Part shown: positions 1 through 64,000 of the stretch, one piece after another
Position numbering within the stretch: the stretch's first letter is position 1
How the letters are laid out: every line of letters begins with the position of its first letter
Virus record (IMG/VR): IMGVR_UViG_3300044637_001924
Length of the DNA: 64,000 nucleotides
Reading direction: 5' to 3' (one strand)
DNA from: an uncultured virus (IMG/VR IMGVR_UViG_3300044637_001924)
Lineage: Duplodnaviria > Heunggongvirae > Uroviricota > Caudoviricetes
The notes under the pieces: model-generated
The model's database searches: none
Told to the model about the DNA's origin: nothing
What the model saw: the letters and a program-made list of their open reading frames with translations, nothing else
Position numbers and translations under genes: made by a program

Positions 1-962
1 TGTTTGGACTGCACTAGCAGTTATAAAATAGGCACATCCAATACCAGCAGCACTGGGCTATTTAACATGGCATTTGGCCTAGCTGCGCTTTGTTGCAACC
101 GTAATGGTTGTAGCAATACAGCTATCGGTGCGTCTGCTCTACGATGCAATACTAGCGGGTGTCACAACATTGCAGTTGGTTGTTTAGCACTCCAATTTAA
201 TACAAGTGGTAACAATAACATAGGCATGGGCTTTGATGCCCTTGGAATTAACCCTGGTGGCTGTGACAACATTGCATTGGGGGCATGTGCTCTAAGGAAC
301 AATACCACCAATTCAAACATAGCAATTGGCGGCGCTGCCCTACAGCAGAATACTACTGGGACTGGTAACATAGCACTGGGTATTGGTGCGCTGACTGCCA
401 ACACCACTGGAACATGTAACATAGCAATTGGCCAAAACGCTGGAAGTCTGATCACAACTGGGTTCAACAACACGGTAATTGGCAATGTAACACCAGCAGC
501 AGGCAGTGTATCTTGTGTGCTGATTGCTGCTGGCAGTTGTCTGCGACTGGCTATAGATGGGAATGGATTTGCTATAAACGGCAACCCTGTGGGCTGTTGT
601 GGATATGCGTGTTTGGACTGCACTAGCAGTTATAAAATAGGCACATCCAATACCAGCAGCACTGGGCTATTTAACATGGCATTTGGCCTAGCTGCGCTTT
701 GTTGCAACCAAAATGGTAGTAATAATACAGCTATCGGTGCTTGTGCTCTACGATGCAATACAACTGGTAGCAATAACATTGCAGTTGGTTGTTGGGCACT
801 CCAATTTAATACAAGTGGTATCAATAATATAGGCCTGGGCTTTGATGCCCTTGGCACTAACTTTTGTGGCAGTGACAACATTGCATTGGGGGCATGTGCT
901 CTAAGGAACAATACCACCAATTCAAACATAGCAATTGGCGGCGCTGCCCTACAGCAGAATAC
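1..962 (+). repeat. Intragenic duplication with a 609-bp (203-aa) period: 1-353 vs 610-962
   Basis: tgtttggactgcactagcagttataaaataggc... starts at 1 and at 610; identical for about 100 nt and near-identical thereafter. Confidence 0.95.
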
Positions 963-1488
963 CAATGGCACAAACAACACTGCAATAGGACGATCAGCAG
1001 GTACGAGCAACACAAATGGCAGTAACAACGTGTTTTTGGGATGCGGTGCAAGTGGAGCAACAGCAACCAGCAACAACACAATAACTTTTGGTGATTCCAG
1101 CATTACTACACTGCGAGCTCAGGTAACTACTATTACTGCTTTGTCTGATGCTAGAGACAAAACTGACATCGAAGATATTCCTTTGGGATTGCAGCTGATA
1201 CGTGATCTACGTCCAGTAAAATTCACATGGAATACTAGAGATGGCAGCCGAGTAGGGGTCAAGAGCGCTGGATTTATTGCTCAAGAAGTACTGGAAGTCA
1301 GCAATCGATATAATCTACAAGACTGGCTGCATTTGGTGCTTGAGGACAACCCAGAGAAGCTTGAAGCCACAGTAGCTAACGTGTTCCCTGTGTTGATTCG
1401 AGCTGTGCAAGAGTTGGCTGAAAGCAACGATCAGCTCAATCAGCGTGTGACAGCTCTTGAACTTGCACTCACTGCCAAAGGTGTGTAG
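1..1488 (+). CDS. Tail fibre/adhesin with repeated (N/A)xAxG beta-roll motifs and C-terminal intramolecular chaperone (peptidase S74-like); 5'-truncated by window edge
   Basis: Repeated NIAIG/NTAIG..AL motifs; C-terminal SDARDK..I...L..IRDLRPVKFTW...GFIAQEV...LIRAVQEL plus coiled coil typical of S74 chaperones; frame open from base 1. Confidence 0.85.
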   Translation, partial: CLDCTSSYKIGTSNTSSTGLFNMAFGLAALCCNRNGCSNTAIGASALRCNTSGCHNIAVGCLALQFNTSGNNNIGMGFDALGINPGGCDNIALGACALRNNTTNSNIAIGGAALQQNTTGTGNIALGIGALTANTTGTCNIAIGQNAGSLITTGFNNTVIGNVTPAAGSVSCVLIAAGSCLRLAIDGNGFAINGNPVGCCGYACLDCTSSYKIGTSNTSSTGLFNMAFGLAALCCNQNGSNNTAIGACALRCNTTGSNNIAVGCWALQFNTSGINNIGLGFDALGTNFCGSDNIALGACALRNNTTNSNIAIGGAALQQNTNGTNNTAIGRSAGTSNTNGSNNVFLGCGASGATATSNNTITFGDSSITTLRAQVTTITALSDARDKTDIEDIPLGLQLIRDLRPVKFTWNTRDGSRVGVKSAGFIAQEVLEVSNRYNLQDWLHLVLEDNPEKLEATVANVFPVLIRAVQELAESNDQLNQRVTALELALTAKGV

Positions 1489-1499
1489 ACTTTAGGCTT

Positions 1500-2408
1500 A
1501 TGATCCCACGCGGTGGCACTGAACTCATGATGGCCAATCTCTCTCAACAACTGGGAGGTTGGCCAACATCGTTGAATCTCATAGTAAGCAATTGCAGCTT
1601 ACATCAAATAGATCCCAACAAAAAGAACGTTGTTTGGCAGCATCTCGACACCGACCAAGAGGCCAGTCAAGGTGCGGCTAATCCACAGTTTCAACAGGCT
1701 GTTGCTTGCTGGATATTTGTAAGTGAATGGCAACGTATAAAATGGATAAACTATTTTGGCATAGATCCAAACAAAACAGTTGTGATCCGCAATGCCATAC
1801 ACTCTTTCAATTGGCAACTCAAACCCGCCTCTCAGCAAATTGAAATGATCTACACCAGCACTCCTTGGAGAGGACTTGATGTGTTGCTGGATGCTGTAGA
1901 CCAACTGCAATATCAAAACTGGCGTCTCACAGTTTACAGCAGCACCATTATCTATGGCAAAGGTTTCAGTGACAGCACCATGAGAGGCTATCAGTCTTTG
2001 TTTGATCGCTGTCGCCAGCACACTCAAATCCAGTATGTTGGTTACGGGCTCAATCAAGCTGTGAGAAAGAGATTGCAAGGCAGTCACTTATGGGTATATC
2101 CCAGCACTTTCCCAGAAACCAGCTGCATCTCAGCAATAGAGGCTGCTAGTGCTGGGTGCCAGGTGGTCACCACTCGACTTGGTGCTCTTGAAGAAACCCT
2201 TGGCGAAAGTGCTTGTTTTGTAGACTATACTACCAACAAACGGGTATTGTCAGCAGCCTTTGCTAAATCTCTTGATAACCAATTGAGCAAATATGATTCA
2301 AATAACCCTCAATGGCAAAATCAAGCATTATTATTTGACAAACTCTACAGTTGGAACACTAGAATACACGAATGGCAAATTTTAATCAATCAACTCGTCG
2401 CAGAGTAA
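1500..2408 (+). CDS. Glycosyltransferase, GT-B/GT4-like
   Basis: GGTE N-terminus, YTSTPWRGL, YPSTFPETSCISAIEA (E-x7-E) motif. Confidence 0.85.
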   Translation: MIPRGGTELMMANLSQQLGGWPTSLNLIVSNCSLHQIDPNKKNVVWQHLDTDQEASQGAANPQFQQAVACWIFVSEWQRIKWINYFGIDPNKTVVIRNAIHSFNWQLKPASQQIEMIYTSTPWRGLDVLLDAVDQLQYQNWRLTVYSSTIIYGKGFSDSTMRGYQSLFDRCRQHTQIQYVGYGLNQAVRKRLQGSHLWVYPSTFPETSCISAIEAASAGCQVVTTRLGALEETLGESACFVDYTTNKRVLSAAFAKSLDNQLSKYDSNNPQWQNQALLFDKLYSWNTRIHEWQILINQLVAE

Positions 2409-3070
2409 TGATAGGCACCCCTAGCTATGATGGCAAGGTAGAGGTCAGCTACACTAGCAGTTTATTTTATACTACTAAAGCTGCTGAAAAAAGAAACATT
2501 GAACTTTTACCCTTATGGGTCAGCTTCGATGCATTGATTCAAAGAGCTAGAAATGACACCTTGCAATTAGCATATGAGATCGGTGTTGATGATCTCGTAT
2601 GGATTGATCAAGATATTGAATGGACCCCGCAACAGTTTTTTAAACTACTGGATCATCCTGTAGATGTTGTGGGTGGCACATATCCCAAAAAAGGGGATCG
2701 TCCAGAATATGTTGTAAGACAAATGACTAAACGCCCTATTGACCCGCAAACTGGTTTGATGGAAGTTGATGGCTTGGGCACAGGATTTGCACGCATGAGT
2801 CGACAAGCTATAAACCATTTGTGGAACACCAGTCAAGCCTATATTGATCCCAAAGACATGAAGCAACGCCGAATGATCTGTGATGTGATAGTTACCAACA
2901 CCGGTCTTATGAGTGAGGACATACGTATGTTTGAAAAACTTCAGGAAGGCGGATTTCCCATATATCTTGACACCACAATCACTTGCAAGCACGGCGGCTA
3001 TAAGCAATATCAGGGTGACTTCCTACAATGGTACACAGGGCTGGGACAGACAAAAGGCCGGCAATTGTGA
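2372..3070 (+). CDS. Glycosyltransferase, GT-A fold
   Basis: IGTPSY, LIQRARN, WIDQD (DxD), GTGF, SEDI..F motifs common in phage GT-A proteins. Confidence 0.75.
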   Translation: MANFNQSTRRRVMIGTPSYDGKVEVSYTSSLFYTTKAAEKRNIELLPLWVSFDALIQRARNDTLQLAYEIGVDDLVWIDQDIEWTPQQFFKLLDHPVDVVGGTYPKKGDRPEYVVRQMTKRPIDPQTGLMEVDGLGTGFARMSRQAINHLWNTSQAYIDPKDMKQRRMICDVIVTNTGLMSEDIRMFEKLQEGGFPIYLDTTITCKHGGYKQYQGDFLQWYTGLGQTKGRQL

Positions 3071-3192
3071 CTACCTACAAGTGTTGGTCAAGTTCTCAAC
3101 AGCTTTTTAGTCTATTATAGGCAGATGAATCTTAAATTTTGGCAAAAATAGTCAATTTGCCTTATAATATCTTGAAGCTTCGAGGAACTAGA

Positions 3193-4125
3193 ATGACAAA
3201 AAAGATATTTTGGATAGACGGTGGTGCTGGTAGAGTAATCACCGCTATTCCTGCATTAATCAAATACGGTCGATTGCATCCCAACAGCGAATGGGCTGTG
3301 TTGGTTGGGGCATGGGATTTCTTATACTGGGGTATTCCCGAGCTGCAAGATCGCACCTACAATCTTGATACAAAAGGTGTTTTTGACAACGTAGTCAAGA
3401 ATGCTGATCAAATAGTAACCCCGGAGCCTTATCGTATCCCAGCATATTTTAGGCAAGAGATAAGTTTGGCTGAAGCTTTTGACAGGGAAATCAACCAAAC
3501 TACAGATCACAGTGATTTATTGCCACCACGCTTGGCATTCAATCAACAAGAAACTCTAGTAGCCAAGAATACCATAGCTGATCTCAAAAGTGTGAGCAAA
3601 AAGAACAAAACTATTGTATTTCAACCCTTTGGCCGTGGTGCCAAACTGGATCGTGCCACAGTGATTGACGAAGAAAGCAGAAGCTTAAGCTCAAACGACT
3701 ATTTGAGCCTGAGCCGGCGTCTTAATCAAAAATACAACATGATCTTTTTTGGCGAGCCTGACTTTCAATTGAAAGACGACAACTGGAGTGCCAAATACAC
3801 TGCTGATTTAAGAGTTTGGTCAGCTCTAGTTGCCAACTCTGACTATTTTGTAGGATGTGACAGTGTAGGCCAGCATATTGCTAGAGCCTCTGGAGTACCA
3901 GGCACAGTAATTATTGGGAGTACGTTTCCCAAGAACACCAGCTATCCAGATTACTTTCAAATAATTGAAAAGCCTGCTGCTAGGAAATATAGTCCTATTC
4001 GTATTGCTGGTCTGGACGTAAATCTCAGCAATAGGCTGAATGAAGGCACAATGAAATTCTCAACCAAAGAACTAGACGACATCTATCAAAAGATTGTTGC
4101 AGATATTGAAAGGAAAACACGCTGA
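3193..4125 (+). CDS. GT9-like (heptosyltransferase-fold) glycosyltransferase
   Basis: GGAGRVITAIPAL start; DYFVGCDSVGQHIARA C-terminal GT9-type motif; ATG at 3193 after GAGG; paralogue at 57650-58579. Confidence 0.7.
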   Translation: MTKKIFWIDGGAGRVITAIPALIKYGRLHPNSEWAVLVGAWDFLYWGIPELQDRTYNLDTKGVFDNVVKNADQIVTPEPYRIPAYFRQEISLAEAFDREINQTTDHSDLLPPRLAFNQQETLVAKNTIADLKSVSKKNKTIVFQPFGRGAKLDRATVIDEESRSLSSNDYLSLSRRLNQKYNMIFFGEPDFQLKDDNWSAKYTADLRVWSALVANSDYFVGCDSVGQHIARASGVPGTVIIGSTFPKNTSYPDYFQIIEKPAARKYSPIRIAGLDVNLSNRLNEGTMKFSTKELDDIYQKIVADIERKTR

Positions 4126-5822
4126 TGAAAATAATGGCCATCAATCCCGGTCACAACAGCAGTGTGGCGCTTGTTGAAGACGGTAAGTTGCTGTTTTATA
4201 GCGAGGAAGAACGATGGAGTCGCCTAAAGTATGACGGTAATCCATTTAGAGCCATGCTATGGGTACTAACTAATCATTTGGTAGACCACTTGATCATTGG
4301 TGGGACCACCACTAATTGGGTTACTCTTCCTTGGACTAACGAGAATGCCTATGCTGCATTAGCTCGCAAATTCAGTCCTAATGTGCAAGTTACCCTAATG
4401 GGCCATCTACATCACTTGGGTCATGCAGCTAATGCCTTCTATGGCAGTGGTTTTGAAACAGCATGCGCCTTGGTCGTAGATGGGGCCGGAAGCTATGTGC
4501 AAGAAAGCATGGGAGAAGGACTACCACTTACTGGGGGTTTTGAAACTGAAAGCATCTATCATTGCAGCTATCCACATGAGTTCAACGCAGTTTACAAAAG
4601 ATACAGTGACGGTGCGGAAACCAGCCTCTACTACGACAACGGTATCCAAGAATTTGATAATAATGTTACTATTGTTAAGGCATACGAGAGTGTAAGTGAT
4701 TATTTAGGATTTGGGGCTATTGAAGCTGGGAAGACCATGGGACTAGCTCCTTATGGCCAAGAAGACAGCAACATTCCTGCCTTTTTCATCAACAATAAAG
4801 GCAACAAGAACTTGTTGATTCCTCGATATCCCACCGGCGCACACATTGACGAGAATAGATTTCCTTACTTGCGTAGATACACACAACCAAGTGACTGGCA
4901 TAATAACTTTGAATTAGTGCGAGATCAAGACAAGAATCTAGCCTACCATGTGCAGAAAGAAACTGAAGAGCAGATGGTGAAGTTGATTGAGCGTGCTATT
5001 GACATTACTGGAGAAAATCGCATTGTAATCAGTGGTGGTTATGCACTCAACTGTGTTGCCAACTACAAATATCTAGAACGTTTCCCTAATATTGAGTTTT
5101 ACATTGATCCCATTGCACATGATGGTGGAACAGCCATTGGTTTAGCTCGGCATGCTTATTATGTTCTGAGCCAAGATACTACACCTCAACCACTCTCTCA
5201 TCTCTACTTGAGTGTGTTGCCAGACTATAATCAGATTGAAACCACTATTGCTTCTGTTGAAGGTATCAGCATGAGAGACACATCACCTGCTGAAGTGGCA
5301 CTACTGCTGGCAGAAGGCAATATTGTGGCTTTGTTTCAAGGCGCTAGTGAAGGTGGGCCTCGTGCACTAGGCAACAGAAGCATTCTTTTTGATCCTCGAG
5401 TAACCAACGGCAAGGATATTGTTAACCAAGTTAAAAATCGTGAATGGTTCCGCCCTTTTGCTGCGAGTGTGATGGCAGAACATGCAAATGACTGGTTTGA
5501 CATGCGCAATCTCAATGAAAGCCCTTACATGATGTATGCTGTAAATGTGAAGGAAAGCCAAAGAGAGTTGATTCCTGCAGTTACACATGTGGATGGCACC
5601 TGCAGAGTACAAACTGTCACCAGCGAGCAAAACTTGCATTTGTATCAGCTGCTAGATGCTTTTCGGCAACAAACCGAAACACCGTTGCTGTTTAACACTA
5701 GTTTCAATCTAGCTGGGCAGCCATTGGTGGAAACACTGGTAGACGCCTTGATAACAATCTTCAACTGTGATATCCACTACCTGTATCTTCCCGATCTGGG
5801 AATGTTAGTATGCAAACAGTAA
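4125..5822 (+). CDS. Carbamoyltransferase, NodU/CmcH/TobZ family
   Basis: GHNSS, EEERWSRLK, HHLGHA, VVDGAG, GKTMGLAPYG, GPRALGNRS, KNREWFRPFA, NTSFN. Confidence 0.95.
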   Translation: MKIMAINPGHNSSVALVEDGKLLFYSEEERWSRLKYDGNPFRAMLWVLTNHLVDHLIIGGTTTNWVTLPWTNENAYAALARKFSPNVQVTLMGHLHHLGHAANAFYGSGFETACALVVDGAGSYVQESMGEGLPLTGGFETESIYHCSYPHEFNAVYKRYSDGAETSLYYDNGIQEFDNNVTIVKAYESVSDYLGFGAIEAGKTMGLAPYGQEDSNIPAFFINNKGNKNLLIPRYPTGAHIDENRFPYLRRYTQPSDWHNNFELVRDQDKNLAYHVQKETEEQMVKLIERAIDITGENRIVISGGYALNCVANYKYLERFPNIEFYIDPIAHDGGTAIGLARHAYYVLSQDTTPQPLSHLYLSVLPDYNQIETTIASVEGISMRDTSPAEVALLLAEGNIVALFQGASEGGPRALGNRSILFDPRVTNGKDIVNQVKNREWFRPFAASVMAEHANDWFDMRNLNESPYMMYAVNVKESQRELIPAVTHVDGTCRVQTVTSEQNLHLYQLLDAFRQQTETPLLFNTSFNLAGQPLVETLVDALITIFNCDIHYLYLPDLGMLVCKQ

Positions 5823-6230
5823 ATTTAAAAGAGTTTCACTTGAGCAGTGCGTTACCTGGAGCAGGTAGCCCACTGCTCAACAGCATAATTAAACAAAATC
5901 CAAAGTTCTCTGCCACTATAAGTGATCCTTTGCATAGTTTTGTGCACATCCTTATAAGAGACATCAACAGCCCTGTTGGTGTGGTTGCACAAATAACTTG
6001 AGATCGACGCCGGCAAATACTCACAATGAGTTTGATATTGGATAGCATACAGTCCAAAAAAAGTGGTCGCTACTACCAATTCTCCAAGAGACTTGACGAC
6101 TGTGTTGTAGGATCTGTAATTACCTTATGATTTTTTGGTAATGAAACAGCTTAGAATTACAAAATATCCTCTAGATTCACGCATATAGCAGATCTTTTAA
6201 CAAAAGTATGCAACACTGGAAGTTTCATAC
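5810..6230 (+). pseudogene. Degenerate sulfotransferase, decayed paralogue of 60391-61170
   Basis: FHLSSALPGAGSPLLNSIIKQNP...ISDPL aligns with YHMISGLPRSGSTLLSSILRQNP...ITDPL; TGA at 5999-6001; later fragments DRRR, LILDS and frameshifted ADLLTK/YATLEV match SRRK, WVLDS and PDILSQYSNMEV. Confidence 0.8.
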
Positions 6231-6252
6231 ACCTACAAGAAAGCAATTATAA

Positions 6253-7128
6253 ATGGCAGGCACCTTATATGGGATGATAACTGTTGCAAGCAGCAACCAA
6301 TATACACATGTAGCCCTTACAAGTTTTTTCAAACACACAAAATTATCTGCAGAAGATAGGTTTGTGTTGATTGACAACGACGGAGAATGGACTAAAAACT
6401 GGCATTTGGACTGTTTTGATCCCAACCTAGTATATGTGAATTCAAACCCTCAGAATTTTAGCACAAATATCAATCAATTGCTGAGATGGGCTGATGAACA
6501 ATATGCAGATTTAGTTTTCCTCAGCAATGATGTTGTTTTTACCCCCAAGTGGGCTACCCGTCTAGTGATAAATGACAGGACAGTGAGCATTCCCAGTTGT
6601 AATCAAACTCATTTTTATGGCTTTGACCCTACCTTAAATCTACAGCAATTTGGTGGTAGATTTCTACATTTGAATGTAGCTGCTCACACACATGCTGCAC
6701 GGTCACCAGCACCTTTTGAGCGCCTTCTCATGCCCACCTATGTATGTAGAATTCCACGTCTAATTTACCAAGAAGTTGGAGGCTTTGATGAAGCGTTCAA
6801 CATGGGAGGTGAAGATGTGGACTATAGATTGCGCCTACTTCAAAAAGGCTTTGAAATCAAATATTGCAGCAGTTATTTGCTACACTTCAACGGTTGCAGT
6901 AGTTGGAACGGGGCGGAAACCTTAGCTGAAACTCAACTGCGTAACCGGTTGTATATGCAAACTTTTATTGAGAAATGGGGAGAAGATTTACACGACTTGT
7001 GTATGAGTTCAGGACAACCAACATCTATTATTGAAAAATATCAATTACACGGGTTACTTAACGAATGCCGTTTCAACGACATAATAAAATCCTTGCTAAC
7101 TGCACTAGAGTTCAATAAAGTTATATAA
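6253..7128 (+). CDS. GT2-family glycosyltransferase
   Basis: LIDND, FLSNDV, VGGFDEAF..GGEDVDY..R motifs. Confidence 0.85.
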   Translation: MAGTLYGMITVASSNQYTHVALTSFFKHTKLSAEDRFVLIDNDGEWTKNWHLDCFDPNLVYVNSNPQNFSTNINQLLRWADEQYADLVFLSNDVVFTPKWATRLVINDRTVSIPSCNQTHFYGFDPTLNLQQFGGRFLHLNVAAHTHAARSPAPFERLLMPTYVCRIPRLIYQEVGGFDEAFNMGGEDVDYRLRLLQKGFEIKYCSSYLLHFNGCSSWNGAETLAETQLRNRLYMQTFIEKWGEDLHDLCMSSGQPTSIIEKYQLHGLLNECRFNDIIKSLLTALEFNKVI

Positions 7129-7131
7129 ATA
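7124..7131 (+). promoter_or_regulatory. T4-type late promoter TATAAATA
   Basis: Exact consensus upstream of AAGGAG RBS and ATG 7156. Confidence 0.75.
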
Positions 7132-7155
7132 TGTTATATCCAAGGAGAAAAAAAC

Positions 7156-7464
7156 ATGAGTGAGACAGTGGGATCAATTATTGATCCACAAACAATAACT
7201 ACTGAAATTGTTTTAAGTGAAAGAGTAGTAACAAATGAGTTTGTTATTGCTGAAATTTATGAAAGCATTGTGAACCGTTCTGTGCGGGCTGAGATTGAGC
7301 TTGGGCCATTTGTTACTGACACAAGACCAGATGGCAGCACGCAAACAAGAGGAAGCAGTCGTCGAGGGATTACAGTGTGGGACAATGATGCGTATGATGC
7401 TATAAGGGACACTTGGCGCAACGAAGATCTCATTACACGTATCAAGACCATTTTGAACGGATAA
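7156..7464 (+). CDS. Hypothetical protein, probably late-expressed
   Basis: Strong RBS, late promoter upstream, terminator downstream. Confidence 0.75.
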   Translation: MSETVGSIIDPQTITTEIVLSERVVTNEFVIAEIYESIVNRSVRAEIELGPFVTDTRPDGSTQTRGSSRRGITVWDNDAYDAIRDTWRNEDLITRIKTILNG

Positions 7465-7483
7465 TTTAAGTTATGCAAAAACA

Positions 7484-7516
7484 TGAAAACGGAGGGCATA
7501 TTGTCCTCCGTTTTCA
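7484..7516. terminator. Intrinsic terminator hairpin
   Basis: tgaaaacggagg / cctccgttttca 12-bp inverted repeat between convergent genes. Confidence 0.8.
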
Positions 7517-7656
7517 CCTATGGTGCTATAGACGTGCACGCGGGGAAGACTGATTCACAAACAACCTTACACGTAGAAAGTTGATTTGGCTTGAGGTATC
7601 ATAAATCCTTTTGAGGATCGCAACCTTGCTAGTGCATATGAAAGGAACGCAGTAGC

Positions 7657-7704
7657 TAAAAAGAACAAAGGTGCAGTGCTCCACAACGCTGCACCCTTGT
7701 TCTT
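7657..7704 (-). terminator. Intrinsic terminator after the MoxR-like gene
   Basis: aagaacaaaggtgcagtg / cgctgcacccttgttctt imperfect stem with minus-strand U tract. Confidence 0.7.
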
Positions 7705-7724
7705 GGTAACTCTAGTAGCTGAGT

Positions 7725-8939
7725 TTAGTTTGCGTTCATGCTCGGAATAAGTGACGAATATTGTTTCACAAAAACTTTCCATGAACTCAGTTGATTTGGC
7801 TTGATGGGGTGGTCACGTGTAGTTGCCATAAACGACCGAGCACCCATTACAACCATCTCCGGTTCAAAGTTGTCCATCATGAACTGGAAGAAGCGATCGG
7901 CGCTCTTATACATGTCATCGTGCGAATTCTTCACACCATTCTGCTTATTACTCTCAGCTTTCTTGACATCATCTGTGAGCTCATACACCAGTGCAGTGGT
8001 CAGTGCATAGCAAATGTCCATCTGCTTCACGTTCAGCTTGGTGACTGTGCCATCAAGGATGTCGCGTGCACGGGGTAGGTTAGCTGCTTGTCGACGATAG
8101 CTGAGGAACTTCAGGGCAGGACCCTCACCTACAGTGCCCTTGATGAGATCGCCAAGCACATCTGCTGGCAGATCCGTCTCGCGGTAGCTGCCATCCAGTT
8201 GGGGCTCATACAGCAGTTCGCTGACAAAGCTCCAGCTACGTGGGGTAGCAAACGCATAGCTTTCGCGACGGGGATCAAAGTCAAAGAGATCATTGGGCTG
8301 ATAGCTGAGGTAACCCACCACATGCTCGTGGATGCGATTCATCATAGCCCATTCCTGCCAGTCATCAAAGTCCACAGCCAGCGTTGCATGGATGAAGCGA
8401 TTTGCCAGCGGAGTTGGCATGTTGTAGGCCACACCCTTGTCACGCACTCGGTTACCAGCAGCAACCATCACTGCATCATCAGGCAGCTGGTAACTGCCAA
8501 TGCGCCGGTTCAGGATCAGCTGATATGTGGCAGCCTGCACAGAGGGTGGTGCTGCGCTCATCTCATCAAAAAACACCATTGCGCGGCTGTTGGGATCAGT
8601 GGGCAGATCGGTAGGGTTGCTCCACTTGAAAATCTTCTCTGTCAGTGGAACGTTGTGCTCATTCTTTACCACGTTGCCTTCTGCATCGCGGATAGTCACT
8701 TCTGCGAGGTGCGGAATGCCTCGAATGTCAGTGGCCTCAAGTAGGGGAAGTCGAATGTCAATCAGTGGGCGCTTCTGAGCACGAGCAACCTCTGCAACAA
8801 TGTCACTCTTGCCAATGCCAGGAGGGCCGGCGATGAAGAGAGGTCGCTTCCTACGCGTCACGTGATCGATCATCACCTTCAGCTTGCTGGGACTGACAGT
8901 AGTGATTGTCTGGATTTTCTCTTGAGCTGCCTTAGCCAT
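7725..8939 (-). CDS. MoxR-like AAA+ ATPase
   Basis: Walker A GPPGIGKS, Walker B VFFDE, AAGNR, PLANRF, TPRSW. Confidence 0.9.
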   Translation of the reverse strand: MAKAAQEKIQTITTVSPSKLKVMIDHVTRRKRPLFIAGPPGIGKSDIVAEVARAQKRPLIDIRLPLLEATDIRGIPHLAEVTIRDAEGNVVKNEHNVPLTEKIFKWSNPTDLPTDPNSRAMVFFDEMSAAPPSVQAATYQLILNRRIGSYQLPDDAVMVAAGNRVRDKGVAYNMPTPLANRFIHATLAVDFDDWQEWAMMNRIHEHVVGYLSYQPNDLFDFDPRRESYAFATPRSWSFVSELLYEPQLDGSYRETDLPADVLGDLIKGTVGEGPALKFLSYRRQAANLPRARDILDGTVTKLNVKQMDICYALTTALVYELTDDVKKAESNKQNGVKNSHDDMYKSADRFFQFMMDNFEPEMVVMGARSFMATTRDHPIKPNQLSSWKVFVKQYSSLIPSMNAN

Positions 8940-8976
8940 GTCTGCGTGTGTCCTTGCTGTTGTGTATTACCAGCTG

Positions 8977-9004
8977 AATATATGGCAGGTATTTTTTACG
9001 TCAA
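8977..9004 (-). promoter_or_regulatory. Sigma70-like promoter TTGACG-N16-TATATT
   Basis: Intergenic, upstream of the AAA ATPase. Confidence 0.55.
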
Positions 9005-9012
9005 CACAAAAA

Positions 9013-9408
9013 TCATCCGAACATTTCAGCCCACGTCAGTATATTGCCACCCGCCATCTCCAGTTCCATAGCACGCTCAGAATGAAAAACTACAAACCGT
9101 TTTTGATCATAGTGATAAGGGCTTTTCACACTCCTATACAGATGGATGTGAACCTTTGGAATATTAAATGTGTTGAAAGGCTGTTTGCTGATATCAAATT
9201 CCCAAAATTGGTACATCCTACAAAGGATCAGAAGCCCTGTTGATGTTAACCGAAAACTAGGGCGTGTGCTGCTCCAATTTACAAACAGAATTTTACAAAA
9301 ACCTTCAAAACCACCTTCCACAAGGTTTTCTGGAAAAGCTTGCTCAGTTGCATCTGGGTTGATCTGCTCGCAAAAATCTTCCCAGATTGCCCGCTGTAAT
9401 TGGGTCAC
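9013..9408 (-). CDS. Hypothetical protein
   Basis: Packed ORF in the minus-strand operon. Confidence 0.65.
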   Translation of the reverse strand: MTQLQRAIWEDFCEQINPDATEQAFPENLVEGGFEGFCKILFVNWSSTRPSFRLTSTGLLILCRMYQFWEFDISKQPFNTFNIPKVHIHLYRSVKSPYHYDQKRFVVFHSERAMELEMAGGNILTWAEMFG

Positions 9409-9711
9409 TTACACCTTGGGAGGTCTAGATATCTTAACACCTTGGGAAAACTCAAACACTTCAAATTTAGTTGTTTTGAACATTTTGTTAAGTTTATCAG
9501 CAAGATTGAAGGCATGCCCAGGACTTTCTGGAAAAGTGACCCTACGATATTTTGGATTTGAATCGTCATGCAGTGTATTGACACTCTTGAGGTTGATGGG
9601 GGTTCCATCATAAAATACAGCATAAATTGCCTTGGCCGCAATAATCTGTTCGCTCTGAAATGTCTTGGGATCAGTGTAGCTCAACAACACTTTGGGCTTG
9701 GGACGACTCAT
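9409..9711 (-). CDS. Conserved phage hypothetical protein (MSRPKPKVLL...)
   Basis: ATG at 9711; ATAAATA motif at 9739-9745 upstream. Confidence 0.7.
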   Translation of the reverse strand: MSRPKPKVLLSYTDPKTFQSEQIIAAKAIYAVFYDGTPINLKSVNTLHDDSNPKYRRVTFPESPGHAFNLADKLNKMFKTTKFEVFEFSQGVKISRPPKV

Positions 9712-9764
9712 GACTATTGCCTTGTTTCTGGTGTGCAATATTTATGAGTCGTGAGTTTTCTCAG

Positions 9765-10178
9765 TCAGTCCACCTCGTAAACCACTCGCTTGAAAGTGGC
9801 AAAACGCTCCTCATGGGTCATGTTCTTGAGTTTTTTGCTGAGAATACTGAAGAGAAAGCTGAGAAAACGCTCAGGCACAAACTGAGTGTCTTTGCACACA
9901 TGAGCATAGACATTGGGATTTAACAGTCGCATATCACGGATCAGCTCATGTTCACCATCTTTGCAGATGTTTGCTTGATACCATTTGCCACCCATGCATA
10001 GCCACATCCAAAATGTGGTGAAACTGCGAGATGTGAACAAAAGGCTGCCAGCAGCAATTACGCAAGTGGTGCCCTCTGAGGTTGGCAACCGGTCTACCAG
10101 GACACTTTCACCCAAATCGCTGGCGATTCGGAGGCATTCCAAATCTGAATGCTGGAAGTCTAGTAATCGTTGTCCCAT
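9765..10178 (-). CDS. Hypothetical protein
   Basis: GGAG RBS; overlaps end of upstream gene. Confidence 0.6.
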   Translation of the reverse strand: MGQRLLDFQHSDLECLRIASDLGESVLVDRLPTSEGTTCVIAAGSLLFTSRSFTTFWMWLCMGGKWYQANICKDGEHELIRDMRLLNPNVYAHVCKDTQFVPERFLSFLFSILSKKLKNMTHEERFATFKRVVYEVD

Positions 10179-10852
10179 GTTACTCCTCCCTTTGTAAGTT
10201 GCTCTACCGCAGTCAATAGCAATTCTTTGCTGGCTTCAAAACCATGCAAATGATATTTCAAGGTTCTCAAGGGCAAGTTGCGGGTGTTGTCAGAGTCTTT
10301 CAAGAGCAGCTCTCCAGAAAGGCTGCCCCAAGCAGCAGATTCTGAAGCCAGCAGTGTTTTCCCATCTGTGGCAAACTCACAATTGTGGAAGTCAAAGCTG
10401 TCCCAAACCTTCTCTACACTTTCTCCAAAGCGGCGTTTGATCATTTGCACTGTTATTCCTGTGAGCGGGGAATCACCTGGCATCCGATAAGTGATGGCAT
10501 TATCACTTTGGTGTGCAACGTAAAACTTGTTTTTGGGTTTGGTCTGTAGGCATTTGAAGTTGTTGAAAAGCTCTACTGTGAAGGTGTTGTCTTCTTGTTC
10601 CATGCATTCAGTTTCTTTTTCAAACTCCTCCTGCACATTCACCATAAGAGAGGTTTCAAAGATTTTTTTCCAAGTGGCCAGCTGTTCCCCGCTGGTGAAA
10701 AACACATCTAAGTCACCAGTAGTCCAGGGATTGTTTTCCCAAAGTTTGCGTGCCGCGCCGCCAGCAATCCAAGGCCCTTCAGTAATACTCAAAGGAGGCA
10801 TTCGAGCAATCAAAGTTTGGAATAAGGGATCAACCACAGGCTTCATCAACAT
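10160..10852 (-). CDS. Nucleotidyltransferase resembling a CCA/poly(A) polymerase head domain
   Basis: WIAGGAAR...GDLDVFF (GG..DxD) and FDFHNC resembling the RDFTIN motif. Confidence 0.65.
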   Translation of the reverse strand: MLMKPVVDPLFQTLIARMPPLSITEGPWIAGGAARKLWENNPWTTGDLDVFFTSGEQLATWKKIFETSLMVNVQEEFEKETECMEQEDNTFTVELFNNFKCLQTKPKNKFYVAHQSDNAITYRMPGDSPLTGITVQMIKRRFGESVEKVWDSFDFHNCEFATDGKTLLASESAAWGSLSGELLLKDSDNTRNLPLRTLKYHLHGFEASKELLLTAVEQLTKGGVTWDNDY

Positions 10853-11097
10853 CAGAACGTGCCTCCATTGAGATCTAGATTGCGTGGGGTTGATTGCAGT
10901 TGCCCCACAAGTTTTTCTTGTAGTTCCATCACTTTTTGTGCAAGATTTACATCGCGAGCCAACAATGCAGTTAAGCTCAAGGCCAAACTTTCCGCGTCTT
11001 CTCTTGACATGCGAATCTCTTTTGAGTTGTAGTCGCGAGCAGTGTTCACCAGTTTCACAAACTGATTGATGGGATCACTGGAAAAGTTGCTGCTCAT
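10852..11097 (-). CDS. Hypothetical protein
   Basis: ATGA overlap with upstream ORF. Confidence 0.6.
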   Translation of the reverse strand: MSSNFSSDPINQFVKLVNTARDYNSKEIRMSREDAESLALSLTALLARDVNLAQKVMELQEKLVGQLQSTPRNLDLNGGTF

Positions 11098-11570
11098 GGC
11101 TGTTTTTGTCCCTCTTTTTGTTTTTTGTTGAGCACTGTATTGAGTTCCAACTTGCTGGAAAATGGCCCCACAGTAGGGGCGTTTTCTACAGTTTCCATCT
11201 TGGGACAAAAACTGGGACTCCAGCCATGACTATAGTGAATGCCCCAATATCCAGCTGCAAATCTACTTTTGCTGTGTGCTGTTTTTGAATAGGTAACAAA
11301 AGGAGAGTCTTGGACATTTTGTGGATTCGTATGCTTGATTGGCCAAACGCCAATTTTGTCCAAAGGTTCTTCCTTTGCTTCCAGTTGCTCAAAAGTGATG
11401 TGCCACCCCAGCGACTTTTCCAACGCCTCTTGACTAGAGAATGTTTCAGTTGTTTGGCTGCTTAGGAGCGTGTAAGATCCATCCTGGGCACTGAGCACTC
11501 CAACTCTATTCCCCCATTCAGTCAACATCCAACTTTGTGCACTGATGGGTTTGGCTGAGATTTTCTTCAT
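11094..11570 (-). CDS. Conserved phage hypothetical protein
   Basis: Packed ORF with SKSRFAAGYW..WSPSFCPK block. Confidence 0.65.
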   Translation of the reverse strand: MKKISAKPISAQSWMLTEWGNRVGVLSAQDGSYTLLSSQTTETFSSQEALEKSLGWHITFEQLEAKEEPLDKIGVWPIKHTNPQNVQDSPFVTYSKTAHSKSRFAAGYWGIHYSHGWSPSFCPKMETVENAPTVGPFSSKLELNTVLNKKQKEGQKQP

Positions 11571-12072
11571 TGTCAACTACCTTGAACTTTGCCCTACGGG
11601 CCTTCGCTTGTGTTTCTGTCTGCCAGTTACACATCAAGTCTGCAACAGCAACCAGCTTTGTCAACTCATCAGGTGCTAGTGCCCCTGGATAAGATTCGTT
11701 GAATTTAAGCAATTGTTTTCTTAAGGAGTTTCCATGTTGGTTAAATGAATTTTCAAAAGGCAATATGTTGTAGTCAAAAACACCATCTGCTATTTTTAGG
11801 GTTATATCTATACCATCGCGGCACCAAATGCTAGCAGTATTTGGAATTGGGGCCTGTTGCCAATCAAAACTTTCACTAGTAATACAAACCAAACGATTGT
11901 TGTTTTTGATGATGCGACTCCAAATTTTGTATAGGTCTGGTTCACCAATAAGTGGTACACACGTCTTTAACCACCATCCGCGGCCAGGATGGCTCTTTTG
12001 TTGAAAGTGTGTGATCTCAGGAGGTTGACATGAGACTAGGATGTTCCAGATGTTTTGAAAATCCAAATCCAT
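11518..12072 (-). CDS. Hypothetical protein
   Basis: TAAATA at 12078-12083 immediately upstream of ATG. Confidence 0.6.
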   Translation of the reverse strand: MDLDFQNIWNILVSCQPPEITHFQQKSHPGRGWWLKTCVPLIGEPDLYKIWSRIIKNNNRLVCITSESFDWQQAPIPNTASIWCRDGIDITLKIADGVFDYNILPFENSFNQHGNSLRKQLLKFNESYPGALAPDELTKLVAVADLMCNWQTETQAKARRAKFKVVDNEENLSQTHQCTKLDVD

Positions 12073-12080
12073 AGCCTTAT

Positions 12081-13061
12081 TTACTCGGTCAAGTGTCCTT
12101 GATATTCACTACTGAAACACACACTGTAATCTGAGGCTGTTTTTTCAATCCGCATCAAACCCCACTGTGCTGCAAATTTCAGCAATGCAATGCCCACTTG
12201 TGCCTTACGGGGTTGGTTTACTGCATTTTTGATGCAAGTATCCCAAGTTTCCACAAACTCTTGAGGCTGAGCGGTGAGATCAACAAGAGTACAGTTTCTT
12301 TCATATGCGTCACGAACTCGAATCTCTTCTCCGTTGTGGTCTGTCCACGTGCTGAGCATGAGATTGTTCCAGGAATAGCCTTGGGACACTTTGTTTTCAA
12401 ATGCTTCCAACATCTTTTTCTTCCGCACACCTGGGAATGCACTCATGACATTATCACTGGCATCACCCCTAATGCATTTTTCAAACAAAATCCATTCAGG
12501 ATGAGGCACTGGTAGTGCCTCGCCCTTCTTGTTGTGCGCAAGATTGCCATCTTTGTCGTAAATTCCGTTTATGGTATAGAGCAACGCACTGATACCATCG
12601 TAAATTTTAACATTCGTGGCTAGCAGTTGTTGAAAGTCACTGTCAGTGCTGACAATCACATGATCATCACCCGGATGCAATTGGATCCAACGTGCAATGA
12701 GATCATCTGCTTCAGCTTGTGGCGCCTTCAACACTGTTGCATTGGTACGCGAGCTTACGAACTTAATGAAGTCATCAAGAGCTTCATAAAACACTCGATC
12801 TTCTTCCTGTTCATCCGCTGTGCGCTGTCCAGCAGCTACTCGGCGATGAGCTTTGTAAGGCTGGTAAAAATCCCGTCGCCAACTCCTGCTTTCGAGGCAG
12901 CACACTAAATGTGACCCATTGAAATCGTTCCACACCTTTTTGATGCTGGTGAAAATAATGTGCATGGCCAAGCCCACTTGTGCATTGAAATCTGGAGCTC
13001 TTACACCATATCGAACACGCATCGCCAAATTTTGCAGATCTACAATTACATAAGTGCTCAA
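12081..13061 (-). CDS. rnh: RNase H / 5'-3' exonuclease (T4 Rnh/FEN family)
   Basis: IVD, SWRRDFYQPYKAHR, EADDLIA, STDSDFQQL, GDASDNV; probable TTG start at 13061 after GGAGA. Confidence 0.9.
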   Translation of the reverse strand: MSTYVIVDLQNLAMRVRYGVRAPDFNAQVGLAMHIIFTSIKKVWNDFNGSHLVCCLESRSWRRDFYQPYKAHRRVAAGQRTADEQEEDRVFYEALDDFIKFVSSRTNATVLKAPQAEADDLIARWIQLHPGDDHVIVSTDSDFQQLLATNVKIYDGISALLYTINGIYDKDGNLAHNKKGEALPVPHPEWILFEKCIRGDASDNVMSAFPGVRKKKMLEAFENKVSQGYSWNNLMLSTWTDHNGEEIRVRDAYERNCTLVDLTAQPQEFVETWDTCIKNAVNQPRKAQVGIALLKFAAQWGLMRIEKTASDYSVCFSSEYQGHLTE

Positions 13062-13110
13062 AGTTCTATCTCCACTATATGACACAACTCTAGCAAGGCT
13101 AGGCAGTGTG

Positions 13111-13731
13111 TCAACTGTATTCAGTCTTCTGTTTGTTAGGTCGCCTTGCTCTCCGGTTAGTTGGTATAGCAGTGGCAACAAATGCATCATCTTGTTCGCC
13201 CAAATCTGAGGCTACGGCTCGACAAACATCTGTTAACCACTTTTCCACTACTTCTTGCTCACTGGCACCTTCATAACCGTGGTTGCGGAGAAATTCCACA
13301 AAATAACTGTTGTAATCCAATTCAAAAAAGCTTCGTGACGGATCAGTGGGGTCCCAACTGATGTTGGGCATAGCTACCCAAGGCTCTTTTTTGGCCTCAG
13401 CTGTTTGCTTCTCATGCTCATTGCGATCAATTTTGTTGTGTTTGAGTTCAACATCCAACAGGGCTATTGCACGATCAACACTGGTTTCTTCAGTAGTCAG
13501 CATGCATATTTGCTGGTCAAACTCATACTCAGTAAGTTGCCCATATTTCTTTTTGGATTTGAGAGTTTTGATCTCTTTCTGAAGAGGATCTTCCTCATTT
13601 ATTTCAATCAAGCGTAACTCAAGGTCAAGACCCTGCATAGTGTATTCGGCTTCTGCAATTTGTCTTGTGCGACCTCGTAGACCCCAACTTCCTGGCCAAA
13701 GGCCAAAGGGGATTTTTAGATTCTTGCTCAT
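13111..13731 (-). CDS. Conserved phage hypothetical protein
   Basis: KEPWV...FFELDYN..FV..L...GY.G..E.EVVEKW block. Confidence 0.7.
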   Translation of the reverse strand: MSKNLKIPFGLWPGSWGLRGRTRQIAEAEYTMQGLDLELRLIEINEEDPLQKEIKTLKSKKKYGQLTEYEFDQQICMLTTEETSVDRAIALLDVELKHNKIDRNEHEKQTAEAKKEPWVAMPNISWDPTDPSRSFFELDYNSYFVEFLRNHGYEGASEQEVVEKWLTDVCRAVASDLGEQDDAFVATAIPTNRRARRPNKQKTEYS

Positions 13732-13994
13732 GTTTTTTCCTTGAAGTTGTTTGGTAGCACATAACTGAGATCTTGTAGATCAAACATGTAGTCGGGTGCT
13801 GAAAGTGGCACTGCATACCTCACTTGGGGATGGATGTATTTTTGGTGCTCTGAAATAGGACACTCAGCCACCCTACTAGCTAGCGTGGAGAGATTGTGGG
13901 GATCCTGACCATACGAGATGGTGAAGAATCCCCGGTTGGCCACCAACAGCTCGCCACTATCTGAATACCAATCAAATCTGACAGGTATGCTCAT
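13728..13994 (-). CDS. Hypothetical protein
   Basis: Packed between queE and next gene with ATGA overlap. Confidence 0.55.
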   Translation of the reverse strand: MSIPVRFDWYSDSGELLVANRGFFTISYGQDPHNLSTLASRVAECPISEHQKYIHPQVRYAVPLSAPDYMFDLQDLSYVLPNNFKEKT

Positions 13995-13996
13995 GC

Positions 13997-14878
13997 TTAG
14001 GCGTAACTTCCAAATAAATGCAATTGCATATTAAAGACGAATCCGTTCTGGACACAATAACGAGCAGCGTGTTCGTGATTGGCTTGAGCAGTTTGCATAT
14101 TGATAAGCCCTGGCGTCCAAAAACTCACAACTTCATCCACAATACTGCGTTCTTCAAGACTAATTTGATTTTTCTCAGCTCGAATTTGCTTGCTTTTCTG
14201 CGGTTCATGGTTGTAAATGTTCATGGGACTTACAAACACCTTCTTACCAGTTTGGTCCCGCCAGTTGTGTGCCCAGTCAGGGACATTATTGTAAGGAGTA
14301 TCAGAATCTGCACTCATTACAAATTTCAAACAGTCTGCTCTTCCTAGCATTTCTGCTCGTGGTTCAAGATATTTCACCGGACGGCCATTTTTTTCACTGC
14401 ACTTGGGACTTACTACTAAGGTAGTTTCCTGAGGAATGTTCTGGACGATAGTGCCGTTGCTTTCAATTTGCGTTCGGGCAAACTGGGTATTCATATGCTC
14501 TAAAAATGGAACAATGTTTTTTTGTAGCATGGGCTCACCGCCAGTAAGCACGAGAACCATGTTGCGTTTCTTTACAGGATCACTTCCTGGACCCCCATAC
14601 ACAACATCAGCCCAAAGAGGGGTATTACCATTGAAGCTGTCAGAGATGCTCTTTGCGATTTTGGAGTCAATCTCTTGGATTGTCATCCAATCACCATCAT
14701 CAAAGAAAGTATCACAAAATGAACATTGGAGATTGCACTTGGCTAGCCTAACAAACACAGCAGGCTCGCCTCGATATGGGCCTTCTCCCTGAAATGTGGT
14801 GAAAATACTAGTTACAAAAAGTTCATCTTCTGCATTTTTGAAGTAACGTTCACCAACCAGCTCATTGCGTCCAAACAT
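13997..14878 (-). CDS. queE: 7-carboxy-7-deazaguanine synthase (radical SAM)
   Basis: IFTTFQGEGP..G.PAVFVRLAKCNLQCSFCDT (CxxxCxxC), TGGEP, IESNG, VSPK, QLH. Confidence 0.9.
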   Translation of the reverse strand: MFGRNELVGERYFKNAEDELFVTSIFTTFQGEGPYRGEPAVFVRLAKCNLQCSFCDTFFDDGDWMTIQEIDSKIAKSISDSFNGNTPLWADVVYGGPGSDPVKKRNMVLVLTGGEPMLQKNIVPFLEHMNTQFARTQIESNGTIVQNIPQETTLVVSPKCSEKNGRPVKYLEPRAEMLGRADCLKFVMSADSDTPYNNVPDWAHNWRDQTGKKVFVSPMNIYNHEPQKSKQIRAEKNQISLEERSIVDEVVSFWTPGLINMQTAQANHEHAARYCVQNGFVFNMQLHLFGSYA

Positions 14879-14940
14879 CCTAGATTCTCCTATTTGTTAT
14901 AATTTTGTTGTAACCATGCAGACAAGTCAAGGAGCTTGTG

Positions 14941-15525
14941 TTAAAGCTGCCAAACTAGTTGATAGCCGTCGTATACAAGCGGCACACAAATGTTTTGAAA
15001 GAATTCTTCCACATACTTGCCTTTGCCTATCCGAGAAGAAGAGTCACCAAAATTATCGTCCACAGCAATCATTGTGCCTGGACCCAAACAACTCCAAATT
15101 GCAGTCAATTCTTTCATATGATGAAAACTACTGGGATGAGGATTGTCTGGGTAAAAATCAAAACTGTCGAGATAGAGTAAGTTTATCTGACGGTTTTCTG
15201 CCTGCAACTTTTGACTTAAATTTCGTAACCAAACAACACTGTCTTGACAAAAAATTTGTGTGTTTGAGCACACTTGTGAGCGAGAAAAATTCACATGAGA
15301 CTCATCCAAATCAACTGTCAATAGTTGCCCAGAAAAAGTTTCCACATACTTGTCAAAAATTATTGTACTGAAACCATCACCGTGGAATCCATGTTGTAGG
15401 CTGCGACTGCATCCAGTTTCAACAATCAACGGATTGGCAGTTTGTTTTAGATGATTTATCATTATTTCAAAGCTGGCTTGGCGCTTACCTGTTTGGGCCA
15501 GCATTTGTTCAAGGCTCATGTCCAT
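14941..15525 (-). CDS. Class I SAM-dependent methyltransferase-like protein
   Basis: IVETG, TVD, DSV..L, LLYLDS, IAVDD motifs. Confidence 0.7.
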   Translation of the reverse strand: MDMSLEQMLAQTGKRQASFEIMINHLKQTANPLIVETGCSRSLQHGFHGDGFSTIIFDKYVETFSGQLLTVDLDESHVNFSRSQVCSNTQIFCQDSVVWLRNLSQKLQAENRQINLLYLDSFDFYPDNPHPSSFHHMKELTAIWSCLGPGTMIAVDDNFGDSSSRIGKGKYVEEFFQNICVPLVYDGYQLVWQL

Positions 15526-15541
15526 TTTTATTTCTCCCTTG

Positions 15542-16414
15542 TTATGTTCTGTAAGTGTGTTGGGTATCAAAAGGATAGATATCACTTGTTTTGACACCTA
15601 ACCCAGGTGCAACATGTTGCGAGAATTTTTGTGCATTGGATAAGACAAAATTGGGAAAATAGTTGTTCAATTCCACTGTTTCAAAAAACTGTCCTGGGGT
15701 GTGATGGCTACCTTTTGTGGCTATAAATCTGTCAATGTCAAAGTTTTCGACTATTTCAGGTATATTCTCATTTGTATGAACAAAACTGTTGATCTTTTGA
15801 ATACAATGCTGATTGTTTCCCAATGAGCTCCAATGCCAACCTCCATGCGCAACAAAGGCTGTGCCATCAGGCAACCCAACCCATGGAAACGTAAATGTTC
15901 GTTCTGTTTGAGGGTCAGTAAAGTCTTGAGACTTTGAGACAATAATACTTGGACCAGCTTGCCAATCTACCCCATTTGTGGTTTTGATTCTCATGTAATT
16001 TAATTTATACAAATACTGTGGAGCAAACAAAATCCAACGAGTGTGCTGACTATCATGTTTTATGCTAGAAACTACTGATGCTCGAGGAATTTCATCGGCA
16101 TCAGTTACAATGATCAAATCATCAGGGCTTTTGTCTCCTAGTCCTCGAGCAAGACATCTGCGTTGATGATTTTCTCTGAACCAAAGGTTGTCTTCACCGC
16201 CAGGCATGTCATCAACAACAATGTGACGAATTTTCTGGGCATATTTTTCAAAGCGTTGTTTGTTTAGATCAAAATACAAGGGCTTGAACATGCCAGTATG
16301 TGTAACATTTGATTCAGCTAACACAAAATAGTCAACAACGTCCCATAGCTCTTCAAGGCGTATTTCAAGTAGATCTAACTCATTGAAAAAAGTAAAACAA
16401 TCATATACTTTCAA
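15542..16414 (-). CDS. GT17-like beta-1,4-GlcNAc transferase
   Basis: YDCFTFFNELDLLEIRL, VLAESN.TH.G..KP, ENHQR, DADEIP, GWHWS. Confidence 0.85.
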   Translation of the reverse strand: MKVYDCFTFFNELDLLEIRLEELWDVVDYFVLAESNVTHTGMFKPLYFDLNKQRFEKYAQKIRHIVVDDMPGGEDNLWFRENHQRRCLARGLGDKSPDDLIIVTDADEIPRASVVSSIKHDSQHTRWILFAPQYLYKLNYMRIKTTNGVDWQAGPSIIVSKSQDFTDPQTERTFTFPWVGLPDGTAFVAHGGWHWSSLGNNQHCIQKINSFVHTNENIPEIVENFDIDRFIATKGSHHTPGQFFETVELNNYFPNFVLSNAQKFSQHVAPGLGVKTSDIYPFDTQHTYRT

Positions 16415-16432
16415 TTTTTTGTCCTTTGGCAG

Positions 16433-17140
16433 TTACAACAGTATTTTGTTTTGCCAACTGTTGCACAAATTTATTTTTTCTGATTCACTTACACCAGGAA
16501 AATGCACAGCCCAATCGCCTGGCTGCCATGAGCCATCTGTCAACAGTTTGTCCAAGGCAGGTTTTGGTATATAAGGATATAGGTTGTAATCATAGCTGTT
16601 TAACATTCGTTGAGGCACAACTTGAATCGTTTTGTCCCAAGGATGTGGAATTTTCAAAGACTCGCCTTGCGGGTAACTTGGGTGGTGTGTGCCGGGGAAC
16701 CCAAATAACTGATTCAATGCCCACTGTTCTGAGTCCCAATGTTGCAAAGCTTCTTTTTCCACTTTCAATAACTCGTGCAGTAATGACCGACACTGACTTG
16801 AGTTACGAAATAAAATGCTGCCTGTATTGAGGCCATTTACATCAGTTGAGATGAGTAAATCATGTGTGTCACTAGTTTTTTCTTGTATGGTTGTTTTGAA
16901 GTTGGTGATCAAAACATCAGTATCAGTATACCAAAGCCAACTGAGATGTGGGTGTGTGTCAAAAAGTTCCAACACCGCATGGATTCTGTCAAAGTGACTG
17001 GTCCAAGTGGTTTTTTCAAACAGATGATAATTGTGTCTCTGAGCATACAGCTTTTTGTTTTTGTCCAAGGTTATTTTTGAAAGTTCTGAGAAATTGTTGT
17101 TGTAAACAACCAGCAGTCCATACATGTGTTGCCCGATCAA
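16433..17140 (-). CDS. GT34-like (MNN10/GMA12) glycosyltransferase
   Basis: NKKLYAQRHNY, WLWYTDTDVLITN, GLNTGS, EQWAL, WQPGDWAVHFPG. Confidence 0.8.
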   Translation of the reverse strand: MIGQHMYGLLVVYNNNFSELSKITLDKNKKLYAQRHNYHLFEKTTWTSHFDRIHAVLELFDTHPHLSWLWYTDTDVLITNFKTTIQEKTSDTHDLLISTDVNGLNTGSILFRNSSQCRSLLHELLKVEKEALQHWDSEQWALNQLFGFPGTHHPSYPQGESLKIPHPWDKTIQVVPQRMLNSYDYNLYPYIPKPALDKLLTDGSWQPGDWAVHFPGVSESEKINLCNSWQNKILL

Positions 17141-17934
17141 AAATAATTTCCATTTATGCGGTCAAACCAACAATCGCCCCCGCCTCCTAGAGGAGTTTGT
17201 GTTTTTGTATCCCGATTGCCTTCGCACCAATAGCTTTTGCCCAAACCTATCGCTATAGCCAATGGCGCACTTTGATTGCCAATGAACATTTCACAACCTT
17301 GAATTACCTGTGCCAAATGCAACAGATCTAGGGTAGGAAAATAGTCAATAGTCTCCTTGAACTCTGTTTGCCACTCTTGATGTTCTCTAGGTGTGCCCAC
17401 AAACACAGCCTGCTTGCACAGACCTTGTTTGATAAAATCCATCCATTTTTGTGTAGCACTGTTGTCTCTATGTCTAGGTGTTCGATTGATTACTATGGGT
17501 CGATTGGGGATAAGGATTGGGCTAACCTGTGTGAGCCAAGGCTCTCTCAACAACTGGTGCTGCAATTGAACGTCAGTCATATCCCATCCCAGTCCCAAGG
17601 CATAGGCTTGAGTTTGATTACCTTGCCAACCAGAAGGTAATATGAATTTCCAATTTTCAGCTGCTAAATCATAATCAATGTGCTGGTTGGTATAGATTTG
17701 CACTTCATGCAAATAACTTTGGTGTAACAACAGGCTTTCAATGTTTTGAAAATCTTTTTCACTTATTCTGCCTGTGAAGGGCTGATTGTACCAACCCAAC
17801 ACATTTCGGCAAAACTCATCAAGGTATCCCAATTTGAGGTAAATGTTGCCACCCCCAAGGATTTTTACTGCACAAAGACTGTATATTATATCACCAGCAG
17901 TGGCATAGGTTATGAAGTTTTTCAGCACAATCAA
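17137..17934 (-). CDS. GT9-like glycosyltransferase
   Basis: GDIIYSL; LAQVIQGCEMFIGNQSAPLAIAIGLGK. Confidence 0.65.
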   Translation of the reverse strand: MIVLKNFITYATAGDIIYSLCAVKILGGGNIYLKLGYLDEFCRNVLGWYNQPFTGRISEKDFQNIESLLLHQSYLHEVQIYTNQHIDYDLAAENWKFILPSGWQGNQTQAYALGLGWDMTDVQLQHQLLREPWLTQVSPILIPNRPIVINRTPRHRDNSATQKWMDFIKQGLCKQAVFVGTPREHQEWQTEFKETIDYFPTLDLLHLAQVIQGCEMFIGNQSAPLAIAIGLGKSYWCEGNRDTKTQTPLGGGGDCWFDRINGNYF

Positions 17935-17979
17935 CCCAAGAAAACTATTTCAAAACTATACCAGAGTCGTGCAAGATTG

Positions 17980-18561
17980 TCACTTTTTCCTAAGAATGAT
18001 TTCGATAGCTGATTCACCAATGGGTGTCAGTGTTTGATCTTGATTTTGAATATGGTATCGATAACTGGCATCCAAAAGCTCAAGCTTCAAGATAGTGAGT
18101 TCGGGAAAGTTGGCTAGGAAACTTGTGCAGCTTACAGAAACAGGACTCCAGCTGAGATTTTTTTGAATTGTCCAAGTAGTTTTGTGATCCCAGTTGAAAC
18201 GACTGGGAAAAACCCCTTGTTCATAAAGGTCTTCATCTGGAACCAATAGGACCATATGCCCACCTGGTTGCAAAATTCTGCTCCAGTTTCTCATAGCTTC
18301 TGTAGGGTCTCTCATGTGCTCAAGACAATGGCTGCTGAGTAACCAATCAAAACTGTTGTCAGCTACACCTGCCATCAACTGCGCATCACCATCAGGTAGG
18401 TCCCAATTTCTCACCTGCTGCATTCCTGGAAAAAAATCTTTGTAATTGCTGACTGGGTCATCCCCAGCACCAATGTCAATGCCATTGCCTACGAAATATC
18501 GAGTAATAAATCTGCTGTCAGAGAGCCTTCTCATAACAGCTTTACTGGTTTCATGTGTCAT
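17980..18561 (-). CDS. SAM-dependent methyltransferase (type 11)
   Basis: GIDIGAG, FDWLLSSHCLEH, RILQPGG..VLLVPD. Confidence 0.85.
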   Translation of the reverse strand: MTHETSKAVMRRLSDSRFITRYFVGNGIDIGAGDDPVSNYKDFFPGMQQVRNWDLPDGDAQLMAGVADNSFDWLLSSHCLEHMRDPTEAMRNWSRILQPGGHMVLLVPDEDLYEQGVFPSRFNWDHKTTWTIQKNLSWSPVSVSCTSFLANFPELTILKLELLDASYRYHIQNQDQTLTPIGESAIEIILRKK

Positions 18562-19006
18562 TTTGATTCTCCAAACTGTTGTTTAACGCCTGCCAAGTGA
18601 GTTTCCCTTCTCTATGCTCAACTTCTGTTTCCAATGGCCTAATCAGGTCCTCATGGGAAACTTGTTTAGCTATCCTCAAACACTTTTTAACCCCTTGTAG
18701 ATAACTTCTTGCTATAGCTACTTCCCCAGCGGCTTTTATGTCAATGCAGTTCTGCAAACTGTCTACCAACTTAGATGCTGCCTTAGTGGGATGGTTTTGA
18801 TGCCAAGTGACCTCACCTTGTATGCTGATGCTTAAGATGGTTTCGCCATAGTCATTGTCAACTCGCAATGCTTGAGTAGGCCTGGCATTACTGCTACCAA
18901 ATGTCAGTAACGTACCAACCGTGTAACCTGATCCAAGGTTATTCACTGTGATACCGGTTACACTGCCTTGACAGACACTGGTTACCTTAAAAATATTAGA
19001 GGCCAT
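18551..19006 (-). CDS. Hypothetical protein
   Basis: Contains one VTGITVNNLGSGYT unit reminiscent of virion beta-repeats. Confidence 0.55.
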   Translation of the reverse strand: MASNIFKVTSVCQGSVTGITVNNLGSGYTVGTLLTFGSSNARPTQALRVDNDYGETILSISIQGEVTWHQNHPTKAASKLVDSLQNCIDIKAAGEVAIARSYLQGVKKCLRIAKQVSHEDLIRPLETEVEHREGKLTWQALNNSLENQNDT

Positions 19007-19290
19007 CAGGAACCTCTGGGCGATTGCAAAAACTCTATAAAACGAGCTTGATCTTCCACAGCCCAAAAACTGAACCGAAAACTCTCATAGCTGATTTTTT
19101 CTGTGGACCAAATATTGGTGCAATTTTCCACACACCAATTGAACAACAGTTCATAACTGGGTTCATAACGTTGGTTGGATGGCTTGTAAAGCTCTTCGAA
19201 GCTAAGGAGTAATTGATTGTGAATGAGTATTGCCCGAACACTCTCGGGCAACACATTCCACTCTCTATATCTACTGTTGATGATTTTCAT
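19006..19290 (-). CDS. Small hypothetical protein similar to the 44.6-45.9 kb paralogue family
   Basis: WC.E.C..W....F.F...ED.ARF pattern. Confidence 0.55.
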   Translation of the reverse strand: MKIINSRYREWNVLPESVRAILIHNQLLLSFEELYKPSNQRYEPSYELLFNWCVENCTNIWSTEKISYESFRFSFWAVEDQARFIEFLQSPRGS

Positions 19291-19329
19291 ATTTTGACCT
19301 AAAAATTCTCTGTTACAATAACTGTTGTA

Positions 19330-20010
19330 TTAGAGAGAGGTCAAGTCAACCATCTTCATAAATTCAGCACGAGCACTGGGATCCTGTTTGAACGCACCAC
19401 CCAGCTTGCTGGTAACTGTGCTGCTGCAATCATCTTCAACGCCACGATGACTTACGCAATAGTGCTTGCCGTGAATGACGACAGCAATGCTATCGGTTTC
19501 CAGGATATATTCCATTGCATGAAAGATCTGCTCAGTCAAACGCTCTTGAATTTGTGGTCGGCGGCTAAAGTATTCGACAATTCGATTGATCTTGCTTAGG
19601 CCCAATACCTTTTCTTTGGGAATATAAGCCACAGTTGCTACACCATCAATCACAATGAAGTGATGTTCGCAGGCACTTTTGACAGTGACATTTCGTTCAC
19701 ACACCATTTCATCATAGCCCATTTTGTTGGCAACAGTGGTGCACTTGGGGAAAGCTTCCCAATCAAGACCCCAAAAAAGTTCCTGGATAAACATGCGAGC
19801 CACTCGTGTCGGCGTTTCAGCCAAACTATCATCTGATAGATTCAAGCCCATTGTTTCCATGATGTCCTTGAACTTGCGTTCAATAATATCAATTTTGTCT
19901 GTGCGGCTTAGGGAATTTTCCACTGTTGGGGTTTCAACCCCTTTGGAAACTAGGTATTCATGTACTTTGCGACCCAGTTCAGGATCACATTTTGTGCGAT
20001 TATAGCTCAT
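19330..20010 (-). CDS. folE: GTP cyclohydrolase I
   Basis: ETPTRVA, SACEHHF, VLGLSKINRIV, RPQIQERLT, HYCVSHRGV. Confidence 0.95.
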   Translation of the reverse strand: MSYNRTKCDPELGRKVHEYLVSKGVETPTVENSLSRTDKIDIIERKFKDIMETMGLNLSDDSLAETPTRVARMFIQELFWGLDWEAFPKCTTVANKMGYDEMVCERNVTVKSACEHHFIVIDGVATVAYIPKEKVLGLSKINRIVEYFSRRPQIQERLTEQIFHAMEYILETDSIAVVIHGKHYCVSHRGVEDDCSSTVTSKLGGAFKQDPSARAEFMKMVDLTSL

Positions 20011-20085
20011 ATCTTTCCTTTCAAAGCATCTGTCGTTTATGCACAACGGGTGTTTCCACCAATTTGCTACCGTAATGTAGCAGAC

Positions 20086-20111
20086 TATTTATAACACAAA
20101 AATTGTGTTAT
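20086..20111 (-). promoter_or_regulatory. Late promoter TATAAATA (20086-20093) overlapped by hairpin ataacacaa/ttgtgttat
   Basis: Exact consensus between dpdA stop and folE start. Confidence 0.7.
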
Positions 20112-20113
20112 TG

Positions 20114-21772
20114 CTATTCAAATTCATCAAAATCCATGACAATGTTGTTATCAGCGTTCATTCCTGTGATTTTGGCTAACATAGCAGAATGTTTTTCAAT
20201 CAGTTGCATGGGTTTTTCACTAGTGAAGATCTCTTCACAAAGTCCCCCAGCAAATTCAATCAAGTCTTCGCTGATGTGATGTTTCCTCTCCTCCATTGGC
20301 AGGTCTTGCATTGCACATGCATGTTGAATAGCTTCAATATGAAGCTCAACATTGTGGCTCATGCCCAGCACATAGCTGAGACCATCCATGCTGCTGGGCC
20401 ATTTGACCTGATACTTTTCATGGTCCTTAAACTCTTTCTTGCCCCAATCAAACATGCCGCTGCCGTGGTCAGTGTGCTCATGCATAAGATAATGTTTGTA
20501 TTCATCACTGTAGCGAAACTTCTCGCCATGAACGCCTTCCAAGCTTTGTTGATACAACAAGCTTTCAAACTCTTTTTGTGAAAAAGCTTGTTTTTTGAAA
20601 TTGAGATCTTCATAACCTTTGACACAGATATCACCAATGGTGATCCGCTTGCCAATGCTGCTTTCGCGAACAGCATGTTTTTGATTGTGGCGATTGATCC
20701 AGTCTTGAAACAGTTCTTGACTGCCCTTAAGCTCTTTTTTGTCTGGCAACGAGTTGTTTTTATATGCAATGCTTTGCGGACTTACTTCCCAACTGTAGTA
20801 GATGTTGCCTTTTGCTACGTTCACAAAAGGACTTGCTGCATCGTAACTGAGAGTTGTACGCTCGTTGATGTGCTTTCTCCACACTCGTTGAAGTGTAGTA
20901 AGAGCGCAGCCTGCCTTGATTTTGCCATTGCCTAGATAATGGATCCAATCTCTGTTATCCAAATACTTGCCATCTCGCATGATAATGATCCGACGGAGAT
21001 TTATAGCAAAGTTGCTGGCTTGCACATTACTGAATGCCCAGGTTTCAAAAGGAAGATCTTTCACAACGTCCCACCAAATGTCACCTTCTTCTTGATTGCG
21101 CCCCTGCAACACATTCAAAAATTGTGTACTACCTTCCCGACGATTTTTGATGAAAAAGTTGTGATTCTCCATACTGCTTTCAAGACAGTCTCTAAAGTTC
21201 TTAACCCCAGGATGTAGGTTCTCACCTGTGATGGGATCGTTACCAAACTTCAACAAGCTGCCTGTGGGGACATCTAATACCATACTGTAGTCACAAGTGT
21301 GTTCAAGCCAGCGTAGGATTTTCATCCTAATGGCGTCTTTGTCCTTCATCCAGTCTTGATCAGTTTGCTTTTCTTTTTTCTGCCAAGGCCATTTGAGAAC
21401 GCCAGTAGCAATCTGATAACCACCACTGTCGCCCACAATTACTGAGGCGTTTTTGTCTCGCTTTTGCACCATAGCTTCTTGGATATCACTTTGAGCAGGA
21501 TCCCAATAACTGTGACCGCTGCTGTAGAGTGCAGTGGGATAATAAAATAAGTTGGTATTGGTTTGCAGAAAGTCCAAATCCTGCAATCCACCCGGCAGCC
21601 CCTTGACTGTGCGAGCGTTGGGCTGACTTACTAGTCGCACATAGATCGCTGAGATTGAAGGAAGAAAAATAGCATAGTCCTTGTTGGTGGTCCACATGTC
21701 TCTACCCACCACAGGTTGCATGTTTTGATCAATTTTTTTCAAATGTGGGTTGGGGCTGGAAAGTTTTGTCAT
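20114..21772 (-). CDS. dpdA: TGT-fold deazaguanine DNA transglycosylase (DpdA-like)
   Basis: GDSGGYQI, MVLDVP, NVLQG, IHYLG, SYDAASP TGT-type motifs; adjacent to folE. Confidence 0.8.
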   Translation of the reverse strand: MTKLSSPNPHLKKIDQNMQPVVGRDMWTTNKDYAIFLPSISAIYVRLVSQPNARTVKGLPGGLQDLDFLQTNTNLFYYPTALYSSGHSYWDPAQSDIQEAMVQKRDKNASVIVGDSGGYQIATGVLKWPWQKKEKQTDQDWMKDKDAIRMKILRWLEHTCDYSMVLDVPTGSLLKFGNDPITGENLHPGVKNFRDCLESSMENHNFFIKNRREGSTQFLNVLQGRNQEEGDIWWDVVKDLPFETWAFSNVQASNFAINLRRIIIMRDGKYLDNRDWIHYLGNGKIKAGCALTTLQRVWRKHINERTTLSYDAASPFVNVAKGNIYYSWEVSPQSIAYKNNSLPDKKELKGSQELFQDWINRHNQKHAVRESSIGKRITIGDICVKGYEDLNFKKQAFSQKEFESLLYQQSLEGVHGEKFRYSDEYKHYLMHEHTDHGSGMFDWGKKEFKDHEKYQVKWPSSMDGLSYVLGMSHNVELHIEAIQHACAMQDLPMEERKHHISEDLIEFAGGLCEEIFTSEKPMQLIEKHSAMLAKITGMNADNNIVMDFDEFE

Positions 21773-21781
21773 AGATATATC

Positions 21782-22870
21782 TTACTTTACTGTGGTTGAT
21801 CTAGCAACTGTGTTGCTGATGTTTTCAAACATTACGCTAGCTGAAAGATATTTTTGTAAGAGCACTTTCTTTTGCTTTTCCAACTGCCTACTGAACTTTT
21901 TGGGGTGATTCAATCTGTACTGAATAAATTCAGTCAATTGTTGTTTGTGTGTTTGATAACTTTCCCAATCTTGAGTCCAGTTGCTGGGATAGAGAAAATC
22001 AGGATGATACATTTCGCTGTAGCTGCACCGATTGGGCAGCACTGGGATCACATCTGCCAGCACAGCTTCCATTACACTGATGCCCAAGTTTTCATGCAAG
22101 CTACAGGAAAAAATTACTTGGCAGTCAGCCAGCTTTTCGTAATAACTGCTTTTGTTGAGATTCATTTTTTGTGTAATACACCAAGGCTGTTTCATGCTGT
22201 TGGAGAGATCTTCAGCAATTTCAGGCTGCTTATCTGGATTGTAACGGTGTGGCCAAATAACGCCCTGTTTCCTCTCTCGGCTGTCCTGCATAATATCTTG
22301 CATTTGTTTGACAATAGCAGAGTGTGGTTGCCCACTAGTTTTGGCTTTGTGATGATATTCATTGCTGATGCCCAGATTGCTCAAAAACATTTTTTTATGA
22401 AAATCTGTTGCATACCAATTCTCATCGCAGGCATGAAACAGTGCCTGCTCAGCTAGCCAGGGCCACGGTTTGCTCATTTTATATCCAAGGATATCAGTGG
22501 GATCGTATGCTCCAGCATGCCAGTAACCTTGTATGTTCCAATTATATCCCATGAGATCATTCATATACTTGACTTGCAGAATCACTGGATTCCAAGCGTC
22601 AGTGAACAAATGCACATCATTTGGAGTTGTTTCTCCAGCATCATGTTTGTTGAGAAACTCAACCAGTTGAGTGCTTTTCCATCTGTTGGTGTCGCTGAAA
22701 TTCAAAAATGCACCAGATGTGGTGCTTGTAGTGTTTTGGACCCCATCAAGTTGGATTACTTTTGCTGCATTTCCAACTATTTCTTGGAGCCGCAACGGAA
22801 TCTCGTGATACCATTGTTGGGTGTAGCGATTATCCAATGGCTCGATAGGCCATACAAATACATTGGGCAT
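21782..22870 (-). CDS. GT4-like glycosyltransferase immediately upstream of dpdA
   Basis: WPHRYNPDKQP, SLHENLGISVMEA (E-x7-E), PNRCSYSEM; 9-nt gap to dpdA. Confidence 0.8.
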   Translation of the reverse strand: MPNVFVWPIEPLDNRYTQQWYHEIPLRLQEIVGNAAKVIQLDGVQNTTSTTSGAFLNFSDTNRWKSTQLVEFLNKHDAGETTPNDVHLFTDAWNPVILQVKYMNDLMGYNWNIQGYWHAGAYDPTDILGYKMSKPWPWLAEQALFHACDENWYATDFHKKMFLSNLGISNEYHHKAKTSGQPHSAIVKQMQDIMQDSRERKQGVIWPHRYNPDKQPEIAEDLSNSMKQPWCITQKMNLNKSSYYEKLADCQVIFSCSLHENLGISVMEAVLADVIPVLPNRCSYSEMYHPDFLYPSNWTQDWESYQTHKQQLTEFIQYRLNHPKKFSRQLEKQKKVLLQKYLSASVMFENISNTVARSTTVK

Positions 22871-22963
22871 TTTTGATCCTTCAAATATTCTCTAATAGAG
22901 ATAGTATATAAACCACAGGAGTTTTTGACAATTATAGCATTGAAAATTATAAGGTTATCGCCA

Positions 22964-23025
22964 ATACAAAGTATTTGAGCCAGCACAATCCTATCTCGAT
23001 CTCCTGGCGCTCAAATACTTTGTAT
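22964..23025. repeat. Perfect 17-bp inverted repeat (long hairpin)
   Basis: atacaaagtatttgagc 22964-22980 / gctcaaatactttgtat 23009-23025. Confidence 0.9.
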
Positions 23026-23040
23026 AGCAATCCTTGGTGG

Positions 23041-23412
23041 TTATGCAGCGTCCCAGGCTAGCACAGCCCCATTCTCACCATCTTCACTAACGTCAATGCT
23101 CACTGCACGACCTGGATAGCGAGCAGAGATTTGGGCGTAGAGGTCTTCGGCGATCATCTCGCAGCTTTTGAAATCCAGTTGGATCACACCATCACCATAG
23201 AGACTTTCCAGCCAACGCTTGAAAATGATAAATTCAATGTCTCGGTCTAGGTGATTGACGCCAATTCCAACCTTGAAATGAAACATGTGCCTATGCGGAT
23301 ATTGAAGAAAATTTACATCTGCAAGGGAGGGGTCAGTTCCAGCTGCTGGATACTTGTGAATCCCTTCACGTTGAAAAGTCACGTAGATTTTTCTTGTAGT
23401 TGGTTCTGTCAT
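23041..23412 (-). CDS. dpdL: T-fold QueD paralogue, DpdL-like (putative CDG decarboxylase)
   Basis: LQYPHRHMF fits LxxxHRHxF in place of QueD CxxxHGH; SCEMIA and VSEDGENG retain the T-fold Glu positions. Confidence 0.7.
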   Translation of the reverse strand: MTEPTTRKIYVTFQREGIHKYPAAGTDPSLADVNFLQYPHRHMFHFKVGIGVNHLDRDIEFIIFKRWLESLYGDGVIQLDFKSCEMIAEDLYAQISARYPGRAVSIDVSEDGENGAVLAWDAA

Positions 23413-23468
23413 TATTTCTCTCTTTGTTATGTGTTCAGATTATATGCTGTAGTCAGCTAAATCAACCG

Positions 23469-23696
23469 CTACACCAATTGATTTACTGTGCAATATTTGA
23501 GGCCACATTGTGCACTACAAAACTCAATACGGGTGGTCCCCATGTCACGGAAATATTCTGGCCAAATGTCACTTTGAGTATGGACTACTGCCCCATCATT
23601 GTCACAAACGTATTTCCTGTAAGGCTCACAGCTTGTGCCGCATGCAACACATTTGAGAGTGGGAAAATTTGATGGAATGGTTTTTTTATGTTTCAT
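23469..23696 (-). CDS. Small Zn-finger-like protein
   Basis: CVAC ... FCSAQC. Confidence 0.55.
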   Translation of the reverse strand: MKHKKTIPSNFPTLKCVACGTSCEPYRKYVCDNDGAVVHTQSDIWPEYFRDMGTTRIEFCSAQCGLKYCTVNQLV

Positions 23697-24685
23697 TTGG
23701 GTACCAGCGTATCAACAAAGATATCAGTTGTTTTTTCCCAACTCCATCGCTTGCTGCCTTCAAAAACAGTTTTTCGACTCAATGTCAAACATTGCGAGAT
23801 AGCTGTCTGAATATCCTCATTTAGCACACCAGTCACCCCATCATCTACAACATCTATTGGACCCTGCACAGGAAATGCTGCAACAGGAGTACCAACACTC
23901 ATGCTTTCAATCATAACCAACCCAAACGTGTCACTTTTGCTGGTGAAAACAAAGCAGTCAGCATTTTGGAACTGCTGTACCAGTTGCTTACCGCTCAATT
24001 GCCCAGTAAATGTCACCCAGGGGTATTTGTTCTGTAACCGCTTGAGATCAGGGCCATCACCAACACACACTAGATTGTATTTTTCTGCTGATAGGCTACA
24101 AAACACCTCTAAATTTTTCTCAGCACTGATTCGACCAACACTCAACAATGTGGGCTTGGTGTCACACTTGCGGTCATTAAATTGAAACAGTTGGGTGTTG
24201 ACTCCCCGTGACCATGTGATGGCTTGAGACAGGCCAAGCGACACCATCTCTCTTTGCATAGTAGGAGTGTTGACCAAAGTTGCTGCACTATTTTGATGAA
24301 ACCATTTGAGATACCTCATGGTTTTGAGGGCCGGCACACCAAATTTTTCCTTGAGATAGTGATCCCATCTTGTGTGAAAGCTAGTTGTGTAGCGCCAATT
24401 TTTGTTTTGAAAAAATTGCCTAGCAGTTAAGCCCAGCACACCTTCTGTACAAATGTGCAAGTGTGTGGGTTCATACGCCTCTATTCTTTTTTTCAAATTC
24501 CAAAAATTCAATGGTATGCGAGCACCTGGATATACCAATGCAGGCATAGACATCATTTGATCAGGAGTGATGTGAATGAGATTCTGTATGCCTCGAGAAA
24601 ACATTTGTTTTTTCACTGCATTCATTGTAGTTACAACACCATTCACTTGGTCTTGGCAGTTGTCATCAACAATCACAAGTCTCAT
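23693..24685 (-). CDS. GT4 glycosyltransferase, Agt/glycolipid synthase-like
   Basis: QVNGVVTT, HICTEG.LG, TTSFHTRW, WSRGV, VGRISAEKNL, DTFGLVMIES..GTPVAAFPVQGP. Confidence 0.85.
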   Translation of the reverse strand: MRLVIVDDNCQDQVNGVVTTMNAVKKQMFSRGIQNLIHITPDQMMSMPALVYPGARIPLNFWNLKKRIEAYEPTHLHICTEGVLGLTARQFFQNKNWRYTTSFHTRWDHYLKEKFGVPALKTMRYLKWFHQNSAATLVNTPTMQREMVSLGLSQAITWSRGVNTQLFQFNDRKCDTKPTLLSVGRISAEKNLEVFCSLSAEKYNLVCVGDGPDLKRLQNKYPWVTFTGQLSGKQLVQQFQNADCFVFTSKSDTFGLVMIESMSVGTPVAAFPVQGPIDVVDDGVTGVLNEDIQTAISQCLTLSRKTVFEGSKRWSWEKTTDIFVDTLVPK

Positions 24686-25470
24686 TCAAGGCTCCATGTG
24701 TTTTTCGTCATCATACTTTTTGTTTCAGTGTCGTAAACCAGTAGCTCTATTGAGCCATCAAAGTTTTCAACCAAAGCTGACACAGTTTCACAAAAATCAC
24801 CACAATTCATATACACAAACCCATCCTCAAACGTTTTCAACGATGGAGAATGAATATGGCCACAAATTACTCCATGAAATGCTTCGTCCCGAGCATATTG
24901 TACTACATGTTGCTCGTATTTGGTGATAAATGCAACAGCTTGTTTCGTGTTTGTTTTAAGGTATGAACTTAGACTCCAATAATCTTTTCCAAAAAACCGG
25001 CGCATATGATTCAAATGTGTGTTCAACCACAGTAAAAAACTGTGTGCTTTGTCGCCCATCAAGCTAAGCCATTTGTGATATCGAATTACACCGTCAAACA
25101 AATCACCGTGTGTTACCAAAAATCTCTGCCCATGAACAGAGTGATGTTCAAAGGCATTGCCCAGCTCAATGTTGCCAAAAGTGTGTATGTCTGGAATCCA
25201 TGCTCGAAGGTACTCATCATGATTACCTAAAACATATCTCACCTGTGTGCCTCTCTTGGCCGCAGTGAGAATTCTTCGAACCACATTGCTATGTGTTTGT
25301 GGCCAGAATTTGCTGCTTTTCAATTTCCACAAATCAAATATGTCACCAACGAGGTATAGATTTTGGCAGGAGTTGTGTTTCAAAAACTCCACAAGTAGCT
25401 CAGCTTGGCATGCACGACTACCAAGATGCGTATCGCTTATGAAGATGCTACGATATTTGCTGTTTGGCAT
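24682..25470 (-). CDS. LpxH/PlcP-like metallophosphoesterase
   Basis: YRSIFISDTHLG, LVGDIFD, GNHDE, HGDLFD, CGHIH, YMNCGDFCE. Confidence 0.85.
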   Translation of the reverse strand: MPNSKYRSIFISDTHLGSRACQAELLVEFLKHNSCQNLYLVGDIFDLWKLKSSKFWPQTHSNVVRRILTAAKRGTQVRYVLGNHDEYLRAWIPDIHTFGNIELGNAFEHHSVHGQRFLVTHGDLFDGVIRYHKWLSLMGDKAHSFLLWLNTHLNHMRRFFGKDYWSLSSYLKTNTKQAVAFITKYEQHVVQYARDEAFHGVICGHIHSPSLKTFEDGFVYMNCGDFCETVSALVENFDGSIELLVYDTETKSMMTKNTWSLE

Positions 25471-26000
25471 TATAGACCTTTCAGGTTCATCAAAACTTTT
25501 TTATAGTTACTAAGATTCTTGTTCTGAAACCTCTTGTCGTTTGCGTCAATCCAGCGCCAAAAATTCTCCTGTAAGAGAGGATGAACCTCAGGAAGGTCTA
25601 ACTCAAATTCTGGCATTTCCACTTCTGCCATGCTCAAATAAATGTCGCCGCTTTTGGGATTTTTGAAAAAATCCACGTCCCAACAGTTCAACCCTTCTTG
25701 AAACTTGCAGCGAGTTTTGTGGATTACGGGTTTAGCTATCAAGAAAAGTTTGTGATAGTCGTGGATTGAAATTTCTGTTTCGATCTCCACTGTATTTCCA
25801 GTAACCTTGGTTTTGAAAGTGAACCAATGCGTTTCTGCATCACCATTGTGTGGTACCACATGTCGAATTCTTGCACTTTTGTTGATATAACCCTGTGTTA
25901 TTTCAAAGGTTTGCACAAGGGGTTGGCGTTTCAAATGTCGTAGTAGCTCCTGCGGGCTTTCAGGTCGCAGGAGCATTTTGCGTTCGTGTTCAACTGGCAC
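25470..26000 (-). CDS. CYTH-domain triphosphatase/adenylate cyclase-like protein
   Basis: EHERK (ExExK), ITQGY, RIR, EIE, IHKTR, WDVDFF, AEVE; GTG start after GGAGA. Confidence 0.85.
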   Translation of the reverse strand: MPVEHERKMLLRPESPQELLRHLKRQPLVQTFEITQGYINKSARIRHVVPHNGDAETHWFTFKTKVTGNTVEIETEISIHDYHKLFLIAKPVIHKTRCKFQEGLNCWDVDFFKNPKSGDIYLSMAEVEMPEFELDLPEVHPLLQENFWRWIDANDKRFQNKNLSNYKKVLMNLKGL

Positions 26001-26011
26001 AAGCAGTCTCC

Positions 26012-26037
26012 AAAAAATGGGCACTGTGGGGTGCCCA
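26012..26037 (-). terminator. Intrinsic terminator after the clamp gene
   Basis: tgggcac/gtgccca stem with 6-U tract on minus strand. Confidence 0.7.
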
Positions 26038-26047
26038 CTGTGTCCTA

Positions 26048-26800
26048 TTAGCGCAGCTTTGCTGGCAGCACATACTTGTATGTGGTAATGCCAGTATTGA
26101 GCTTGAGCTGAATAGCACCCTTGACGGAGAAGCTCATTTCAGCATCAGCACCATCAACCAGCTTCAAAAGTGCAGATACAAGAGCAATAGGCCATTTGTG
26201 TGAGCTTTCAAACTCGCCCGTAACCCCTGTAGCAAACACTACACCGCCGCGTTGAGTAGCTGCACCTTCATCTCCAATGAAAAACTTGAGGTTACCATCA
26301 ACTGTCTTGGGAATGAAGTATTGCTCGTAGCTGCTGAGACTGCCAGCAGCCCAATTGAACTGTTGAATGTTGCTTTTGCTGGGTTTGATTTTCACGTCCC
26401 ACTGTGGTTCCATGTACTTGGGTTGATCTGGGACCATGTTTTTTGCTAGGAAGCGATAATTGATGAAACTATTGCTCTTGTTTGTGTAGTGCATCTCAGT
26501 GGGAACGTCTACACCTTCACGCTCAGTAAGCACTAGTTCAAGCTTGCTGTCTTTGTGGGCAAACTCGGAATCATTCACAATGCTGTTGAGCAAGCCTAGA
26601 TTGGCAAGGCCAAATTCTCCAGCCCAGCCGTCCACAGGATGCAAAGTTTCAGCCTTGAGAATCACTTGTTTGTCTTTGTCAATAGCCTCAATGGTGCTGG
26701 TTTTGGCGCCACCAGACACCTTGATTTTTTCGTAAAAGCCAGTACTGATCACGTTCTTTGCAAGATCAGAAATTGCATCCTTAATAGCTGTTGCTGTCAT
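26048..26800 (-). CDS. DNA polymerase sliding clamp (gp45-like)
   Basis: About 250 aa, near polB; FG..NL..L, NYRF, C-terminal YKYVLPA. Confidence 0.7.
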   Translation of the reverse strand: MTATAIKDAISDLAKNVISTGFYEKIKVSGGAKTSTIEAIDKDKQVILKAETLHPVDGWAGEFGLANLGLLNSIVNDSEFAHKDSKLELVLTEREGVDVPTEMHYTNKSNSFINYRFLAKNMVPDQPKYMEPQWDVKIKPSKSNIQQFNWAAGSLSSYEQYFIPKTVDGNLKFFIGDEGAATQRGGVVFATGVTGEFESSHKWPIALVSALLKLVDGADAEMSFSVKGAIQLKLNTGITTYKYVLPAKLR

Positions 26801-26802
26801 TT

Positions 26803-27006
26803 TCAATAACTCCCTTTGTTACCCATTTTGCGTTGTGTTGTCTCTTCGTCAACCAGGATGGCATTTTGTTTCAAATCATCATCAGTCCAACCCATCATGT
26901 TCTTGAGTATGAACCTTCGACTTAGCCAAGGTGGTGCACTGTTCAATGCTTCAAATAAAGTTTTGAGTTCAGTAGGCTCATATATTCGAGTTTTTTGGGA
27001 TTTCAT
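26803..27006 (-). CDS. Small protein resembling the C-terminus of a T4-type portal protein
   Basis: WLSRRFILKNMMGWTDDDLKQN...EE resembles the gp20 C-terminal S..F..K..L..T.EEI pattern. Confidence 0.5.
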   Translation of the reverse strand: MKSQKTRIYEPTELKTLFEALNSAPPWLSRRFILKNMMGWTDDDLKQNAILVDEETTQRKMGNKGSY

Positions 27007-27024
27007 AATTTTTCCACAATTGAG

Positions 27025-27657
27025 TCAGTTGTCAAACACAACCTTTGTAATATAGTGAGCGATGCTCACGGGTATGTCAACTCTTAAGGGACACCACAGT
27101 CGCATTTGATCTTCTTTTTTGAACAGGAGTGCAACGCTGTCTAAATCACTTGAACCTTTGTATGCCACATAGGCAGTGTGCTCGGGTACCCGATCACTAA
27201 CAAATATTTGACTGCCTTGTTTGTCAAATTTGCGCAACACGCCTGCTGAGTACCAACAGCCCACTTGTTTACAGGAATTGCTGTCATCAATATACAGTTG
27301 ATTGTCTGGTATTTGGGCACGTATCTCCGGAGTTGTGAAAATGAGATTACCACAGCCTCGACGATTTTGATGCCCTAATAAGGTTGACTGTCTACGGAGT
27401 GCAAATGGCAATCCATCGTATTTTTCCACCACAGTGTTTGCTTGTGAAAACAGCAAATCTTCAGCTTCAATTATGCTGTCGACTTCATGAAAGTCGTCCA
27501 CTACTGAATCTAGACACACATGGCCAGTAACGAACACTAAGGTGCTAGTGGGGGTGCTTGTTGGTGAGTTCCAAGAAGCCGGTGAAGTTGGAGGGTAGGA
27601 CTTATACCGTAAGAGTTGAGCCCTCTCTTCAAGAGAGGTTCCAAAGAGAGGGCTCAC
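27025..27657 (-). CDS. Truncated, divergent homologue of the T4-type major capsid protein C-terminal part
   Basis: RRGCGNLIFTTP matches gp23 RRGxGNxxxxS; YVAYKGSSDLD matches gp23 VGYKG...D; only 210 aa. Confidence 0.6.
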   Translation of the reverse strand: MSPLFGTSLEERAQLLRYKSYPPTSPASWNSPTSTPTSTLVFVTGHVCLDSVVDDFHEVDSIIEAEDLLFSQANTVVEKYDGLPFALRRQSTLLGHQNRRGCGNLIFTTPEIRAQIPDNQLYIDDSNSCKQVGCWYSAGVLRKFDKQGSQIFVSDRVPEHTAYVAYKGSSDLDSVALLFKKEDQMRLWCPLRVDIPVSIAHYITKVVFDN

Positions 27658-27666
27658 TAGAATTGG

Positions 27667-28041
27667 CTAATTAGTTTTCTTTTTGGCTGGTGCCTTGCGT
27701 TGACTAGGCGCCTTGGGTTCCTTAAGGGCTGTTGTAGCTTTTGGCTTTTTCCCTGTTTTAGCTGGGGGAGGTTCCTGTGATGGCTCTTGTTTGGCAGTAA
27801 TTACAGGGGCAGGTTGCTGCAACACTGGTGGATCTGTTGGACTAGACGTGATTGGTTGGTATGCACCTTTTTCAATTACAAGGGCTGCCTTCTCTGAGCT
27901 GGGTGGCACAGGATTTCCAGCGGGTGTCACAACTATTGGCTGGATTGGTTCTGTCCTGGGTGCAAGAGTAGTTGAAACTGGTGTTTGATCAGGCCCAAAC
28001 ATCCGTCGTATGCGTTCGTATAAGGCAGAAAAAATATTCAT
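27667..28041 (-). CDS. Pro/Lys-rich low-complexity protein
   Basis: AAGGA RBS; amphipathic N-terminus then P/T/K-rich tail. Confidence 0.6.
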   Translation of the reverse strand: MNIFSALYERIRRMFGPDQTPVSTTLAPRTEPIQPIVVTPAGNPVPPSSEKAALVIEKGAYQPITSSPTDPPVLQQPAPVITAKQEPSQEPPPAKTGKKPKATTALKEPKAPSQRKAPAKKKTN

Positions 28042-28104
28042 GAATTATTCCTTAAGGTTGACTTTTGTCAAATCTACTTGACATATAGCTCCGTTGTCAA
28101 CCTT

Positions 28105-30861
28105 TCAAAAACTAAACATGCTGTCAAAAGTTTCGTTGTTTTTGGCATCTTCAAGATTCCAGTGCAATACACCCAACAAGTTTTCCAGTTTCTTGTCCAA
28201 AATTGTGGCCTCCATAAGAGCGTTGTCAAAAGGCATAGACTTGAACCAATCAGGAAGATACAGTTGATCTACAGGGTATGCAACAGATGTCATACCCAAA
28301 GGGTTTGATCTCAGCTTACAGACAATCACCTTTTGCCCGTCTTGAATTCGCATTGATCCATAATCGTTGTAGATCTCACACAATAGGTTCCAGTTTAGGC
28401 TCGCAAGGACATGGCCCGGAATAGTTTTTCTTTTCCCAGTGTCTTTGTTGAGGTCAACGCTTTCCTGAGCTTTCTTAATCATGCCATATTGAGTAAGGTT
28501 ATTCACCCTTTTGGGGCTGCCTTTTGCCCAGCTGGGCCATTGGCTGAACTCTGTGCGGAACTCCTTGATGCGCGTGAAAATGCTGTCTTTGTCAACCTCA
28601 GTCAAAACCAAAGTTAAAATCTCACTCAAGAAGTCCTGGACTGGTTTTGGTGTATCACTTCTCTTGAGATCAAGCCCCATAACTTTGATCTCACCTGGCT
28701 TGCCATCTACATCCTTTCGCTTGCCTTCTTTGTCGTAGATCATCACAGCATACCGTTTTTTGGTAATGAACAATCCATGGCTTGCTACTAGTTCACGGCC
28801 AGCTTTGATCACACTCCTGGATTCAGGTACATTGAATGCCTGTTTCATAAATCCAGGAAAGCTTTGGTTAGTGATGTCTGCAACTTGATCATACAGTTGC
28901 ACCACTGCTTCACGACTCCAATCAAAGCTTTTGAAGTCTTCAAGCTGGCTCATTACTGGATATGCGCTAAAATAAATGCTGTCGGTGTCGCCATATATGA
29001 CAGCATCACCTTTGTAGTGATATTTCCCTGATATTACCTCATTGATCTTACTACCCATGTGTTTGACGATACATCTACCTGTTAAAGTAGTACTTTGTGC
29101 AATACGGTTGTCAAACCACGATGAGCTAGAATTTCCGATAGCTCCATAAAGTGAATTTAGCAAAATTTTCTTAATCAACTGCCTTCTGTCATAAAAATCA
29201 GCTTTTTCTTGATACTCACTCTTCTTAGAGGGATTAGGTTCTTCATCAGCTTTTTTGAAACATGCTTTGGCTTCTGCCTGCAACTCCTTTCTCTCACCAT
29301 ACCAGCGGGCCAGCAAGCCTGGTACCACACCTTCCTTGTTGAGATCAAAAATAGTGCCATTGGCACTGAGCGTCATTTGCTTTTTGGGATTTTCAAAAAT
29401 CCATTGATACAGTTCGTCAGCACTGAGTTCCACAGTGGTGCCGTCTTCAAAGTCCACAGTCAGCATAACCATTTCCCTATTCATCACTTGGTTATACTCA
29501 ATAATGCCAAACATCTCGTTCCAACTGTCAGCAAAAGTGCGTTTTTCCTTTTGCATCCTGTGTTGAATCAAACGATCATTACCCACAGGGCGGATTTGCC
29601 CCACTACTGTTTCCTTGCTCATGTTCAAACTTCGAATAGCACTGGGATATAGACTGTTGATGTCTACACCGCCAATCCATTTGTGCATGCCTTCAACTGG
29701 GTCAGCCACATATGCACCAGCAATACCATTGGGCTCAATGTCTTCACCCTGATCGTCTTTCATGATTTCAGGATTGTCTCTACGTCGAGTAGGAACACAT
29801 AAGCCAAGATCATGTGCTTCGTTAGTAATGGCATTGTCAATAAGCTGTACTGACCCCATTGTTGTTTGGATCAACACTCCGTTTGTGTGTGCTAGATCAT
29901 TGCTTAGATCAATGAATTTCAGCTTGCGATCAATTTTCACCAACAGCATAACGTCTTGCCTGTTATAGGCAATGAACTTTTCAAAGTCTTCGTTATAGAG
30001 CTTGTCCAAGCTGCCTTCGTAAGCTATCTTCTTGTCGCCCACTTCATACTCGCCCACAAAGTCCAGTCGATAACTGTGCATCTCGTGATAGGTATGCTTG
30101 CGGTACAGTTGCAGATAGTCAAGATGGACTCTGCCCACTAGATCAAAAGTAATAGTGGGCTTGCCATAGCTTTCATACTCCCTTTTCTTGGGAAATTTGT
30201 TCCAGAGACACAGCCTTTTAGTGTGCTCCTTACTCAAAATTTGAATGATACGATTGTGCAAATAGGGAATATCATAACCCTCTGAATTCCAACCTGTGAG
30301 AACATCTGCATCCTCAATGAGGGTGAGAAACACATCCAATAGCTCAGTTTCATTGCTACACAGCACAGTGTCTTCAAATTTGTCCACAACTGCTGATGCT
30401 TGCTCTACTGTGAGTGTTTTGGGTTTGAGGACAAGAGTAAAGTTTTTGCCCAGCCAACTCAAATATACAGATACTGCTGTAATGGGATTGAACGCCTCGT
30501 CAGTTGACGAGAAGCCCCGATCAGGATCAAAATCAGTTTCCAAGTCAAAAAACGCCACATGCAACTGTGGACTTGCTGTATTTTTGTAATGTTCATAAAA
30601 ACAACGGAAAATGGGATTGCTATCACTTTCATATTGTTGTGTTTTTGGAACCAAGCGACACTCTCTTTGAAACTCTTCCCAACGATTGGTTTCAAATTTA
30701 TCCAGCCGTTCACCATAAATGCTAGTGTATTTTCCACGCTCACTGGGAAAATACATTACGTATTTGCTGGGATATGTGTTGTAGACTCGTTTGTGGTTTA
30801 CACGCTCCACAACTTGAATACAGTGTTTGTCTTTCTCCAAAATAGCATCAACATACGTCAT
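28105..30861 (-). CDS. Family B DNA polymerase (gp43-like)
   Basis: Exonuclease FDLET, GWNSEGYDIPY, YNRQDV; polymerase DINSLYPS, KILLNSLYG, YGDTDS, KKRY. Confidence 0.97.
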   Translation of the reverse strand: MTYVDAILEKDKHCIQVVERVNHKRVYNTYPSKYVMYFPSERGKYTSIYGERLDKFETNRWEEFQRECRLVPKTQQYESDSNPIFRCFYEHYKNTASPQLHVAFFDLETDFDPDRGFSSTDEAFNPITAVSVYLSWLGKNFTLVLKPKTLTVEQASAVVDKFEDTVLCSNETELLDVFLTLIEDADVLTGWNSEGYDIPYLHNRIIQILSKEHTKRLCLWNKFPKKREYESYGKPTITFDLVGRVHLDYLQLYRKHTYHEMHSYRLDFVGEYEVGDKKIAYEGSLDKLYNEDFEKFIAYNRQDVMLLVKIDRKLKFIDLSNDLAHTNGVLIQTTMGSVQLIDNAITNEAHDLGLCVPTRRRDNPEIMKDDQGEDIEPNGIAGAYVADPVEGMHKWIGGVDINSLYPSAIRSLNMSKETVVGQIRPVGNDRLIQHRMQKEKRTFADSWNEMFGIIEYNQVMNREMVMLTVDFEDGTTVELSADELYQWIFENPKKQMTLSANGTIFDLNKEGVVPGLLARWYGERKELQAEAKACFKKADEEPNPSKKSEYQEKADFYDRRQLIKKILLNSLYGAIGNSSSSWFDNRIAQSTTLTGRCIVKHMGSKINEVISGKYHYKGDAVIYGDTDSIYFSAYPVMSQLEDFKSFDWSREAVVQLYDQVADITNQSFPGFMKQAFNVPESRSVIKAGRELVASHGLFITKKRYAVMIYDKEGKRKDVDGKPGEIKVMGLDLKRSDTPKPVQDFLSEILTLVLTEVDKDSIFTRIKEFRTEFSQWPSWAKGSPKRVNNLTQYGMIKKAQESVDLNKDTGKRKTIPGHVLASLNWNLLCEIYNDYGSMRIQDGQKVIVCKLRSNPLGMTSVAYPVDQLYLPDWFKSMPFDNALMEATILDKKLENLLGVLHWNLEDAKNNETFDSMFSF

Positions 30862-31026
30862 CCAAAACTCCATAATCCATATAAATTCAACCCTGTATAA
30901 AACAACATCATTACAGCGAGTAATAGATTCTTACGCAAAATACTGCTGATGGTCAAGGCTACACTGCCAAACAACCAAAACAAATACAATGTGCTCAAAG
31001 GTAATATTTGAAAGGCTTAAACGGCG

Positions 31027-31107
31027 ACAGCCAGCAGTATGCTGGCTGTACCTAAAATCTCCAAAAAAAACATTACAATCCATTTAGATCTTTGAGTCAA
31101 AGATCTA
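31027..31107. promoter_or_regulatory. Two perfect 10-bp hairpins upstream of the polymerase gene
   Basis: acagccagca/tgctggctgt 31027-31049; tagatctttg/caaagatcta 31085-31107. Confidence 0.6.
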
Positions 31108-31137
31108 TAAAAATGTATCCTTGCTTTGAGTGCAGCC

Positions 31138-31413
31138 TTAGGAAACACCTGCTGCTTTTAGCACTTCTTCAACACTGTCCAGCTGTGTTTGAAGATCGTT
31201 CAAAGTGTCTTGATTCTGCTGGCTCATCTTGTAGGCGGTTCGGATAGCCATGTTTAGGATCTTTTTGTCAATATCCAGTTCCTCACTTACTGATCCCACT
31301 TGGTCTTTTAGTCCCTCTTTGAGGGTAGCAATCTCGCGCAACACATCAATACCTGAATTCACAAGGGCCATAATCTTTGAGCGATCATTTGGTCCTAGAG
31401 TGCCGATACCCAT
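31138..31413 (-). CDS. Small dsDNA-binding protein (T4 DsbA/GapR-like)
   Basis: Helical 91 aa with EI..LKEGLKD....EELDIDKKILN.AIR pattern. Confidence 0.55.
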   Translation of the reverse strand: MGIGTLGPNDRSKIMALVNSGIDVLREIATLKEGLKDQVGSVSEELDIDKKILNMAIRTAYKMSQQNQDTLNDLQTQLDSVEEVLKAAGVS

Positions 31414-31469
31414 CTACTTTTGCTCCACGTTTGTTGTATGCCATGATTGTGTGGCAGACAGCACATGTG

Positions 31470-32465
31470 TCAAACAACAATAAGGCTGCTGGCTTGGACT
31501 CCATTGTTATATCCAATGAGGGAGAATTCTTGTGTGCTCTGGGCTTGCCAAGGAGTTTTGAATCCAGTGTACTGGTTCAACATGCCTCCAACAGAAAAGT
31601 TAAATGACTCTTGGCTTGTTAAGGGGTTTTGGAAATTAGCTACGTCCTGGAATCTATAGCCCTCTTGTGTAGTGCTCCGCCAATTCAAAGCTGTGTCGTT
31701 GAACCAAACTGTAGATCCTGACAGTGCAACAATAGCTTCTTTGCCCAGTGTGGATCGGTATAATAACCGCGTAAATGGTTTGGATTTGCCTTGATCTTTT
31801 AAATTATCAAACAATGTCCATTCTGTGCTTGTGGTTTGAAAATCGTTGGTATAGGCTATCCAGCCTTTGCCGCCCAGCCAAACTTTTACACTACTTCCTA
31901 CGTGGGCTTCAATACTGTAAATACCGCCAGGGATAATATCTGGAAGTAGTATTCTTGTCCAAGAGTCAGTGTTGTCTTCACTATAGATTACCACAGGCTG
32001 TCGCAGATGATTTGTGCAGCCCACAGCAATCCATTTTCCTAGGCCCAAGTGTTTGATATCAAACAAAGTCATGGGTTCTTGATAACTGACAAATTTTCTG
32101 ACCCAAGTTGCTGGACCACCATTTCCAGACACTGCGACAAATCCAGTTTCTGCAAGGTTACTGAAGTTTTTTTCATGTCCCACAACTGTGAACAATCCTT
32201 GTCCCCATGTGATTTTGTTAACAAGCCAACTTTTGTTTTCAGGAGTGTAGGAATACCAATTTACACCATCACCACTTACTGTGAAGTCTCCAAAATTTGT
32301 AGCACCAACCCACGTATTGTTTCCATACGCCATGGATTGTATGCTGCCCAGTCCATTGACTGGACTATTGCCTGTAGTCCAGCCTAATTCATTGGTAGAG
32401 AAGGCATATAATGCCCTGCTGTACCACCGTGTGGGATCCATACCAAAACTATACAAAGTTGCCAT
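31470..32465 (-). CDS. Beta-propeller-like putative virion protein
   Basis: YGNNTWVG, SGDGVNW, YSEDNTDSW (BNR/Asp-box-like); TAAATA at 32473-32478. Confidence 0.6.
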   Translation of the reverse strand: MATLYSFGMDPTRWYSRALYAFSTNELGWTTGNSPVNGLGSIQSMAYGNNTWVGATNFGDFTVSGDGVNWYSYTPENKSWLVNKITWGQGLFTVVGHEKNFSNLAETGFVAVSGNGGPATWVRKFVSYQEPMTLFDIKHLGLGKWIAVGCTNHLRQPVVIYSEDNTDSWTRILLPDIIPGGIYSIEAHVGSSVKVWLGGKGWIAYTNDFQTTSTEWTLFDNLKDQGKSKPFTRLLYRSTLGKEAIVALSGSTVWFNDTALNWRSTTQEGYRFQDVANFQNPLTSQESFNFSVGGMLNQYTGFKTPWQAQSTQEFSLIGYNNGVQASSLIVV

Positions 32466-32471
32466 TTCAGC

Positions 32472-33587
32472 TTATTTAACCGAGGGAAATTTGCCATTGC
32501 TTTGAGTTTGAGGAGGAACTCCTCCTGCTGTGACTTTGTTGAGAAATTTCCGGGCTTGTTTTTGAACAGCATCAGGTCCCACATCGGTGGTAGTGTTCAC
32601 ACCTTTAACTATCTTGCCCACACCAGCTGTTTCGCCAAGACTGGGTTTGAGAATCAAGTAGCCATCTGTTCCTGGCGAGAGAGAGTAGGGAAAACTCTCT
32701 TGCTTGGTTACCCAAGTCCAACCCAGATGTCTTGCTAATTTTGGTGCCATACTCTTATAACGCTTTTTCCTGCTCGGGGCCCAAGCCTGGAACCAAAGTC
32801 CATTTACAGGTAAGGTTTTTTGATGATCAATAGCATACTTGAGAAGTTGAAACACAGCACTGAAGACTTTAAAGGCTGAACCTGTGCCACTTATGTCCAT
32901 GCCATACTCTGTGTGCCTAAATTCCACCTCGTAAATACCCCTCTTCTGAGGCTCTTGCAATCGAGACATTCGAAGCTCGTATTCGTTGCCATCAATTTCA
33001 AACAAAAAATCAATATAGCTGTCGCCTTCTGTTTTTATCTTCCATTTATCCCGGGGAAGTTGGTAATCAAAAGCCTCTTGCAATTTTGGTTGAACTATTG
33101 CACTGGGCTTATATACAACAAAGTCACTTGTGTCAAAATCAAAATATACTTTGGCACCAGCTCTCTGCGCCAACATTTGACCCAATGCGCTATAGAGCTT
33201 GTTCCTGCTGCCGCGTCCACCAATAAAAGTCAAGTAGTCCCATTCATGAGATCCAAGCCAACCAAAGAGGCGTCGCACCAATTCTTTCCACAAGGGTATG
33301 GCCTTAAGGCCCATTGTGCCAGTTTGTTCTATTTCCCCATCCACTGTCCATAACCAAACATAGCCCTTGGCTTGTGGATTGGGCTCTAAATCACTGGCAG
33401 CCAATGCATCCTGTAAGTCTTTTTGATTTTTATCTTGAGTAAGTCTTTGTTCGACTAAATGGTCATCATACTCAAAGCTTGTAATATATCTTGAAACTGA
33501 GCCCACATTGTCTTGTTGCCATTTGGTTGTCAATGGCTGATAAGCTTCTAGCAACTTCTTTAAGGGCACTAAATGGTAAATTCTCAT
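32472..33587 (-). CDS. Modular polyprotein C with two 'TG..A..F....SRxxxY' domains and a C-terminal module
   Basis: Modules bounded by KLLE/A, KLQE/A and SLGE/T. Confidence 0.75.
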   Translation of the reverse strand: MRIYHLVPLKKLLEAYQPLTTKWQQDNVGSVSRYITSFEYDDHLVEQRLTQDKNQKDLQDALAASDLEPNPQAKGYVWLWTVDGEIEQTGTMGLKAIPLWKELVRRLFGWLGSHEWDYLTFIGGRGSRNKLYSALGQMLAQRAGAKVYFDFDTSDFVVYKPSAIVQPKLQEAFDYQLPRDKWKIKTEGDSYIDFLFEIDGNEYELRMSRLQEPQKRGIYEVEFRHTEYGMDISGTGSAFKVFSAVFQLLKYAIDHQKTLPVNGLWFQAWAPSRKKRYKSMAPKLARHLGWTWVTKQESFPYSLSPGTDGYLILKPSLGETAGVGKIVKGVNTTTDVGPDAVQKQARKFLNKVTAGGVPPQTQSNGKFPSVK

Positions 33588-36478
33588 ACTTTTATAAGGT
33601 TTCCTTTGAGATCTGTGATAGTAATCCTATCAATACTTACAGGTGTTACCTGACAATTGGGCAGCAAATTATCTCTATCTGAAGGCTGCATGGTATCTAC
33701 TGGCATATATGCTCGTGCAGTTTTATCCTCAGGTGTTATTTCCCAACTTAAGATGTATTTGCCAAACCAATCATGCTCACCAACATCAAAAAATATAGCA
33801 ATAACTGGAGTGAAAGGATATTCCACAGTGCTATATCGGCCAAATTCTCTAGCACCAGTCTCATCATATTTTGGTTTCAGTCCGCCTGACTTTATTATAC
33901 TTGTAAGCTTATTGGTCATATGGTATACTCGCTGGCCCACAATACTTTTGCCTGGATATAAATTATATTGGGAATATTGCATGCCAGGCTCATACCAAAT
34001 ATTTGCTCCAGGACGCAAACCTTTGTAACTTAAACTTTCGTCCAAGTTAGTGAATGATGCAAGCTTGTCCTGCTTGACAATTGCAAAGCTTTTGTTAGTG
34101 TGCAACACTGTGCTATCAGCAGGTGCCAACTGTTTTGCCAGCCGGAGATAGAGCTTGTTGCGGCTGCGCTCATCCCCACTGAAGTTGATGTAGTCCCAGC
34201 TGTGGGTCTGGAAAAACCATTTGAGTTTTCGTATAATCAAATCAAATAATTGGGCACTTTTTTGGTCAAACATACCTGTTACAGAGATGCTGTGATCTAC
34301 AGAGAAGGACACTTCATATCCAACCCAGTTTTCTGGCACTTGCTTTTGCAAGATAGTTTGAAGCTCATAAGAAGCGTCTTTTACGACTGCTATTTGCACT
34401 TCACTGCCAGCAAATTCAAATTCAGTGTAGTGGGTTGAACCGCCCTTTATTGATTGCCAATCTCCAGGAAGTGGCTTGCCTTTAAAAACTTCATCCAGCT
34501 CTTGAGATTTTGCTGCCAACAAATGGTTTTTGATCAGCAGGAACCAATCTCCAAATTGCATTGGCTCTGAATCAAGTCCTGGAGATATCTGACTCAATAT
34601 TTTAGTATATACTCTTTGTCTACTGTCCCCAGCACCTGCGAAGACCAAATAGTCCCATTCTATATTTTGTAGTAGTCCTATGATTTTTCCTACAACAATT
34701 GAAATTACATTCGCTGCACCTGTGCCTAGTAAGCCTGTTGGATCAGTTTCGCCATCTACCCTGAATATTATTTCTCTGCCAACCAGGTTTGCTCCAGCCT
34801 CTATGTTTTTCTTCATCAACACATAGGCACCAGATTGGGCCCAATCCCGACTCACACTTATTGTGATCTTATATCCTTGAAGATCAAACTCTGTTTCAAA
34901 CATTTCTGCGTCGCCGCTTCCATATTTTTTCCAATCGCCTGGAATATGCTCACCACTTATGATTTCATCAACTCTAGTTGCTCCGCCGCAATGTTTGTTT
35001 TGAAACCAGTTGGCTTGGCGTTTGTCTAGAGTTGTAGCACCCTGGCGTGTTTTGAGTTTTTGTGTTTTGTCACATGTGACACCTCCGCCATACAGTCTGG
35101 TGATTTTGGATTTGAGAGTGCCAGGCGCACCTTTGCGCTCTGTTAACAATGTATCAACAGGCATTTTCTCCCAATGCAGCCATGCTGATGGTGCAACTTG
35201 GTTGTGCACACCAGGATCGTATTCTACAACCTTTCCTCGGTATATCTCCCTTATTTGATTCGCTGGTATAGAGCCTTTGACTCCCACTTCATGTGATCCT
35301 GTGCCTTGCACATGCACAATTTTTGATTCATCAGGTTTGGGCACTGCAATTACCCATGCTGGATTGTCCCAGTTGGCTTTTTGATTCCATGGTGCAAAAC
35401 TATGAGCATAAGTTTCAGCTGACCTGGGTTCAGTTGAAAAATAGGTTAAGCCCTGTTGCCCAGCCAAGTTATACTCGCCTTTGCTTTGTATCACTCCTGT
35501 TTTTTTGATATTTTGAAATTCATGATTACTCATGCCCCTATACACTAGGTTGGGATTTGGAGTTATGTTTAAATTGGCACGCAAATGAGATTTGGGAACA
35601 AGCTGATCTTTTACGGCGATGACTTTGCCATCATCGTCTTCAAGTGGGTCACTTTTGATGTCAAAATAATTGGGATCATATTCGCCCAATCTACCTCTCC
35701 AGGTTACACGGTATGTGTCTCTTTTGTTTTCATTTTCTTCTGAGAGACTTTTTTGAGTCTTTAACAGCAGTTCAAAAAACGGGCCAGATACACTAGTGTT
35801 TGCTCTCTGTGGTACAAGACGCAGGTTGAGTGCTTCAATCCATTCAGGTTTGATGTGCCTAGCACGCAATCCACCGACAAAAAACAAATGAGTTTCAACA
35901 GGTGCATCGCCTTCAGTTTCTAGGACCGCATACATTCTGTTGCGGCCTTCGTGCCCAATTACTCTTGCGGATTTATTATAACGACCTTTTTCCCATTCTA
36001 TTGGTATGTCTAAGACCAGCCAAGGACTGGCCATTCCCTGCCCTTGATCTAGTTGCTGTTTGATATAATCCACACTCCCAGCATGTTCTCTTGACAAAGG
36101 GCTAGCCAATTTCAAAAATACACTGGGCTTCATCGCGACTCTCAAGCCAAGATAATCCACATTCTTATTGTCAGGCACTTCCCCAATGCCACTCACATTG
36201 TCGATTTTTACTTCATTTAGCAGGGCAAACAGCTCTATCAGAAGAGCTTCTTGAGCAGGCTTTTTCTCAAGTTTGCTCAATTTCTTGTAATAGTTAAGAT
36301 CCTCACCCAAGTGATCCAAGGCTATTTCTCGCGCCACACTCCGCAACCGGGTGTGTTCCATCTCCACTTTGATGCCCTGTGCCAGCTGTTTCTCCACAGA
36401 GTCTGTTGACACTTTGTATTTTTTAGCCAGCTCAGCTACGCTACTGGTAGGCTTGTTCAATAGGTCATTCAGTTTCAT
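33584..36478 (-). CDS. Modular polyprotein B: DUF5661-like, ParB-like, ART-like, small basic module, two SRxxxY domains, second ART-like domain
   Basis: GIKVEMEH..IALDHL.E...YY; GHEGRNR; YRG..YFST..HEV; VYHMT..I..GGL.P; linkers LLNE, LSEE, LLTE, RVDE, ELDE, NLDE. Confidence 0.8.
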   Translation of the reverse strand: MKLNDLLNKPTSSVAELAKKYKVSTDSVEKQLAQGIKVEMEHTRLRSVAREIALDHLGEDLNYYKKLSKLEKKPAQEALLIELFALLNEVKIDNVSGIGEVPDNKNVDYLGLRVAMKPSVFLKLASPLSREHAGSVDYIKQQLDQGQGMASPWLVLDIPIEWEKGRYNKSARVIGHEGRNRMYAVLETEGDAPVETHLFFVGGLRARHIKPEWIEALNLRLVPQRANTSVSGPFFELLLKTQKSLSEENENKRDTYRVTWRGRLGEYDPNYFDIKSDPLEDDDGKVIAVKDQLVPKSHLRANLNITPNPNLVYRGMSNHEFQNIKKTGVIQSKGEYNLAGQQGLTYFSTEPRSAETYAHSFAPWNQKANWDNPAWVIAVPKPDESKIVHVQGTGSHEVGVKGSIPANQIREIYRGKVVEYDPGVHNQVAPSAWLHWEKMPVDTLLTERKGAPGTLKSKITRLYGGGVTCDKTQKLKTRQGATTLDKRQANWFQNKHCGGATRVDEIISGEHIPGDWKKYGSGDAEMFETEFDLQGYKITISVSRDWAQSGAYVLMKKNIEAGANLVGREIIFRVDGETDPTGLLGTGAANVISIVVGKIIGLLQNIEWDYLVFAGAGDSRQRVYTKILSQISPGLDSEPMQFGDWFLLIKNHLLAAKSQELDEVFKGKPLPGDWQSIKGGSTHYTEFEFAGSEVQIAVVKDASYELQTILQKQVPENWVGYEVSFSVDHSISVTGMFDQKSAQLFDLIIRKLKWFFQTHSWDYINFSGDERSRNKLYLRLAKQLAPADSTVLHTNKSFAIVKQDKLASFTNLDESLSYKGLRPGANIWYEPGMQYSQYNLYPGKSIVGQRVYHMTNKLTSIIKSGGLKPKYDETGAREFGRYSTVEYPFTPVIAIFFDVGEHDWFGKYILSWEITPEDKTARAYMPVDTMQPSDRDNLLPNCQVTPVSIDRITITDLKGNLIKV

Positions 36479-39400
36479 TAGGATCTTCTTCAAGGTTGCG
36501 GATTTTTTTCACCGTTGTAGTAGGCTTTCCCCAAGGTTCCGGCCAGCGTTGCGTAAATTTCAGCCTCACATTGGCTGCAGGAATTGGCTTGTAGATGACC
36601 CATGCATCGTAATCGTGCTGAATATCCAATGCTGGATCAGGAGTTAGATCATTGGGATCTTGAACCTTGATTTCCCATATATCCATACTCTCGCCCTCAT
36701 CTTGACTCCAATAGTAAGCCCAATCTTCAGCTTGTTCAAAAGTTTCAAACAGAAACACACCTGGTTGTCGCAATATATGATCATGTTCCTTTGTTTTGGG
36801 AACAAGTCCTCTCTGGCGTATGCTCAAACGGTTTCTTGTTCTTGTGACATGATAGAGTTTAGTGGGCAGTGGCTCATCTCCCTGCCCGAGCCACGGGGCA
36901 GCTTCTGAGACCTGGTCTTTGTTTAAATCTAGTAACATCACAGGATACCCAGTTGAACTGCGAGCTATTTCTTTGAAGTCATAAGACTTATACCATTTCT
37001 CAAGTTGTGATTGTCTTTTGGGATCATCTGAGACAGCAGTGAGAATGACAGCATGAGCCTGGTTGTCTATTGCATCCCCAATACCAGCCTCTAAAATCCA
37101 GCTACCTACTCCAGACCCTTGATGATCTTCCTCGACCCATATGTTTTTGAACACAGCTATTGTTTTGTATCTGCGTTGCAATTTTTCTGCAAGGTCGGCG
37201 GGTGCATTTTCACTTGCAAGATAATTGACCAATTGTGGGGTAGATGTATCAGTTATGTAGGCTTCGAGACCTCCATGTTCCTCTTGTTGATCAATGCTTA
37301 TGCTTTCATTTGTCTTGCTCTTGCCCCAGTTTTTTGCACCCTTTTTCCTGCACTGCACTAATGCACCGCTGGCATAGGCACTGGGCCAAACTTTGTAGCG
37401 ACTCTTGACTTTGTAGTAGCAGGCATCTTGTTTTTCACTGAGCATAGAGTAGTTAACCATTTGGCCTCCGCAATGTGGACAACTGGAGTTTTCTTTCAGC
37501 TCATGCTCTGTCAAAGCCAGTTGTATGTTTTTCACATCTTCTGTGCGTATGTGCACAAGATTGCTCATGCCCATGCTTCGACTGTTCCAATAGCCTTGGT
37601 TGTGGAGATGCATCATCATATAGTAGAGATATTCTGGCATCAGCTGTTCAGTAGCTGTGACTTTGATTCCAATATGATAGGGACTGAATTCTTTGGCTGG
37701 TGTGCCCACATTTGTTCTATCACTGCGTCGCACAAGCCAAAAGTCAGCATCAGGAAAATTAGTTTTGATAGTGCAGAGATCTCCCAATTTTGTAGAGCCA
37801 ACACTTTCTTTTGTGGCTACGTTCCGGGCCTTGCCTTCACGTTCAGGATTGGGATCTTCTCTACGCTTGCGCCTAGCAGCAGTTGCACGTTTTTTCTTGC
37901 CCAGTGCCCAAGCCTTCCGCTGTGGCAGGCATTTGGGCTTGCCTTCGCCTTCACTGCCTCTAGCACAGTCGCCTCTGATCTTGCCATCTGTCCCAAATCG
38001 CACCCATTTTTGTTTGAACCAATCACGCAAGCTTTCATCCAAATATTGCGCTTCCCAATCCATGAAGTTTTCAGCAAATTTTTGGCACCGTTCTCGTATG
38101 TTTGTATCAGCAGTAACCATAATATTGAAAGTGCGTTGACTTTGGGATTGAGTTGTATCAGAGTAGCCGCAATAGACTTTTTTGACAGGACTCTTGTTGA
38201 TTAGGTCAGTACAACTTTCACCATATCTTGGCATCTGCTCGCTGCATGGACTGCATGTGGTTACAATTATACAGCCATCAGGTATGCTTCCGTATTTTTT
38301 ACGATAAGCCCTCATAGCCAATCGTTCAGCATGATACCATTTGTCATTGGCAAATGTGCTGAAACCTATTACAAGACGGTTGCGGGGATCCAACAACCCT
38401 GCGGCTACCCATCCGTATTTGTCAGGGTTTTTCTTTCGTCTGGTGTCAACTAGGTTACACAATGCAACTAAGATGCGATCCAGCTTTTTATAGTTGTGTA
38501 TTTCTACGTTATTGTTTTCATTCAAGGGCTTGCTAGTTGTCTTTCCGCCCTTTTGTCGTTTGCGTCTAGCAGCACAGTGAGCACGTTGGCTGAACCCTTG
38601 AGGATTAGAGCAGTTGATACTCTTCTTATACTTTTTGGTCCATTTTTCCTCAACAACAGAGGGATTGCCATTCTCTATACCACTAGATTCCCACTTGCGG
38701 AAAAGAGGATGGTCAACACTTTTGGGACTGTAGACTTCCATGCTGCGATAGGCATAGTCGTTGCCACCCAAGTATTGCACATACCCTCTCAAAGCCCAAG
38801 CGCCCATGGCAGGTGCAGCACTGTGGTGAGTATAATGTTCGCTATCCGCAGCCACAACACTGCCATCTTTGTAGATCACAAATCTGGCACTGTGATACTT
38901 GTTGTTGCGTGCCAACCTTTTCAAATCTTGAATTGTGGGATTTTTGTGAACCATACGCTGGTCTTCATCAGTCCAAGCTTCTTCCAACTTCTTTCCCATT
39001 TGGACTAAACTGGTGCCTGTAAATGGGTTGTTTGATCCTCTGTTCTCCACATCGTAACCCAGCTTGTGATAAAAGCCTTCGCTTTCCCATTTGGCCTCTA
39101 CGACGCTCTTGGTGGCCCCTTTGTTCTTTGCGATAGTCAAGGCTTGTAACATCAACGCTTTGCCAGCACCAGGTTTGTTGTCATAACTGCCCAACCATTT
39201 CACATGCGCCACTTGATTTTCAATCACCACATGTATTGCAGTTACACTGAACACGCCTAGATCTGGGGTATAGTTATAGAGGAAAATGCTATTTTTTCCC
39301 AAGTTGGGATTGTCAAGTGCTCGTAAGTTATTTTTAACCACATAAGCAACAGCCTCTAGGGCTTTGAAATCCTTGTCAAGTTTTTCATACTTTGGTCCCG

Positions 39401-40193
39401 CAGCATCATAGCTGGCGTCGTTAATCTCTTCTTGCTCATATGTGATTGCACCCAATAAGTCTTCTAGATCTGCGCGATCCAGTTGATTAGCTGATTCCTC
39501 AAGAGGTAAGTTCCAATAACCAGTTCCTTGATCTTGAAATCCCATCTTCTCATAAAATTTGTGGCTGTTCCAGATGGGTTTCACAACAGCGAGTAAGGCA
39601 CCTTGTTTCTGGCTTTGTGCTAACCCCTGCTCCAAAAGTTGCCTACCAGTGCCATTCAAACTACCTAACCAAGTGATTTTTGCTGTCTTGTTGTCGAGCA
39701 GTATGTGCAATGCACTTTGGCAACCTTCAGTGTAGAGCCAAATGCTGTTGTTACCTAGTTGTGGATCGTTTTCAAAAAGCTTCTGTGATTCCAAAACGTG
39801 ACTGATGGCACGCAAGGCTCGATAGGCTTTGCTTTGCGTTCCCAGTTGACTGCTTGCCGTCGTTAGCTGGCGAGAAATTTGTTCGTTGTAGGTTTGCATC
39901 AGTGTCCCACAAGAAGTGAGAACAGCTATAGTTGGTGATGTATGGGGTGTTGTAGAGCGAGAATCAAACACTATATCCTTGGCTGGATCTTTGTAGATAG
40001 AGGTTGTTATATATCCTGATTGCAGGATATTAGGCGCATTGTCTAGTATAGTGCTATGATAGAGTTCACTGGGATTATTTTTTGACTCTTCCGGCTTGTC
40101 ATTCTTTGGGTCAGTGTCTTCCCACTGGCTGAACACACTGGGTTTTTGATTCTGTTGGTCCTCCTTGTTTTCCAAAATATCAACCAGCTTCAT
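36465..40193 (-). CDS. Modular polyprotein A: three GNAT domains, deaminase, HsdS-like domain, ART-like domain and small basic Cys modules
   Basis: GTGRQLL..FYEKMGF; GAGKALM..FYHKLGY; QGSGVG..WYKSYDF; HAE..SPCS; LYHVT..RGL.P..GVFL; linkers PLEE, KLEE, VVEE, PLNE, YLDE, ELKE, MLSE, QVSE. Confidence 0.85.
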   Translation of the reverse strand: MKLVDILENKEDQQNQKPSVFSQWEDTDPKNDKPEESKNNPSELYHSTILDNAPNILQSGYITTSIYKDPAKDIVFDSRSTTPHTSPTIAVLTSCGTLMQTYNEQISRQLTTASSQLGTQSKAYRALRAISHVLESQKLFENDPQLGNNSIWLYTEGCQSALHILLDNKTAKITWLGSLNGTGRQLLEQGLAQSQKQGALLAVVKPIWNSHKFYEKMGFQDQGTGYWNLPLEESANQLDRADLEDLLGAITYEQEEINDASYDAAGPKYEKLDKDFKALEAVAYVVKNNLRALDNPNLGKNSIFLYNYTPDLGVFSVTAIHVVIENQVAHVKWLGSYDNKPGAGKALMLQALTIAKNKGATKSVVEAKWESEGFYHKLGYDVENRGSNNPFTGTSLVQMGKKLEEAWTDEDQRMVHKNPTIQDLKRLARNNKYHSARFVIYKDGSVVAADSEHYTHHSAAPAMGAWALRGYVQYLGGNDYAYRSMEVYSPKSVDHPLFRKWESSGIENGNPSVVEEKWTKKYKKSINCSNPQGFSQRAHCAARRKRQKGGKTTSKPLNENNNVEIHNYKKLDRILVALCNLVDTRRKKNPDKYGWVAAGLLDPRNRLVIGFSTFANDKWYHAERLAMRAYRKKYGSIPDGCIIVTTCSPCSEQMPRYGESCTDLINKSPVKKVYCGYSDTTQSQSQRTFNIMVTADTNIRERCQKFAENFMDWEAQYLDESLRDWFKQKWVRFGTDGKIRGDCARGSEGEGKPKCLPQRKAWALGKKKRATAARRKRREDPNPEREGKARNVATKESVGSTKLGDLCTIKTNFPDADFWLVRRSDRTNVGTPAKEFSPYHIGIKVTATEQLMPEYLYYMMMHLHNQGYWNSRSMGMSNLVHIRTEDVKNIQLALTEHELKENSSCPHCGGQMVNYSMLSEKQDACYYKVKSRYKVWPSAYASGALVQCRKKGAKNWGKSKTNESISIDQQEEHGGLEAYITDTSTPQLVNYLASENAPADLAEKLQRRYKTIAVFKNIWVEEDHQGSGVGSWILEAGIGDAIDNQAHAVILTAVSDDPKRQSQLEKWYKSYDFKEIARSSTGYPVMLLDLNKDQVSEAAPWLGQGDEPLPTKLYHVTRTRNRLSIRQRGLVPKTKEHDHILRQPGVFLFETFEQAEDWAYYWSQDEGESMDIWEIKVQDPNDLTPDPALDIQHDYDAWVIYKPIPAANVRLKFTQRWPEPWGKPTTTVKKIRNLEEDPNETE

Positions 40194-40818
40194 TTACAGG
40201 CTCCACATGTGTCATATAGCTGTCATCTGTATAAAAGTCCACAGCGTTCTCCACACTGTAGACTGTCATGTCTATTTGATACCCAGGATTACTGGTTATA
40301 GGATTTTTCACCCAAGCATTGTCATGCCAAATGATTCTATTGTTGGGATAAAGATAATAGTTTCCTTCATCCATTTTGAACAAATGCGCGCATTTGTGTT
40401 CAGGCGTTTCACTGAAATTGGTGTCAGTAAAAGCAGAGTTTTCCCAACCCCAGTCTAAAGTCATACAGTATTGTCCTTGACGACGTTCCCCAGTGTAAAC
40501 CAACAACGTAGCCCTTAACCCCGCCATGCGTTGCCGGACCTGCACATCAATATAATGACTGAAACAGTCCCAATAAACATGTTCTGCAAGTGGTCTTACT
40601 GGTGCATCATTACGCCAACAAAAAGCAGTTATGGGTCGACGTGTCCAGTTCACTCCATTTTCCAAAAATGCTTCAAATAAAGGCGTGCGTTTCTCCATAC
40701 TTGCGACACTGTGTACATCACAGGGAGTGAACTCGCCGTGGCCTTTGGTGTGATTGTAAAGGTATTGGTTACGTATTAGGCATGTTAAAACGGGGATATT
40801 ATGATTCAAATATGGCAT
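40180..40818 (-). CDS. Conserved phage hypothetical protein
   Basis: ATG at 40818 directly after ATAAATA (40823-40829); WDCFS, EHKCAH, PNNRI blocks. Confidence 0.75.
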   Translation of the reverse strand: MPYLNHNIPVLTCLIRNQYLYNHTKGHGEFTPCDVHSVASMEKRTPLFEAFLENGVNWTRRPITAFCWRNDAPVRPLAEHVYWDCFSHYIDVQVRQRMAGLRATLLVYTGERRQGQYCMTLDWGWENSAFTDTNFSETPEHKCAHLFKMDEGNYYLYPNNRIIWHDNAWVKNPITSNPGYQIDMTVYSVENAVDFYTDDSYMTHVEPVNEAG

Positions 40819-40914
40819 AGTATATTTATTGTCTGGACAGTGAGCACAATACAAAGGCAGTAAACATGAGAATTGGATTGCAACCCTCCAGAAATTTGTT
40901 GCATAATCAAAATT

Positions 40915-41646
40915 ATGACCCAATTATTGATTTTTAGCGGCGCTGGTTTGAGTGCTGAAAGCGGCATCCCCACATTTAGAGAAGATAGCGAAGGTTTATG
41001 GAGCCGTTATGATCCATTGGTTTACAGTAATTACGCCACTTGGCGACAAAACTTTCAAATTGTAAATGAATTTCACAGCGACTTACGGGAAATGCTTCTG
41101 AAGTTTCAGCCAAACGCCGCCCACAAACAGGTGGCAGAATGGCAGAGAAAATACAGTGCAACAGTGATAACTCAAAATGCAGACCTCTTGCTAGAGGAGG
41201 CTGGTTGCATCCCTGTTGTGCATGTTCACGGACAGCTGGATGAAATGCAATGCGAAAACTGTGGCCATGTTTGGAATATTGGCTACACTCGATACAACAT
41301 CTCCCTAGGTTGTCCCAATTGCCAAAGCCTGACTGATGTCAAGCCTGCGGTAGTGTTGTTTGGTGAACCAGCACCCAAATACCAATATCTCTACAACACA
41401 CTGGACAGCCTTACAGACAAAAGCCTGTTCCTGTGTATTGGAACATCAGGCTCAGTTGTTCCTGTTGATAACTTCGCAAAAGTGTTGGATTGTCCTAGTG
41501 TAATCAACGTGTTAAATTTAAATCGGGACATTGACGGCTACTTGCCTCCGATAGTTCCTTCTCACTGGACTCACTGCCTATTAGGGCCTGTAACTCAACA
41601 ACTGCACAAAATAGACAAGATCTTACAAGAGCATTTTGGTTTCTAA
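40915..41646 (+). CDS. cobB: Sir2-family NAD-dependent deacylase
   Basis: FSGAGLSAESGIPTFR, PNAAH, ITQNAD, HVHG, two CxxC, KPAVVLFGE, IGTSG. Confidence 0.92.
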   Translation: MTQLLIFSGAGLSAESGIPTFREDSEGLWSRYDPLVYSNYATWRQNFQIVNEFHSDLREMLLKFQPNAAHKQVAEWQRKYSATVITQNADLLLEEAGCIPVVHVHGQLDEMQCENCGHVWNIGYTRYNISLGCPNCQSLTDVKPAVVLFGEPAPKYQYLYNTLDSLTDKSLFLCIGTSGSVVPVDNFAKVLDCPSVINVLNLNRDIDGYLPPIVPSHWTHCLLGPVTQQLHKIDKILQEHFGF

Positions 41647-41679
41647 ATAACACAAACGTTTCAAGATCTGGGAAACCAA

Positions 41680-42258
41680 ATGAAAATTCAAGACCTTACG
41701 CAACCTTTGAATGAAAGTGTAAATCAAGCCATTCAATGGCACCAGGATAACAAAGTTCCGCTAGTTGATAACATATTCCGTATTCACAGCCCAGCTTGGT
41801 TTGAGTTTTTTTGTGAGATGCGACGTCGTGTTTCTTGTGGAGATATACTCTTGGAACACGCTCTTGACCAGGACATGATTGAGAGTGATTTAGGCACGTT
41901 TGGTGTGTATGAAGGCAGAATGGTTCCGTTGGATTGTATTTTTGAAACTCCAGAAAGTCTTGATGAGGCTGAGTATCAAGGAAAAGCTGTTGAGCTTAAC
42001 AAGCCCAAGAGAGGCGGTCCTAAAAAGTATTACGTCTACGTCAAGAATCCCAAAACAGGCAGGGTCAAAAAAATTGCCTTTGGTGATGTGTCAGGTTTGA
42101 GTGTTAAAATCCGCGATCCCAAACGACGCAAAGCGTTTGCTTCTCGTCACAACTGTGAACAAAAAACAGACAAAATGAAGGCTGGATACTGGGCGTGTAG
42201 AGTTCCCCGCTATACTAAATCCTTGGGATTGAGTCCAATTAGTGCCAAATGGTGGTAA
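41680..42258 (+). CDS. Two-module putative head protein
   Basis: TAAATA 41644-41649; MKIQDL..PLNE leader; SLDE/AEYQG..basic module ending RHNC..AGYWAC. Confidence 0.75.
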   Translation: MKIQDLTQPLNESVNQAIQWHQDNKVPLVDNIFRIHSPAWFEFFCEMRRRVSCGDILLEHALDQDMIESDLGTFGVYEGRMVPLDCIFETPESLDEAEYQGKAVELNKPKRGGPKKYYVYVKNPKTGRVKKIAFGDVSGLSVKIRDPKRRKAFASRHNCEQKTDKMKAGYWACRVPRYTKSLGLSPISAKWW

Positions 42259-42521
42259 TGAATCCCTACAGTGACAAGAAACAAATTCAAGGTTTGGAAA
42301 GAACATTCTTTCAATCTGTAGATTCTCATGAGCTAGTGTGGCATCGAGATCACTGTCACAGACTTATTACAGTGGTTGAGGGTAATGGTTGGCAACTTCA
42401 AATGGACAACTGCATGCCCTGCAATCTCAAGCCCGGCGATGTCGTGAGAATCCCCCGAGACACCTTCCATAGACTATTGAAGGGCTCAGGGGATTTGAAA
42501 TTGTTGATAGTTGAAGATTAG
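42258..42521 (+). CDS. Cupin-like protein
   Basis: WHRD ... GD..RIP..TFHR; TAATG coupling. Confidence 0.7.
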   Translation: MNPYSDKKQIQGLERTFFQSVDSHELVWHRDHCHRLITVVEGNGWQLQMDNCMPCNLKPGDVVRIPRDTFHRLLKGSGDLKLLIVED

Positions 42522-42540
42522 GTACCAGTGGCCATTATAC

Positions 42541-43128
42541 TTACTTACCTTGAACCAGTGGGCTGATAACAGAGTTTGGTGCCAACACTCGATAAACGCT
42601 TGACCTATTGATCTTAAGCCGCCTTGCGATCTCACTTGCACCAACCCCTTGGGATTTTAGTGACTGAATCTCAGCCAGCTGCCTGCGTGCTGTTGGCGCC
42701 CTGCCCTTGTAGCGCCGCTCTGCCTTTGCCTTGGCGATGCCCTCTCGCTGCCGCTCAAGCATCATTTGACGCTCAAACTCTGCTACTGCGCCTAAAACAG
42801 TCAGCATCAACTTGGATATTGCATTTCGTGTGTCTAATTCCATGCCGTTCATGCTCTGCACTATTAGGCCAATTTCTCGCTTTTCCAAATCTTCTACAAT
42901 TTTGAGAAGATCTGATGTACTTCGAGCCAACCGGTCTACTCGTGTAACCATAAACACATCTTTTTCACGAATATATGACATCGCTGCGGTGAGCTGCGGT
43001 CTACTTCCAACAGCACTGGTTTGTTCTGCGAAGATTTTTTCACACCCAGCCTGTTGCAATGCTGCAATTTGAGATTCTAGACTTGCGGATTGTTCATGTG
43101 TGCTAGTCCTTGCATAACCTATAAGCAT
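42541..43128 (-). CDS. Serine recombinase (resolvase/invertase) with C-terminal HTH
   Basis: IGYARTST, RPQL, VDRLARS, AEFER, ERQREGI, GR, IARRLKINRSSVYR. Confidence 0.93.
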   Translation of the reverse strand: MLIGYARTSTHEQSASLESQIAALQQAGCEKIFAEQTSAVGSRPQLTAAMSYIREKDVFMVTRVDRLARSTSDLLKIVEDLEKREIGLIVQSMNGMELDTRNAISKLMLTVLGAVAEFERQMMLERQREGIAKAKAERRYKGRAPTARRQLAEIQSLKSQGVGASEIARRLKINRSSVYRVLAPNSVISPLVQGK

Positions 43129-43150
43129 TACTTTTTCCTTATAATATAAT

Positions 43151-43531
43151 TCAGCTATTGAGGTCAGGAGCTTCGCGTTCAAACTCCTTGATATTCCAAG
43201 CTTTCACCCCAAAATATTCCTGCAACAGCTTGAGCACAATATTGGAATCAAAGTCCTTACAAGAAAACACGTCTAGGTGAAGTGTCCAAGTGTGAGGTAC
43301 AAAATGACATACAATAGCCGATGTAGTAATAAGTTGCACAGCACTGATACCAGCTTTAGTAACATCGTGGTCTGCGAACCAATGAATCTCTGGTCGACCA
43401 AATGCAATCATATCAATATCGTTAACCAGTTGGTCAACCCATTTGGTTACAGTCTCTTTGTCGTTGATGGCTTCATTGCACCCTGCTGCATCGACGACCA
43501 AATGTTTGCCCCAGCTTGGTAGGTTTTTCAT
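43151..43531 (-). CDS. speD: S-adenosylmethionine decarboxylase proenzyme-like
   Basis: GKHLVVDA, GIS...ITTS.I..HF, LDVFSCK; late promoter upstream. Confidence 0.8.
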   Translation of the reverse strand: MKNLPSWGKHLVVDAAGCNEAINDKETVTKWVDQLVNDIDMIAFGRPEIHWFADHDVTKAGISAVQLITTSAIVCHFVPHTWTLHLDVFSCKDFDSNIVLKLLQEYFGVKAWNIKEFEREAPDLNS

Positions 43532-43571
43532 CTCATATGTGCTCCTTGGTATAAAAGATGGTTTAAGTGGT

Positions 43572-43579
43572 TATTTATA
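43572..43579 (-). promoter_or_regulatory. T4-type late promoter TATAAATA
   Basis: Exact consensus overlapping the uvsE stop. Confidence 0.7.
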
Positions 43580-44600
43580 GTGTTTGAGAATAGTCATATA
43601 ATTCTCTAGCAGCTAAATTCTTTTCCTTGGCTTCGCACATGAGATCCATCCTATCCCAAAACTCAAGACAGTAGCTGTTCAACGCCTTGTTCCAAGGTCG
43701 CTTGCTGTGGGCACGCAGCTTGCTTCGTTTGATACCACTTGACTCGAGCAACGCAATGTCTGGCCTGGTTGTGTTGCTGTGGGAGGGAAGTACATCTTCG
43801 TGCGGCCAAGCCACATGAATTTCTGGACGTGCACCACGCCAACTTTCAATCACCTGGGTCAGCCTTGGGTCATCTGGACTGAGATACGTTCCTTGATGAA
43901 TCCAGTAGTGGTTGATGTCGAGACAGATCTTCACCTTGTCTTTCAAGGGCAAGAGATGATCGAGACCGTAACTGTACTCATCATTCTCCACACTCAGCCA
44001 TTGCTTTGTGTCACTGCTCAGCCGAGCAAAGCTGTGTTGAAAGTAATCAAGGAAATCGTCTCGACGGGCACCACCATGGATGTTGATCTCCTGTCGCTGA
44101 TCACTTCCATCAAAGCCCATGAGCCGGAAAATCTCCGAGTGGTACTCGAGGTCTTCAATAGCACGCTCCACCACCTCGGGCTCATGACTCACAAGCATAG
44201 TGAACTGTCCAGGATGCGTGCTGAGTCGAATGTCGAAGTCACGTGCTAGTTTGCCTACCTCCCCAAATCCGCGCAGTGCTTCAATCATCACAGATTCTTG
44301 ATAGGCAGAGCTCCAATTGGCGTGTGTGCGAGCAGGGAGAATCTCACTGCCAATTCGCATCATTCGGAGTTCTTGTGGCCAACTGCCTACAAGCTGAAAC
44401 TGCCTCATAAGTACCTCAGTGTTGTAGCGCACAATGCCACACAGCTTGTCAATGGCTTGTGTACGTGTGAGCTTTTCCAGTGAGGTTACAGTTGTGCCTT
44501 TTGTGTTGTAGAGGCTGTGCCACTCTGCTGCGCTCTTCTTGTCTTTGAACTCTGTTTCAGATACAAATTTACAGCAAAAACCAATTCGCTTGTCAGTCAC
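43575..44600 (-). CDS. uvsE: UV-damage endonuclease
   Basis: RIGFCC, MRIGS, IRLSTHPGQF, NIHGG, VENDE, DINH, AHS, MCEAKEKNLA; GTG start after AGGAG. Confidence 0.92.
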   Translation of the reverse strand: MTDKRIGFCCKFVSETEFKDKKSAAEWHSLYNTKGTTVTSLEKLTRTQAIDKLCGIVRYNTEVLMRQFQLVGSWPQELRMMRIGSEILPARTHANWSSAYQESVMIEALRGFGEVGKLARDFDIRLSTHPGQFTMLVSHEPEVVERAIEDLEYHSEIFRLMGFDGSDQRQEINIHGGARRDDFLDYFQHSFARLSSDTKQWLSVENDEYSYGLDHLLPLKDKVKICLDINHYWIHQGTYLSPDDPRLTQVIESWRGARPEIHVAWPHEDVLPSHSNTTRPDIALLESSGIKRSKLRAHSKRPWNKALNSYCLEFWDRMDLMCEAKEKNLAARELYDYSQTL

Positions 44601-44654
44601 CAGAGTCTCCTGTGTTACACACTTTTTTAACATAGTTTGCTGTTGCGTCAAAAC

Positions 44655-44996
44655 TTATTGCCAGGTCAACCGAAACTCAGTTACTGCCTCTTGGCTATAA
44701 AATAGAACATAGAGTGGGAAGCGTTTCAGTAGGTCCGGATAGCTTCCCGCGTCCTCTTTGATGTCTTCAATTACCTTGCTGTTCATGTGTATCAAGCTGA
44801 AGCCACTGTCTCGCCAACTGTTGGTCCAACCACCGGGCTCACCAGCTGAGAACACTACCCTGAACCACGTGTAGGCATTGGCGGGCACTTCTTTGCCCCA
44901 GCTTTCTAGGCACCACCTGTAGATGGGCAGCACTTTTTCAAACTCATGCACCTTCTCCACAAAGATGTCTTGCCAGCGAATCTCGTTTATAGCCAT
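44655..44996 (-). CDS. Small hypothetical protein, paralogue family member
   Basis: WC..SWG ... F.SQEAVTEFRLTW. Confidence 0.6.
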   Translation of the reverse strand: MAINEIRWQDIFVEKVHEFEKVLPIYRWCLESWGKEVPANAYTWFRVVFSAGEPGGWTNSWRDSGFSLIHMNSKVIEDIKEDAGSYPDLLKRFPLYVLFYSQEAVTEFRLTWQ

Positions 44997-45295
44997 GTGA
45001 GTTGAAACCTAGTCATGTCGCTTTTGTTGGCGAACCAAAACACCCAGTCGCCATTGTCGTGGAGATCATCGTAAATGAAACACCAATCTCCTTCAAAGTA
45101 GTCCAACCAGCCCCACATTGCCTCCTGGATGATGTTGCCTGCTCTTTCTTCACAGAGCTCTTTTTCACACCAGGCCTGCATTTCTTGCAATTTGGCGCTG
45201 TTGAGGATATCCTGTTCAATACTCACACAGTAAGCAAACACATATTGCAAGAGGTCTTTGCGCTCGTAGCCATCAATACTTCTTTGGATTTTCAT
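44987..45295 (-). CDS. Small hypothetical protein, paralogue family member
   Basis: WCE ... FWFANKSDMTRFQLTW. Confidence 0.6.
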   Translation of the reverse strand: MKIQRSIDGYERKDLLQYVFAYCVSIEQDILNSAKLQEMQAWCEKELCEERAGNIIQEAMWGWLDYFEGDWCFIYDDLHDNGDWVFWFANKSDMTRFQLTWL

Positions 45296-45296
45296 G

Positions 45297-45533
45297 CTAC
45301 CCCCATACCAATGAGAATTTCACAGCATCATCTTCCGTGAGAAACCAAAACACATCACCGGTCCAAGTGTATCTGTCAGCGCCAATCACAGTGTTGCACC
45401 ATTGATGTATCTCCTGCCACTTGCCAAAATGTTCTTTTGACGTGTAGACAAAAGGATACTCGGCGTCCTGAAGATCTTTGCCGTACACAATTCTGTCTTT
45501 AGGAAGCCGAGTCCATTTTGTTATATCAAACAT
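45297..45533 (-). CDS. Small hypothetical protein, paralogue family member
   Basis: WC ... YTWTGDVFWFLTEDDAVKFSLVWG. Confidence 0.65.
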   Translation of the reverse strand: MFDITKWTRLPKDRIVYGKDLQDAEYPFVYTSKEHFGKWQEIHQWCNTVIGADRYTWTGDVFWFLTEDDAVKFSLVWG

Positions 45534-45613
45534 GGGCGTCTCTGCTGAAAGATAGGGCCATATGGTAACTCGAATATCAATGTCAACTAGGAAAACCAAT
45601 GTTTTTTTCCATG

Positions 45614-45883
45614 TTAGCCCCACACAAGTGAGAATTTTACTGCATCATCTTCTGTGAGGAACCAAAACACATCACCAGTCCAGGTGTAGTTGTCTTGTCC
45701 CAAAACATTTTGGCACCATGCGTGAATCTCACTCCATTTATTACTCTGTGAATTTTGAACCAGAACATACGGATAACCAGCAGCCAATAGATTATTGCTA
45801 GAGACTCTTTGGTTCGGAGGCAGTTTCCGCCACTTGCTGATGTCTGTCCCAATTGGTGCAAACCAGTCCCTCACAGAAACCAA
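45614..45883 (-). CDS. Small hypothetical protein, paralogue family member (start uncertain)
   Basis: Same C-terminal 24 aa as 45297-45533. Confidence 0.65.
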   Translation of the reverse strand: MVSVRDWFAPIGTDISKWRKLPPNQRVSSNNLLAAGYPYVLVQNSQSNKWSEIHAWCQNVLGQDNYTWTGDVFWFLTEDDAVKFSLVWG

Positions 45884-47022
45884 TGTGGCACCACGCGGCT
45901 GGTGTCCTGCACAATCTCTCGGGCACTGTCTCGAATGATGAGCCCAGCTGGCTTGTCTCCCACCACCCAACTGCCAATCACAGCATGATGGCCATCTTGC
46001 TGGAACAGTCGCGCCCGCTGTTGGTAGATCCGGTGCCCGTGATACTTGCCCGCAGTGCTCGCTACCTCGCGTCCATTGCTCACAATACTGATGTTGGCAC
46101 CCTCACGGCTGAGCATGGGCTTAGCCACGTAGTCGCTGCCACCAGCTTCTGTTGAGGTCCAGTAGGCAGGCAGAATGTTGGGGTGATCCGGGAACATCTC
46201 GTGGAGCACAGGCAGAATGCCTTTGTTGCTCAGTATGCACTTCCAGATGGGTTCAATGATGCCGCTGACATCATTCCTTGTGTGCTGGCCAAACTCATCC
46301 GAGAACATCCACTCCCACGGATACAGCTTGAACCAATACTTGATGGGGCGATCTTCCAGGTCCACAAACTGATTGTTGAGCCAGCCAATGTCGCCTAGGT
46401 TGATGAAGCGTGCATCAAGGCCAGCCTGTGTGGCCAGGTCCTGAAGATACACACAAGTCTGCCGCTCTTCCTCATTGTCCCCAAAGCCAGCAAAGTAAAA
46501 GGGCTCACCCGGTGGCATGAGCACGCGAATCTCAGTAAATCGCTCCACGAGGCGCTCATGTAGGCTGTTGAACTGATCTGCGCCACGGCGCTCGTCCTGT
46601 AGCCAAAACCACTGCATCATAGCCGACTCAATCACCATAGTGGGCGTGTCAGCGTTGTATTCCAGCATCTTGGGCGGACCCTTGCCGTCATAGGCGAAGT
46701 CAAATCGCCCATAGAGTGATGGGTCGTTCCGTGCCCAACTCCACTGGATGTAGTCGTGATAGTCAGCTGGGATGCCCATGCGCGTCATCAGCTCACGGTC
46801 ATTGAACACTCGGTCCACAGCATCGAGGCAGCGAGCATGCACCTCTTCGGTAGCAGCTTCCAGCTCATCAATCTCGGCACTGGTGAACTCGTAGGCCACA
46901 GTCTCGTCCCAGTAGGTGCCATCTCCACCAGTGCTGGGGTTGCCACTTGTGTGAAACGTGAAGCCCACTTCCTCGGCACGCTCGCGCCAGTTGGGACGGG
47001 CCTGCATTGTGTGACGTCGCAT
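45871..47022 (-). CDS. Glutathionylspermidine synthase-like ATP-grasp ligase (YgiC/YjfC family)
   Basis: RPNW, YWDE, YGRFDF, KMLEYNADTPT, DQFNSLHE, FKLYPWEW, SNKGIL, KP.LSREGAN, IGSW. Confidence 0.93.
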   Translation of the reverse strand: MRRHTMQARPNWRERAEEVGFTFHTSGNPSTGGDGTYWDETVAYEFTSAEIDELEAATEEVHARCLDAVDRVFNDRELMTRMGIPADYHDYIQWSWARNDPSLYGRFDFAYDGKGPPKMLEYNADTPTMVIESAMMQWFWLQDERRGADQFNSLHERLVERFTEIRVLMPPGEPFYFAGFGDNEEERQTCVYLQDLATQAGLDARFINLGDIGWLNNQFVDLEDRPIKYWFKLYPWEWMFSDEFGQHTRNDVSGIIEPIWKCILSNKGILPVLHEMFPDHPNILPAYWTSTEAGGSDYVAKPMLSREGANISIVSNGREVASTAGKYHGHRIYQQRARLFQQDGHHAVIGSWVVGDKPAGLIIRDSAREIVQDTSRVVPHWFL

Positions 47023-47068
47023 ATGATGTCTCCTTCTGAGCCTTACTGTAGCAGAATTTTTGGGTTTG

Positions 47069-47785
47069 TCAACCGCCGCCCGAGCTGCCCATACCAGCAC
47101 CACTACCACCAAATCCACCGCGGCTAGCACTGCTGGTGCTCACAGCACTTGAGCCACTAGAGGGGACACTCGCGCGGCTTACAGAGGTGGGCATAGTCCG
47201 GGCCACTGTGCCTGCACTGCTTGCAGCCGGAGCACCTGGAGAGGCGGGCTTTACATTCCATCCAGCGCGGGCTGCGCCCTGGTTCATGCCACTGCCCAAG
47301 CGCCCGCTGTCATAACTCGAGCCGCCTCCGTAGTAGTTTCCTACCATAACTGGTGTAGTGGCCCCACCGCCGCCGTGGTAACCACCAGCCATCACTCGAC
47401 GATCTTCGCGCTCTCGGGCATTTGTAGGGCTGTTGTAGCCTTGAAAGTAAACCGGCCGAGTATCTGCTGTCATGCGTCCTGCCATGAAGCCAACCATGGC
47501 TGGTAGCCAAATGTTGCCCGAATTTCCCGGTCCAGTTACCGACGTGCAACGCTCGTGTCCACGAGCAATACAGCTTTGCTCGTCATTGTATTTCGGCGCT
47601 GTAGACACATGATCGCTCATGGCCTTGTACCAGCGATCATCACAATTTGTGCCTCCCATGCTCTTGCATTGGTCAGCACTCTCGTAGATGGGATCACCAT
47701 CCTTGGGCTTGTCATCACAAGCTGTGAGGCTGATGGCGCTTACTGAGCCCAACAGCACTAGAGCAATTTTTTGACTGTGTCGCAT
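47069..47785 (-). CDS. DUF1190 (YgiB/YjfM-like) lipoprotein
   Basis: Lipobox LTAC, Cys pairs, APKY, WLPAMVGF, Gly/Ser tail ending SRGGFG. Confidence 0.85.
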   Translation of the reverse strand: MRHSQKIALVLLGSVSAISLTACDDKPKDGDPIYESADQCKSMGGTNCDDRWYKAMSDHVSTAPKYNDEQSCIARGHERCTSVTGPGNSGNIWLPAMVGFMAGRMTADTRPVYFQGYNSPTNAREREDRRVMAGGYHGGGGATTPVMVGNYYGGGSSYDSGRLGSGMNQGAARAGWNVKPASPGAPAASSAGTVARTMPTSVSRASVPSSGSSAVSTSSASRGGFGGSGAGMGSSGGG

Positions 47786-47802
47786 GTGTGTCTCCTGCGA
47801 GG

Positions 47803-47830
47803 ACTATAGCAGGTTTAAGGAAAGTGTCAA
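47803..47830 (-). promoter_or_regulatory. Sigma70-like promoter TTGACA-N16-TATAGT
   Basis: Intergenic, upstream of the DUF1190 gene. Confidence 0.6.
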
Positions 47831-47832
47831 GC

Positions 47833-48231
47833 TTAGTAGGTGAAGCAGGCTGCCTGTAGGATACCAACAGCCAGGCTGCTGGTACCCAACATGATTGCAT
47901 CAGCCATGCAGCGGTCAACTGCAATACTGCGCTGTAGGTTGCCAAACACCCAGTTCATGATCTCCCACATTAGGAGTTGCATAGCCAGTGCCACAGCACA
48001 CCAAATGACCTTGTCAAGCCAACCAGTGCTGTAGATGATCACAGAGGCCATAGCTACTGTCATGCCCAGCAGGGTGCCAGCAAAACTCAGTGCTGCGGCT
48101 GTGTTCCCTTCTCGGATGAGTTGGATCTCATCATAGGGCGTGATCCGGATGTAGATGTAGAGGCTGATGACAATCATCACAAGGCTGCTGCCAAAATACA
48201 GCAGGAAGTTGGGCAGGGTAGCTAGTAGCAT
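47833..48231 (-). CDS. DUF350 (YjfL-like) membrane protein
   Basis: Four hydrophobic segments; ITPYDE..LIREGNTAAA. Confidence 0.88.
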   Translation of the reverse strand: MLLATLPNFLLYFGSSLVMIVISLYIYIRITPYDEIQLIREGNTAAALSFAGTLLGMTVAMASVIIYSTGWLDKVIWCAVALAMQLLMWEIMNWVFGNLQRSIAVDRCMADAIMLGTSSLAVGILQAACFTY

Positions 48232-48247
48232 CTCTGGGTTTCCTTTT

Positions 48248-48508
48248 TCAGAAAAATGTCAAAATAACCTGGGCAGCCACGCCAGGGTCCACGATCACCA
48301 CACTGTCTCTATTGTTGAGCCAGCCGTTGGGACTGCGAGCATGGCAGTAATACCACCGACTGCCTTGATTGTGGGGTCCATGGCTGCGTCCCAGGGTACT
48401 CTTGCATAGCACCATAATGGGCTTGAGCTCAGCACGCCTTTCCTTGGCATTTGTTGCAGTGCTGAAAAATATCCAGCCTGGGCTCTTGGGCAGTTTCTCA
48501 TACTTCAT
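48248..48508 (-). CDS. Hypothetical protein
   Basis: TAATG coupling to ligase. Confidence 0.55.
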   Translation of the reverse strand: MKYEKLPKSPGWIFFSTATNAKERRAELKPIMVLCKSTLGRSHGPHNQGSRWYYCHARSPNGWLNNRDSVVIVDPGVAAQVILTFF

Positions 48509-49857
48509 TAGATCTTCTCGCCTGGGGCCCAGCCACGCCAACGCTCAAAGCGAGGAAAGCGCAGGCTATACGTGTCACCGTTCTCACTCTTGGAGATGAG
48601 ATCTGCTCGTATCTCACCAATACGCCCAACTGCCTTTTTCCGGTGCTTCCAGATCACATCACGATCCTCGTCGCTCCAGCCGCTGCCTACACTAACCGAG
48701 ATCACTCGTCCTTGATCCTCGCCACCAAACTCCACAGCACCCATGGTGTGTTCATACTTGGTGCCAGGTTTACCTGGAACAACAGCAGTTACCTCAAGGT
48801 CTACAAAAATAAATGGTTTTGTCTTCAACCAATTTGAGCTTCGCTTGCACTTGTAAGGAGCCCCGGGATCCTTCACCATGATTCCTTCTACGCCACTGTC
48901 AAGTGCCTCGCGGTTGAACTCGCTGAGGCGAGCCTGCCCCTCCTCTGTGTCTAGGTCAATTTCCACCTTGGGCACAACACTGACCTGGTCCTTGGTAGCA
49001 GACTTCAGGAGCGGTTCCAGCTCACACAGTGCGAGGTGACGATCACGCTGCGAGACCTTGTATTCGCCCTTGAGAAATGCACTCAAGGGCACAATGTCAA
49101 ACAGTGCAAGATGTGCATCAGAAGTGTCAACGTTCTTCTTGCGCTTGAACTGCTTCATCATAGCCTGAAAGCTGGCAGACACAACCTCCCCATCCAGCAC
49201 AACGCTTTCAGTTAGTTGGGGCAAGAGTGTAGCCAGCGCCTCAGTTAGTTGAGGGAAGTTATTGTTGATGTGGCCATTCCGGCTGTATTGGATTACTTCG
49301 CCAGTAGCCTTGTTCAACACAGTGAGCAACCTTGCTCCATCCAGCTTGAAGTCGCACAGCTTCTTGCCCCGCATGTCATTGGGGTGATCGTCACTGTCCT
49401 TGGCCAGCTGGCAAGTGAACACTGGCACAGTGTAAGCTTTGGCGTCTTTGCCGAGCTTGCCTAGCACCTTGTTGATGGTGGTCTCACTCAGGCCGCACTT
49501 GAAGTCCTTGAGTAGCACGCGCCTATACCAATTGTTCCACTCGTGCGTGTTGCAGCTTTCAGCAGCTTCCAACACAGCGTCACGAGCATCATGCCCGGTA
49601 AGCTTGCGATTCTTCAGTGCATCTGCGAGAGTTTTGAAGTGTGCAAACGTGTAGCTGCCCGCAGCTGGTCCCTGCTCAGTATCATCAATAAGCGGAACCT
49701 TCTTGATGCCAAAGGTCACGAGCGCATCAAACGCCAGCATTGCACCTTTAAAAAAGTCTGTGATGCCCAGCTTCCAAGCCTGCTCAACAATCGCTTCCTT
49801 GTCCAGCCGACTGTTGGTGGCTTCTAGTGCAACAATTACGTCAGCTGCGGTTTGCAT
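48508..49857 (-). CDS. lig: ATP-dependent DNA ligase
   Basis: KLDGAR, YSRNG, VLDGE, FDIV, EGIMVK, KRSSNWLK, VGSG, SLRFPRF. Confidence 0.95.
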   Translation of the reverse strand: MQTAADVIVALEATNSRLDKEAIVEQAWKLGITDFFKGAMLAFDALVTFGIKKVPLIDDTEQGPAAGSYTFAHFKTLADALKNRKLTGHDARDAVLEAAESCNTHEWNNWYRRVLLKDFKCGLSETTINKVLGKLGKDAKAYTVPVFTCQLAKDSDDHPNDMRGKKLCDFKLDGARLLTVLNKATGEVIQYSRNGHINNNFPQLTEALATLLPQLTESVVLDGEVVSASFQAMMKQFKRKKNVDTSDAHLALFDIVPLSAFLKGEYKVSQRDRHLALCELEPLLKSATKDQVSVVPKVEIDLDTEEGQARLSEFNREALDSGVEGIMVKDPGAPYKCKRSSNWLKTKPFIFVDLEVTAVVPGKPGTKYEHTMGAVEFGGEDQGRVISVSVGSGWSDEDRDVIWKHRKKAVGRIGEIRADLISKSENGDTYSLRFPRFERWRGWAPGEKI

Positions 49858-49883
49858 ACGCTCTCTTCCCTCTTTGTCAGCAC

Positions 49884-49934
49884 ACTATACAGCAGTGTGT
49901 GCGGGAGTCAACACCAAATTGTGACTCCCGCACA
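49884..49934 (-). promoter_or_regulatory. Promoter TTGACT-N16-TATAGT whose -35 overlaps a 13-bp inverted repeat
   Basis: tgtgcgggagtca 49898-49910 / tgactcccgcaca 49922-49934. Confidence 0.65.
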
Positions 49935-49938
49935 AAAT

Positions 49939-50133
49939 TTAGGCTGCTAGGCGCAGGTAGCCATATTTGCGAAGCAGTGTTTCCAGCGGCTGCTCATTTA
50001 CCACCAGTCGACCCTTTTCGTTCACTGTCACTGAGCCCACACCGCGGAGGTTGTTTTCATCTTCGCCATACACAACTCGATCACCAATGTTGGCCACAAA
50101 GCCCCGACGAGGTTCAGCAGAATAAATTACCAT
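49939..50133 (-). CDS. Hypothetical protein
   Basis: AGGAG RBS; promoter upstream. Confidence 0.65.
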   Translation of the reverse strand: MVIYSAEPRRGFVANIGDRVVYGEDENNLRGVGSVTVNEKGRLVVNEQPLETLLRKYGYLRLAA

Positions 50134-50168
50134 TTGAGTCTCTCCTTTGTGTGTTTGTAGTGTATCTG

Positions 50169-50197
50169 TATATAGCGCGTAGTTTTTGTGCTGTCAA
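50169..50197 (-). promoter_or_regulatory. Sigma70-like promoter TTGACA-N17-TATATA
   Basis: Intergenic, near consensus. Confidence 0.65.
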
Positions 50198-50230
50198 CAC
50201 CCTGCCAGTCAAAAACGTTTCAAAGAGTTA

Positions 50231-50770
50231 TCAATTTTTGTTCAGTTTCCGATCACACTCCTTATATACACGAAGTGCCTCAGCATATAGACCTGGATCA
50301 GCATCCGCCAGCACCTCTAGGAGAGCACGCTTCTCTCGAAGCCATACTACAGCGAAACCTGGGTCATTGTCAACAATACTCTCAGCATTATCAATAAGAT
50401 CTGCAAGCTTGATGTTCCGAGCCTCTGTGCTAGCTAGCTTGGTGTGCTCCAGGTCTAGAGCTTTGCGTGCTCGCCGGTTCCCATCTTCAGGCCGACTAAC
50501 ATCAGTTAGCATCTCCACGAGGTGATACACATTGTTACCAAACAGGTCACGAATCAGTTCAAGGTCCACATTGGTGTCCTCAACTGCGTCGTGAAGCCAG
50601 GCGGCAGCACGCATCTCATCCGAGACAGGGGCCTGGCTGAACTTGTCCAAGGTAGCCACCACACGCTCGCAGTGTGTCCAGTAAGGTGCATCTGAATACT
50701 TGCGTCGCTGTCCCACAGCAGAGTGAGCAGCAATTGAGAAGATCTTTGCACTGTGAACTAGATCACTCAT
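50231..50770 (-). CDS. HD-domain (p)ppGpp hydrolase-like protein (small alarmone hydrolase/Mesh1)
   Basis: AH..GQRRK..PY.TH, AAWLHDAVEDT, V..LT, IKLADLIDN. Confidence 0.85.
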   Translation of the reverse strand: MSDLVHSAKIFSIAAHSAVGQRRKYSDAPYWTHCERVVATLDKFSQAPVSDEMRAAAWLHDAVEDTNVDLELIRDLFGNNVYHLVEMLTDVSRPEDGNRRARKALDLEHTKLASTEARNIKLADLIDNAESIVDNDPGFAVVWLREKRALLEVLADADPGLYAEALRVYKECDRKLNKN

Positions 50771-51122
50771 AGCCAAACCTTTCGTAATATCCGGCGCCTG
50801 TTTGACGCCAAAGTTGATCCACATATGCTTCAAGGGCTTCAACACTAGCGCAATGCGCGTCATTGAGCACAATGACCCGAATCAACGCTGCACAATCGCT
50901 GGTGTATAGATGCACTTCCGGCTCATAAGTGAGTTGCGCACCCGGATAGCCAGGCACATTCTTCCAGTTGTACTGGATCACATCGATGAAATAACGAATG
51001 CCCTTTTCATCTGACACACGCTTTTGATACCCGTATTGGTTGAACTCTGGATCAAGTCGGGAAGGAAGAGGATTAGGAAACCTCTTGTAGCCACTCTCAA
51101 CCAAAGCTTCCTGAGTCAGCAT
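50763..51122 (-). CDS. Hypothetical protein
   Basis: GGAGG RBS; promoter TTGACA-N16-TATTAT at 51146-51173. Confidence 0.65.
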   Translation of the reverse strand: MLTQEALVESGYKRFPNPLPSRLDPEFNQYGYQKRVSDEKGIRYFIDVIQYNWKNVPGYPGAQLTYEPEVHLYTSDCAALIRVIVLNDAHCASVEALEAYVDQLWRQTGAGYYERFGYE

Positions 51123-51181
51123 ATGTGCCTCCTGTTATGGAGCTCATAATAGCTGACTCAGGAAAAATGTCAACAGGAGAT

Positions 51182-52486
51182 TTAGCTTGTGGCTCGCTGC
51201 ACCACTGAAGCGATGTAGTCGCACATACCCTCTGTGATTGTGGGACTGCAACCCAGGAAAAACACGCGGTCGAGCACCAAGTTGGCATTGGAATAATCTC
51301 GATAGTCACCGAGATGGCGATACCCAGGATGCACTAGGATATTGCCAGCAAAATAATTTCTGGTTTGAATCCTATTTCCCTCTAGGAAGCTCACAAGGTG
51401 CTCTTTCTGTTCTTTGCTTTCACAAATCACAGGCACACCGAACCAACTGGTCTCGGCTTCTCTTCGCTCATTCACCACACGCACCCCCGGCACAGTTTCT
51501 AAAATATCTTGGATGCGAGTTTTGTTGATACGGCGAAGAGCGTGTATCTTTTCCCATTTTTTCAGCTGAACTAAGCCAACTCCACCTTGCATGTCTAGTG
51601 GCTTGAGATTATAGCCCATGTTGCTGAACAAATATTTGTGGTCCATGACCGTGTCATACTCTTGGATCCACTTTTTGAACCTCTCGCCACACATGCCACA
51701 CTGAATGAGATTTTGTGCCCCCACACAATGGCAGTCGCGACCCCACCAGCTGATGCTCCGTGCCAGGGTGACGATCTCTTTACTCTTGCTGCTCACCATA
51801 CCGCCTTCCATGGTGCAGAGATGGTGTGCTGGATAAAAGCTACAAGATGCTGCCACACTGAAGTCGGTGAGATACTGTCCTCGCCACTTGCTGCCTAGGC
51901 TGTCACAGTTGTCTGAGATGAGCTGGAGCTTGTGCCGGGCTGCAATCTCTTGAATCCTATCAAAGTCATAGGGATTGCCCAACACGGGACTGCTGAACAC
52001 CGCAACCGTTTTTGATGTGATTTTTGACTCCAGTTGTGTCAAATCCCAGTTGAGATCAGAGAAGTCAATGTCCACAAAAACTGGCTTGAGATTGTTTTGT
52101 ACAATGGGAGCAATAGTAGTGGGGAAGCCACACACACAAACCAAAATCTCGCTGTCGTCACTCCACCCAAAACTCTTTTTCAGTGCTGCAATCATTGCGA
52201 GATTGGCCGAGCTCCCGCTGTTTACCATCACATTATGGGGTAGATTGAACTTTTCGCCAAAACCCTTTTCAAAGCGAGCAACCTTTTCACCACTGCTCAA
52301 CCATTTGCCCTTCAATATGCTGTGCATCATTTCGGCAATTTCATCTTGATCCCAGTAGGGACCAGAATAATAAACAGTGGATTTACCAGGTTCAAAATCA
52401 CCTGAGTTGGCCATGTAAGGAAACAAATTGGGTTCTTCATTACCAACTTGGTTAAGAAAATCTTGTATGTGGGCGCGAATGCTCAT
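51182..52486 (-). CDS. rfbH: CDP-4-keto-6-deoxyglucose 3-dehydratase-like (DegT/DnrJ family)
   Basis: VNSGSSANL, DNCDSLGS, SFYPAHH (His at the usual Lys position), WGRDCHC...CG Fe-S ligands, GYNLKP. Confidence 0.85.
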   Translation of the reverse strand: MSIRAHIQDFLNQVGNEEPNLFPYMANSGDFEPGKSTVYYSGPYWDQDEIAEMMHSILKGKWLSSGEKVARFEKGFGEKFNLPHNVMVNSGSSANLAMIAALKKSFGWSDDSEILVCVCGFPTTIAPIVQNNLKPVFVDIDFSDLNWDLTQLESKITSKTVAVFSSPVLGNPYDFDRIQEIAARHKLQLISDNCDSLGSKWRGQYLTDFSVAASCSFYPAHHLCTMEGGMVSSKSKEIVTLARSISWWGRDCHCVGAQNLIQCGMCGERFKKWIQEYDTVMDHKYLFSNMGYNLKPLDMQGGVGLVQLKKWEKIHALRRINKTRIQDILETVPGVRVVNERREAETSWFGVPVICESKEQKEHLVSFLEGNRIQTRNYFAGNILVHPGYRHLGDYRDYSNANLVLDRVFFLGCSPTITEGMCDYIASVVQRATS

Positions 52487-52507
52487 GAAAAACTCAAGGC
52501 CTTTTTG

Positions 52508-53353
52508 TTAAGAGTGTGTGGAAATGCTGCGGATAAGATCAGTTAAGCCTTGTGTCAAACACACTTGAGGCGCAAACCCCAAACTTTGAAGCAGGGTCGT
52601 ATCAAGCCAAAAATCTCGACTTTGTATTTTTTGATGAAATTCAGGTGTTGGTATGCCATTGATCTGAGATCTACTATTTGTTAGATGGGCAGATATGTCA
52701 ATCACATCACGCAATAGCGTGGCATGCCCTGAGCCAATGTTGTAGATAGTGTTGAGCTCACCTTTTTCAAGCACCAAGCTGATGGCTCTTACTGCGTCGT
52801 CAATATAGAGTAAGTCTCTGTAAACCATACCATTCTCATACAAGTCAATGGGTTTGTTATGATACAATTGTGAGACCATGTGTTGGATAGCGTTTTTCTT
52901 TGTGCTTGCTCCAGCGTCTCCTGGCCCATAAATGTTAGACAAACGCAGGATACGATACTTGACGCCAAAGGTGTTGCACCAGCTCATCAAGAGCTGCTCT
53001 GCTGTTCTCTTGGTAATGCTGTAAAATCCCCGAGGATCACAATGCGCAGTTTCAGGAACAGGTAATTGTGTATGACTTCCATACACAAACCAAGATGACA
53101 CAAAATTGAAAACAACATCTGGTTGATTGCAGTGTTGTAGGGTCTCCATCAATACATTTAAATTTGTATTGATGTCCTTGTGCAGGTCACTGAATACATT
53201 ATAATTGTCAGTTGTAGAGATGAGATACAGTATGTTGTTTGTGGGAGGAGTTCGGGAATTTCGAGGAACACCTATGCATTTGTGTTGGGTTTTTTGAACA
53301 AATGCACTGCCCACAAATCCTGTGGCCCCAAAAACTGAAATTGCTGTTTCCAT
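52508..53353 (-). CDS. NAD-dependent epimerase/dehydratase
   Basis: GATGFVG, SSWFVYG, YSITK, RLSNIYG, RDLLYIDD, YNIGSG. Confidence 0.9.
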   Translation of the reverse strand: METAISVFGATGFVGSAFVQKTQHKCIGVPRNSRTPPTNNILYLISTTDNYNVFSDLHKDINTNLNVLMETLQHCNQPDVVFNFVSSWFVYGSHTQLPVPETAHCDPRGFYSITKRTAEQLLMSWCNTFGVKYRILRLSNIYGPGDAGASTKKNAIQHMVSQLYHNKPIDLYENGMVYRDLLYIDDAVRAISLVLEKGELNTIYNIGSGHATLLRDVIDISAHLTNSRSQINGIPTPEFHQKIQSRDFWLDTTLLQSLGFAPQVCLTQGLTDLIRSISTHS

Positions 53354-53391
53354 GCATTATATTTGTGCACAGAAACAGCAATGTCAATTTG

Positions 53392-54129
53392 TCATTGAGT
53401 TTTTCGTACCCAACTGGGTGGAGGCTTGCAGAAGCCAGGCTCGCTACCTGGGAAGGCGACTCGAGTCTGATAACTGTTTCTTTCCTTGAGACGGATACCC
53501 ATTTTTTGAAGGTTGTCAGCACTGTCATAAAAGATGGTTTGAACAACCTGCGGTTGATTGCTGTTTCGTTCAAATCTCACATGAGTGGTATTGAAGGACG
53601 TTTCTTGACCAAATCCAGTACCAACACTGCCTATACTCATTGAACTAGCAGCTATTGACCCAGAGGCTCGCAGCACACTCTTGCCAAGTTGATGAATGTC
53701 AACGGCTCCATAAAATGGAAAGGGTTGCCCAGTGTAGCTGGGCTCTTTTTGGAGAAACCAAGCTACACCAATCACCCCAACATTGCTGGTGTCTGAACCA
53801 GATTCTGCTGCATAACTATGCTTCTTGCTGCCAAATACAAACTCAGCTGCCTGTTCCCTATTCAACATCCAGCCAGGAACGCTTGTGGTTCCCTGTGCTG
53901 GAATCAAAAACCCATTGCTTTCATAACTGGCGGGCTTGCCATCAATTACGCAGATGCCGTCAACAGACACTACAGCCATCACTGGGCTTAAGGTGTGGTT
54001 TTGAAGTTCAATAACATAGTTACTGCCCGCTCGACCCTCAATCCAGGTTTGGCCACGATGAGGGTATTCATCAGCTGGAGAGCGACCTTTGGGCCGAATA
54101 ATAAAATCCAACCCATAGCCGTTACGCAT
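53392..54129 (-). CDS. Conserved hypothetical protein coupled to the vWA gene
   Basis: VVSVDG..VIDG, VPGW, F.F, NVGVIGVA.F, GTGFG blocks. Confidence 0.7.
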   Translation of the reverse strand: MRNGYGLDFIIRPKGRSPADEYPHRGQTWIEGRAGSNYVIELQNHTLSPVMAVVSVDGICVIDGKPASYESNGFLIPAQGTTSVPGWMLNREQAAEFVFGSKKHSYAAESGSDTSNVGVIGVAWFLQKEPSYTGQPFPFYGAVDIHQLGKSVLRASGSIAASSMSIGSVGTGFGQETSFNTTHVRFERNSNQPQVVQTIFYDSADNLQKMGIRLKERNSYQTRVAFPGSEPGFCKPPPSWVRKTQ

Positions 54130-54874
54130 TTTTGTTGCCCATTACCGTGTTGCGATCAACTGCGCTATACATAGTCTCGCTTGCATAGAGATCAGCGGTA
54201 GATACTCCAGCACTTTTGGCCATGCGAACACGAGTAGTGGTCTTGCTTAGCACATCCATGGTGTCTGCCATGCTGTTGGTTGAGTAGGTTACTGTGTTAC
54301 TTTGTTGCATACCAAATGTGTGACCCATTGCAAATGCATCTACATTGGCACCAAGGAAGGTGAAAGTCCAGTCAGAGGCTTCACTCAGCTTGACCATTTC
54401 CTTGATTTGAGCTGTGTTGTAGCTGCGGCTTGAGTTTTCCTCGCCGTCAGTTACAATCACAACCAGCACACCTGGCCGTTCGGCCTGAGGCACTGAGTTA
54501 AGAACCTTGTTGATCTTTTCCAAAGTGTGCCCAATAGCATCCATTAGGTTGGTGCCACCACCAGGCTGATAGTCAGCTGATGTAAGTGCCTTAACAGACT
54601 TCACATGTTGATTTTCAAACAATGTAGTGATTTGTGGGGCGTCAAATTTAACAATAGTGAGATAGGCATCACCAGCGCCTTCGGCAGTCTTTTGTCCTTC
54701 AACAAACTCATTCAATCCAGAAATTGTAGCATCGCGCACACGGCCCATGCTTCCACTTTCATCAAGAACCACTGCAATAAGAGTTCCATTGCGACCAGCT
54801 GCGGCTGGTGTCCAATTCACTAGTGATTGTGCAGGAAAAGGATTTGCCCAGACTGGGTTATTATTTTGTTGCAT
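54122..54874 (-). CDS. von Willebrand factor A domain protein
   Basis: MIDAS DESGSM, GGTNLMDAIG, VTDGEENSS, FLGAN. Confidence 0.9.
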   Translation of the reverse strand: MQQNNNPVWANPFPAQSLVNWTPAAAGRNGTLIAVVLDESGSMGRVRDATISGLNEFVEGQKTAEGAGDAYLTIVKFDAPQITTLFENQHVKSVKALTSADYQPGGGTNLMDAIGHTLEKINKVLNSVPQAERPGVLVVIVTDGEENSSRSYNTAQIKEMVKLSEASDWTFTFLGANVDAFAMGHTFGMQQSNTVTYSTNSMADTMDVLSKTTTRVRMAKSAGVSTADLYASETMYSAVDRNTVMGNKNA

Positions 54875-54982
54875 TACTTGCCTTCTTTCACGTCCAGGTC
54901 TAAACTGCCTGGAGATACAAACATGCTGAACACTGTATCCAGCATGTTTATTTAACGGTGATAATTTTAAGGGTGCAAGTTT

Positions 54983-55561
54983 TTAGGCGGTAGTTTTTTG
55001 ACTGATCTGGTAACCAAAATTGTCTAGGATACTCAATAAGTCTTTTACAGCCTCTATGTTTTGTTCTCTAGCTGTAGAGGGCAATTGTTCCCAAGGTTGT
55101 ATAAGTGGGTGTGTTTTCTGGGCTGTGCTCATTTTGATACCAAATTTCCATCCCTTGTCAACTGCTTCTTTCATCCAGCGAGTGTGCTGGTGTTTTGCCC
55201 AAAGATTTAAGATTTCGTCAATAGCAGTGTCTTGTATGCGTGTAGCTCCAGGAGAGGCTGTAACAGTATTTTGGCTACTGTCAATGAGGAAGTCGCCTTT
55301 GGGGAAAGTTTTGTTCCATTCTTGAACCAGGAAGTACAATTCACTATCAGTTATGTCGCGAACCAAAGGAATTGTATAACAAAATTTGCCTGAACGGGTT
55401 TTTTTGGCATAAAAATTACTTTCTCGTGTGATATCGTGACTGTATAAAGTGGTCTTTCCAATAAGACCACTAGGTAGTTGTGTTTCAACACAGGTAAACC
55501 ACTGCAATACAACAGATTTAGACAGTTTTTGTGGCACAATCAACGATATATAATTACTCAT
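54983..55561 (-). CDS. RyR-domain protein
   Basis: AKHQHTRW......GWKFG......KTHPLIQPWEQLP; ATAAATA at 55567-55573. Confidence 0.75.
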   Translation of the reverse strand: MSNYISLIVPQKLSKSVVLQWFTCVETQLPSGLIGKTTLYSHDITRESNFYAKKTRSGKFCYTIPLVRDITDSELYFLVQEWNKTFPKGDFLIDSSQNTVTASPGATRIQDTAIDEILNLWAKHQHTRWMKEAVDKGWKFGIKMSTAQKTHPLIQPWEQLPSTAREQNIEAVKDLLSILDNFGYQISQKTTA

Positions 55562-55589
55562 GCAGCTATTTATTCAAATTGGTTTGAGG

Positions 55590-55913
55590 TCACAAATAGC
55601 ATGCATCCATACACAACTGAACTCCTGCAATTTTGTCACTACCCAACATCAAACTGTTGCGTAGAGTCATCACGCATATGCTTTGTTTTTCAACCATAAG
55701 TCGGTTATAGAGATCTACAAATTTACCGTGCAAATTGTTGTCACCCCCATTCCATACAAACTGGTCTTGATTCACCAACATTGTGATAGGTTCCTGGTCA
55801 ATATTGAACACATAATGCCTACCTGTGGCATCAATAAGATGCAGGCACCAACAAATAACAGGCTCCACTACTGGTTCTTCAAGAGCTTCTTCCAGAGCGA
55901 CGGTTGTATCCAT
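55590..55913 (-). CDS. Hypothetical protein
   Basis: AAGGAG RBS; TAAATA 55940-55945. Confidence 0.6.
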   Translation of the reverse strand: MDTTVALEEALEEPVVEPVICWCLHLIDATGRHYVFNIDQEPITMLVNQDQFVWNGGDNNLHGKFVDLYNRLMVEKQSICVMTLRNSLMLGSDKIAGVQLCMDACYL

Positions 55914-55942
55914 ATAATTTACTCCTTGAGGTTTTTGGTTAT

Positions 55943-56872
55943 TTAGAGTGTGATTTTTTTGGTTTCAATCTTTTTGATTATTTTGTCCACAGACTCGTCA
56001 TCCGCTGTGAGCAGCTCAAAATCATAATATTGTGGTGGCTCAAGCTCAGCTTCATCACCGCTGCGCATCCACACCAACACATCAGGATTGATGACTTGCC
56101 GTTGATCGTCAAGAGGACATGCATGATCTAAAATCACACAACTGCTTCGATCGTTACGTGCCATAGTTAGCATGCGATAGCTTTGTCTCATTCTGCCATC
56201 AATGCTAAAATCAATGTCTTTGTCACGCACTCTCACGTCCCAACTGCGCATCAAAGCACTGCTTGGCAATTTCTCATGCAGCTTTCGAGACATCTCTGCA
56301 CGATTGCTGCCAGGTGCACCCATCACCAACACTCTAAACTTGCGATCAGTACACAGACGATAATACTGCACCATACCCTGATCAAGGCTGTGAAATACCC
56401 ACGGCCTGAAAAACACACCTTGGCTGGGTTCCAACAAAATGTTGGTGTGCAAATTCCACTCAAACAAATTCATGTAGTTGAAGTTGTAGCCGTCAAGTGC
56501 TGTTTCTGCATCAACTTCGCCAGAGGAGTTAATATGATGATAGAGGTTGAGAGTTGTTCTCTCCAGTGCACAGACAAAGGCCCACTCATTGGGTGAGTCA
56601 AACTCTTCAAAATGAATCACGTTGTTCAAGGGACGGCGAAACACTCCGCTGCGCTTGTGATCAATAACCACACGCTCGCCCAATACCTTGCTCATTACCG
56701 GCTCAAGTCGATCCAGCACCATGTTGAAGTTTTCCAACTCCATTCCATAACTGTTGGGCGTGAATCTCAGCCCCTGCACCACTTGTGCGGCTCGTTGTGC
56801 ATCCTGTGGATTTAAAAAATTGTCAGCATGGATCAATTTCACCATGCCTCTCACCATTGGTGTGCTAGTCAT
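55943..56872 (-). CDS. Fusion of a 2OG-Fe(II) oxygenase-like N-domain and a degenerate APS-kinase-like C-domain
   Basis: ADNFLNP, IHFE, FRPWVFHS; then LVMGAPGS, D.DFS.DGRMRQ..RM, D.ACP. Confidence 0.6.
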   Translation of the reverse strand: MTSTPMVRGMVKLIHADNFLNPQDAQRAAQVVQGLRFTPNSYGMELENFNMVLDRLEPVMSKVLGERVVIDHKRSGVFRRPLNNVIHFEEFDSPNEWAFVCALERTTLNLYHHINSSGEVDAETALDGYNFNYMNLFEWNLHTNILLEPSQGVFFRPWVFHSLDQGMVQYYRLCTDRKFRVLVMGAPGSNRAEMSRKLHEKLPSSALMRSWDVRVRDKDIDFSIDGRMRQSYRMLTMARNDRSSCVILDHACPLDDQRQVINPDVLVWMRSGDEAELEPPQYYDFELLTADDESVDKIIKKIETKKITL

Positions 56873-57650
56873 TCAAAAGTCTCCAAATCTCACTGGCTGT
56901 ATCTAGGAACAAGGCACTCAAAATATGTGAGGGGTCAGCTACCACCAGTGGAGCGCCTTCATCTCCTTGCCATCGCAACTCAGCATTCAAGGGCAAACTG
57001 CACAAAATTTTGGTATCAAATTCTTGGCACAACGTGGCTGCACCAGAGTGACCAAAAACATGATTAGTATGTCCGCAATTCTCACAAACATGTGTGCTCA
57101 TGTTTTCCACGACGCCCAACAACCGTAATCCTCTGTTTTGATACATTTGCATGCCTCGTCTTGTATCAGCAACAGCCACCCGTTGCGGGGTTGTCACAGT
57201 CACTACTCCTGCAGAGGGTAATTTGTCACAAATGCTGGTGTGAACATCTCCAGTGCCTGGAGGCATGTCCACTACTAAACAGTCTAGTTCTCCCCAATCA
57301 GTGTGGCACAACAAATTGATTACACCCATACTCATCATTGGACCTCGCCAACTAACAGCTTGACTTTCACTTATTCTCGTGGCCAACGTGGTTATTTTTA
57401 CACCATATTGAACAAAAGGCAAGCTCAGCTGGGGGTCAGTGCTGACTTTTACACTGGTGTTTTCTGGTAATGCCCACATCACTGCTTGACTGGGACCAGA
57501 AATATCAGCATCCAATAGTCCTATACGCAAGCCTTGATGAGCTAAGCTGGCTGCCAAGTTTGCAGCTACAGTGCTTTTGCCTACACCGCCTTTGCCACTG
57601 CTGACCAGCAAATGGTGCTTCACACCTGTCAATCCACTTGACCCTGTCAT
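56865..57650 (-). CDS. mrp: Mrp/ApbC/NBP35 Fe-S cluster carrier ATPase
   Basis: SGKGGVGKST, DADISGPS, WRGPM, WGELDCLVVDMPPGTGD, VTTPQ, ENMS..CENC. Confidence 0.93.
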   Translation of the reverse strand: MTGSSGLTGVKHHLLVSSGKGGVGKSTVAANLAASLAHQGLRIGLLDADISGPSQAVMWALPENTSVKVSTDPQLSLPFVQYGVKITTLATRISESQAVSWRGPMMSMGVINLLCHTDWGELDCLVVDMPPGTGDVHTSICDKLPSAGVVTVTTPQRVAVADTRRGMQMYQNRGLRLLGVVENMSTHVCENCGHTNHVFGHSGAATLCQEFDTKILCSLPLNAELRWQGDEGAPLVVADPSHILSALFLDTASEIWRLLND

Positions 57651-58579
57651 CAGTTTTTAAACACTTCAAAATTTACAATTTGTGCGATTTCGTCAATTTG
57701 TTTGTTGCTGAACCGCATTATGCCATCATTCATCCGGTCCGCAAATTCACAATCTGTGCCAGTAAGTCTGATAGGGCTATATACTGGCTTTTGCCCATTA
57801 CGGTAGATTTTGAAATGGTTGGGATAGCTGACATTGATTTCATCTGTACTGCCCATCATCACCAAACCAGGCTTCGCCATAGAGCGCGCCATGTGTTGCC
57901 CTACGCTGTCGCACCCAACAAAATAGTCACACTCTGCTATAAAACTCAAATACATTCTGAGATCTGGATTCATGGTGTCAAGATCAATACTGGTTTTGTC
58001 TCCAGGGTGCTTAAGCTCACGCAAGCCAAAATACACTACCAAAATGTCTTTGTTGAATTTTTGAACCAGGCTGAGATAGTCATCAGGATCCATGCTGCGA
58101 TGGCTGCTGTCATAGGGTTTTCCATTCATCATGCCAATGCCGCTGCCGTAGGGTTGGATTACAACAAGTCGACGTTTGTTGGTTTCGGCTAGCTTTTCCT
58201 TGATAAGTCGTCTCACAGTGTCTCTTTCCAGATTGCTGATGTAGAGATGTGGATGTTCCAAATCACAGTGATCATCAGTTTTGTTGATTTCCTCATCAAA
58301 GGCCTCAGCTAAGCTCAAACGCTGATTGTAGTAGCCGTGAATATAATAAGGCTCTGGACACACCACACGATTGTTTCGGATGAACAAGTCAAACGCACCT
58401 TTTTGGCTAATACTAAAACTGCGATTTTGCAGTAATGGGTGGCTCCAGAACAGCAACTCCCAGCCATGTATCAGCACCTTGAAGTCGTCTGTTGGGTTCA
58501 ATCGTGCATATTTCTCCAGTGCTGGTATGGCTGCAATCACACGGCCGGCGCCACCGTTAATGATGAATGTCGTGTTCAT
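57650..58579 (-). CDS. GT9-like glycosyltransferase (paralogue of 3193-4125)
   Basis: GGAGRVIAAIPAL, PEPY, SLAEAFD.EIN, DYFVGCDSVGQHMAR, YSPIR. Confidence 0.75.
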   Translation of the reverse strand: MNTTFIINGGAGRVIAAIPALEKYARLNPTDDFKVLIHGWELLFWSHPLLQNRSFSISQKGAFDLFIRNNRVVCPEPYYIHGYYNQRLSLAEAFDEEINKTDDHCDLEHPHLYISNLERDTVRRLIKEKLAETNKRRLVVIQPYGSGIGMMNGKPYDSSHRSMDPDDYLSLVQKFNKDILVVYFGLRELKHPGDKTSIDLDTMNPDLRMYLSFIAECDYFVGCDSVGQHMARSMAKPGLVMMGSTDEINVSYPNHFKIYRNGQKPVYSPIRLTGTDCEFADRMNDGIMRFSNKQIDEIAQIVNFEVFKN

Positions 58580-59222
58580 TGAGGATCCTTTTGTTGGGTT
58601 TGGTGAGCAATCGCCACCAGCTGTTTTTGTGAACTCTTGGTGTGGTAACGTGGGAAGGGATGAGCCCTTGTGCTTGTGTTTCAAATCCTGTTTTCTCCAA
58701 AACTGTAGTGGTGGGAACCCCATCATCATAAAAACTTGTTTGATTGGGAATGGCTTTAGTGATGTTTTCCACCACAAAAATTGTTCCCCCTGGCTGCAAA
58801 AGGTGCCACAGAAGGGGAATTTCCTGCTCTATATAAGGACTATGTTGCAAAACCCAAACACACATCACATGAGTGAAAGTTCCTGATTTCAACAAGCCAG
58901 GCGCATCACTCAATGCCACAGAAGAGAAGTTTTTGTGATTCACATAATCATTTGCCAATTCCAGCATCTCTGGTTGCAGATCCACACCCACTACACTACA
59001 GCTATGCGCTTGAATCAATGCCTGGCTTAATCGACCCACACCACACCCCCAATCCAGCACTCTACTGTTTTCATCAACAGGGGAGAATGTGGTCAACATA
59101 TTGAGTGCCCATTGGGTTTCTTTTTCCCATCTGCCAGCAGTGGTGCCACCTTCAGGAGTTAAGATCAAGCTTTGTGCATGTTCAAAACTTTCGGGTTTGA
59201 AAAAATCAGGATTGTAGCTCAT
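58557..59222 (-). CDS. Class I SAM-dependent methyltransferase
   Basis: VLDWGCGVGR, GVD, WVLQH, LQPGG. Confidence 0.88.
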   Translation of the reverse strand: MSYNPDFFKPESFEHAQSLILTPEGGTTAGRWEKETQWALNMLTTFSPVDENSRVLDWGCGVGRLSQALIQAHSCSVVGVDLQPEMLELANDYVNHKNFSSVALSDAPGLLKSGTFTHVMCVWVLQHSPYIEQEIPLLWHLLQPGGTIFVVENITKAIPNQTSFYDDGVPTTTVLEKTGFETQAQGLIPSHVTTPRVHKNSWWRLLTKPNKRILNEHDIHH

Positions 59223-59583
59223 GGTACTTTCGCAATTCCCAGGTGGTGTCTAAGTCTTTGGCCCATTTTGCCAAGTTTTGATAGCTGCTGAGAGGCACTT
59301 GCGGCCAAACTTCTGTCGCATGCAACCTTTGTGTTTTGTCTGCCATTCTTTCAACAGTGACCAAGAGCCCGCACTCACTGGGACGCATGCTGTCGTCCAA
59401 CAGCCCTTGTAGCCAAAGGCATTGAAACCGAGTGCAGAATTCAGGTTTAGTGATGTAAATGGTGCAACCTGTGGTGTGCAAAAATCTGCAGGGGGTGCCG
59501 CGAGTTTGAATGTTTCCATAGGCATTGCCATAGAGATGGCCTTCACAACAGGCAGTGCAACTCCCGCAACTTCTATTGGGCAT
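59206..59583 (-). CDS. YkgJ-like CxxCxxCC metal/Fe-S protein
   Basis: CGSCTACC, CRFL..GCTIY..KP..C..FQC. Confidence 0.8.
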   Translation of the reverse strand: MPNRSCGSCTACCEGHLYGNAYGNIQTRGTPCRFLHTTGCTIYITKPEFCTRFQCLWLQGLLDDSMRPSECGLLVTVERMADKTQRLHATEVWPQVPLSSYQNLAKWAKDLDTTWELRKYHELQS

Positions 59584-60388
59584 AATTTTGCCACCACTGT
59601 TTCCAGTCTAAGAATGGATCCATTTGCGCATCAAATTGCATGTGCAGAGCCAAGCTGGGAATAGGATTGAATCTAATGGCTGGTCCGTTCCGCCAAATAT
59701 TCCAGATAGTGTTGTCTTCTGTGTAGCGAAACTCATTTTCCTTGCCCTTGCGCAAATACATGCCGCTGTAGTTCAAACTCAAGGCCTCAAACAAACCCCA
59801 ATTTTGTTCTATCAAGCTTGGCACAGTCAACATCACAAAAGTTGTGTAGATGCCGCTTCTCCAGTGGCGAGCTGTGCCATGCACTAGCCAACAGGGTGGG
59901 GTAGGTGGATCATAGCATTCAGGCGCGTCGAATGGATATAATACTATCTGATCATTGTTCAATTTTTGTTTGAAGAGGAAATAGCTGTCCACCATCTCTT
60001 GTAGAGAGGATGGCGCATGTAAGTAGTCATCTTCCACACAATACACTAAGTCACTACTGCTGTTTTTGGCACGCAAAAACACCTCATGTCCTGAGTTTTG
60101 ATAGCCTTGCGTTTCCAATTGAACCAGTTCAAAATTTGGTAAGAGAGATCCCTTTTCCTTAAGAAATTCCACTAACGCCGGGCTGCTGCTGTCGTCCAAC
60201 ACAGTGAGTTTTACGTGAAACCAAGTGCAGTGTAGGATGGCAGCCACAAGGCTGTTGAAACAGCCCTTTACCAAGTCAATTTTTTCCATGTCACAATAGC
60301 GCACCCGCCAATCATTGTGTACATTGGCTCGATCACAAGTGCGCAAAATCACATGCAACTCAAGAGGATTGGTATTTTGAATACTCAT
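59573..60388 (-). CDS. GT-A fold glycosyltransferase
   Basis: VLDDSS, VYCVEDDYLH, PSLALHM. Confidence 0.7.
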   Translation of the reverse strand: MSIQNTNPLELHVILRTCDRANVHNDWRVRYCDMEKIDLVKGCFNSLVAAILHCTWFHVKLTVLDDSSSPALVEFLKEKGSLLPNFELVQLETQGYQNSGHEVFLRAKNSSSDLVYCVEDDYLHAPSSLQEMVDSYFLFKQKLNNDQIVLYPFDAPECYDPPTPPCWLVHGTARHWRSGIYTTFVMLTVPSLIEQNWGLFEALSLNYSGMYLRKGKENEFRYTEDNTIWNIWRNGPAIRFNPIPSLALHMQFDAQMDPFLDWKQWWQNYAQ

Positions 60389-60390
60389 GC

Positions 60391-61170
60391 TCAATATCTC
60401 CAAACTTCCATATTGGAGTATTGGCTTAAGATATCTGGAGGCAAAATAGTTTCTCTAGGCCGCCATTCTACTCTGCTGTGTATTTTATGTAATTGCATAC
60501 CAATCTCTGCATCATACTCGTCCCAACTGGCCTCTACCGCGTCAAAATCATGAGGGTAGTAGGGTTCTCCGATGAAATTATACACTGCCTGGAGCACGCC
60601 TTGGGGATTTCGACACAACTGTTCGTATTCGATCAACATCAACATATGTTTTTCTGCACTAGTAATAGCTTGTTTCACTCCAGTATAGGCAAATTCCACT
60701 ATGCCATTCTTCTCCATCAACAAGTTCATCCGATCATACACACTGTCGCCAATCCCACCAAAAATGGTGTTTTTGTCAAAAGGGTGTCGTCGATGTGCAG
60801 TTTCAAAACTGTCCAAAACCCATTTGAGGTCACGCACACAAACCAACACTCGTGAGCTGGGATAAACCTCCTGGATTTGTGGCAAGAGTCGGGTCCAGGC
60901 TCGGTTGGTGTTCCAACAAATACTTTTGTCTACATCTTGGTAGTAGCCGTCAAACAATGCTCGCACAAGATTTTTTCTGCGACTCACTGGTACTTCTGTT
61001 CGCATACCAGGACTGTCTACACTAGTTTCAATCACTCCTCGAACCATAGTGGCCAGTGGATCAGTAATGCTGGCATGCATCACTGGATTCTGCCGCAAAA
61101 TGCTGCTTAGCAAGGTGCTTCCGCTCCGTGGTAGCCCGCTTATCATGTGATAGTGTTTTTCAGTTGTCAT
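60391..61170 (-). CDS. Sulfotransferase
   Basis: PAPS-binding SGLPRSGSTLL, VRD..VLDS, IEYEQL..NP. Confidence 0.88.
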   Translation of the reverse strand: MTTEKHYHMISGLPRSGSTLLSSILRQNPVMHASITDPLATMVRGVIETSVDSPGMRTEVPVSRRKNLVRALFDGYYQDVDKSICWNTNRAWTRLLPQIQEVYPSSRVLVCVRDLKWVLDSFETAHRRHPFDKNTIFGGIGDSVYDRMNLLMEKNGIVEFAYTGVKQAITSAEKHMLMLIEYEQLCRNPQGVLQAVYNFIGEPYYPHDFDAVEASWDEYDAEIGMQLHKIHSRVEWRPRETILPPDILSQYSNMEVWRY

Positions 61171-62515
61171 TTTGTTGTTTTTCTCGTAGAGTTGTTTTAA
61201 TAATTTCACCTGCTCTCTGCAATGGTGTAGACCAACACCCTGGAGTCTGTTGCTTCAGTACACGTAAGCTTTTTGAATACCATGGCGTGCTCTCGTCAGT
61301 ATGTGTGCTGGTCCAAACATAATATTCCAAAATAGGCACACACACAATCCCAGGCACTCCCATACTGGCGGCTGCATGTATTATACTAGTACAACTGCTG
61401 AGCACAATATCCATTTGACTGAGATAGTCCAGTGTGTCGTCCCAGGAGTTGATCCTGGCTCGAAGATTATGGCATCTCTCGTGCGTGTGCTGTAGATCAA
61501 AATTGTAGATTTCAACATCCGAGGGTATCACACTCAGCATCTGCTCCAAAGGAATACAGCGATAAATGTCCTGCTCAAAATAAGGGTTGCCTTGACATTT
61601 TACCCCAACACGTAGTTTTTTTGACGCAGGCAGTTTGGTATGAGGTTGGCCAGACGCTGTGAGATAAGGCCCTTTCCAAAGGTCTTGTTCGCCAACACCC
61701 AAATCAATAGGCAAGTTCATGAGATAAGTCCAGGGCTGATGAACATCAATCTCCTCCTCATTCACCAACACTTCAAATCCATGTCGGCGGAACACTTGGG
61801 CTAATCCAGGGCGGTCTAATATGCTGAAAAGTTTTGGTTGCATACCCAAGTTTTTGAGATGGTTGAAGAACCTGATGTTGATGAGCTCGTCACCAGCTCC
61901 TCCGCAGGCATTCACATAGAGAGTTTGGCCTGGCACCTTCACTCCATTCCAAATTCTCATTCCTTTGATGTCAAAAACAGTTGTGCGATCTCTGTCCGTG
62001 TGTAGGAACCACCGAATTCCTTCAGCAGTTTGTCCAGCTCGGAGCAGTGGATGAGTGTCAGTTATGCGCAGATTCTCGCACTGGTCAGCTGTGACCCAAG
62101 GCTGACACTTCAAATCATTTATTACTCTTTCGCTCTCGCCACGCTCACCATTTAACTTCAAACTGGCAGCATAACTCACTATAGCGTCAAAGTCATTTGG
62201 GCGCATTTCCAAATTTATCTTATTGTAAAATAATGCTTTTTCTGGCTGATTTGCACGATAATAGGCTTTGCCTAAGTTCACTCTTGCTACATAAGATTCT
62301 TCAGGTGTAGTGCACATACCTGCAACAGTTTCAGCACACTTGACAGCCAAGTCTGTATGACCAATCTTTAGGCTCACTGTGCCCAAAGTTTCCAGCTCTA
62401 GCAGTGTTTGCGCTCTGGGCCAATAATGGTCCAAGAGTTGAAATGCCAGTGGATGATTTTCCTGTTTGGCCAACTCCAGTGCTGTGGTTTTCACATGCTC
62501 AAATGTTGAGCTCAT
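61160..62515 (-). CDS. TPR plus GT9-like glycosyltransferase
   Basis: N-terminal TPR helices; GGAGDE..IRF, GNP, DIVLSSCTSIIHAA, TPWY. Confidence 0.75.
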   Translation of the reverse strand: MSSTFEHVKTTALELAKQENHPLAFQLLDHYWPRAQTLLELETLGTVSLKIGHTDLAVKCAETVAGMCTTPEESYVARVNLGKAYYRANQPEKALFYNKINLEMRPNDFDAIVSYAASLKLNGERGESERVINDLKCQPWVTADQCENLRITDTHPLLRAGQTAEGIRWFLHTDRDRTTVFDIKGMRIWNGVKVPGQTLYVNACGGAGDELINIRFFNHLKNLGMQPKLFSILDRPGLAQVFRRHGFEVLVNEEEIDVHQPWTYLMNLPIDLGVGEQDLWKGPYLTASGQPHTKLPASKKLRVGVKCQGNPYFEQDIYRCIPLEQMLSVIPSDVEIYNFDLQHTHERCHNLRARINSWDDTLDYLSQMDIVLSSCTSIIHAAASMGVPGIVCVPILEYYVWTSTHTDESTPWYSKSLRVLKQQTPGCWSTPLQRAGEIIKTTLREKQQNDN

Positions 62516-62518
62516 GGG

Positions 62519-63061
62519 TTACTTTACTACCACTAACTGAATGTAGACTTCGTCGATTATGTTACAGTGCTGTTCAAGATACTGCTCTACCTGTTCTTTA
62601 GGTTGCCCCACAAATTGATCTTTGTATTTTTCCATGGGTCGCAAGCTGTAGTCCACCACCTCAAAATCCACATTGTAGCGTTCGGCAAGCCTACTGGCAT
62701 GTGCACCTTGCTTGCGTGCCAATTGGTTGTATTTGCAGCCAAACAAGCGCAAGCCATCTACAGTGACTGGGCGTTTGTGCGTGGGGTCGCTGAAGAAGTC
62801 ATCACTGCGGTGATGAGGTACATGAATATGTACTCTTGCCCCAGGTTTGCACACTCGATAAATTTCCTGCAGACAGTGAAAATACCCCTCGCCCAAGTGC
62901 TCTAACACATGAGTGGCTCTCAACACATCTACACTGTTGGTGGGAAATGGGAAAATGTCTTTTTCAAGGTCAAAACAAAAATCAGGATTGCAGTTGGGAT
63001 CGTAGTCACAGTGCACATATCCATCAATCCTGTCTTCACCTGCGCCAATATAGATTTTCAT
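62519..63061 (-). CDS. SAM-dependent methyltransferase (type 11)
   Basis: IGAG, HVLEHL, EIYRVCKPG..VPH, DPTH. Confidence 0.85.
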   Translation of the reverse strand: MKIYIGAGEDRIDGYVHCDYDPNCNPDFCFDLEKDIFPFPTNSVDVLRATHVLEHLGEGYFHCLQEIYRVCKPGARVHIHVPHHRSDDFFSDPTHKRPVTVDGLRLFGCKYNQLARKQGAHASRLAERYNVDFEVVDYSLRPMEKYKDQFVGQPKEQVEQYLEQHCNIIDEVYIQLVVVK

Positions 63062-64000
63062 TGTGATTTCTCCAAAAGCTGTCCATTCAACATCAGTGCG
63101 GCAACGCTGTCATTGGTTTCAAAAAATCTCAAACTCTGTTCAGGAGTTTCCATAATGGGCTCTCCAGCGCCATTCAAGCTGGTGTTGCACAGCACAGGAA
63201 CGCCTGTCAATTGATGGTAACAAGTGAGCAGTTGGTGCAACTGGGGATTTTGTTCAGCTGTAACAGTTTGCGGGCGTGCACTGTTGTCCACATGACACAC
63301 TGCTGGAATCAGTTGCGGCTTCAGCACTTGTGCAGTGTAAAGCATGTAGGGGCTCGAGGGTATTGGCAAGGAGAACCAATCGTGGGCGTGTTCCTGCAAC
63401 ACCACAGGCGCAATAGGTCGAAACCATTCTCTGTTTTTCACTGCGAAATTTATTTTCTCACGCATGTGATAGCTTTGTGCATCAGCCAAAAGACTTCTGT
63501 GGCCCAGTGCTCGAGGCCCATATTCGCTTCTGCCCCAGTGCCAGGCCACTATAGCTCCTTGAGCCAGTAGCTCACAAACTCTAGTGTAGTCCACAATGGA
63601 GGTAGTGTTTTGAGAAGGTCCCAAATAACATAAATTCTGCGGTTGATAATTTTGCCTTGGTAAGTCAAACAAATGGTGCGCTACCCAAAGAGCGGCGCCC
63701 ACCGCATTGCCGTCATCGCCACATGCAGGAAAGTGATGAATGCCCTCCCAAAGCTTGCTTTCAGCTATCCGGCTGTTCAAGATGCAGTTCAGCATGCTGC
63801 CACCACTGAGGCATAACTGTCGTTGCGGATAAATTTGGTGCAGTGTAGCTAGTGTTTCCAGAACACTCTTCTCCAGTAGCTCTTGAATAGTAGCAGCCAA
63901 ATCACTGCTTTCCTTGTGTGTGAGCTCATGTGGGTGCTTGGCAATGAGTTTTTCCCACACATTGCTCCAGAACTTCCTGTATTCCAACTCAGCGTGTTCT
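63058..64000 (-). CDS. Carbamoyltransferase, NodU/CmcH family (5'-truncated by window edge)
   Basis: SGGSMLNC..N, GDDGNAVG, EYGPRALGHRS, KNREWFRP.AP, HVDNSAR, NTSLN. Confidence 0.92.
   Translation of the reverse strand, partial: EHAELEYRKFWSNVWEKLIAKHPHELTHKESSDLAATIQELLEKSVLETLATLHQIYPQRQLCLSGGSMLNCILNSRIAESKLWEGIHHFPACGDDGNAVGAALWVAHHLFDLPRQNYQPQNLCYLGPSQNTTSIVDYTRVCELLAQGAIVAWHWGRSEYGPRALGHRSLLADAQSYHMREKINFAVKNREWFRPIAPVVLQEHAHDWFSLPIPSSPYMLYTAQVLKPQLIPAVCHVDNSARPQTVTAEQNPQLHQLLTCYHQLTGVPVLCNTSLNGAGEPIMETPEQSLRFFETNDSVAALMLNGQLLEKSQ

Follow-up and report, generated by a model that had tools for sequence, protein, structure and literature searches.

The question raised by this locus, which lies in a 64,000-nt stretch of DNA from a giant lake-water phage (the window), is why a glycosyltransferase (GT) gene stands among genes for 7-deazaguanine modification of DNA and what its product might glycosylate. 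The earlier note, made from the letters alone, had described a protein with LxxxHRHxF, a GT4-type gene ending 9 nt before a TGT-fold gene, and then folE with queE 4.5 kb further on; this arrangement was borne out in every part. By descending coordinates on the minus strand, the order is dpdL, GT, DpdA3-like gene and folE, with the queE-like gene starting 4451 nt beyond folE (Table 1). The stop of the GT gene is separated by 9 nt from the ATG (21772) of the TGT-fold gene.

Table 1. Genes of the deazaguanine module and its neighbourhood in the window.
Feature	Coordinates	Strand	Description and basis
dpdL-like	23041-23412	-	123 aa; LxxxHRHxF motif; QueD-paralogue family
GT-B, GT4-like glycosyltransferase	21782-22870	-	362 aa; directly downstream of dpdL; AF2 fold, EX7E
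DpdA3-like TGT-superfamily protein, presumed DNA guanine transglycosylase	20114-21772	-	552 aa; AF2 fold
folE, GTP cyclohydrolase I	19330-20046	-	Pfam, NCBIfam
queE-like radical SAM enzyme (7-carboxy-7-deazaguanine synthase)	13997-14878	-	NCBIfam, tblastn
Second, canonical GT4	23693-24685	-	Pfam; two genes upstream of dpdL; module membership uncertain
LpxH-like metallophosphoesterase	24682-25470	-	Pfam; beside second GT4; module membership uncertain

Gene Content of the Deazaguanine Module

The DpdL, DpdA3, and FolE parts of the module belong to a type already described (Cui, Hutinet et al., NAR 2023, PMC10516641). The DpdL-like protein carries the motif as L36-Q-Y-P-H40-R41-H42-M-F44, together with an invariant S83-C84-E85, and matches phrog_17812 (E 4e-35). 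In tblastn comparisons it is 54% identical to DpdL of ACP17, 55% to that of PA5oct (both listed as DpdL in sheet DS1 of Cui 2023; PMC10516641), 66% to the Phosso homologue, and 37% (E 8e-11) to CGPG_00067 of phiST, the DpdL prototype. Because the Pfam PTPS model gave no match and the match to phage QueD profiles is weak (Prob 78%, E 1.7e-5, 42 columns only), its assignment to the T-fold is taken from the published HHpred analysis of phiST DpdL (PMC10516641). DpdL is a PTPS/QueD paralogue in which the catalytic Cys is replaced, and decarboxylation of 7-carboxy-7-deazaguanine (CDG) is its proposed role (PMC10516641), as the earlier note had also stated.

The DpdA3-like protein has no sequence match in Pfam, NCBIfam, PHROG, or PDB. 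Its AF2 model (pLDDT 86.7) matches tRNA-guanine transglycosylases (VIA Z 19.3, rmsd 5.0, 306-326 residues aligned), and the best Foldseek matches are likewise TGT (E 4e-7). DSGG[YF]Q is common to this protein and E. coli TGT, and its D167/D311 motifs resemble the contexts of TGT D143/D264. It is 30% identical over 95% of its length (E 2e-67) to PA5oct QCG76197, which has been classed as DpdA3 (PMC10516641). FolE is matched by PF01227 (E 2e-60) and, over the cut-off, by NCBIfam NF006824 (E 4e-92). For the QueE-like protein, the five best NCBIfam matches are all QueE models (2e-21 to 7e-14), all under their cut-offs, and tblastn gives 43% identity to ACP17 QueE (E 6.5e-71); identity to the QueE of record G001 is 55%.

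The absence of queC, queF, and a canonical queD, first noted for the window, persisted when the search was extended to longer contigs of the phage. The QueC, QueD, and TGT Pfam models have no match anywhere in the 180.7-kb record, and QueC, QueF, and canonical QueD were found neither in this 180-kb contig nor in others of this phage that are 310 and 329 kb long. Among the contigs assigned to this phage (G004-G006 and G009, 100% identical to the window across 13 kb), PF01242 and PF06508 revealed neither QueD nor QueC on G004, G005, and G006, a closer QueD protein query found none on these three or on G009, and the sole sub-threshold match of PF14489 (QueF) on G004 and G005 was FolE itself. In large relatives, QueD is present in seven of ten records (all five of one subset) and QueC over the cut-off in none of the ten.

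The Glycosyltransferase and Its Neighbors

The AF2 model of the GT (pLDDT 87.4) has a GT-B/GT4-like fold, and the EX7E motif (E260/E268) is intact and conserved, as are R209 and K214, in a family for which 611 homologues were collected. Pfam Glycos_transf_1 reaches only E 0.0058 (16.6 bits, under the 26.4-bit cut-off). In VIA comparisons the model is close to sucrose-phosphate synthase 6kih (Z 22.4, rmsd 3.9, 325 aligned), GlgM (Z 21.8), and BshA (Z 21.4). The pterin glucosyltransferase 5zer matches at Z 18.4 (rmsd 3.6, 287 aligned; a second such enzyme, 9v0l, has Foldseek E 1.4e-6), and the match to T4 AGT (1y6f; Z 15.5, rmsd 4.9, 307 aligned) falls short of those to the GT4 enzymes. Since the nearest structural neighbors use small-molecule or sugar acceptors, a DNA acceptor is not favored. 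Ten homologues with 22-46% identity share invariant residues in the N-terminal domain, suggestive of a single common acceptor. The family is acidic (pI 5.4-6.5) and essentially viral, with one locus among 185,579 species genomes and Atlas clusters that are 94-100% viral.

The second GT4 (Glycos_transf_1 E 5e-23, Glyco_transf_4 E 2e-11) has homologues near dpdL in only three of the 80 DpdA-centred loci described below (L004, L009, and L057). The adjacent metallophosphoesterase (Metallophos_2 E 5e-10; NCBIfam UDP-2,3-diacylglucosamine diphosphatase E 1e-12, under the cut-off) has them in two of these 80, L009 and L057. Glycan-related genes of the window also include GT17, GT34, GT2, and this second GT4, as well as carbamoyltransferases, a sulfotransferase, and a DegT aminotransferase.

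Synteny of dpdL and the Glycosyltransferase Gene

Three independent samplings, centred on DpdA, GT, and DpdL, yielded 240 metagenomic viral loci; each took the 80 top-scoring loci among about 600 candidates, so the samples favor relatives of the window. Among the best 80 centred on DpdA, 47 loci extended 5 kb or more to either side, and these contained DpdL (47/47), GT (46/47), and FolE (42/47); in all 58 dpdL-GT pairs of this sampling dpdL precedes the GT gene on the same strand, at a median gap of 309 nt. In the best 80 centred on the GT, dpdL is upstream on the same strand in 72, FolE is present in 70, and 75 have a DpdA no more than 6 kb away. The best 80 centred on DpdL have the GT downstream on the same strand in 76, and in 60 of the 61 whose downstream sequence extends for 2.5 kb or more. 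When non-redundant DpdL clusters from the three samplings were pooled, a GT homologue was present in the locus in 101 of 102 assessable cases.

The pair is kept across DpdA subfamilies and hosts, as in ACP17 (DpdA2), PA5oct (DpdA3), Phosso, X1, and BCSR5, and the dpdL-then-GT order holds in lineages whose gene arrangement is otherwise wholly changed, so that even the place and the subfamily of dpdA differ. In cyanophage BUCT-ZZ01, two GTs are Pfam-positive: one beside dpdL and the other beside an adjoining 416-aa DpdA2-like gene. By contrast, the GT and methyltransferase genes at 14941-18561 of the window have homologues in none of 80 related loci, so that linkage to the module is specific to the GT at 21782-22870. 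Judged from sequence, this conservation strongly supports the coupling of the GT to the deazaguanine module that the earlier note had proposed. No published description of such a component was found in the literature searched.

Comparison With Related Systems

PhiST is the only DpdL-family phage considered here with published DNA mass spectrometry, and its DpdL/DpdA3 system gives plain dDG with full replacement (PMC10516641). Like the window phage, it has FolE and QueE, no QueC, an LxxxHRHxF QueD paralogue, and a distant TGT-fold DpdA adjoining replication genes. Unlike the window phage, which apparently has no QueD, it encodes its own QueD, and it has no GT of the 21782-22870 family; its DpdA3, 259 aa long, does not match the 552-aa protein in BLASTP. 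DpdL function can thus be independent of the GT.

Pseudomonas jumbo phage PA5oct (Wroclawvirus) has the same three adjacent genes within EST35_0316-0322, with QueE nearby and identities to the window of 30% (DpdA3 QCG76197), 35% (GT QCG76198), and 55% (DpdL QCG76199). Its order is DpdA-GT-DpdL, compared with DpdL-GT-DpdA in the window; the cluster additionally contains a phosphoribosyltransferase and a short SDR-type epimerase fragment, and two PTPS-family genes lie outside it. DpdA3, DpdL, FolE, QueD, and QueE of PA5oct appear in sheet DS1 of Cui 2023 (PMC10516641), and its DNA is described as resistant to five restriction enzymes, with a modified G suspected (PMC12191111). The cluster of Acidovorax phage ACP17 reads QueD-FolE-x-DpdA2-GT-DpdL-QueE, in which the GT homologue ASD50404 (31% identity) sits between dpdA and dpdL. 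Its DpdA, of subfamily DpdA2, does not significantly match the 552-aa protein. ACP17 also has a QueD and a conserved 132-aa gene, the latter missing from the window phage.

A GT acting on a 7-deazapurine base has a proposed precedent in HuiG of the huimycin pathway of Kutzneria albida (PMC7439116; bioRxiv 2026.04.15.718813), for which transfer of GlcNAc to the 2-amino group has been suggested (PMC7439116). The premise of the earlier note, that a sugar would need a C7 side chain, which plain 7-deazaguanine lacks, was therefore too narrow. As described, HuiG resembles the window GT in being encoded beside folE/queD/queE-type genes; huimycin-family GTs are assigned PF13439 (bioRxiv 2026.04.15.718813). 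It differs in belonging to an actinomycete natural-product pathway and in acting on a free O-methylated preQ0 base, with no DNA insertion (PMC7439116). The T4 alpha- and beta-glucosyltransferases, phage GT-B enzymes that decorate a modified DNA base after replication, are the obvious functional analogy, with the difference that their acceptor is a pyrimidine hydroxymethyl group (giving glucosyl-hydroxymethylcytosine) and not the proposed deazapurine.

Proposed Pathway and Alternatives

In the reading that we prefer, FolE and QueE with a QueD, presumably supplied by the host because none was found in the phage, would produce CDG, the supply of which would then hang on that host enzyme. The path would halt before preQ0 because QueC is absent. 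The DpdL-like protein would convert CDG, to 7-deazaguanine by the published proposal, and the DpdA3-like enzyme would insert the deazapurine into phage DNA in place of guanine. Before or after insertion, the GT4-like enzyme would transfer a sugar to it from a nucleotide sugar, so that virion DNA would bear glycosylated 7-deazaguanine. We give this end product an even chance, and consider it equally balanced whether the GT is a dedicated, integral, and so far undescribed component of the module. That the deazapurine is the acceptor is our inference; it might be glycosylated as the free base, as a precursor, or in DNA, and the sugar might sit on N2, C7/C8, O6, or the C7 carboxyl. Counting against this reading, phiST has DpdL without the GT, no GT homologue was detected in RHph_I1_18 despite a 62%-identical DpdL, nor in Ahp1, and an N2 sugar added before insertion would have to be tolerated by the transglycosylase. 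The acidity of the GT family and the reliance of CDG supply on a presumed host QueD also weigh against it.

It is possible, if unlikely, that production or delivery of the deazapurine depends on the GT and that the sugar is not retained in DNA, leaving plain dDG or dCDG; DpdL or DpdA might, for example, actually act on CDG or DG that is transiently glycosylated, as an ester or a glycoside. No deazapurine pathway is known to us in which a sugar serves as leaving or activating group, and phiST reaches full dDG replacement without the GT. Consistent with such a role are the placement of dpdL immediately ahead of the GT gene, in the same orientation, in the surveyed pairs, the small-molecule acceptors of the structural neighbors, and the acidity of the family. 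It would also accord with the E. coli co-expression for which only dpdA and dpdL of ACP17 were synthesised and which yielded no dDG (PMC10516641 and supplement); the ACP17 GT gene lies between these two genes and was itself outside that test.

Comparably improbable is that the GT acts on an unrelated target, for instance a different base in DNA, a protein of the virion or of replication, or a glycan of the host, and adjoins dpdL only through a common early replication-module transcription unit. The wealth of other glycan-related genes in the window agrees with this and suggests that the phage glycosylates other targets too, but these genes, unlike the GT, accompany the module in 0/80 loci, and the dpdL-then-GT order survives rearrangement across lineages. 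GT matches without DpdL were seen in five GenBank records (PhiXhv-12, -15, and -16, Ep026, and Ep032), all weak at 24% identity over just 58% of the query.

Cyanobacterial tetrahydrobiopterin glucoside is made by FolE, PTPS, and BGluT. That FolE, the DpdL-like T-fold protein, and the GT similarly make a pterin glycoside or other small glycoside, with dpdA nearby merely through a common GTP-derived precursor, would fit the matches to 5zer and 9v0l and the PTPS/QueD ancestry of DpdL, but we regard it as very doubtful: pterin GTs rank under many other GT4 enzymes, DpdA is close in most of the best 80 GT-centred loci, the module adjoins a DNA polymerase gene (66/80) and a conserved 252-aa neighbor (74/80; best 80 of about 600 in both cases), and DpdL-bearing phages have QueE and QueD without QueC (also PMC10516641).

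Returning to the glycosylated end product, the GT nearly always accompanies the deazaguanine genes in related phages, and their DNA may therefore hold an undescribed sugar-decorated purine.

Organization of the Deazaguanine Locus

The window corresponds to bases 1631–65630 of a 180.7-kb IMG/VR viral record with an estimated completeness of 44%, and the sequencing runs containing it carry the label lake-water metagenome (20 rows). All module genes are located on the minus strand, and the coordinates and spacings in the earlier note were all correct on re-checking. A scan of positions 19000–25000 for promoters and terminators revealed no excess over shuffled sequences (7 vs. 12.0 and 7 vs. 4.7, respectively) and is uninformative on operon structure.

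Module genes and other features of the window, with positions in nucleotides
Feature	Position	Strand	Remarks
DpdL-like gene, 123 aa	23412 to 23041	−	followed by a 170-nt gap to the glycosyltransferase gene
Main glycosyltransferase gene, 362 aa	22870 to 21782	−	followed by a 9-nt gap to the 552-aa gene
552-aa TGT-fold gene	21772 to 20114	−	followed by a 67-nt gap to folE
folE	20046 to 19330	−	last of the four-gene run in the direction of transcription
QueE-like gene	14878 to 13997	−	4451 nt beyond folE
Five genes separating queE and folE	14941–18561	−	methyltransferase-like, GT17-like, GT34-like, 265-aa unknown, methyltransferase
Genes directly upstream of dpdL	23469–25470	−	canonical GT4 (330 aa, pI 9.0), LpxH-like metallophosphoesterase, 75-aa zinc-finger-like ORF
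Sugar-tailoring genes	4125–5822	+	the three sugar-tailoring segments together encode two carbamoyltransferases, a DegT-type aminotransferase, an epimerase/dehydratase, a GT2, a sulfotransferase and a methyltransferase
Sugar-tailoring genes	51182–53353	−	
Sugar-tailoring genes	59573–63987	−	
1242-aa protein	36465–40193	−	several GNAT acetyltransferase matches and a cytidine/dCMP deaminase zinc-binding region
Sir2-family protein and serine resolvase/invertase	40873–43182		E 3e-37 for each
Polyamine-related segment	43151–49857	−	AdoMet decarboxylase, UvdE, glutathionylspermidine-synthase-like protein (E 7e-140), DUF350, ATP-dependent DNA ligase

The five genes lying between queE and folE, the 265-aa unknown included, had homologues in 0 of 80 related loci. 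The glycosyltransferases among them were thus rejected as module members, and the conservation described below is specific to the main glycosyltransferase. In L003, the locus of the closest relative, queE and folE are nearly adjacent, and the intervening segment of the window resembles a set of glycan-related genes inserted within the deazaguanine cluster in a lineage-specific manner. The pair of canonical GT4 and LpxH-like phosphoesterase found directly upstream of dpdL recurs beside dpdL in two other viral loci, L057 and L009, the latter being the sole locus with full flanks that lacks the main glycosyltransferase.

Elsewhere in the window, the sugar-tailoring genes form a large set that is unrelated to the conserved module. 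Across the polyamine-related segment the GC content climbs from ~0.43 to 0.52–0.56, and these genes may have been horizontally acquired.

FolE, QueE, and DpdL Homologues

The folE product is identified by its sequence, unambiguously, as GTP cyclohydrolase I, with matches to PF01227 (203.7 bits, E 2e-60) and, above cut-off, to NCBIfam NF006824 (307.7 bits vs. a cut-off of 202, E 4e-92), which agrees with the earlier call. For the QueE-like protein, the top five NCBIfam matches are all QueE models, with scores of 52–77 bits that are far under the cut-offs of 200–300, and the protein shares 43% identity with the one annotated as QueE in Acidovorax phage ACP17 (tblastn E 6.5e-71).

The 123-aa protein contains LQYPHRHMF at residues 36–44. 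In the accessible text of Cui, Hutinet et al. (2023; PMC10516641), DpdL is defined by the signature LxxxHRHxF, which replaces the CxxxHGH signature of QueD. L36, H40, H42, and F44 are invariant in 21 members of the family, and R41 is variable, with M or F in four of the 21 (including PA5oct and Ahp1). By tblastn, the protein of the window is 37% identical to CGPG_00067 of Cellulophaga phage phiST (E 8e-11), 54% to its ACP17 homologue, and 55% to that of Pseudomonas phage PA5oct; the latter two are both listed as DpdL in sheet DS1, the gene catalogue of PMC10516641. The signature and this homology together bear out the earlier assignment of the protein to DpdL. PF01242 (PTPS) has no match in the 123-aa protein, and comparison of a DpdL profile with seven phage QueDs by hhalign (Prob 78%, E 1.7e-5) covered only 42 C-terminal columns. 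As this comparison was weak, the T-fold is taken from the HHpred value of 99.89% given for phiST DpdL in the published text accessible to us (PMC10516641).

Predicted Structure and Probable Identity of the 552-aa Protein

No sequence match to the 552-aa protein was found in Pfam, NCBIfam, or PHROGs, by phmmer against the PDB, or with a 25-sequence profile against the PDB, and none of its 605 metagenomic homologues contains a Pfam domain. Searches by sequence having identified neither this protein nor the glycosyltransferase, structure prediction alone resolved the two. An AF2 model built on 25 homologues of the 552-aa protein (pLDDT 86.7, pTM 0.82) matched tRNA-guanine transglycosylases (TGTs) in Foldseek (E 4e-7) and in VIA, where the matches included ArcTGT 1iq8 (Z 19.3, rmsd 5.0, 306 residues aligned) and TGT 2ash (Z 19.3, rmsd 5.2, 316 aligned); over the TGT matches, rmsd was 5.0–5.3 with 306–326 residues aligned. 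The model thus predicts a TGT-type TIM-barrel fold, in line with what the earlier note had claimed for the gene after the glycosyltransferase.

The motif GDSGGYQ (D115) of the 552-aa protein is the same as TDSGGFQ (D89) of Escherichia coli TGT, and MVLDVP (D167) and SYDAASP (D311) resemble, in both order and spacing, its IFDECTP (D143) and MFDCVMP (D264). Residues 89, 143, and 264 of the E. coli enzyme are catalytic or substrate-binding aspartates, and D115, D167, and D311 are invariant among the 25 homologues. At the profile level, hhalign could pair just 46 columns of the family with one TGT sequence (Prob 11%). PF01702 matches neither the protein nor any other part of the 180-kb record, and the protein has no CxCxxC zinc motif, which is CDCYTC in E. 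coli TGT; a canonical tRNA-guanine transglycosylase was rejected on these two grounds.

Across 95% of its length, the protein is 30% identical to QCG76197 of PA5oct (tblastn E 2e-67; BLASTP E 2.6e-76), which is a DpdA3 in sheet DS1 of PMC10516641. There was no BLASTP match to phiST DpdA3, and the BFVD match to a phiST protein reached just E 9.5e-4; BLASTP against the 424-aa DpdA2 of ACP17 was not significant (E 0.27). The gene lies beside a DNA polymerase gene, with homologues in 66 of 80 loci, and a conserved 252-aa neighbor (74 of 80). Judged by sequence relationship and predicted fold, the 552-aa protein is a DpdA3-like, presumed DNA guanine transglycosylase.

In some related loci, dpdA is adjoined by a gene for a 132-aa protein (L001 5138–5536, ACP17 ASD50402; also, for example, L025 10037–10495). 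Its tblastn homologues occur in 103 of 252 loci, with none in the genome of the window, and it may on this sequence evidence represent another conserved member of the module.

A GT4-Like Glycosyltransferase

The main glycosyltransferase scores 16.6 bits on Pfam Glycos_transf_1 (cut-off 26.4, E 0.0058), and we therefore name it GT4-like and not a member of CAZy GT4. A profile search of the PDB returned nothing meaningful. The AF2 model (pLDDT 87.4, pTM 0.84) is closest in VIA to sucrose-phosphate synthase 6kih (Z 22.4, rmsd 3.9, 325 residues aligned) and also matches GlgM 6tvp (Z 21.8) and BshA 6n1x (Z 21.4), and the predicted structure is a full two-Rossmann-domain GT-B fold closest to GT4 enzymes. 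The EX7E motif, a mark of GT4, is intact (E260 and E268 in HENLGISVME) and invariant in 24 close homologues. A set of 10 distant homologues shows no variation at E268, R209, or K214 and keeps E260 in at least 90%; the distant homologues of phages X1, BCSR5, and BUCT-ZZ01 exceed the Glycos_transf_1 gathering score.

In the N-terminal domain, E10, R15, Y16, T17, Q68, D91, D126, and E141 are invariant over homologues of 22–46% identity, a pattern that suggests one conserved acceptor. The family is almost wholly viral: scanning genome contigs with the alignment recovered one locus, a MAG contig, with patterns that are specific to the main subfamily and would let bacterial islands with more distant glycosyltransferases escape.

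Conserved Linkage of the Glycosyltransferase with dpdL and dpdA

Viral contigs were sampled from three sides, centered on DpdA, the glycosyltransferase, or DpdL, taking the best-scoring 80 loci each, which favors relatives of the window. Among the best 80 of at least 590 DpdA-centered loci, 47 have at least 5 kb on both sides, and of these all 47 encode DpdL, 46 the glycosyltransferase, and 42 FolE. The DpdA-centered sample holds 58 DpdL–glycosyltransferase pairs, and in every one dpdL is upstream of the glycosyltransferase gene on the same strand (median gap 309 nt). Glycosyltransferase-centered sampling (best 80 of 176) placed dpdL upstream on the same strand in 72 of 80 loci, together with DpdA in 75 and FolE in 70, and four of the eight loci missing dpdL have <500 nt of upstream sequence. 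From the DpdL side (best 80 of at least 597), the glycosyltransferase is downstream in 76 of 80 loci; 61 loci extend at least 2.5 kb in that direction, and 60 of them have it. When the 240 loci were pooled and DpdL was clustered at 90% identity, 102 of 120 clusters were assessable, of which 101 are accompanied in their locus by a glycosyltransferase homologue and 96 by DpdA. This synteny survey confirms the dpdL–glycosyltransferase–dpdA linkage that had been noticed in the window.

Hundreds of uncultured large phages carry the dpdL–glycosyltransferase module, as do the cultured phages PA5oct, ACP17, Phosso, X1, and BCSR5. In ACP17 and PA5oct, dpdA and dpdL flank the glycosyltransferase gene, which comes directly after dpdL in Phosso and belongs to the dpdL cluster in X1 and BCSR5; the dpdL–glycosyltransferase pair is kept with DpdA of subfamily 2 (ACP17) or subfamily 3 (PA5oct). 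Cyanophage BUCT-ZZ01 has two Pfam-positive glycosyltransferases, one right after dpdL and the other beyond an adjoining 416-aa DpdA2-like gene. A DpdL-like gene is present in 28 GenBank records, 17 of which also encode the main glycosyltransferase family; among the inspected records, a set that excludes Bakedbeans, D479, and MA9V-3, it was not found in phiST and its four relatives, RHph_I1_18, or Ahp1.

Several clusters contain further genes. That of PA5oct (L002 9407–10371; EST35_0320 and 0321) has a short SDR epimerase-like ORF along with a phosphoribosyltransferase that matches PF00156 (2e-11) and has homologues in 36 loci, and the BUCT-ZZ01 cluster includes an annotated xanthine-guanine phosphoribosyltransferase (L172 2450–2911). 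These phosphoribosyltransferase genes hint that the pathway of some lineages has a branch at the nucleotide level. In RHph_I1_18, the place of the glycosyltransferase after dpdL is taken by a 274-aa gene (L168 6420–7244, EVB91_070) that is annotated as Appr-1-p processing (macro domain) and has no Pfam match.

Supply of the Precursor

Ten large records of the window phage and its relatives were searched for QueD and QueC. Canonical QueD was identified in seven of the ten, including all non-identical relatives, and QueC above cut-off in none; among the companions of DpdL, the window phage has DpdA3-like, FolE, and QueE-like proteins, and no QueC was detected in it. The three records without QueD (G004, G005, and G006; 310, 329, and 223 kb, 54–77% complete) are contigs of the window phage itself, 100% identical over 13 kb. 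No QueD (PF01242) was detected in the 180-kb record or in these three contigs, and a closer QueD protein query likewise found none in them or in a fourth same-phage contig (G009, 141 kb). The earlier observation that the window has neither queC nor canonical queD hence extends beyond it, within same-phage records that are all incomplete (36–77% by CheckV); the two longest contigs, if overlapping as their coordinates suggest, cover ~400 kb. Judging from these incomplete records, the window phage probably has no QueD of its own and uses that of its host, and the missing enzyme may be either host-supplied, encoded in the missing part of the genome, or replaced by something else.

A Possible Pathway to a Glycosylated Deazaguanine

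The set of DpdL, DpdA3, FolE, and QueE is already known, and the PA5oct and ACP17 homologues are catalogued in PMC10516641. The main text of that paper has no word beginning with "glycosyl-", and ASD50404 is absent from its supplement. In the literature searched, which covered few subscription journals, no phage deazaguanine pathway was described as including a glycosyltransferase, and no glycosylated deazaguanine was reported from DNA.

We consider the chances evenly balanced that these genes constitute a deazaguanine pathway running from 7-carboxy-7-deazaguanine (CDG) through DpdL to insertion by the DpdA3-like enzyme, with the glycosyltransferase adding a sugar to the deazapurine. FolE, a QueD, and QueE would make CDG, which DpdL would convert to 7-deazaguanine, as has been proposed in print; the DpdA3-like enzyme would swap guanine in DNA for the deazapurine, and the glycosyltransferase would place a sugar on it before or after insertion. 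The earlier reading of a deazaguanine modification with a coupled glycosyltransferase is supported as a hypothesis, and its sugar-bearing product is a prediction. The accompanying argument that plain 7-deazaguanine offers no handle for a sugar does not hold in general: for huimycin biosynthesis, the accessible text of PMC7439116 proposes that a 7-deazapurine base receives GlcNAc on its 2-amino group from the glycosyltransferase HuiG. Glycosyltransferases of the huimycin family are assigned to PF13439 in the part of bioRxiv 2026.04.15.718813 available to us.

Somewhat more tentatively, the dpdL–glycosyltransferase phages might replace guanine with a glycosylated 7-deazaguanine, and the glycosyltransferase might be the missing enzyme behind a failed reconstitution in E. 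coli. Expression of ACP17 dpdL and dpdA2 in that host yielded no 2'-deoxy-7-deazaguanine (dDG); the authors, in the text accessible to us, noted that other enzymes may be needed (PMC10516641); the ACP17 gene between the two expressed ones is the glycosyltransferase. Against a glycosylated product, CDG decarboxylation by DpdL is itself only proposed in that text, phiST has plain dDG at full replacement without the glycosyltransferase, and the DpdL of RHph_I1_18 is 62% identical, yet its phage lacks the glycosyltransferase as well. The rival explanations are that the sugar is transient, that the enzyme forms a pterin glycoside, or that its acceptor is unrelated.

With a glycosylated deazaguanine as the product, the evidence leans two ways as to the acceptor. 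The acidic pI of the glycosyltransferase family (5.4–6.5), its small-molecule GT4 structural neighbors, and a weaker match to T4 alpha-glucosyltransferase (Z 15.5) lean towards a free base or precursor; a DNA acceptor is what the neighboring DNA polymerase gene and the parallel with T4 would suggest.

X1 (L169 2843–4455) and BCSR5 (L170 7375–10123) have between dpdL and the glycosyltransferase gene a PAPS-reductase-like PP-loop protein and a weak, below-cut-off match to a PIG-L-like deacetylase (E 4.7e-5). Both genes are common to these two phages only, and BCSR5 additionally has an AAA_28 P-loop protein there. Such genes suggest further tailoring of the product, in which the sugar may be processed further, and the PP-loop and PIG-L-like pair is reminiscent of BshA/BshB logic, by analogy a lead for a HexNAc donor.

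We know of no sugar-bearing purine previously found in DNA. The accessible text of PMC10516641 counts eight 7-deazaguanine derivatives in phage DNA, none of which bears a sugar. If the proposed pathway is true, a glycosylated deazapurine would constitute a new class of DNA hypermodification, in which a purine would unite the replacement of a base with shielding by sugar, the two main strategies of phages. The way in which restriction enzymes, type IV systems, END nucleases, and deazaguanine-specific glycosylases, which are newly described, recognize such phages, including the therapeutic candidate PA5oct, would be affected as well.

Follow-up and report, generated by a model that had tools for sequence, protein, structure and literature searches.

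A compacted homologue of the T4-type major capsid protein, paired with a portal-derived gene, in the replication cluster of large uncultured phages

Introduction

Why should a phage keep a relative of its major capsid protein (MCP) among its replication genes, far from the genes that build its head? The question is raised by an open reading frame (ORF) of 210 amino acids at positions 27025 to 27657 (minus strand) of a 64,000-nucleotide stretch of an uncultured virus (IMG/VR IMGVR_UViG_3300044637_001924), which was analysed as a whole and is referred to below as the window. A first-pass annotation had described this ORF as a truncated homologue of the phage T4 MCP, gp23, and had suggested that it is an early-expressed decoy for capsid-sensing defence systems or a dominant-negative subunit against competing phages. 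Bacterial immune systems are now known to respond to capsid and portal proteins as major triggers (PMC13581612). Here, we show that the ORF, which we call mini-gp23, is an accessory, selected and miniaturised MCP paralogue, and we weigh what such a protein might do.

Results

The mini-gp23 ORF is present as described. It starts with GTG and carries the two gp23-like motifs that had drawn attention to it, RRGCGN (residues 99 to 104) and YVAYKGSSDLD (residues 163 to 173). It belongs to a tight run of genes on one strand, in the order polymerase, 124-aa ORF, mini-gp23, 67-aa ORF and 252-aa protein. The 922-aa product of positions 28105 to 30873 (minus strand) is confirmed as a family-B DNA polymerase (Pfam DNA_pol_B, E 2.1e-29; phrog_262, E 1.1e-198). 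The ORF of 124 aa at 27667 to 28041 (minus strand), the first of a trio that continues with mini-gp23 and the 67-aa ORF (26803 to 27006, minus strand), is proline rich with a lysine-rich tail and matched no Pfam or PHROG family. On the other flank, the 252-aa protein (26048 to 26806, minus strand) can be called a sliding clamp only putatively. It is 35% identical (E 3e-50) to a protein of Sinorhizobium phage Phosso that was named sliding clamp by its depositors, it falls into phrog_12062, a PHROG without assigned function, and it matched nothing in the PDB by sequence, either as a single protein or as a five-sequence profile. Its true start is likely the ATG at 26800, behind AGGGAG.

The parent IMG/VR record of the window comprises 180,697 bp and is rated 44% complete, and copies of the ORF that are 99 to 100% identical are found on longer contigs of up to 309,756 and 328,603 bp. 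The phage is known only from lake-water metagenomes, where the stretch is present in 20 DNA runs; no RNA run is among the 24 runs listed. Among cultured phages, the polymerase is most similar to those of jumbo myoviruses, namely Agrobacterium phage Atu_ph07 (46.7%), Sinorhizobium phage Phosso (45.7%) and the GAP32/CBB/fHe-Yen9-04 group (about 42.5%). The 328,603-bp contig (100% identical) allowed us to locate the true MCP, a protein of 413 aa (Gp23, E 7.1e-96) encoded about 160 kb from mini-gp23, which bears out the earlier remark that the ORF lies far from any head genes. The true MCP gene is preceded by a 401-aa coiled-coil ORF, and the gene for the 585-aa portal (E 2.7e-102) is found about 10 kb from it. 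Hence, mini-gp23 has neither the architecture of a full-length MCP (210 aa versus 391 to 413 aa for MCPs) nor a place in the head module, its site being between the polymerase and the putative clamp.

The likeness of mini-gp23 to the T4-type MCP reflects true homology. As a single sequence, it scores 20.1 bits (E 4.7e-4) against Pfam Gp23 (PF07068), below the gathering cut-off of 24.4 bits, in a match that spans residues 72 to 176 and profile positions 213 to 316 of 376; in a genome-wide search, the score was 18.6 bits. The same profile is matched by all nine close homologues and by 40 of the 52 members of the wider family described below (best E 2.8e-18), and phrog_138, "major head protein," is matched by 25 of the 52. 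Comparison of profiles with hhalign placed the 52-member family against the phage's own MCP with a probability of 98.8% (E 5.4e-17) and against four MCPs (its own and those of Phosso, GAP32 and Atu_ph07) with a probability of 99.1% (E 1.1e-18), the latter alignment covering family columns 83 to 211 on MCP residues 254 to 406 of 413. Over the aligned part, mini-gp23 and its own MCP share about 17 to 21% identity (hhalign). The duplication that separated the two must be old, since direct BLASTP between them is weak (E 4e-4 as a single comparison; 29% identity over 38 residues). The helix and loop of the A-domain that contain RRGxGN form the part best conserved between mini-gp23 and real MCPs; the motifs GRW and EAED are invariant in the mini-gp23 family and not common to MCPs. 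A search of the PDB by sequence with a nine-sequence profile reached T4 gp23 at E 1.5 to 1.7, which is not significant, behind three unrelated small proteins (E 0.24 to 0.26, over 45 residues).

Structure prediction led to the same family. The AlphaFold2 model, built from the 52-sequence alignment, is a single confident domain (mean pLDDT 89.4, pTM 0.86), and the sole soft stretches are residues 21 to 40 or so, a hypervariable loop rich in proline, serine and threonine, and residues 190 to 200 or so. In Foldseek searches of the PDB, the best matches were all HK97-fold capsid proteins, headed by T4 gp23 of the unexpanded head (E 3.8e-5). Alignment with VIA-align gave Z 15.6 for a T4 gp23 chain of PDB 7vrt (rmsd 4.3 Å, 190 of 210 residues aligned), Z 11.9 for T4 gp24 and Z 8.4 to 10.4 for HK97 gp5 and encapsulins. 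Residues 1 to 210 of the model superpose on gp23 residues 107 to 520. In a separate, weak hhalign match (17% probability, E 1.4e-3), the N-terminal 80 residues fall on some 125 MCP residues by way of large deletions.

These data uphold the homology to gp23 and correct the anatomy that had been attached to it. The first-pass annotation held that the ORF lacks the length for a full HK97 fold and took it for a truncated homologue with C-terminal motifs. Because the model spans gp23 residues 107 to 520 and the profile alignment runs to MCP residue 406 of 413, the shortening is N-terminal and internal and not C-terminal; as modelled, mini-gp23 is an HK97 core in compacted form, extending to the C terminus of the MCP, and not a C-terminal fragment. 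Retained in the model are the A-domain, the last strands of the P-domain, the N-proximal strand and a spine helix of reduced length. The propeptide and N-arm are missing, as shown by the length of the protein and by the point at which the superposition starts. Also probably missing are the insertion and the greater part of the E-loop, and the spine helix would be reduced to about 10 residues, judging from secondary structure and from the weak N-terminal profile alignment. In HK97 capsids, the N-arm, the E-loop and the insertion are the parts that knit the subunits into a lattice, and the contacts of the A-domain surround the capsomer axis. The family also shows how small an HK97 fold can become and yet remain under selection.

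Mini-gp23 can be compared with known HK97-type proteins. With T4 gp23 and the phage's own MCP, to which it is homologous (99.1%), it has in common the core fold, the C-terminal end and two motifs, RRGxGN and YKG..D, but it has half their length, lies outside the head module and scores below the Pfam cut-off. T4 gp24, a full-length virion subunit encoded in the head module, is the classic MCP paralogue. Like this vertex protein (PDB 1yue; Z 11.9), mini-gp23 is a diverged paralogue kept beside the MCP, but it is a stripped core encoded in a replication cluster. Encapsulins (compact HK97 fold, about 260 to 290 aa) are likewise small HK97-type proteins found outside a virion module. They align with Z 8.4 to 9.6, well below the 15.6 of gp23, whereas the sequence family of mini-gp23 is that of gp23 (Gp23 and phrog_138 matches only), and no encapsulin-type cargo neighbour was seen among the Pfam matches of the window. 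Mini-gp23 represents an unannotated family of stripped HK97 cores, in this phage with a stripped portal tail as partner, and its function can be tested.

This partner is the 67-aa ORF, or mini-portal. Against Pfam Portal_T4, it aligns with positions 386 to 433 of 433, i.e., with the very end of the profile, in a weak match (E 0.009) that falls short of the cut-off, and BLASTP matched 57 residues, at 37% identity and E 2e-8, to residues 471 to 527 of the phage's own portal. By sequence, it copies the C-terminal region of that portal, and it is conserved: its homologues form 11 clusters of 64 to 69 aa with 59 to 99% identity, and its dN/dS is 0.089 (from two valid pairs, a third pair of identical sequences having been excluded). 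The model consists of three helices (pLDDT 77), and its two top Foldseek rows are T4 portal structures with E values (0.7 and 1.3) that are not significant alone. The clusters of mini-portal and of mini-gp23 name the same longest contigs (7,637, 5,306 and 304,444 bp), which suggests that the two genes travel together down to about 35% identity of mini-gp23. A prediction of the complex of the two proteins, run without controls, scored 0.00 and carries no weight for or against their association.

Selection has kept mini-gp23 intact. A search of 5.8 billion clustered proteins returned eight homologous clusters with 46 to 96% identity, six of them of 210 to 211 aa, one of 194 aa and one of 170 aa (P0006), which begins only at alignment column 42. 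The frame of 210 to 211 aa is intact in most relatives down to 53% identity, and the 194-aa form is found at 46%. The alignment of close homologues has 54 invariant columns and a mean column identity of 72%. Against 70%-identical orthologues on two viral contigs, dN/dS was 0.115 and 0.126, at dS values of 1.8 to 1.9 that are near saturation; the less saturated pair L011/L013 gave 0.160 (dN 0.065, dS 0.407). All three pairs thus show purifying selection, and neutral decay was not seen.

The surroundings are conserved too, although not at an even rate. In a 70% relative, the order of polymerase, Pro-rich ORF, mini-gp23, 67-aa ORF, clamp and CYTH protein is kept. Within one pair of phages, the polymerase is 97% and the clamp 96% identical at the amino acid level, compared with 70% for mini-gp23, 63% for the CYTH protein and 50% for the Pro-rich ORF. 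The L011 orthologue of the latter (101 aa, 50% identity) has a dN/dS of 0.17. Among neighbouring genes, dS varies between 0.40 and 1.88, so that part of the divergence of mini-gp23 may stem from mosaic recombination instead of an arms race.

Sequence signals give hints of the stage of infection at which the trio may be expressed. A sigma70-like promoter match (TTGACA-16-AATAAT, 11 of 12 consensus positions) lies directly upstream of the trio at 28044 to 28071 (minus strand) and ends 3 bases upstream of the ATG of the Pro-rich ORF; a second promoter-like match (TTGACA-16-AAAAAT with TG) is found at 27008 to 27035 (minus strand), just before the start of mini-portal. The scanned region has 19 such sites versus 13.2 +/- 4.2 in shuffled sequences, and since this total is not clearly above the shuffles, a single site is weak evidence. 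In the 328-kb contig, heptamers around [ACT]TAAATA are enriched 14- to 16-fold upstream of genes and GTTGACA is enriched 4- to 5-fold. Of the 50 late-type TAAATA sites, 32 fall between 200 and 328 kb, the part in which the portal and MCP genes lie, and one of these is 34 bases ahead of the portal gene; a scan of this contig found none before the trio. Its place in the replication cluster, the sigma70-like promoter and the lack of a late-type motif make it probable that the trio is produced before the real head proteins, and these sequence patterns fit early or middle expression. Mini-gp23 and mini-portal, co-located away from the head module, are probably co-expressed.

The GTG of mini-gp23 follows the stop codon of the Pro-rich ORF by 9 bases without a change of frame, and no Shine-Dalgarno sequence is visible before it. 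This gap, a stop followed by three codons in frame, is kept in relatives with either TAG or TAA as the stop, an arrangement that suggests translation of mini-gp23 by termination-reinitiation coupling. We considered read-through that would fuse the Pro/Lys-rich ORF to mini-gp23. With TAA as the stop in two relatives and no tRNA gene found in the 328-kb contig, it is improbable as a general mechanism.

The wider family was collected in an exhaustive search of 1.84 billion representative proteins with a nine-sequence profile, which yielded 52 proteins with E values of 1e-3 or lower; 16 of them reached 1e-10 or lower and 5 reached 1e-30 or lower. In its 52 rows, the alignment combines 45 of these proteins with the window ORF and 6 close homologues that the search itself had not returned; dropped from it were a 1270-aa ankyrin-repeat artefact, hits of 101, 156 and 179 aa, the 170-aa P0006 and a 414-aa hit in which the family core carries an extra C-terminal part. 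Family members usually measure 190 to 290 aa, and some sit on metagenomic contigs of 304,444, 339,978, 440,255 and 572,229 bp, sizes that fit jumbo phages. In the three cultured relatives, the family profile hit the full-length MCP (E 7e-16 to 8.5e-22) and nothing else except for a weak stretch in Atu_ph07 (37 positions, E 0.012), and between polymerase and clamp these phages have zero or one small ORF, unrelated-looking by eye. Neither tblastn of mini-gp23 and two distant members (P0029 and P0013) nor megablast of 5.6 kb around the locus found a match among 50,697 phage records. Given this absence from cultured relatives and phage records, mini-gp23 is accessory and, as far as searched, confined to uncultured phages. 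The result is a gene family of 52 representative clusters, without annotation, in uncultured phages of 300 to 570 kb; we found no description of it in the literature searched. An identity as DUF6267, which the ESM Atlas lists for 12 to 22% of the members of the nearest clusters, was rejected: none of the 52 family members matches it, and the counterpart of DUF6267 in this phage is another frame, of 749 aa, at a different place.

The N terminus of the family is of special interest. In 26 of the 52 members, a motif of the type SP[LIF][LF] occurs within the first six residues, and in 8 of the 52, the conserved SPLF motif is immediately preceded by a leader of the twin-arginine type (…TRRxxLxGAA… and then an AxA-like site), with one of the 52 matching Pfam TAT_signal (E 0.017). 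As read from these sequences, the leaders point to export for part of the family and argue against a purely cytoplasmic role for all of it. The mini-gp23 of the window has no leader and no hydrophobic segment.

Discussion

What might a stripped capsid core and a stripped portal tail do in a replication cluster? Our leading reading, to which we would assign a probability of roughly 0.3, is that mini-gp23, with mini-portal, is a soluble mimic of MCP and portal that acts as a decoy or shield. Mini-gp23 would then stay soluble and unpolymerised, taking the place of the unassembled MCP monomer, and it would occupy factors that recognise the conserved A-domain face or the N-proximal strand of this monomer. 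The leading candidates for such factors are sensors of the host immune system that respond to capsid and portal proteins; these might be soaked up or blunted. The protein would be made as part of a unit, along with the 67-aa portal-helix copy and the Pro/Lys-rich protein, before the head proteins. More tentatively, the two head-derived proteins might constitute a dedicated early module of "trigger look-alikes" that do not assemble, derived from the two head proteins most often recognised by bacterial immune receptors. They would occupy or desensitise these receptors, or, by way of the N-proximal strand, co-factors of the EF-Tu/Lit type, before the head proteins appear.

Several observations fit the mimic reading, namely, the neighbouring portal copy, the sigma70-like promoter without a late motif and a divergence faster than that of polymerase and clamp. 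Avs7, Avs8 and Avs10 are described as binding newly made MCP monomers at the A-domain face that forms capsomers, EF-Tu as strengthening the complex of Avs7 with MCP, and Avs1 to -4 as sensing, between them, the large terminase subunit and the portal (PMC13581612). The A-domain, whose face is bound by Avs7, Avs8 and Avs10, is the best-conserved part of mini-gp23. A second point of contact with known immunity may be the Gol determinant of T4, by which gp23 activates the Lit protease through EF-Tu, given that the N terminus of mini-gp23 superposes on gp23 from residue 107, in the conserved first quarter with the Gol region. Here, the N-terminal sequence correspondence of mini-gp23 is weak (hhalign 17%, E 1.4e-3). 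The Gol region, the determinant for Lit/EF-Tu, is 29 residues long and belongs to the first quarter of gp23, which is highly conserved (PMC3014915).

Other observations argue against a mimic. A conserved A-domain could itself activate sensors that read the fold, unless oligomerisation is not licensed. The relatives with twin-arginine leaders (8 of 52), if indeed exported, do not fit a cytoplasmic decoy, since cytoplasmic sensors would be absent from where they go. Moreover, a mini-terminase and a tail-tube copy were not found, and the regional total of sigma70-like sites is not clearly above the shuffles. A search for a mini-terminase with Terminase_6N gave a single match, the real gene, and the tail-tube family Phage_T4_gp19 gave no match whatever, so that there appears to be no general set of trigger look-alikes. 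In the literature searched, we found no published anti-defence protein that mimics a capsid. The decoy idea of the first-pass annotation therefore fares unevenly: homology, selection and a context suited to mimicry speak for it, while the description of a truncated protein is anatomically wrong, the twin-arginine leaders are unexplained and the sensors might be triggered instead of calmed.

If the module of look-alikes is real, it would define a class of counter-defence built on mimicry of the phage's own structural proteins and spread among uncultured jumbo phages. In any case, a stripped capsid core and a stripped portal tail in a probable early unit offer a testable handle on whether such proteins are decoys, shields or assembly regulators.

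The last of these possibilities is the best of the alternatives, and we regard it as possible but unlikely. Mini-gp23 might cap the A-domain face of full-length MCP, either to hold the phage's own monomers until scaffold and portal are ready or, as had been suggested, to act as a dominant-negative subunit, in this case against a co-infecting relative or satellite. Such a role is consistent with the A-domain helix and loop (RRGxGN) being the part best shared with real MCPs (99% probability), with the apparent shortening or loss of lattice-contact elements in the model and with an accessory, fast-diverging gene. However, an identity of about 17 to 21% to its own MCP over the aligned part does not imply co-assembly, the leaders on 8 of the 52 relatives do not fit, and the portal-tail neighbour is left unexplained.

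These leaders are at the heart of another explanation, which we consider rather doubtful: the HK97 core may have been recruited to a task that has nothing to do with capsids or immunity, perhaps at the cell envelope, so that its ancestry alone is capsid-like. The eight twin-arginine-type leaders are placed exactly before the conserved N-terminal SPLF motif, and the 26 members that start with an SPLF-type motif in the first six residues look as if a free N terminus matters. The invariant GRW and EAED, specific to the family and not found in MCPs, might reflect such a new function. Conversely, the ORF of the window has neither leader nor hydrophobic segment, and a portal-derived gene has been kept beside it, which suggests that some head-related logic persists.

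It is less probable still that mini-gp23 is a minor head component derived from the MCP, like T4 gp24, be it at a special vertex, near the portal or in the prohead core. The HK97 core fold, the presence of gp24 among the structural matches (Z 11.9) and the portal-derived origin of the adjoining gene would suit such a subunit. Its size does not (210 aa versus 391 to 413 aa for MCPs, starting at gp23 residue 107 without N-arm or propeptide), and neither does its location about 160 kb from a head module that has the late-type motif which the trio lacks. Furthermore, it was not found in any of the three cultured relatives, which build homologous heads. A decaying, functionless remnant of a duplicated capsid gene, finally, to which the GTG start without visible Shine-Dalgarno sequence and the single-sequence Pfam score below cut-off might have pointed, is refuted by the conservation data (dN/dS 0.12 to 0.16, a frame that is kept, 52 representative relatives and a confident model).

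For mini-portal, we considered the moonlighting of portals on RelA/SpoT as a model. This activity needs an intact portal ring (PMC13483052), and for this reason it offers no model for a 67-aa protein.

Small ORFs of the 328-kb contig were compared with its large ORFs by phmmer, and among head proteins this screen recovered only one gene, encoding 111 aa. The screen is insensitive, as it missed both mini-gp23 and mini-portal, the latter being absent from the crude gene set. The 111-aa gene lies outside the window's record. Its first 53 residues are 43% identical (E 1e-6) to residues 169 to 221 of the phage's own MCP, which correspond to the E-loop and spine-helix part, and its C-terminal "…F.LTW" domain is common to at least nine small ORFs.

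Neighbors and relatives of the capsid paralogue

On the minus strand beside mini-gp23, the 210-aa HK97-core paralogue of this phage's major capsid protein (MCP), lies a 67-aa ORF (the mini-portal; window 26803-27006) that matches residues 471 to 527 of the phage's own portal (E = 2e-8) and is a conserved copy of the C-terminal helices of that protein. It has 11 homologous clusters and a dN/dS of 0.089. On the other side, a Pro-rich, Lys-tailed ORF of 124 aa (window 27667-28041, minus strand) meets mini-gp23 at 27657, the two sharing one reading frame with just a stop codon and three codons between them. This spacing is conserved among relatives, in which the stops are TAG, TAG, and TAA. The two genes are probably coupled in translation, and their fusion by read-through, although unlikely as a rule, may occur.

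Twin-arginine-type signal peptides were found in 8 of 52 mini-gp23 relatives (P0011, P0014, P0017, P0018, P0023, P0040, P0042, and P0050), in each case immediately N-terminal to the conserved SPLF motif. Export of a capsid-fold protein is predicted for these eight members.

A partial MCP copy also occurs outside the window's record, in a 111-aa gene at 143875-144210 of the 328,603-bp sister contig G002 (1513-1848 of sequence piece L017). Its residues 1 to 53 are 43% identical to residues 169 to 221 of the phage's own MCP. Fused to this part is a C-terminal "...F.LTW" domain that recurs in at least nine small ORFs, several of which form overlapping tandem arrays. Directly after the true MCP gene is a 284-aa ORF with endonuclease-like repeats (piece L014, 2613-3467, minus strand). 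Elsewhere (G002, 285995-288500), an 82-aa and a 485-aa ORF are 68% identical over their first 65 residues and flank a related 238-aa ORF on the opposite strand; this may be one gene that a homing element has disrupted or duplicated.

Candidate promoter motifs and other gene groups

In G002, the motif [ACT]TAAATA is enriched 14 to 16 times upstream of genes, and its sites are concentrated at 200 to 328 kb (32 of 50), the portion of the contig that contains the head genes. This pattern suggests a variant of the T4-like late promoter. GTTGACA is enriched four to five times elsewhere. ARAGORN found no tRNA genes in any of the 19 pieces (L031 to L049) that make up this contig.

Three further gene groups lie on the minus strand of the window. 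Just downstream of the putative clamp (19330-25470), GTP cyclohydrolase I is accompanied by an adjoining 552-aa ORF that matched no family, two glycosyltransferases, a metallophosphoesterase, and a CYTH protein, which together may form a DNA or nucleotide modification cluster. A GC-rich island at 45871-49857 (GC content, 0.52 to 0.56, versus ~0.43) encodes glutathionylspermidine synthase, DUF1190 and DUF350 proteins, and an ATP-dependent ligase and looks like a recent acquisition of host-type genes. Finally, 32472-40193 contains three large ORFs, which are 371, 969, and 1242 aa long. The 969-aa ORF starts with DUF5661 and has internal repeats in common with the 371-aa ORF; the 1242-aa ORF combines a cytidine deaminase domain with several GNAT acetyltransferase matches.

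Follow-up and report, generated by a model that had tools for sequence, protein, structure and literature searches.

In phage T4, the cleavage motif is L/I-X-E, propeptides are 7–65 residues long, and processing is determined by residues 8 and 10 of the CTS, with Asp at position 10 blocking it (available text of PMC9026906). The T4 leaders in NC_000866 read MKTYQEFIAE/ (IPII/IPIII) and MKTFKEFTSTTTPVSTITE/ (IPI); here and below a slash marks the end of a leader or a joint between modules. In the phages phiKZ, 201phi2-1 and SPN3US, inner-body or ejection proteins are cut by gp175/gp245, which are diverged gp21 homologues. The cleavage motif of this phiKZ type is S/A/G-x-E. According to the available text of PMC9026906, many head-internal proteins of these giant phages are cut after Glu, sometimes at multiple sites, and are ejected; cleavage and ejection of head-internal proteins in giant phages are also described in the accessible parts of PMC10052503 and PMC5694885.

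Polyvalent proteins, as presented in the available text of PMC5512222, combine disparate effectors (GNAT, ART-like, ParB-like and deaminase domains) and are presumed to be delivered with the DNA. Their release is attributed there to an embedded metallopeptidase, or none is proposed, and in that text the term "prohead protease" occurs once, in a reference title.

The window analyzed here is a stretch of 64,000 nucleotides from an uncultured virus (IMGVR_UViG_3300044637_001924), a giant phage of the T4 type. Three of its ORFs, P1 to P3, are probably capsid-targeted cargo polyproteins that are cut by a prohead protease, a reading to which we assign a probability of roughly 65%. No published description of such protease-jointed cargo polyproteins was found in the literature searched.

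Organization of the operon

The original prediction, made from the sequence of the window, named three consecutive ORFs of about 1242, 964 and 371 aa. These were found on the minus strand, adjacent pairs overlapping by 14 and 4 bases, within the following arrangement.

41680–42258, plus strand: divergent gene, 192 aa, with a MKIQDLTQPLNE/ leader, an SLDE/ joint and then a basic module
40823–40829, minus strand: promoter-like motif ATAAATA (AATAAATA), preceding by 4 nt the ATG at 40818
40180–40818, minus strand: first operon gene, 212 aa, phrog_3704, its 3' end overlapping the P1 start by 14 nt
36465–40193, minus strand: ORF P1, 1242 aa
33584–36493, minus strand: ORF P2, 969 aa with a TTG start, 964 aa with the ATG at 36478 as start
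32472–33587, minus strand: ORF P3, 371 aa
31470–32465, minus strand: gene closing the tight cluster, 331 aa, without a leader

The first operon gene showed no Pfam family and no leader. The divergent gene resembles a small member of the polyprotein class, and matches phrog_7595 at residues 93–175.

The motif in front of the operon, AATAAATA, differs by one base from T4's TATAAATA. In a 180.7-kb record, 22 of 25 ATAAATA heptamers had an ORF start (at least 60 aa) within 60 nt downstream, compared with 310 of 714 for 20 other A5T2 heptamers. In a longer, near-identical record (G001), in which P1 and P2 are 100% identical, ATAAATA also precedes the portal gene and the head-module gene orf7942. 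The motif lies where a late promoter had been predicted, and by analogy with T4, on which the word "late" depends, it is a putative late promoter.

N-terminal leaders

Each of the three proteins begins with a short leader ending in hydrophobic-x-Glu, in keeping with the T4 rule of an N-terminal propeptide of about 7–19 residues that ends in L/I-x-E (available text of PMC9026906).

40170–40193, minus strand: P1 leader MKLVDILE/ (residues 1–8)
36431–36493, minus strand: P2 leader, MKLNDLLNKPTSSVAE/ from the ATG at 36478
33546–33587, minus strand: P3 leader MRIYHLVPLKKLLE/

The Atlas entry for the P2 protein begins at residue 6. As had been proposed, the leaders look alike, and they also resemble the N-termini of homologues and the T4 CTS. 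They are stereotyped, with a length of 8–16 residues. Among homologue leaders, for example MKLxDLFE/ and MKAKEFITE/KWSQKYK, residue 8 is the commonest end. An early [LIVM]-x-E was present in 97 of 122 distinct homologue N-termini and in 81 of 93 from a second set. Modules that are internal in P1–P3 sit directly behind the leader in other proteins.

Module composition

The modules of the three proteins are given below with the motif at which each ends; joint motif counts refer to homologous instances of the module.

39954–40169, minus strand: P1 9–80, low-complexity N-terminal piece, 2 homologous instances, pLDDT about 30
39495–39953, minus strand: P1 81–233, GNAT 1 (Pfam FR47), ends PLEE/
38979–39494, minus strand: P1 234–405, GNAT 2 (Pfam Acetyltransf_10), ends KLEE/
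38646–38978, minus strand: P1 406–516, folded module, pLDDT 57–87, ends VVEE/
38517–38645, minus strand: P1 517–559, small basic Cys module A (KWTKKYKKSINC...), flanked by dips in AF2 confidence, ends PLNE/
38034–38516, minus strand: P1 560–720, TadA/CDA-type Zn deaminase (Pfam dCMP_cyt_deam_1, PF00383), ends YLDE/
37806–38033, minus strand: P1 721–796, basic Cys module B (SLRDWFKQKWVRFG...), ends ATKE/, without LxE
37491–37805, minus strand: P1 797–901, module predicted to be HsdS-like, AF2 low confidence, ends ELKE/
37305–37490, minus strand: P1 902–963, CPHCGG zinc-ribbon piece, MLSE/, then a DUF5872-like piece (KQDACYYKV...SAYASGALVQCRKKG)
36903–37304, minus strand: P1 964–1097, GNAT 3 (Pfam Acetyltransf_7), ends QVSE/
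36468–36902, minus strand: P1 1098–1242, possible ART/Tpt1-like module, weak PTS_2-RNA match
36212–36430, minus strand: P2 22–94, DUF5661 helical domain, Pfam 44.2 bits, pLDDT 83–96, ends LLNE/
35735–36211, minus strand: P2 95–253, GHEGRNR module, possibly ParB/Srx-like, AF2 confident over 115–244, ends LSEE/
35138–35734, minus strand: P2 254–452, module in common with a "large polyvalent protein", AF2 not confident, ends LLTE/
34964–35137, minus strand: P2 453–510, small basic helical module, AF2 confident over 456–504, joint motif 7/19, ends RVDE/
34490–34963, minus strand: P2 511–668, GNAT-fold repeat R1 (WDYLVF...SR..VY), from VIA, joint motif 13/14, ends ELDE/
34037–34489, minus strand: P2 669–819, GNAT-fold repeat R2, weak Pfam DUF6934, joint motif 17/18, ends NLDE/
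33587–34036, minus strand: P2 820–969, C-terminal module, few homologues, AF2 low confidence
33075–33545, minus strand: P3 15–171, GNAT-fold repeat R3, joint motif 15/16, ends KLQE/
32631–33074, minus strand: P3 172–319, repeat R4, joint motif 9/9, ends SLGE/
32475–32630, minus strand: P3 320–371, small C-terminal module (TAGVGKIVKGVN...), joint motif 16/16

The three GNATs that had been predicted all lie in P1, each above its Pfam cut-off: FR47 at P1 187–227 (27.9 bits, cut-off 22.1; AF2 confident over P1 85–205), Acetyltransf_10 at P1 342–402 (38.9 against 23.6; joint motif 6/7) and Acetyltransf_7 at P1 1012–1075 (51.9 against 27). The Zn deaminase was likewise confirmed by family, zinc motifs and fold. 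PF00383 matched P1 586–676 with 38.7 bits (cut-off 25), HAE (HAERLAM) and PCxxC (CSPCSE) are present, and P1 564–719 aligned with a tRNA-specific deaminase in VIA (Z 15.0, rmsd 2.9, 139 residues). The existence of small basic Cys modules was borne out too, and these are very widespread; the DUF5872 match in P1 902–963 was weak (Pfam).

Other labels fared less well. At least three ART-like domains had been proposed, but the analysis yielded a single weak match to Tpt1/KptA (PTS_2-RNA, P1 1106–1140, 16.1 bits, below the cut-off of 26; NCBIfam E 0.019), in a region of low AF2 confidence. The homologue P0002 has a PARP match (E 1.3e-5), located in another module than that of P1 1098–1242, and a weak PARP lead for P2 254–452 came from an Atlas cluster with PARP on 16% (score 0.88). 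The HsdS-like assignment of P1 797–901 was not upheld by any match in Pfam, NCBIfam or PDB sequences, and the AF2 model there was unconfident. For the ParB-like domain, now placed tentatively at P2 95–253, BFVD gave weak structural hints. Its rows named ParB/Sulfiredoxin carry no aligned ranges; rank 1 (E 3e-17) is a 1096-aa polyprotein, and the ParB/Sulfiredoxin row at rank 32 is 134 aa long with TMt 0.49. On the other side, Pfam showed no match in P2 95–253, and the ParB_N matches of homologues fall in a different module.

The modules had also been described as unrelated to one another. This description is in part mistaken: P2 511–668 and 669–819 and P3 15–171 and 172–319 are paralogous GNAT-fold repeats. 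R1–R4 match GNATs by fold only (Z 5.8–8.2, about 100–120 residues aligned); for R1 the VIA rows were nearly all GNATs, with Z up to 8.2 (rmsd 3.7, 111 aligned). R3 is 33% identical to P2 673–795. P1 and P2 end in modules that show no detectable similarity to each other. The kit comprises seven modules of GNAT fold (three canonical GNATs and the four repeats), a TadA-like Zn deaminase, DUF5661 and several small basic Cys peptides, and possibly a ParB/Srx-like and an ART/Tpt1-like domain, in addition to four more modules.

Several modules stand directly behind a leader elsewhere. This holds for the P1 406–516 module (MRLVDLFE/ARFQEI...) and, in all 9 new instances, for that of P3 320–371 (e.g. 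MRISDIIE/TAGVGRV).

Position and conservation of the joint motif

The density of [LIVM]xE is mildly raised in P1–P3 (48 in 2577 aa, against 34.8 ± 5.1 in shuffled sequences, of which 7 in 1000 had 48 or more), and its position is strongly non-random. Homology breakpoints were taken as the non-redundant BLAST-start peaks among 152 homologous proteins. Of these 641 peaks, 299 had the motif no more than 4 residues away, compared with 2139 of 12820 random positions (17%), in agreement with the enrichment at boundaries expected by the original prediction. Controls at the same 641 breakpoints were flat (D 60, Q 70, K 63).

All 17 motifs listed in that prediction were found, at module-scale spacing. 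The claim that almost every boundary carries [L/V/I]-x-E has exceptions, since the motif is absent at 796 (ATKE/S, conserved in 5 of 5), at 963 (KTNE/S) and at the P1 80/81 boundary. It also occurs within folded domains, e.g. VLE and LFE in GNAT 1. In the AF2 models, which were built from MAFFT alignments of mosaic proteins and are of low confidence over about half their length, pLDDT dips at the joints (514–518 and 552–563 in P1, and 76–114, 245–274, 505–507, 662–666 and from 815 in P2), which suggests that these stretches are accessible. The deaminase fold (P1 564–719) fits exactly between PLNE559 and YLDE720.

Conservation was followed in the 152 proteins and in 119 further, shorter homologues (about 270 in total). 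In the first set, the residue before the module (position P1) was Glu in 83/84 instances of module A, 79/79 of module B at its N-boundary and 81/81 of module C2 (before KQDAC), with L, V, I or M at position P3 in 81/84, 74/79 and 81/81. This gives Glu in 243 of 244 and Asp in none, most of the statistical weight for the joint coming from these three homologous families. In the second set Glu preceded the module in 228 of 228 (A 82/82, B 72/72, C2 74/74), and position P3 was hydrophobic in 81/82, 71/72 and 74/74, respectively. Positions P2 and P4–P8 vary, and 80 of 84 instances of A and 73 of 79 of B have different partners upstream. Nine other module families keep the joint motif (6/7, 6/8, 16/18, 6/7, 13/14, 17/18, 15/16, 9/9 and 16/16), and joints are weaker at P1-406 (7/15), P1-902 (13/24), P2-453 (7/19) and P2-22 (5/17). 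The module borders used throughout were in part set by the motif itself. Because the neighboring residues are equally invariant, the Glu before A, B and C2 could, as judged from these alignments, belong to the module proper. The one cyanophage homologue examined, that of S-RIM2, has no LxE before module B, indicating that the motif is dispensable for the fold of that module.

These data bear on an unlikely alternative, in which P1–P3 are classical polyvalent proteins (Iyer et al. 2017) that are delivered intact, the joints being flexible linkers or else remnants of leaders from fused genes. P1–P3 do carry several unrelated effector domains per polypeptide, P2 254–452 is 45.6% identical to part of an LPD38-bearing "large polyvalent protein" of Planktothrix phage Pag-Yong1, and some polyvalent proteins are packaged unprocessed, e.g. 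the N4 virion RNAP (available text of PMC5512222). The P2 joint ELFALLNE/VKIDN looks like a fossil of MKLFDLLNE/VKIDN, with which homologues of P2 95–253 start; the leader of the stand-alone homologue RsoM2USA_385 is MQTFKQFLSE/. A linker or fossil should drift, yet the Glu is retained in both sets and never replaced by Asp, and position P3 stays hydrophobic while its neighbors vary, at a joint that module B does not need for folding in S-RIM2. Moreover, Pfam detected no LPD or peptidase family in P1–P3 at E ≤ 0.1 that could represent an embedded releasing activity.

Protease, relatives and gene context

G001 encodes a gp21-type prohead protease, Peptidase_S77 (PF03420, 79.7 bits), next to a gp23-type capsid protein whose propeptide ends ...AGILFE/NATPG. 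No S77 gene was present in the window's own record, which is 44% complete; 3 of 7 related viral records tested, all of them incomplete, contain one. Both PA5oct and the phage of RsoM2USA_385, which are cultured giant phages, encode S77, and RsoM2USA_385 lies about 3.7 kb from the S77 gene of its phage. PA5oct gp135 is a stand-alone homologue of the R modules (38% identity to R4 over 74 aa) with the leader MHLFELFDQIE/, and is annotated "structural protein, ESI-MS/MS". The S-RIM2 homologue is flanked by the small terminase on one side and a virion structural protein on the other.

P1–P3 are encoded beside the DNA polymerase gene and further same-strand genes of replication or metabolism, outside the head module, and module order is heavily shuffled among relatives. 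Both observations would suit cytoplasmic early or middle multi-enzymes that never enter the virion, with joints that are sites of in-frame shuffling recombination or of another protease. We consider this distinctly unlikely. The joint is conserved as peptide and not as DNA, its Leu and Glu codons varying (six different Leu codons; GAA for the joint Glu in 18/21 compared with 95/143 elsewhere, p 0.08), and the leaders match the T4 CTS. ATAAATA precedes both this operon and the G001 portal gene, and the virion annotation of the PA5oct homologue, the S-RIM2 neighborhood and the proximity of RsoM2USA_385 to S77 argue in the same direction.

That the proteins are prohead core or scaffold-like filler, cut and expelled before packaging like T4 gp22, gp67 and gp68 with nothing delivered, is very improbable, for although T4 core proteins cut into fragments follow a leader and multi-site logic (available text of PMC9026906) and DUF5661 also occurs inside a DUF2213 head protein (scaffold/protease region) of Vibrio phage VPs20, the modules have kept whole enzyme folds and their catalytic motifs (HAE/PCxxC in the deaminase, GNATs above Pfam cut-offs), which is difficult to reconcile with throwaway filler, and the annotation of the PA5oct homologue places it in mature virions.

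Proposed mechanism

For the preferred reading, capsid-targeted cargo polyproteins, the following sequence of events is proposed. The ATAAATA promoter would drive transcription of the operon, and the leader would direct the entire chain to the core of the prohead. There the S77 protease of the phage itself would trim the leader and cut the joints, leaving about twenty small proteins in the head, and these would exit with the DNA to act in the newly infected cell. Packaging, cleavage, ejection and a role in host takeover or anti-defence are what we infer from sequence. Of the injected cassette set as originally conceived, leaders, joints and the S77 protease gained comparative support; several domain labels and the notion that all modules are unrelated did not.

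It is conceivable, though we would sooner bet against it, that T4-core giant phages possess an open combinatorial cargo-cassette system. In such a system, any small domain that follows a leader of CTS type, or that is flanked by [LIVM]-x-Glu joints, would be loaded into the head and freed as a separate protein by the maturation protease, and chains could be rebuilt freely by shuffling. Seven GNAT-fold modules and a TadA-like deaminase dominate the kit of this phage, and among their nearest counterparts in structure are toxins that acetylate tRNA as well as tRNA deaminases. If this reading is true, the host translation apparatus would be what the injected proteins attack, or else protect, in the first seconds of infection.

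Comparison with known systems

One close parallel is with T4 IPI, IPII, IPIII and Alt. Both have short leaders ending in hydrophobic-x-Glu (MKLVDILE/ and MKLNDLLNKPTSSVAE/ here, MKTYQEFIAE/ and MKTFKEFTSTTTPVSTITE/ in T4) and a gp21-type S77 protease, here in the near-identical record, and small, basic or enzymatic cargo is common to both. Neither set of genes is part of the head cluster, T4 ipI–III being located among non-structural genes. Each T4 gene, however, gives one mature protein, whereas here a leader is followed by a chain of 3–12 modules with internal cut-site motifs. The mature parts resemble no T4 protein, IPs and Alt included, in sequence: a tblastn search of P1, P2 and P3 against 50,697 phage records matched no T4 or T-even record.

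The phiKZ-type proteins share giant phages, multiple Glu sites and ejection with the reading favored here, but they come from another phage lineage, and what carries the propeptides there is a set of paralogous structural or ejection proteins, not chains of shuffled enzyme cassettes. With respect to the late or packaging context of polyvalent proteins, the present genes lie by DNA polymerase and away from head genes, behind an ATAAATA motif that the G001 portal gene also has. What sets them apart from polyvalent proteins is the virion maturation protease's motif at their joints, together with T4-CTS-like leaders. An analogy may also be drawn with polyproteins that RNA viruses of eukaryotes make, in which one translation product yields many functional proteins when a viral protease cuts it, but the protease, the domains and the purpose differ, a replicase being made there and virion cargo, as proposed, here.

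Organization of the locus

The window covers positions 1631-65630 of a viral record of 180,697 bases, which was judged 44% complete. The source is a giant phage whose core genes are of the T4 type, and the family-B DNA polymerase of the record was nearest to those of Agrobacterium phage Atu_ph07 (46.7%) and Rak2-like phages. A megablast search of the operon region for near-identity to cultured phages gave no match. The candidate polyproteins P1, P2 and P3 are encoded in a locus of five tightly packed minus-strand genes, where the ends of adjacent genes overlap (14, 14 and 4 bases) or leave a gap of 6 bases, with a DNA polymerase gene downstream and a divergent Sir2 gene upstream:

40180-40818, minus strand, 212-aa gene
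36465-40193, minus strand, P1, 1242 aa
33584-36493, minus strand, P2, 969 aa from TTG (964 aa from ATG at 36478)
32472-33587, minus strand, P3, 371 aa
31470-32465, minus strand, 331-aa gene

The preferred reading (probability about 0.65) is that P1-P3 are capsid-targeted polyproteins. Their leaders (short N-terminal pieces) would bring the whole chains into the capsid, the prohead protease would cut them into about twenty small proteins at the joints, i.e. module borders with [LIVM]-x-E, and the released proteins would travel along with the phage DNA.

Two genes lie just upstream of the operon, one of the Sir2 family (40873-41646, plus strand; Pfam 128.9 bits), the other for a serine recombinase/invertase (42541-43182, minus strand). 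A divergent 192-aa gene (41680-42258, plus strand) starts with MKIQDLTQPLNE/ (the slash marks a putative cut) and has an SLDE/ joint followed by a basic module (phrog_7595); its sequence suggests a small member of the polyprotein class, with two modules. Beyond the window, a 109-aa ORF (G000:C1:82438-82767 of the full record, minus strand) starts with MRAKEFIRE/, which closely resembles the T4 capsid targeting sequence (CTS), and may encode another capsid-targeted protein. QueE-like radical SAM and GTP cyclohydrolase genes (13997-14878 and 19330-20046, minus strand), together with the nearby glycosyltransferases and carbamoyltransferase (1500-5822), suggest a 7-deazaguanine-type DNA modification.

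The promoter-like motif at 40823-40829 is AATAAATA. The heptamer ATAAATA was rarer than expected in the record (25 copies, e.g. at window positions 7125, 20092, 43578 and 40829, against about 55 from a rough composition estimate), and an ORF started within 60 nt downstream of 22 of the 25, compared with 310/714 for permuted heptamers. In the head module of G001, a near-identical longer related record, it lies ahead of the portal gene and of orf7942, and it behaves as a real, general gene-upstream element. Its designation as a 'late' promoter is by analogy with T4. The exact T4 late promoter TATAAATA was rejected as evidence, with 13 copies in 180.7 kb against about 18 expected by rough composition estimate. 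The window has three, against 1.14 expected (12/100 shuffles reach three), and the single copy in the G001 head module does not precede a head gene. Scans for sigma-70 promoters and terminators gave nothing above shuffles.

Module content of P1-P3

The three GNATs of the original prediction are all in P1 and scored above the Pfam curated cut-offs, as did the predicted Zn deaminase, a cytidine/deoxycytidylate-type domain in P1 with HAE and PCxxC present, and a DUF5661 domain in P2. The predicted fold of the deaminase resembled tRNA-specific deaminases and RibD-type enzymes (Z 15.0, rmsd 2.9, 139 residues aligned). The modules had been described as unrelated, which does not hold for P2 511-668, P2 669-819, P3 15-171 and P3 172-319; these are paralogous repeats that had been missed. 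Nearly all matches of the predicted structures of the two P2 repeats, in Foldseek-based and Foldseek-independent searches, were GNAT-fold proteins (Z 5.8-8.2, about 100-120 residues aligned), so a GNAT fold is likely, though not certain at these Z values. Look-alikes of the modelled GNAT-fold and deaminase modules include tRNA-acting enzymes; fold likeness does not show function.

Other assignments fared less well. Only one sub-threshold match to Tpt1/KptA was obtained, and BLASTP gave no match between the C-terminal modules of P1 and P2, so that the claim of at least three ART-like domains could not be backed. The HsdS-like label (P1 797-901) found no support in Pfam, NCBIfam or PDB sequence searches, and the ParB-like label (P2 95-253) received structural hints only, from viral models. 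PDB sequence searches gave nothing useful for P2, P1 797-901 or P2 95-253, and only weak deaminase and GNAT rows for P1; the whole P2 model gave no Foldseek row against the PDB at E <= 0.001, NCBIfam profiles added nothing beyond Pfam, and P2 254-452 yielded only leads of 0.90 or lower in the ESM Atlas. The VIA structure lists were taken up by GNAT or deaminase domains, so that other modules were barely tested there. A short stretch of P1 (residues 43-80, window 39954-40067), LYHSTILDNAPNILQSGYI, is loosely like the C-terminal module starts LYHVTRTRNRLSIRQRGL and VYHMTNKLTSIIKSGGL, and may represent what is left of a truncated one.

P2 254-452 shares 45.6% identity with a portion of the LPD38-bearing 'large polyvalent protein' of Pag-Yong1. 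That P1-P3 are polyvalent proteins that stay intact is considered unlikely. In the AF2 models of P1 and P2, about half of each at low confidence, breaks fall at joints. Confidence in P2 was below 50 at residues 1-12, 76-114, 245-274, 505-507, 662-666 and from 815 on, and each of these stretches holds or abuts a joint (VAE21, LLNE94, LSEE253, RVDE510, ELDE668, NLDE819). In P1, confidence dips at residues 472-476 and 510-521 of the model, which correspond to P1 514-518 (VVEE) and 552-563 (PLNE), and the deaminase fold match stops at P1 719, one residue ahead of the Glu of YLDE.

The joint motif

The overall density of [LIVM]xE in P1-P3 was barely above chance (48 copies in 2577 residues; shuffled sequences had 34.8 +/- 5.1, and 7/1000 of them reached 48). 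The rate per residue was 0.0186, compared with 0.0140 across the record's 128 other long ORFs. Its predicted enrichment at module boundaries was borne out by an all-against-all comparison of 152 proteins (P1-P3 and homologues), with peaks defined as positions where many local alignments begin. The motif lay at most four residues from 299/641 peaks, against 2139/12820 random positions; the control motifs [LIVM]xD (60/641), xQ (70/641) and xK (63/641) were not enriched.

Anchored on module starts, the logo showed a hydrophobic residue, a variable residue and then Glu as the last residue before the module. Asp was never found at that last position before the three small modules tabulated below.

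Residues preceding three modules found in P1
Module A (small basic Cys module, P1 517-559): last residue Glu 83/84; third-last L/V/I/M 81/84
Module B (P1 721-796): last residue Glu 79/79; third-last L/V/I/M 74/79
Module C2 (DUF5872-like KQDAC module in P1 902-963): last residue Glu 81/81; third-last L/V/I/M 81/81

In 119 further, shorter homologues, taken as an independent second set, the counts for Glu and the hydrophobic residue were 82/82 and 81/82 (A), 72/72 and 71/72 (B), and 74/74 and 74/74 (C2), respectively. These three homologous small modules supply much of the statistical weight, and the Glu could in principle be part of the module itself. A homologue from cyanophage S-RIM2, which is the one cyanophage homologue examined and strings such modules together over 456 aa, speaks against this, having DSS and no LxE before module B. 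The upstream neighbour differed from that in P1 in 80/84 cases for A and 73/79 for B. The motif was kept in nine more module families (6/7, 6/8, 16/18, 6/7, 13/14, 17/18, 15/16, 9/9 and 16/16), with four weaker families (7/15, 13/24, 7/19 and 5/17); joints lacking it were a conserved ATKE (0/5), KTNE and the 80/81 boundary. Counting independent families by single-linkage clustering of 626 module starts was abandoned for the per-module table, since small basic modules chain together and 463 starts fell in one cluster. That P1-P3 are cytoplasmic proteins whose joints are recombination sites is quite improbable. Joint codons vary, which speaks against a recombination site at the DNA level, and no fixed DNA motif was found at the joints.

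Leaders

The N-termini of the family are stereotyped. Among distinct, Met-starting sequences, [LIVM]xE occurred among the first 30 residues in 97/122 and among the first 25 in 81/93, ending most often at residue 8, e.g. MKLxDLFE/, MNLFDLLE/, MKAKEFITE/ and MSSILKGIVDE/. The T4 record gives MKTYQEFIAE/A for IPII and IPIII and MKTFKEFTSTTTPVSTITE/A for IPI. According to the sections of PMC9026906 consulted, gp21 cleaves after L/I-X-E, T4 propeptides have 7-65 residues, the first 10 residues suffice for IPIII loading, and CTS processing is set by residues 8 and 10, Asp at 10 blocking it. Modules internal to P1-P3 sit directly behind a leader in other proteins (MKIRDLLTE/KWS..., MKANEFVTE/NLRNWFKEKW..., MRISDIIE/TAGVGRV...), and the relatives' leader MKLFDLLNE/VKIDN is mirrored by the P2 joint ELFALLNE/VKIDN.

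Prohead protease and relatives

No Peptidase_S77 (T4 gp21-type prohead protease) gene was found in the 44% complete record itself. G001 (328,603 bases) contains P1 and P2 at 100% identity and a Peptidase_S77 gene (79.7 bits) flanked by acidic core-like and scaffold-like proteins. The next gene encodes a gp23-type capsid protein with the propeptide end AGILFE/NATPG shortly before the start of the Pfam Gp23 match. S77 was found in three of seven related records, all incomplete (G001, G005 and G006; not G000, G002, G003 or G004). It is very doubtful that P1-P3, with their enzyme domains, serve as disposable core filler.

In the G001 head module (segment 228000-246000), three paralogous genes at segment positions 4345-7274 start with MPKLLDNR, MPRLLDNR and MPKLLDKR and have collagen-like Gly-Pro-rich repeats. 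Two endonuclease-like ORFs (12930-15505, minus strand) directly follow the capsid gene, one of them behind the region's only exact TATAAATA.

Stand-alone modules occur in cultured phages. PA5oct gp135 (141 aa, start MHLFELFDQIE/), annotated 'structural protein, ESI-MS/MS', is a single module of the paralogous P2/P3 repeat type (38% identity over 74 aa), and RsoM2USA_385 (165 aa, start MQTFKQFLSE/) is a single P2 95-253 module about 3.7 kb from the S77 gene of RsoM2USA. S77 is present in PA5oct, RsoM2USA and S-RIM2. Structural matches were also obtained to proteins of Atu_ph07. In Vibrio phage VPs20, DUF5661 lies inside a DUF2213 head protein, between the terminase and DUF2184 capsid genes.

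Comparison with known systems

Cargo with a T4 CTS is already known, as are polyvalent proteins. Iyer et al. 2017 proposed release of polyvalent-protein domains via embedded peptidases, and in their text the term 'prohead protease' is confined to the title of a reference. Protease-jointed chains are absent from the consulted parts of a 2021 jumbo-phage overview and a 2022 NAD/ADPr survey, and a full-text literature search, whose reach excluded most subscription journals, gave no description of protease-jointed cargo chains.

If P1-P3 are indeed capsid-targeted polyproteins, the heads of a large class of uncultured giant phages would hold dozens of different pre-made enzymes, and this would account for a family of mosaic 'hypothetical proteins' that is very large (the searches returned at least 234 long relatives and 938 shorter ones). 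A simple sequence rule would predict virion cargo and mature ends, and injection of non-DNA cargo would be directly testable by proteomics in cultured relatives, e.g. PA5oct, RsoM2USA and Atu_ph07. T4 capsid targeting is already in use for loading foreign proteins into T4 heads, and its principle would be widened to multi-protein payloads. Polyproteins, a strategy known until now from RNA viruses, would here be cut by the capsid maturation protease, not by an embedded peptidase.
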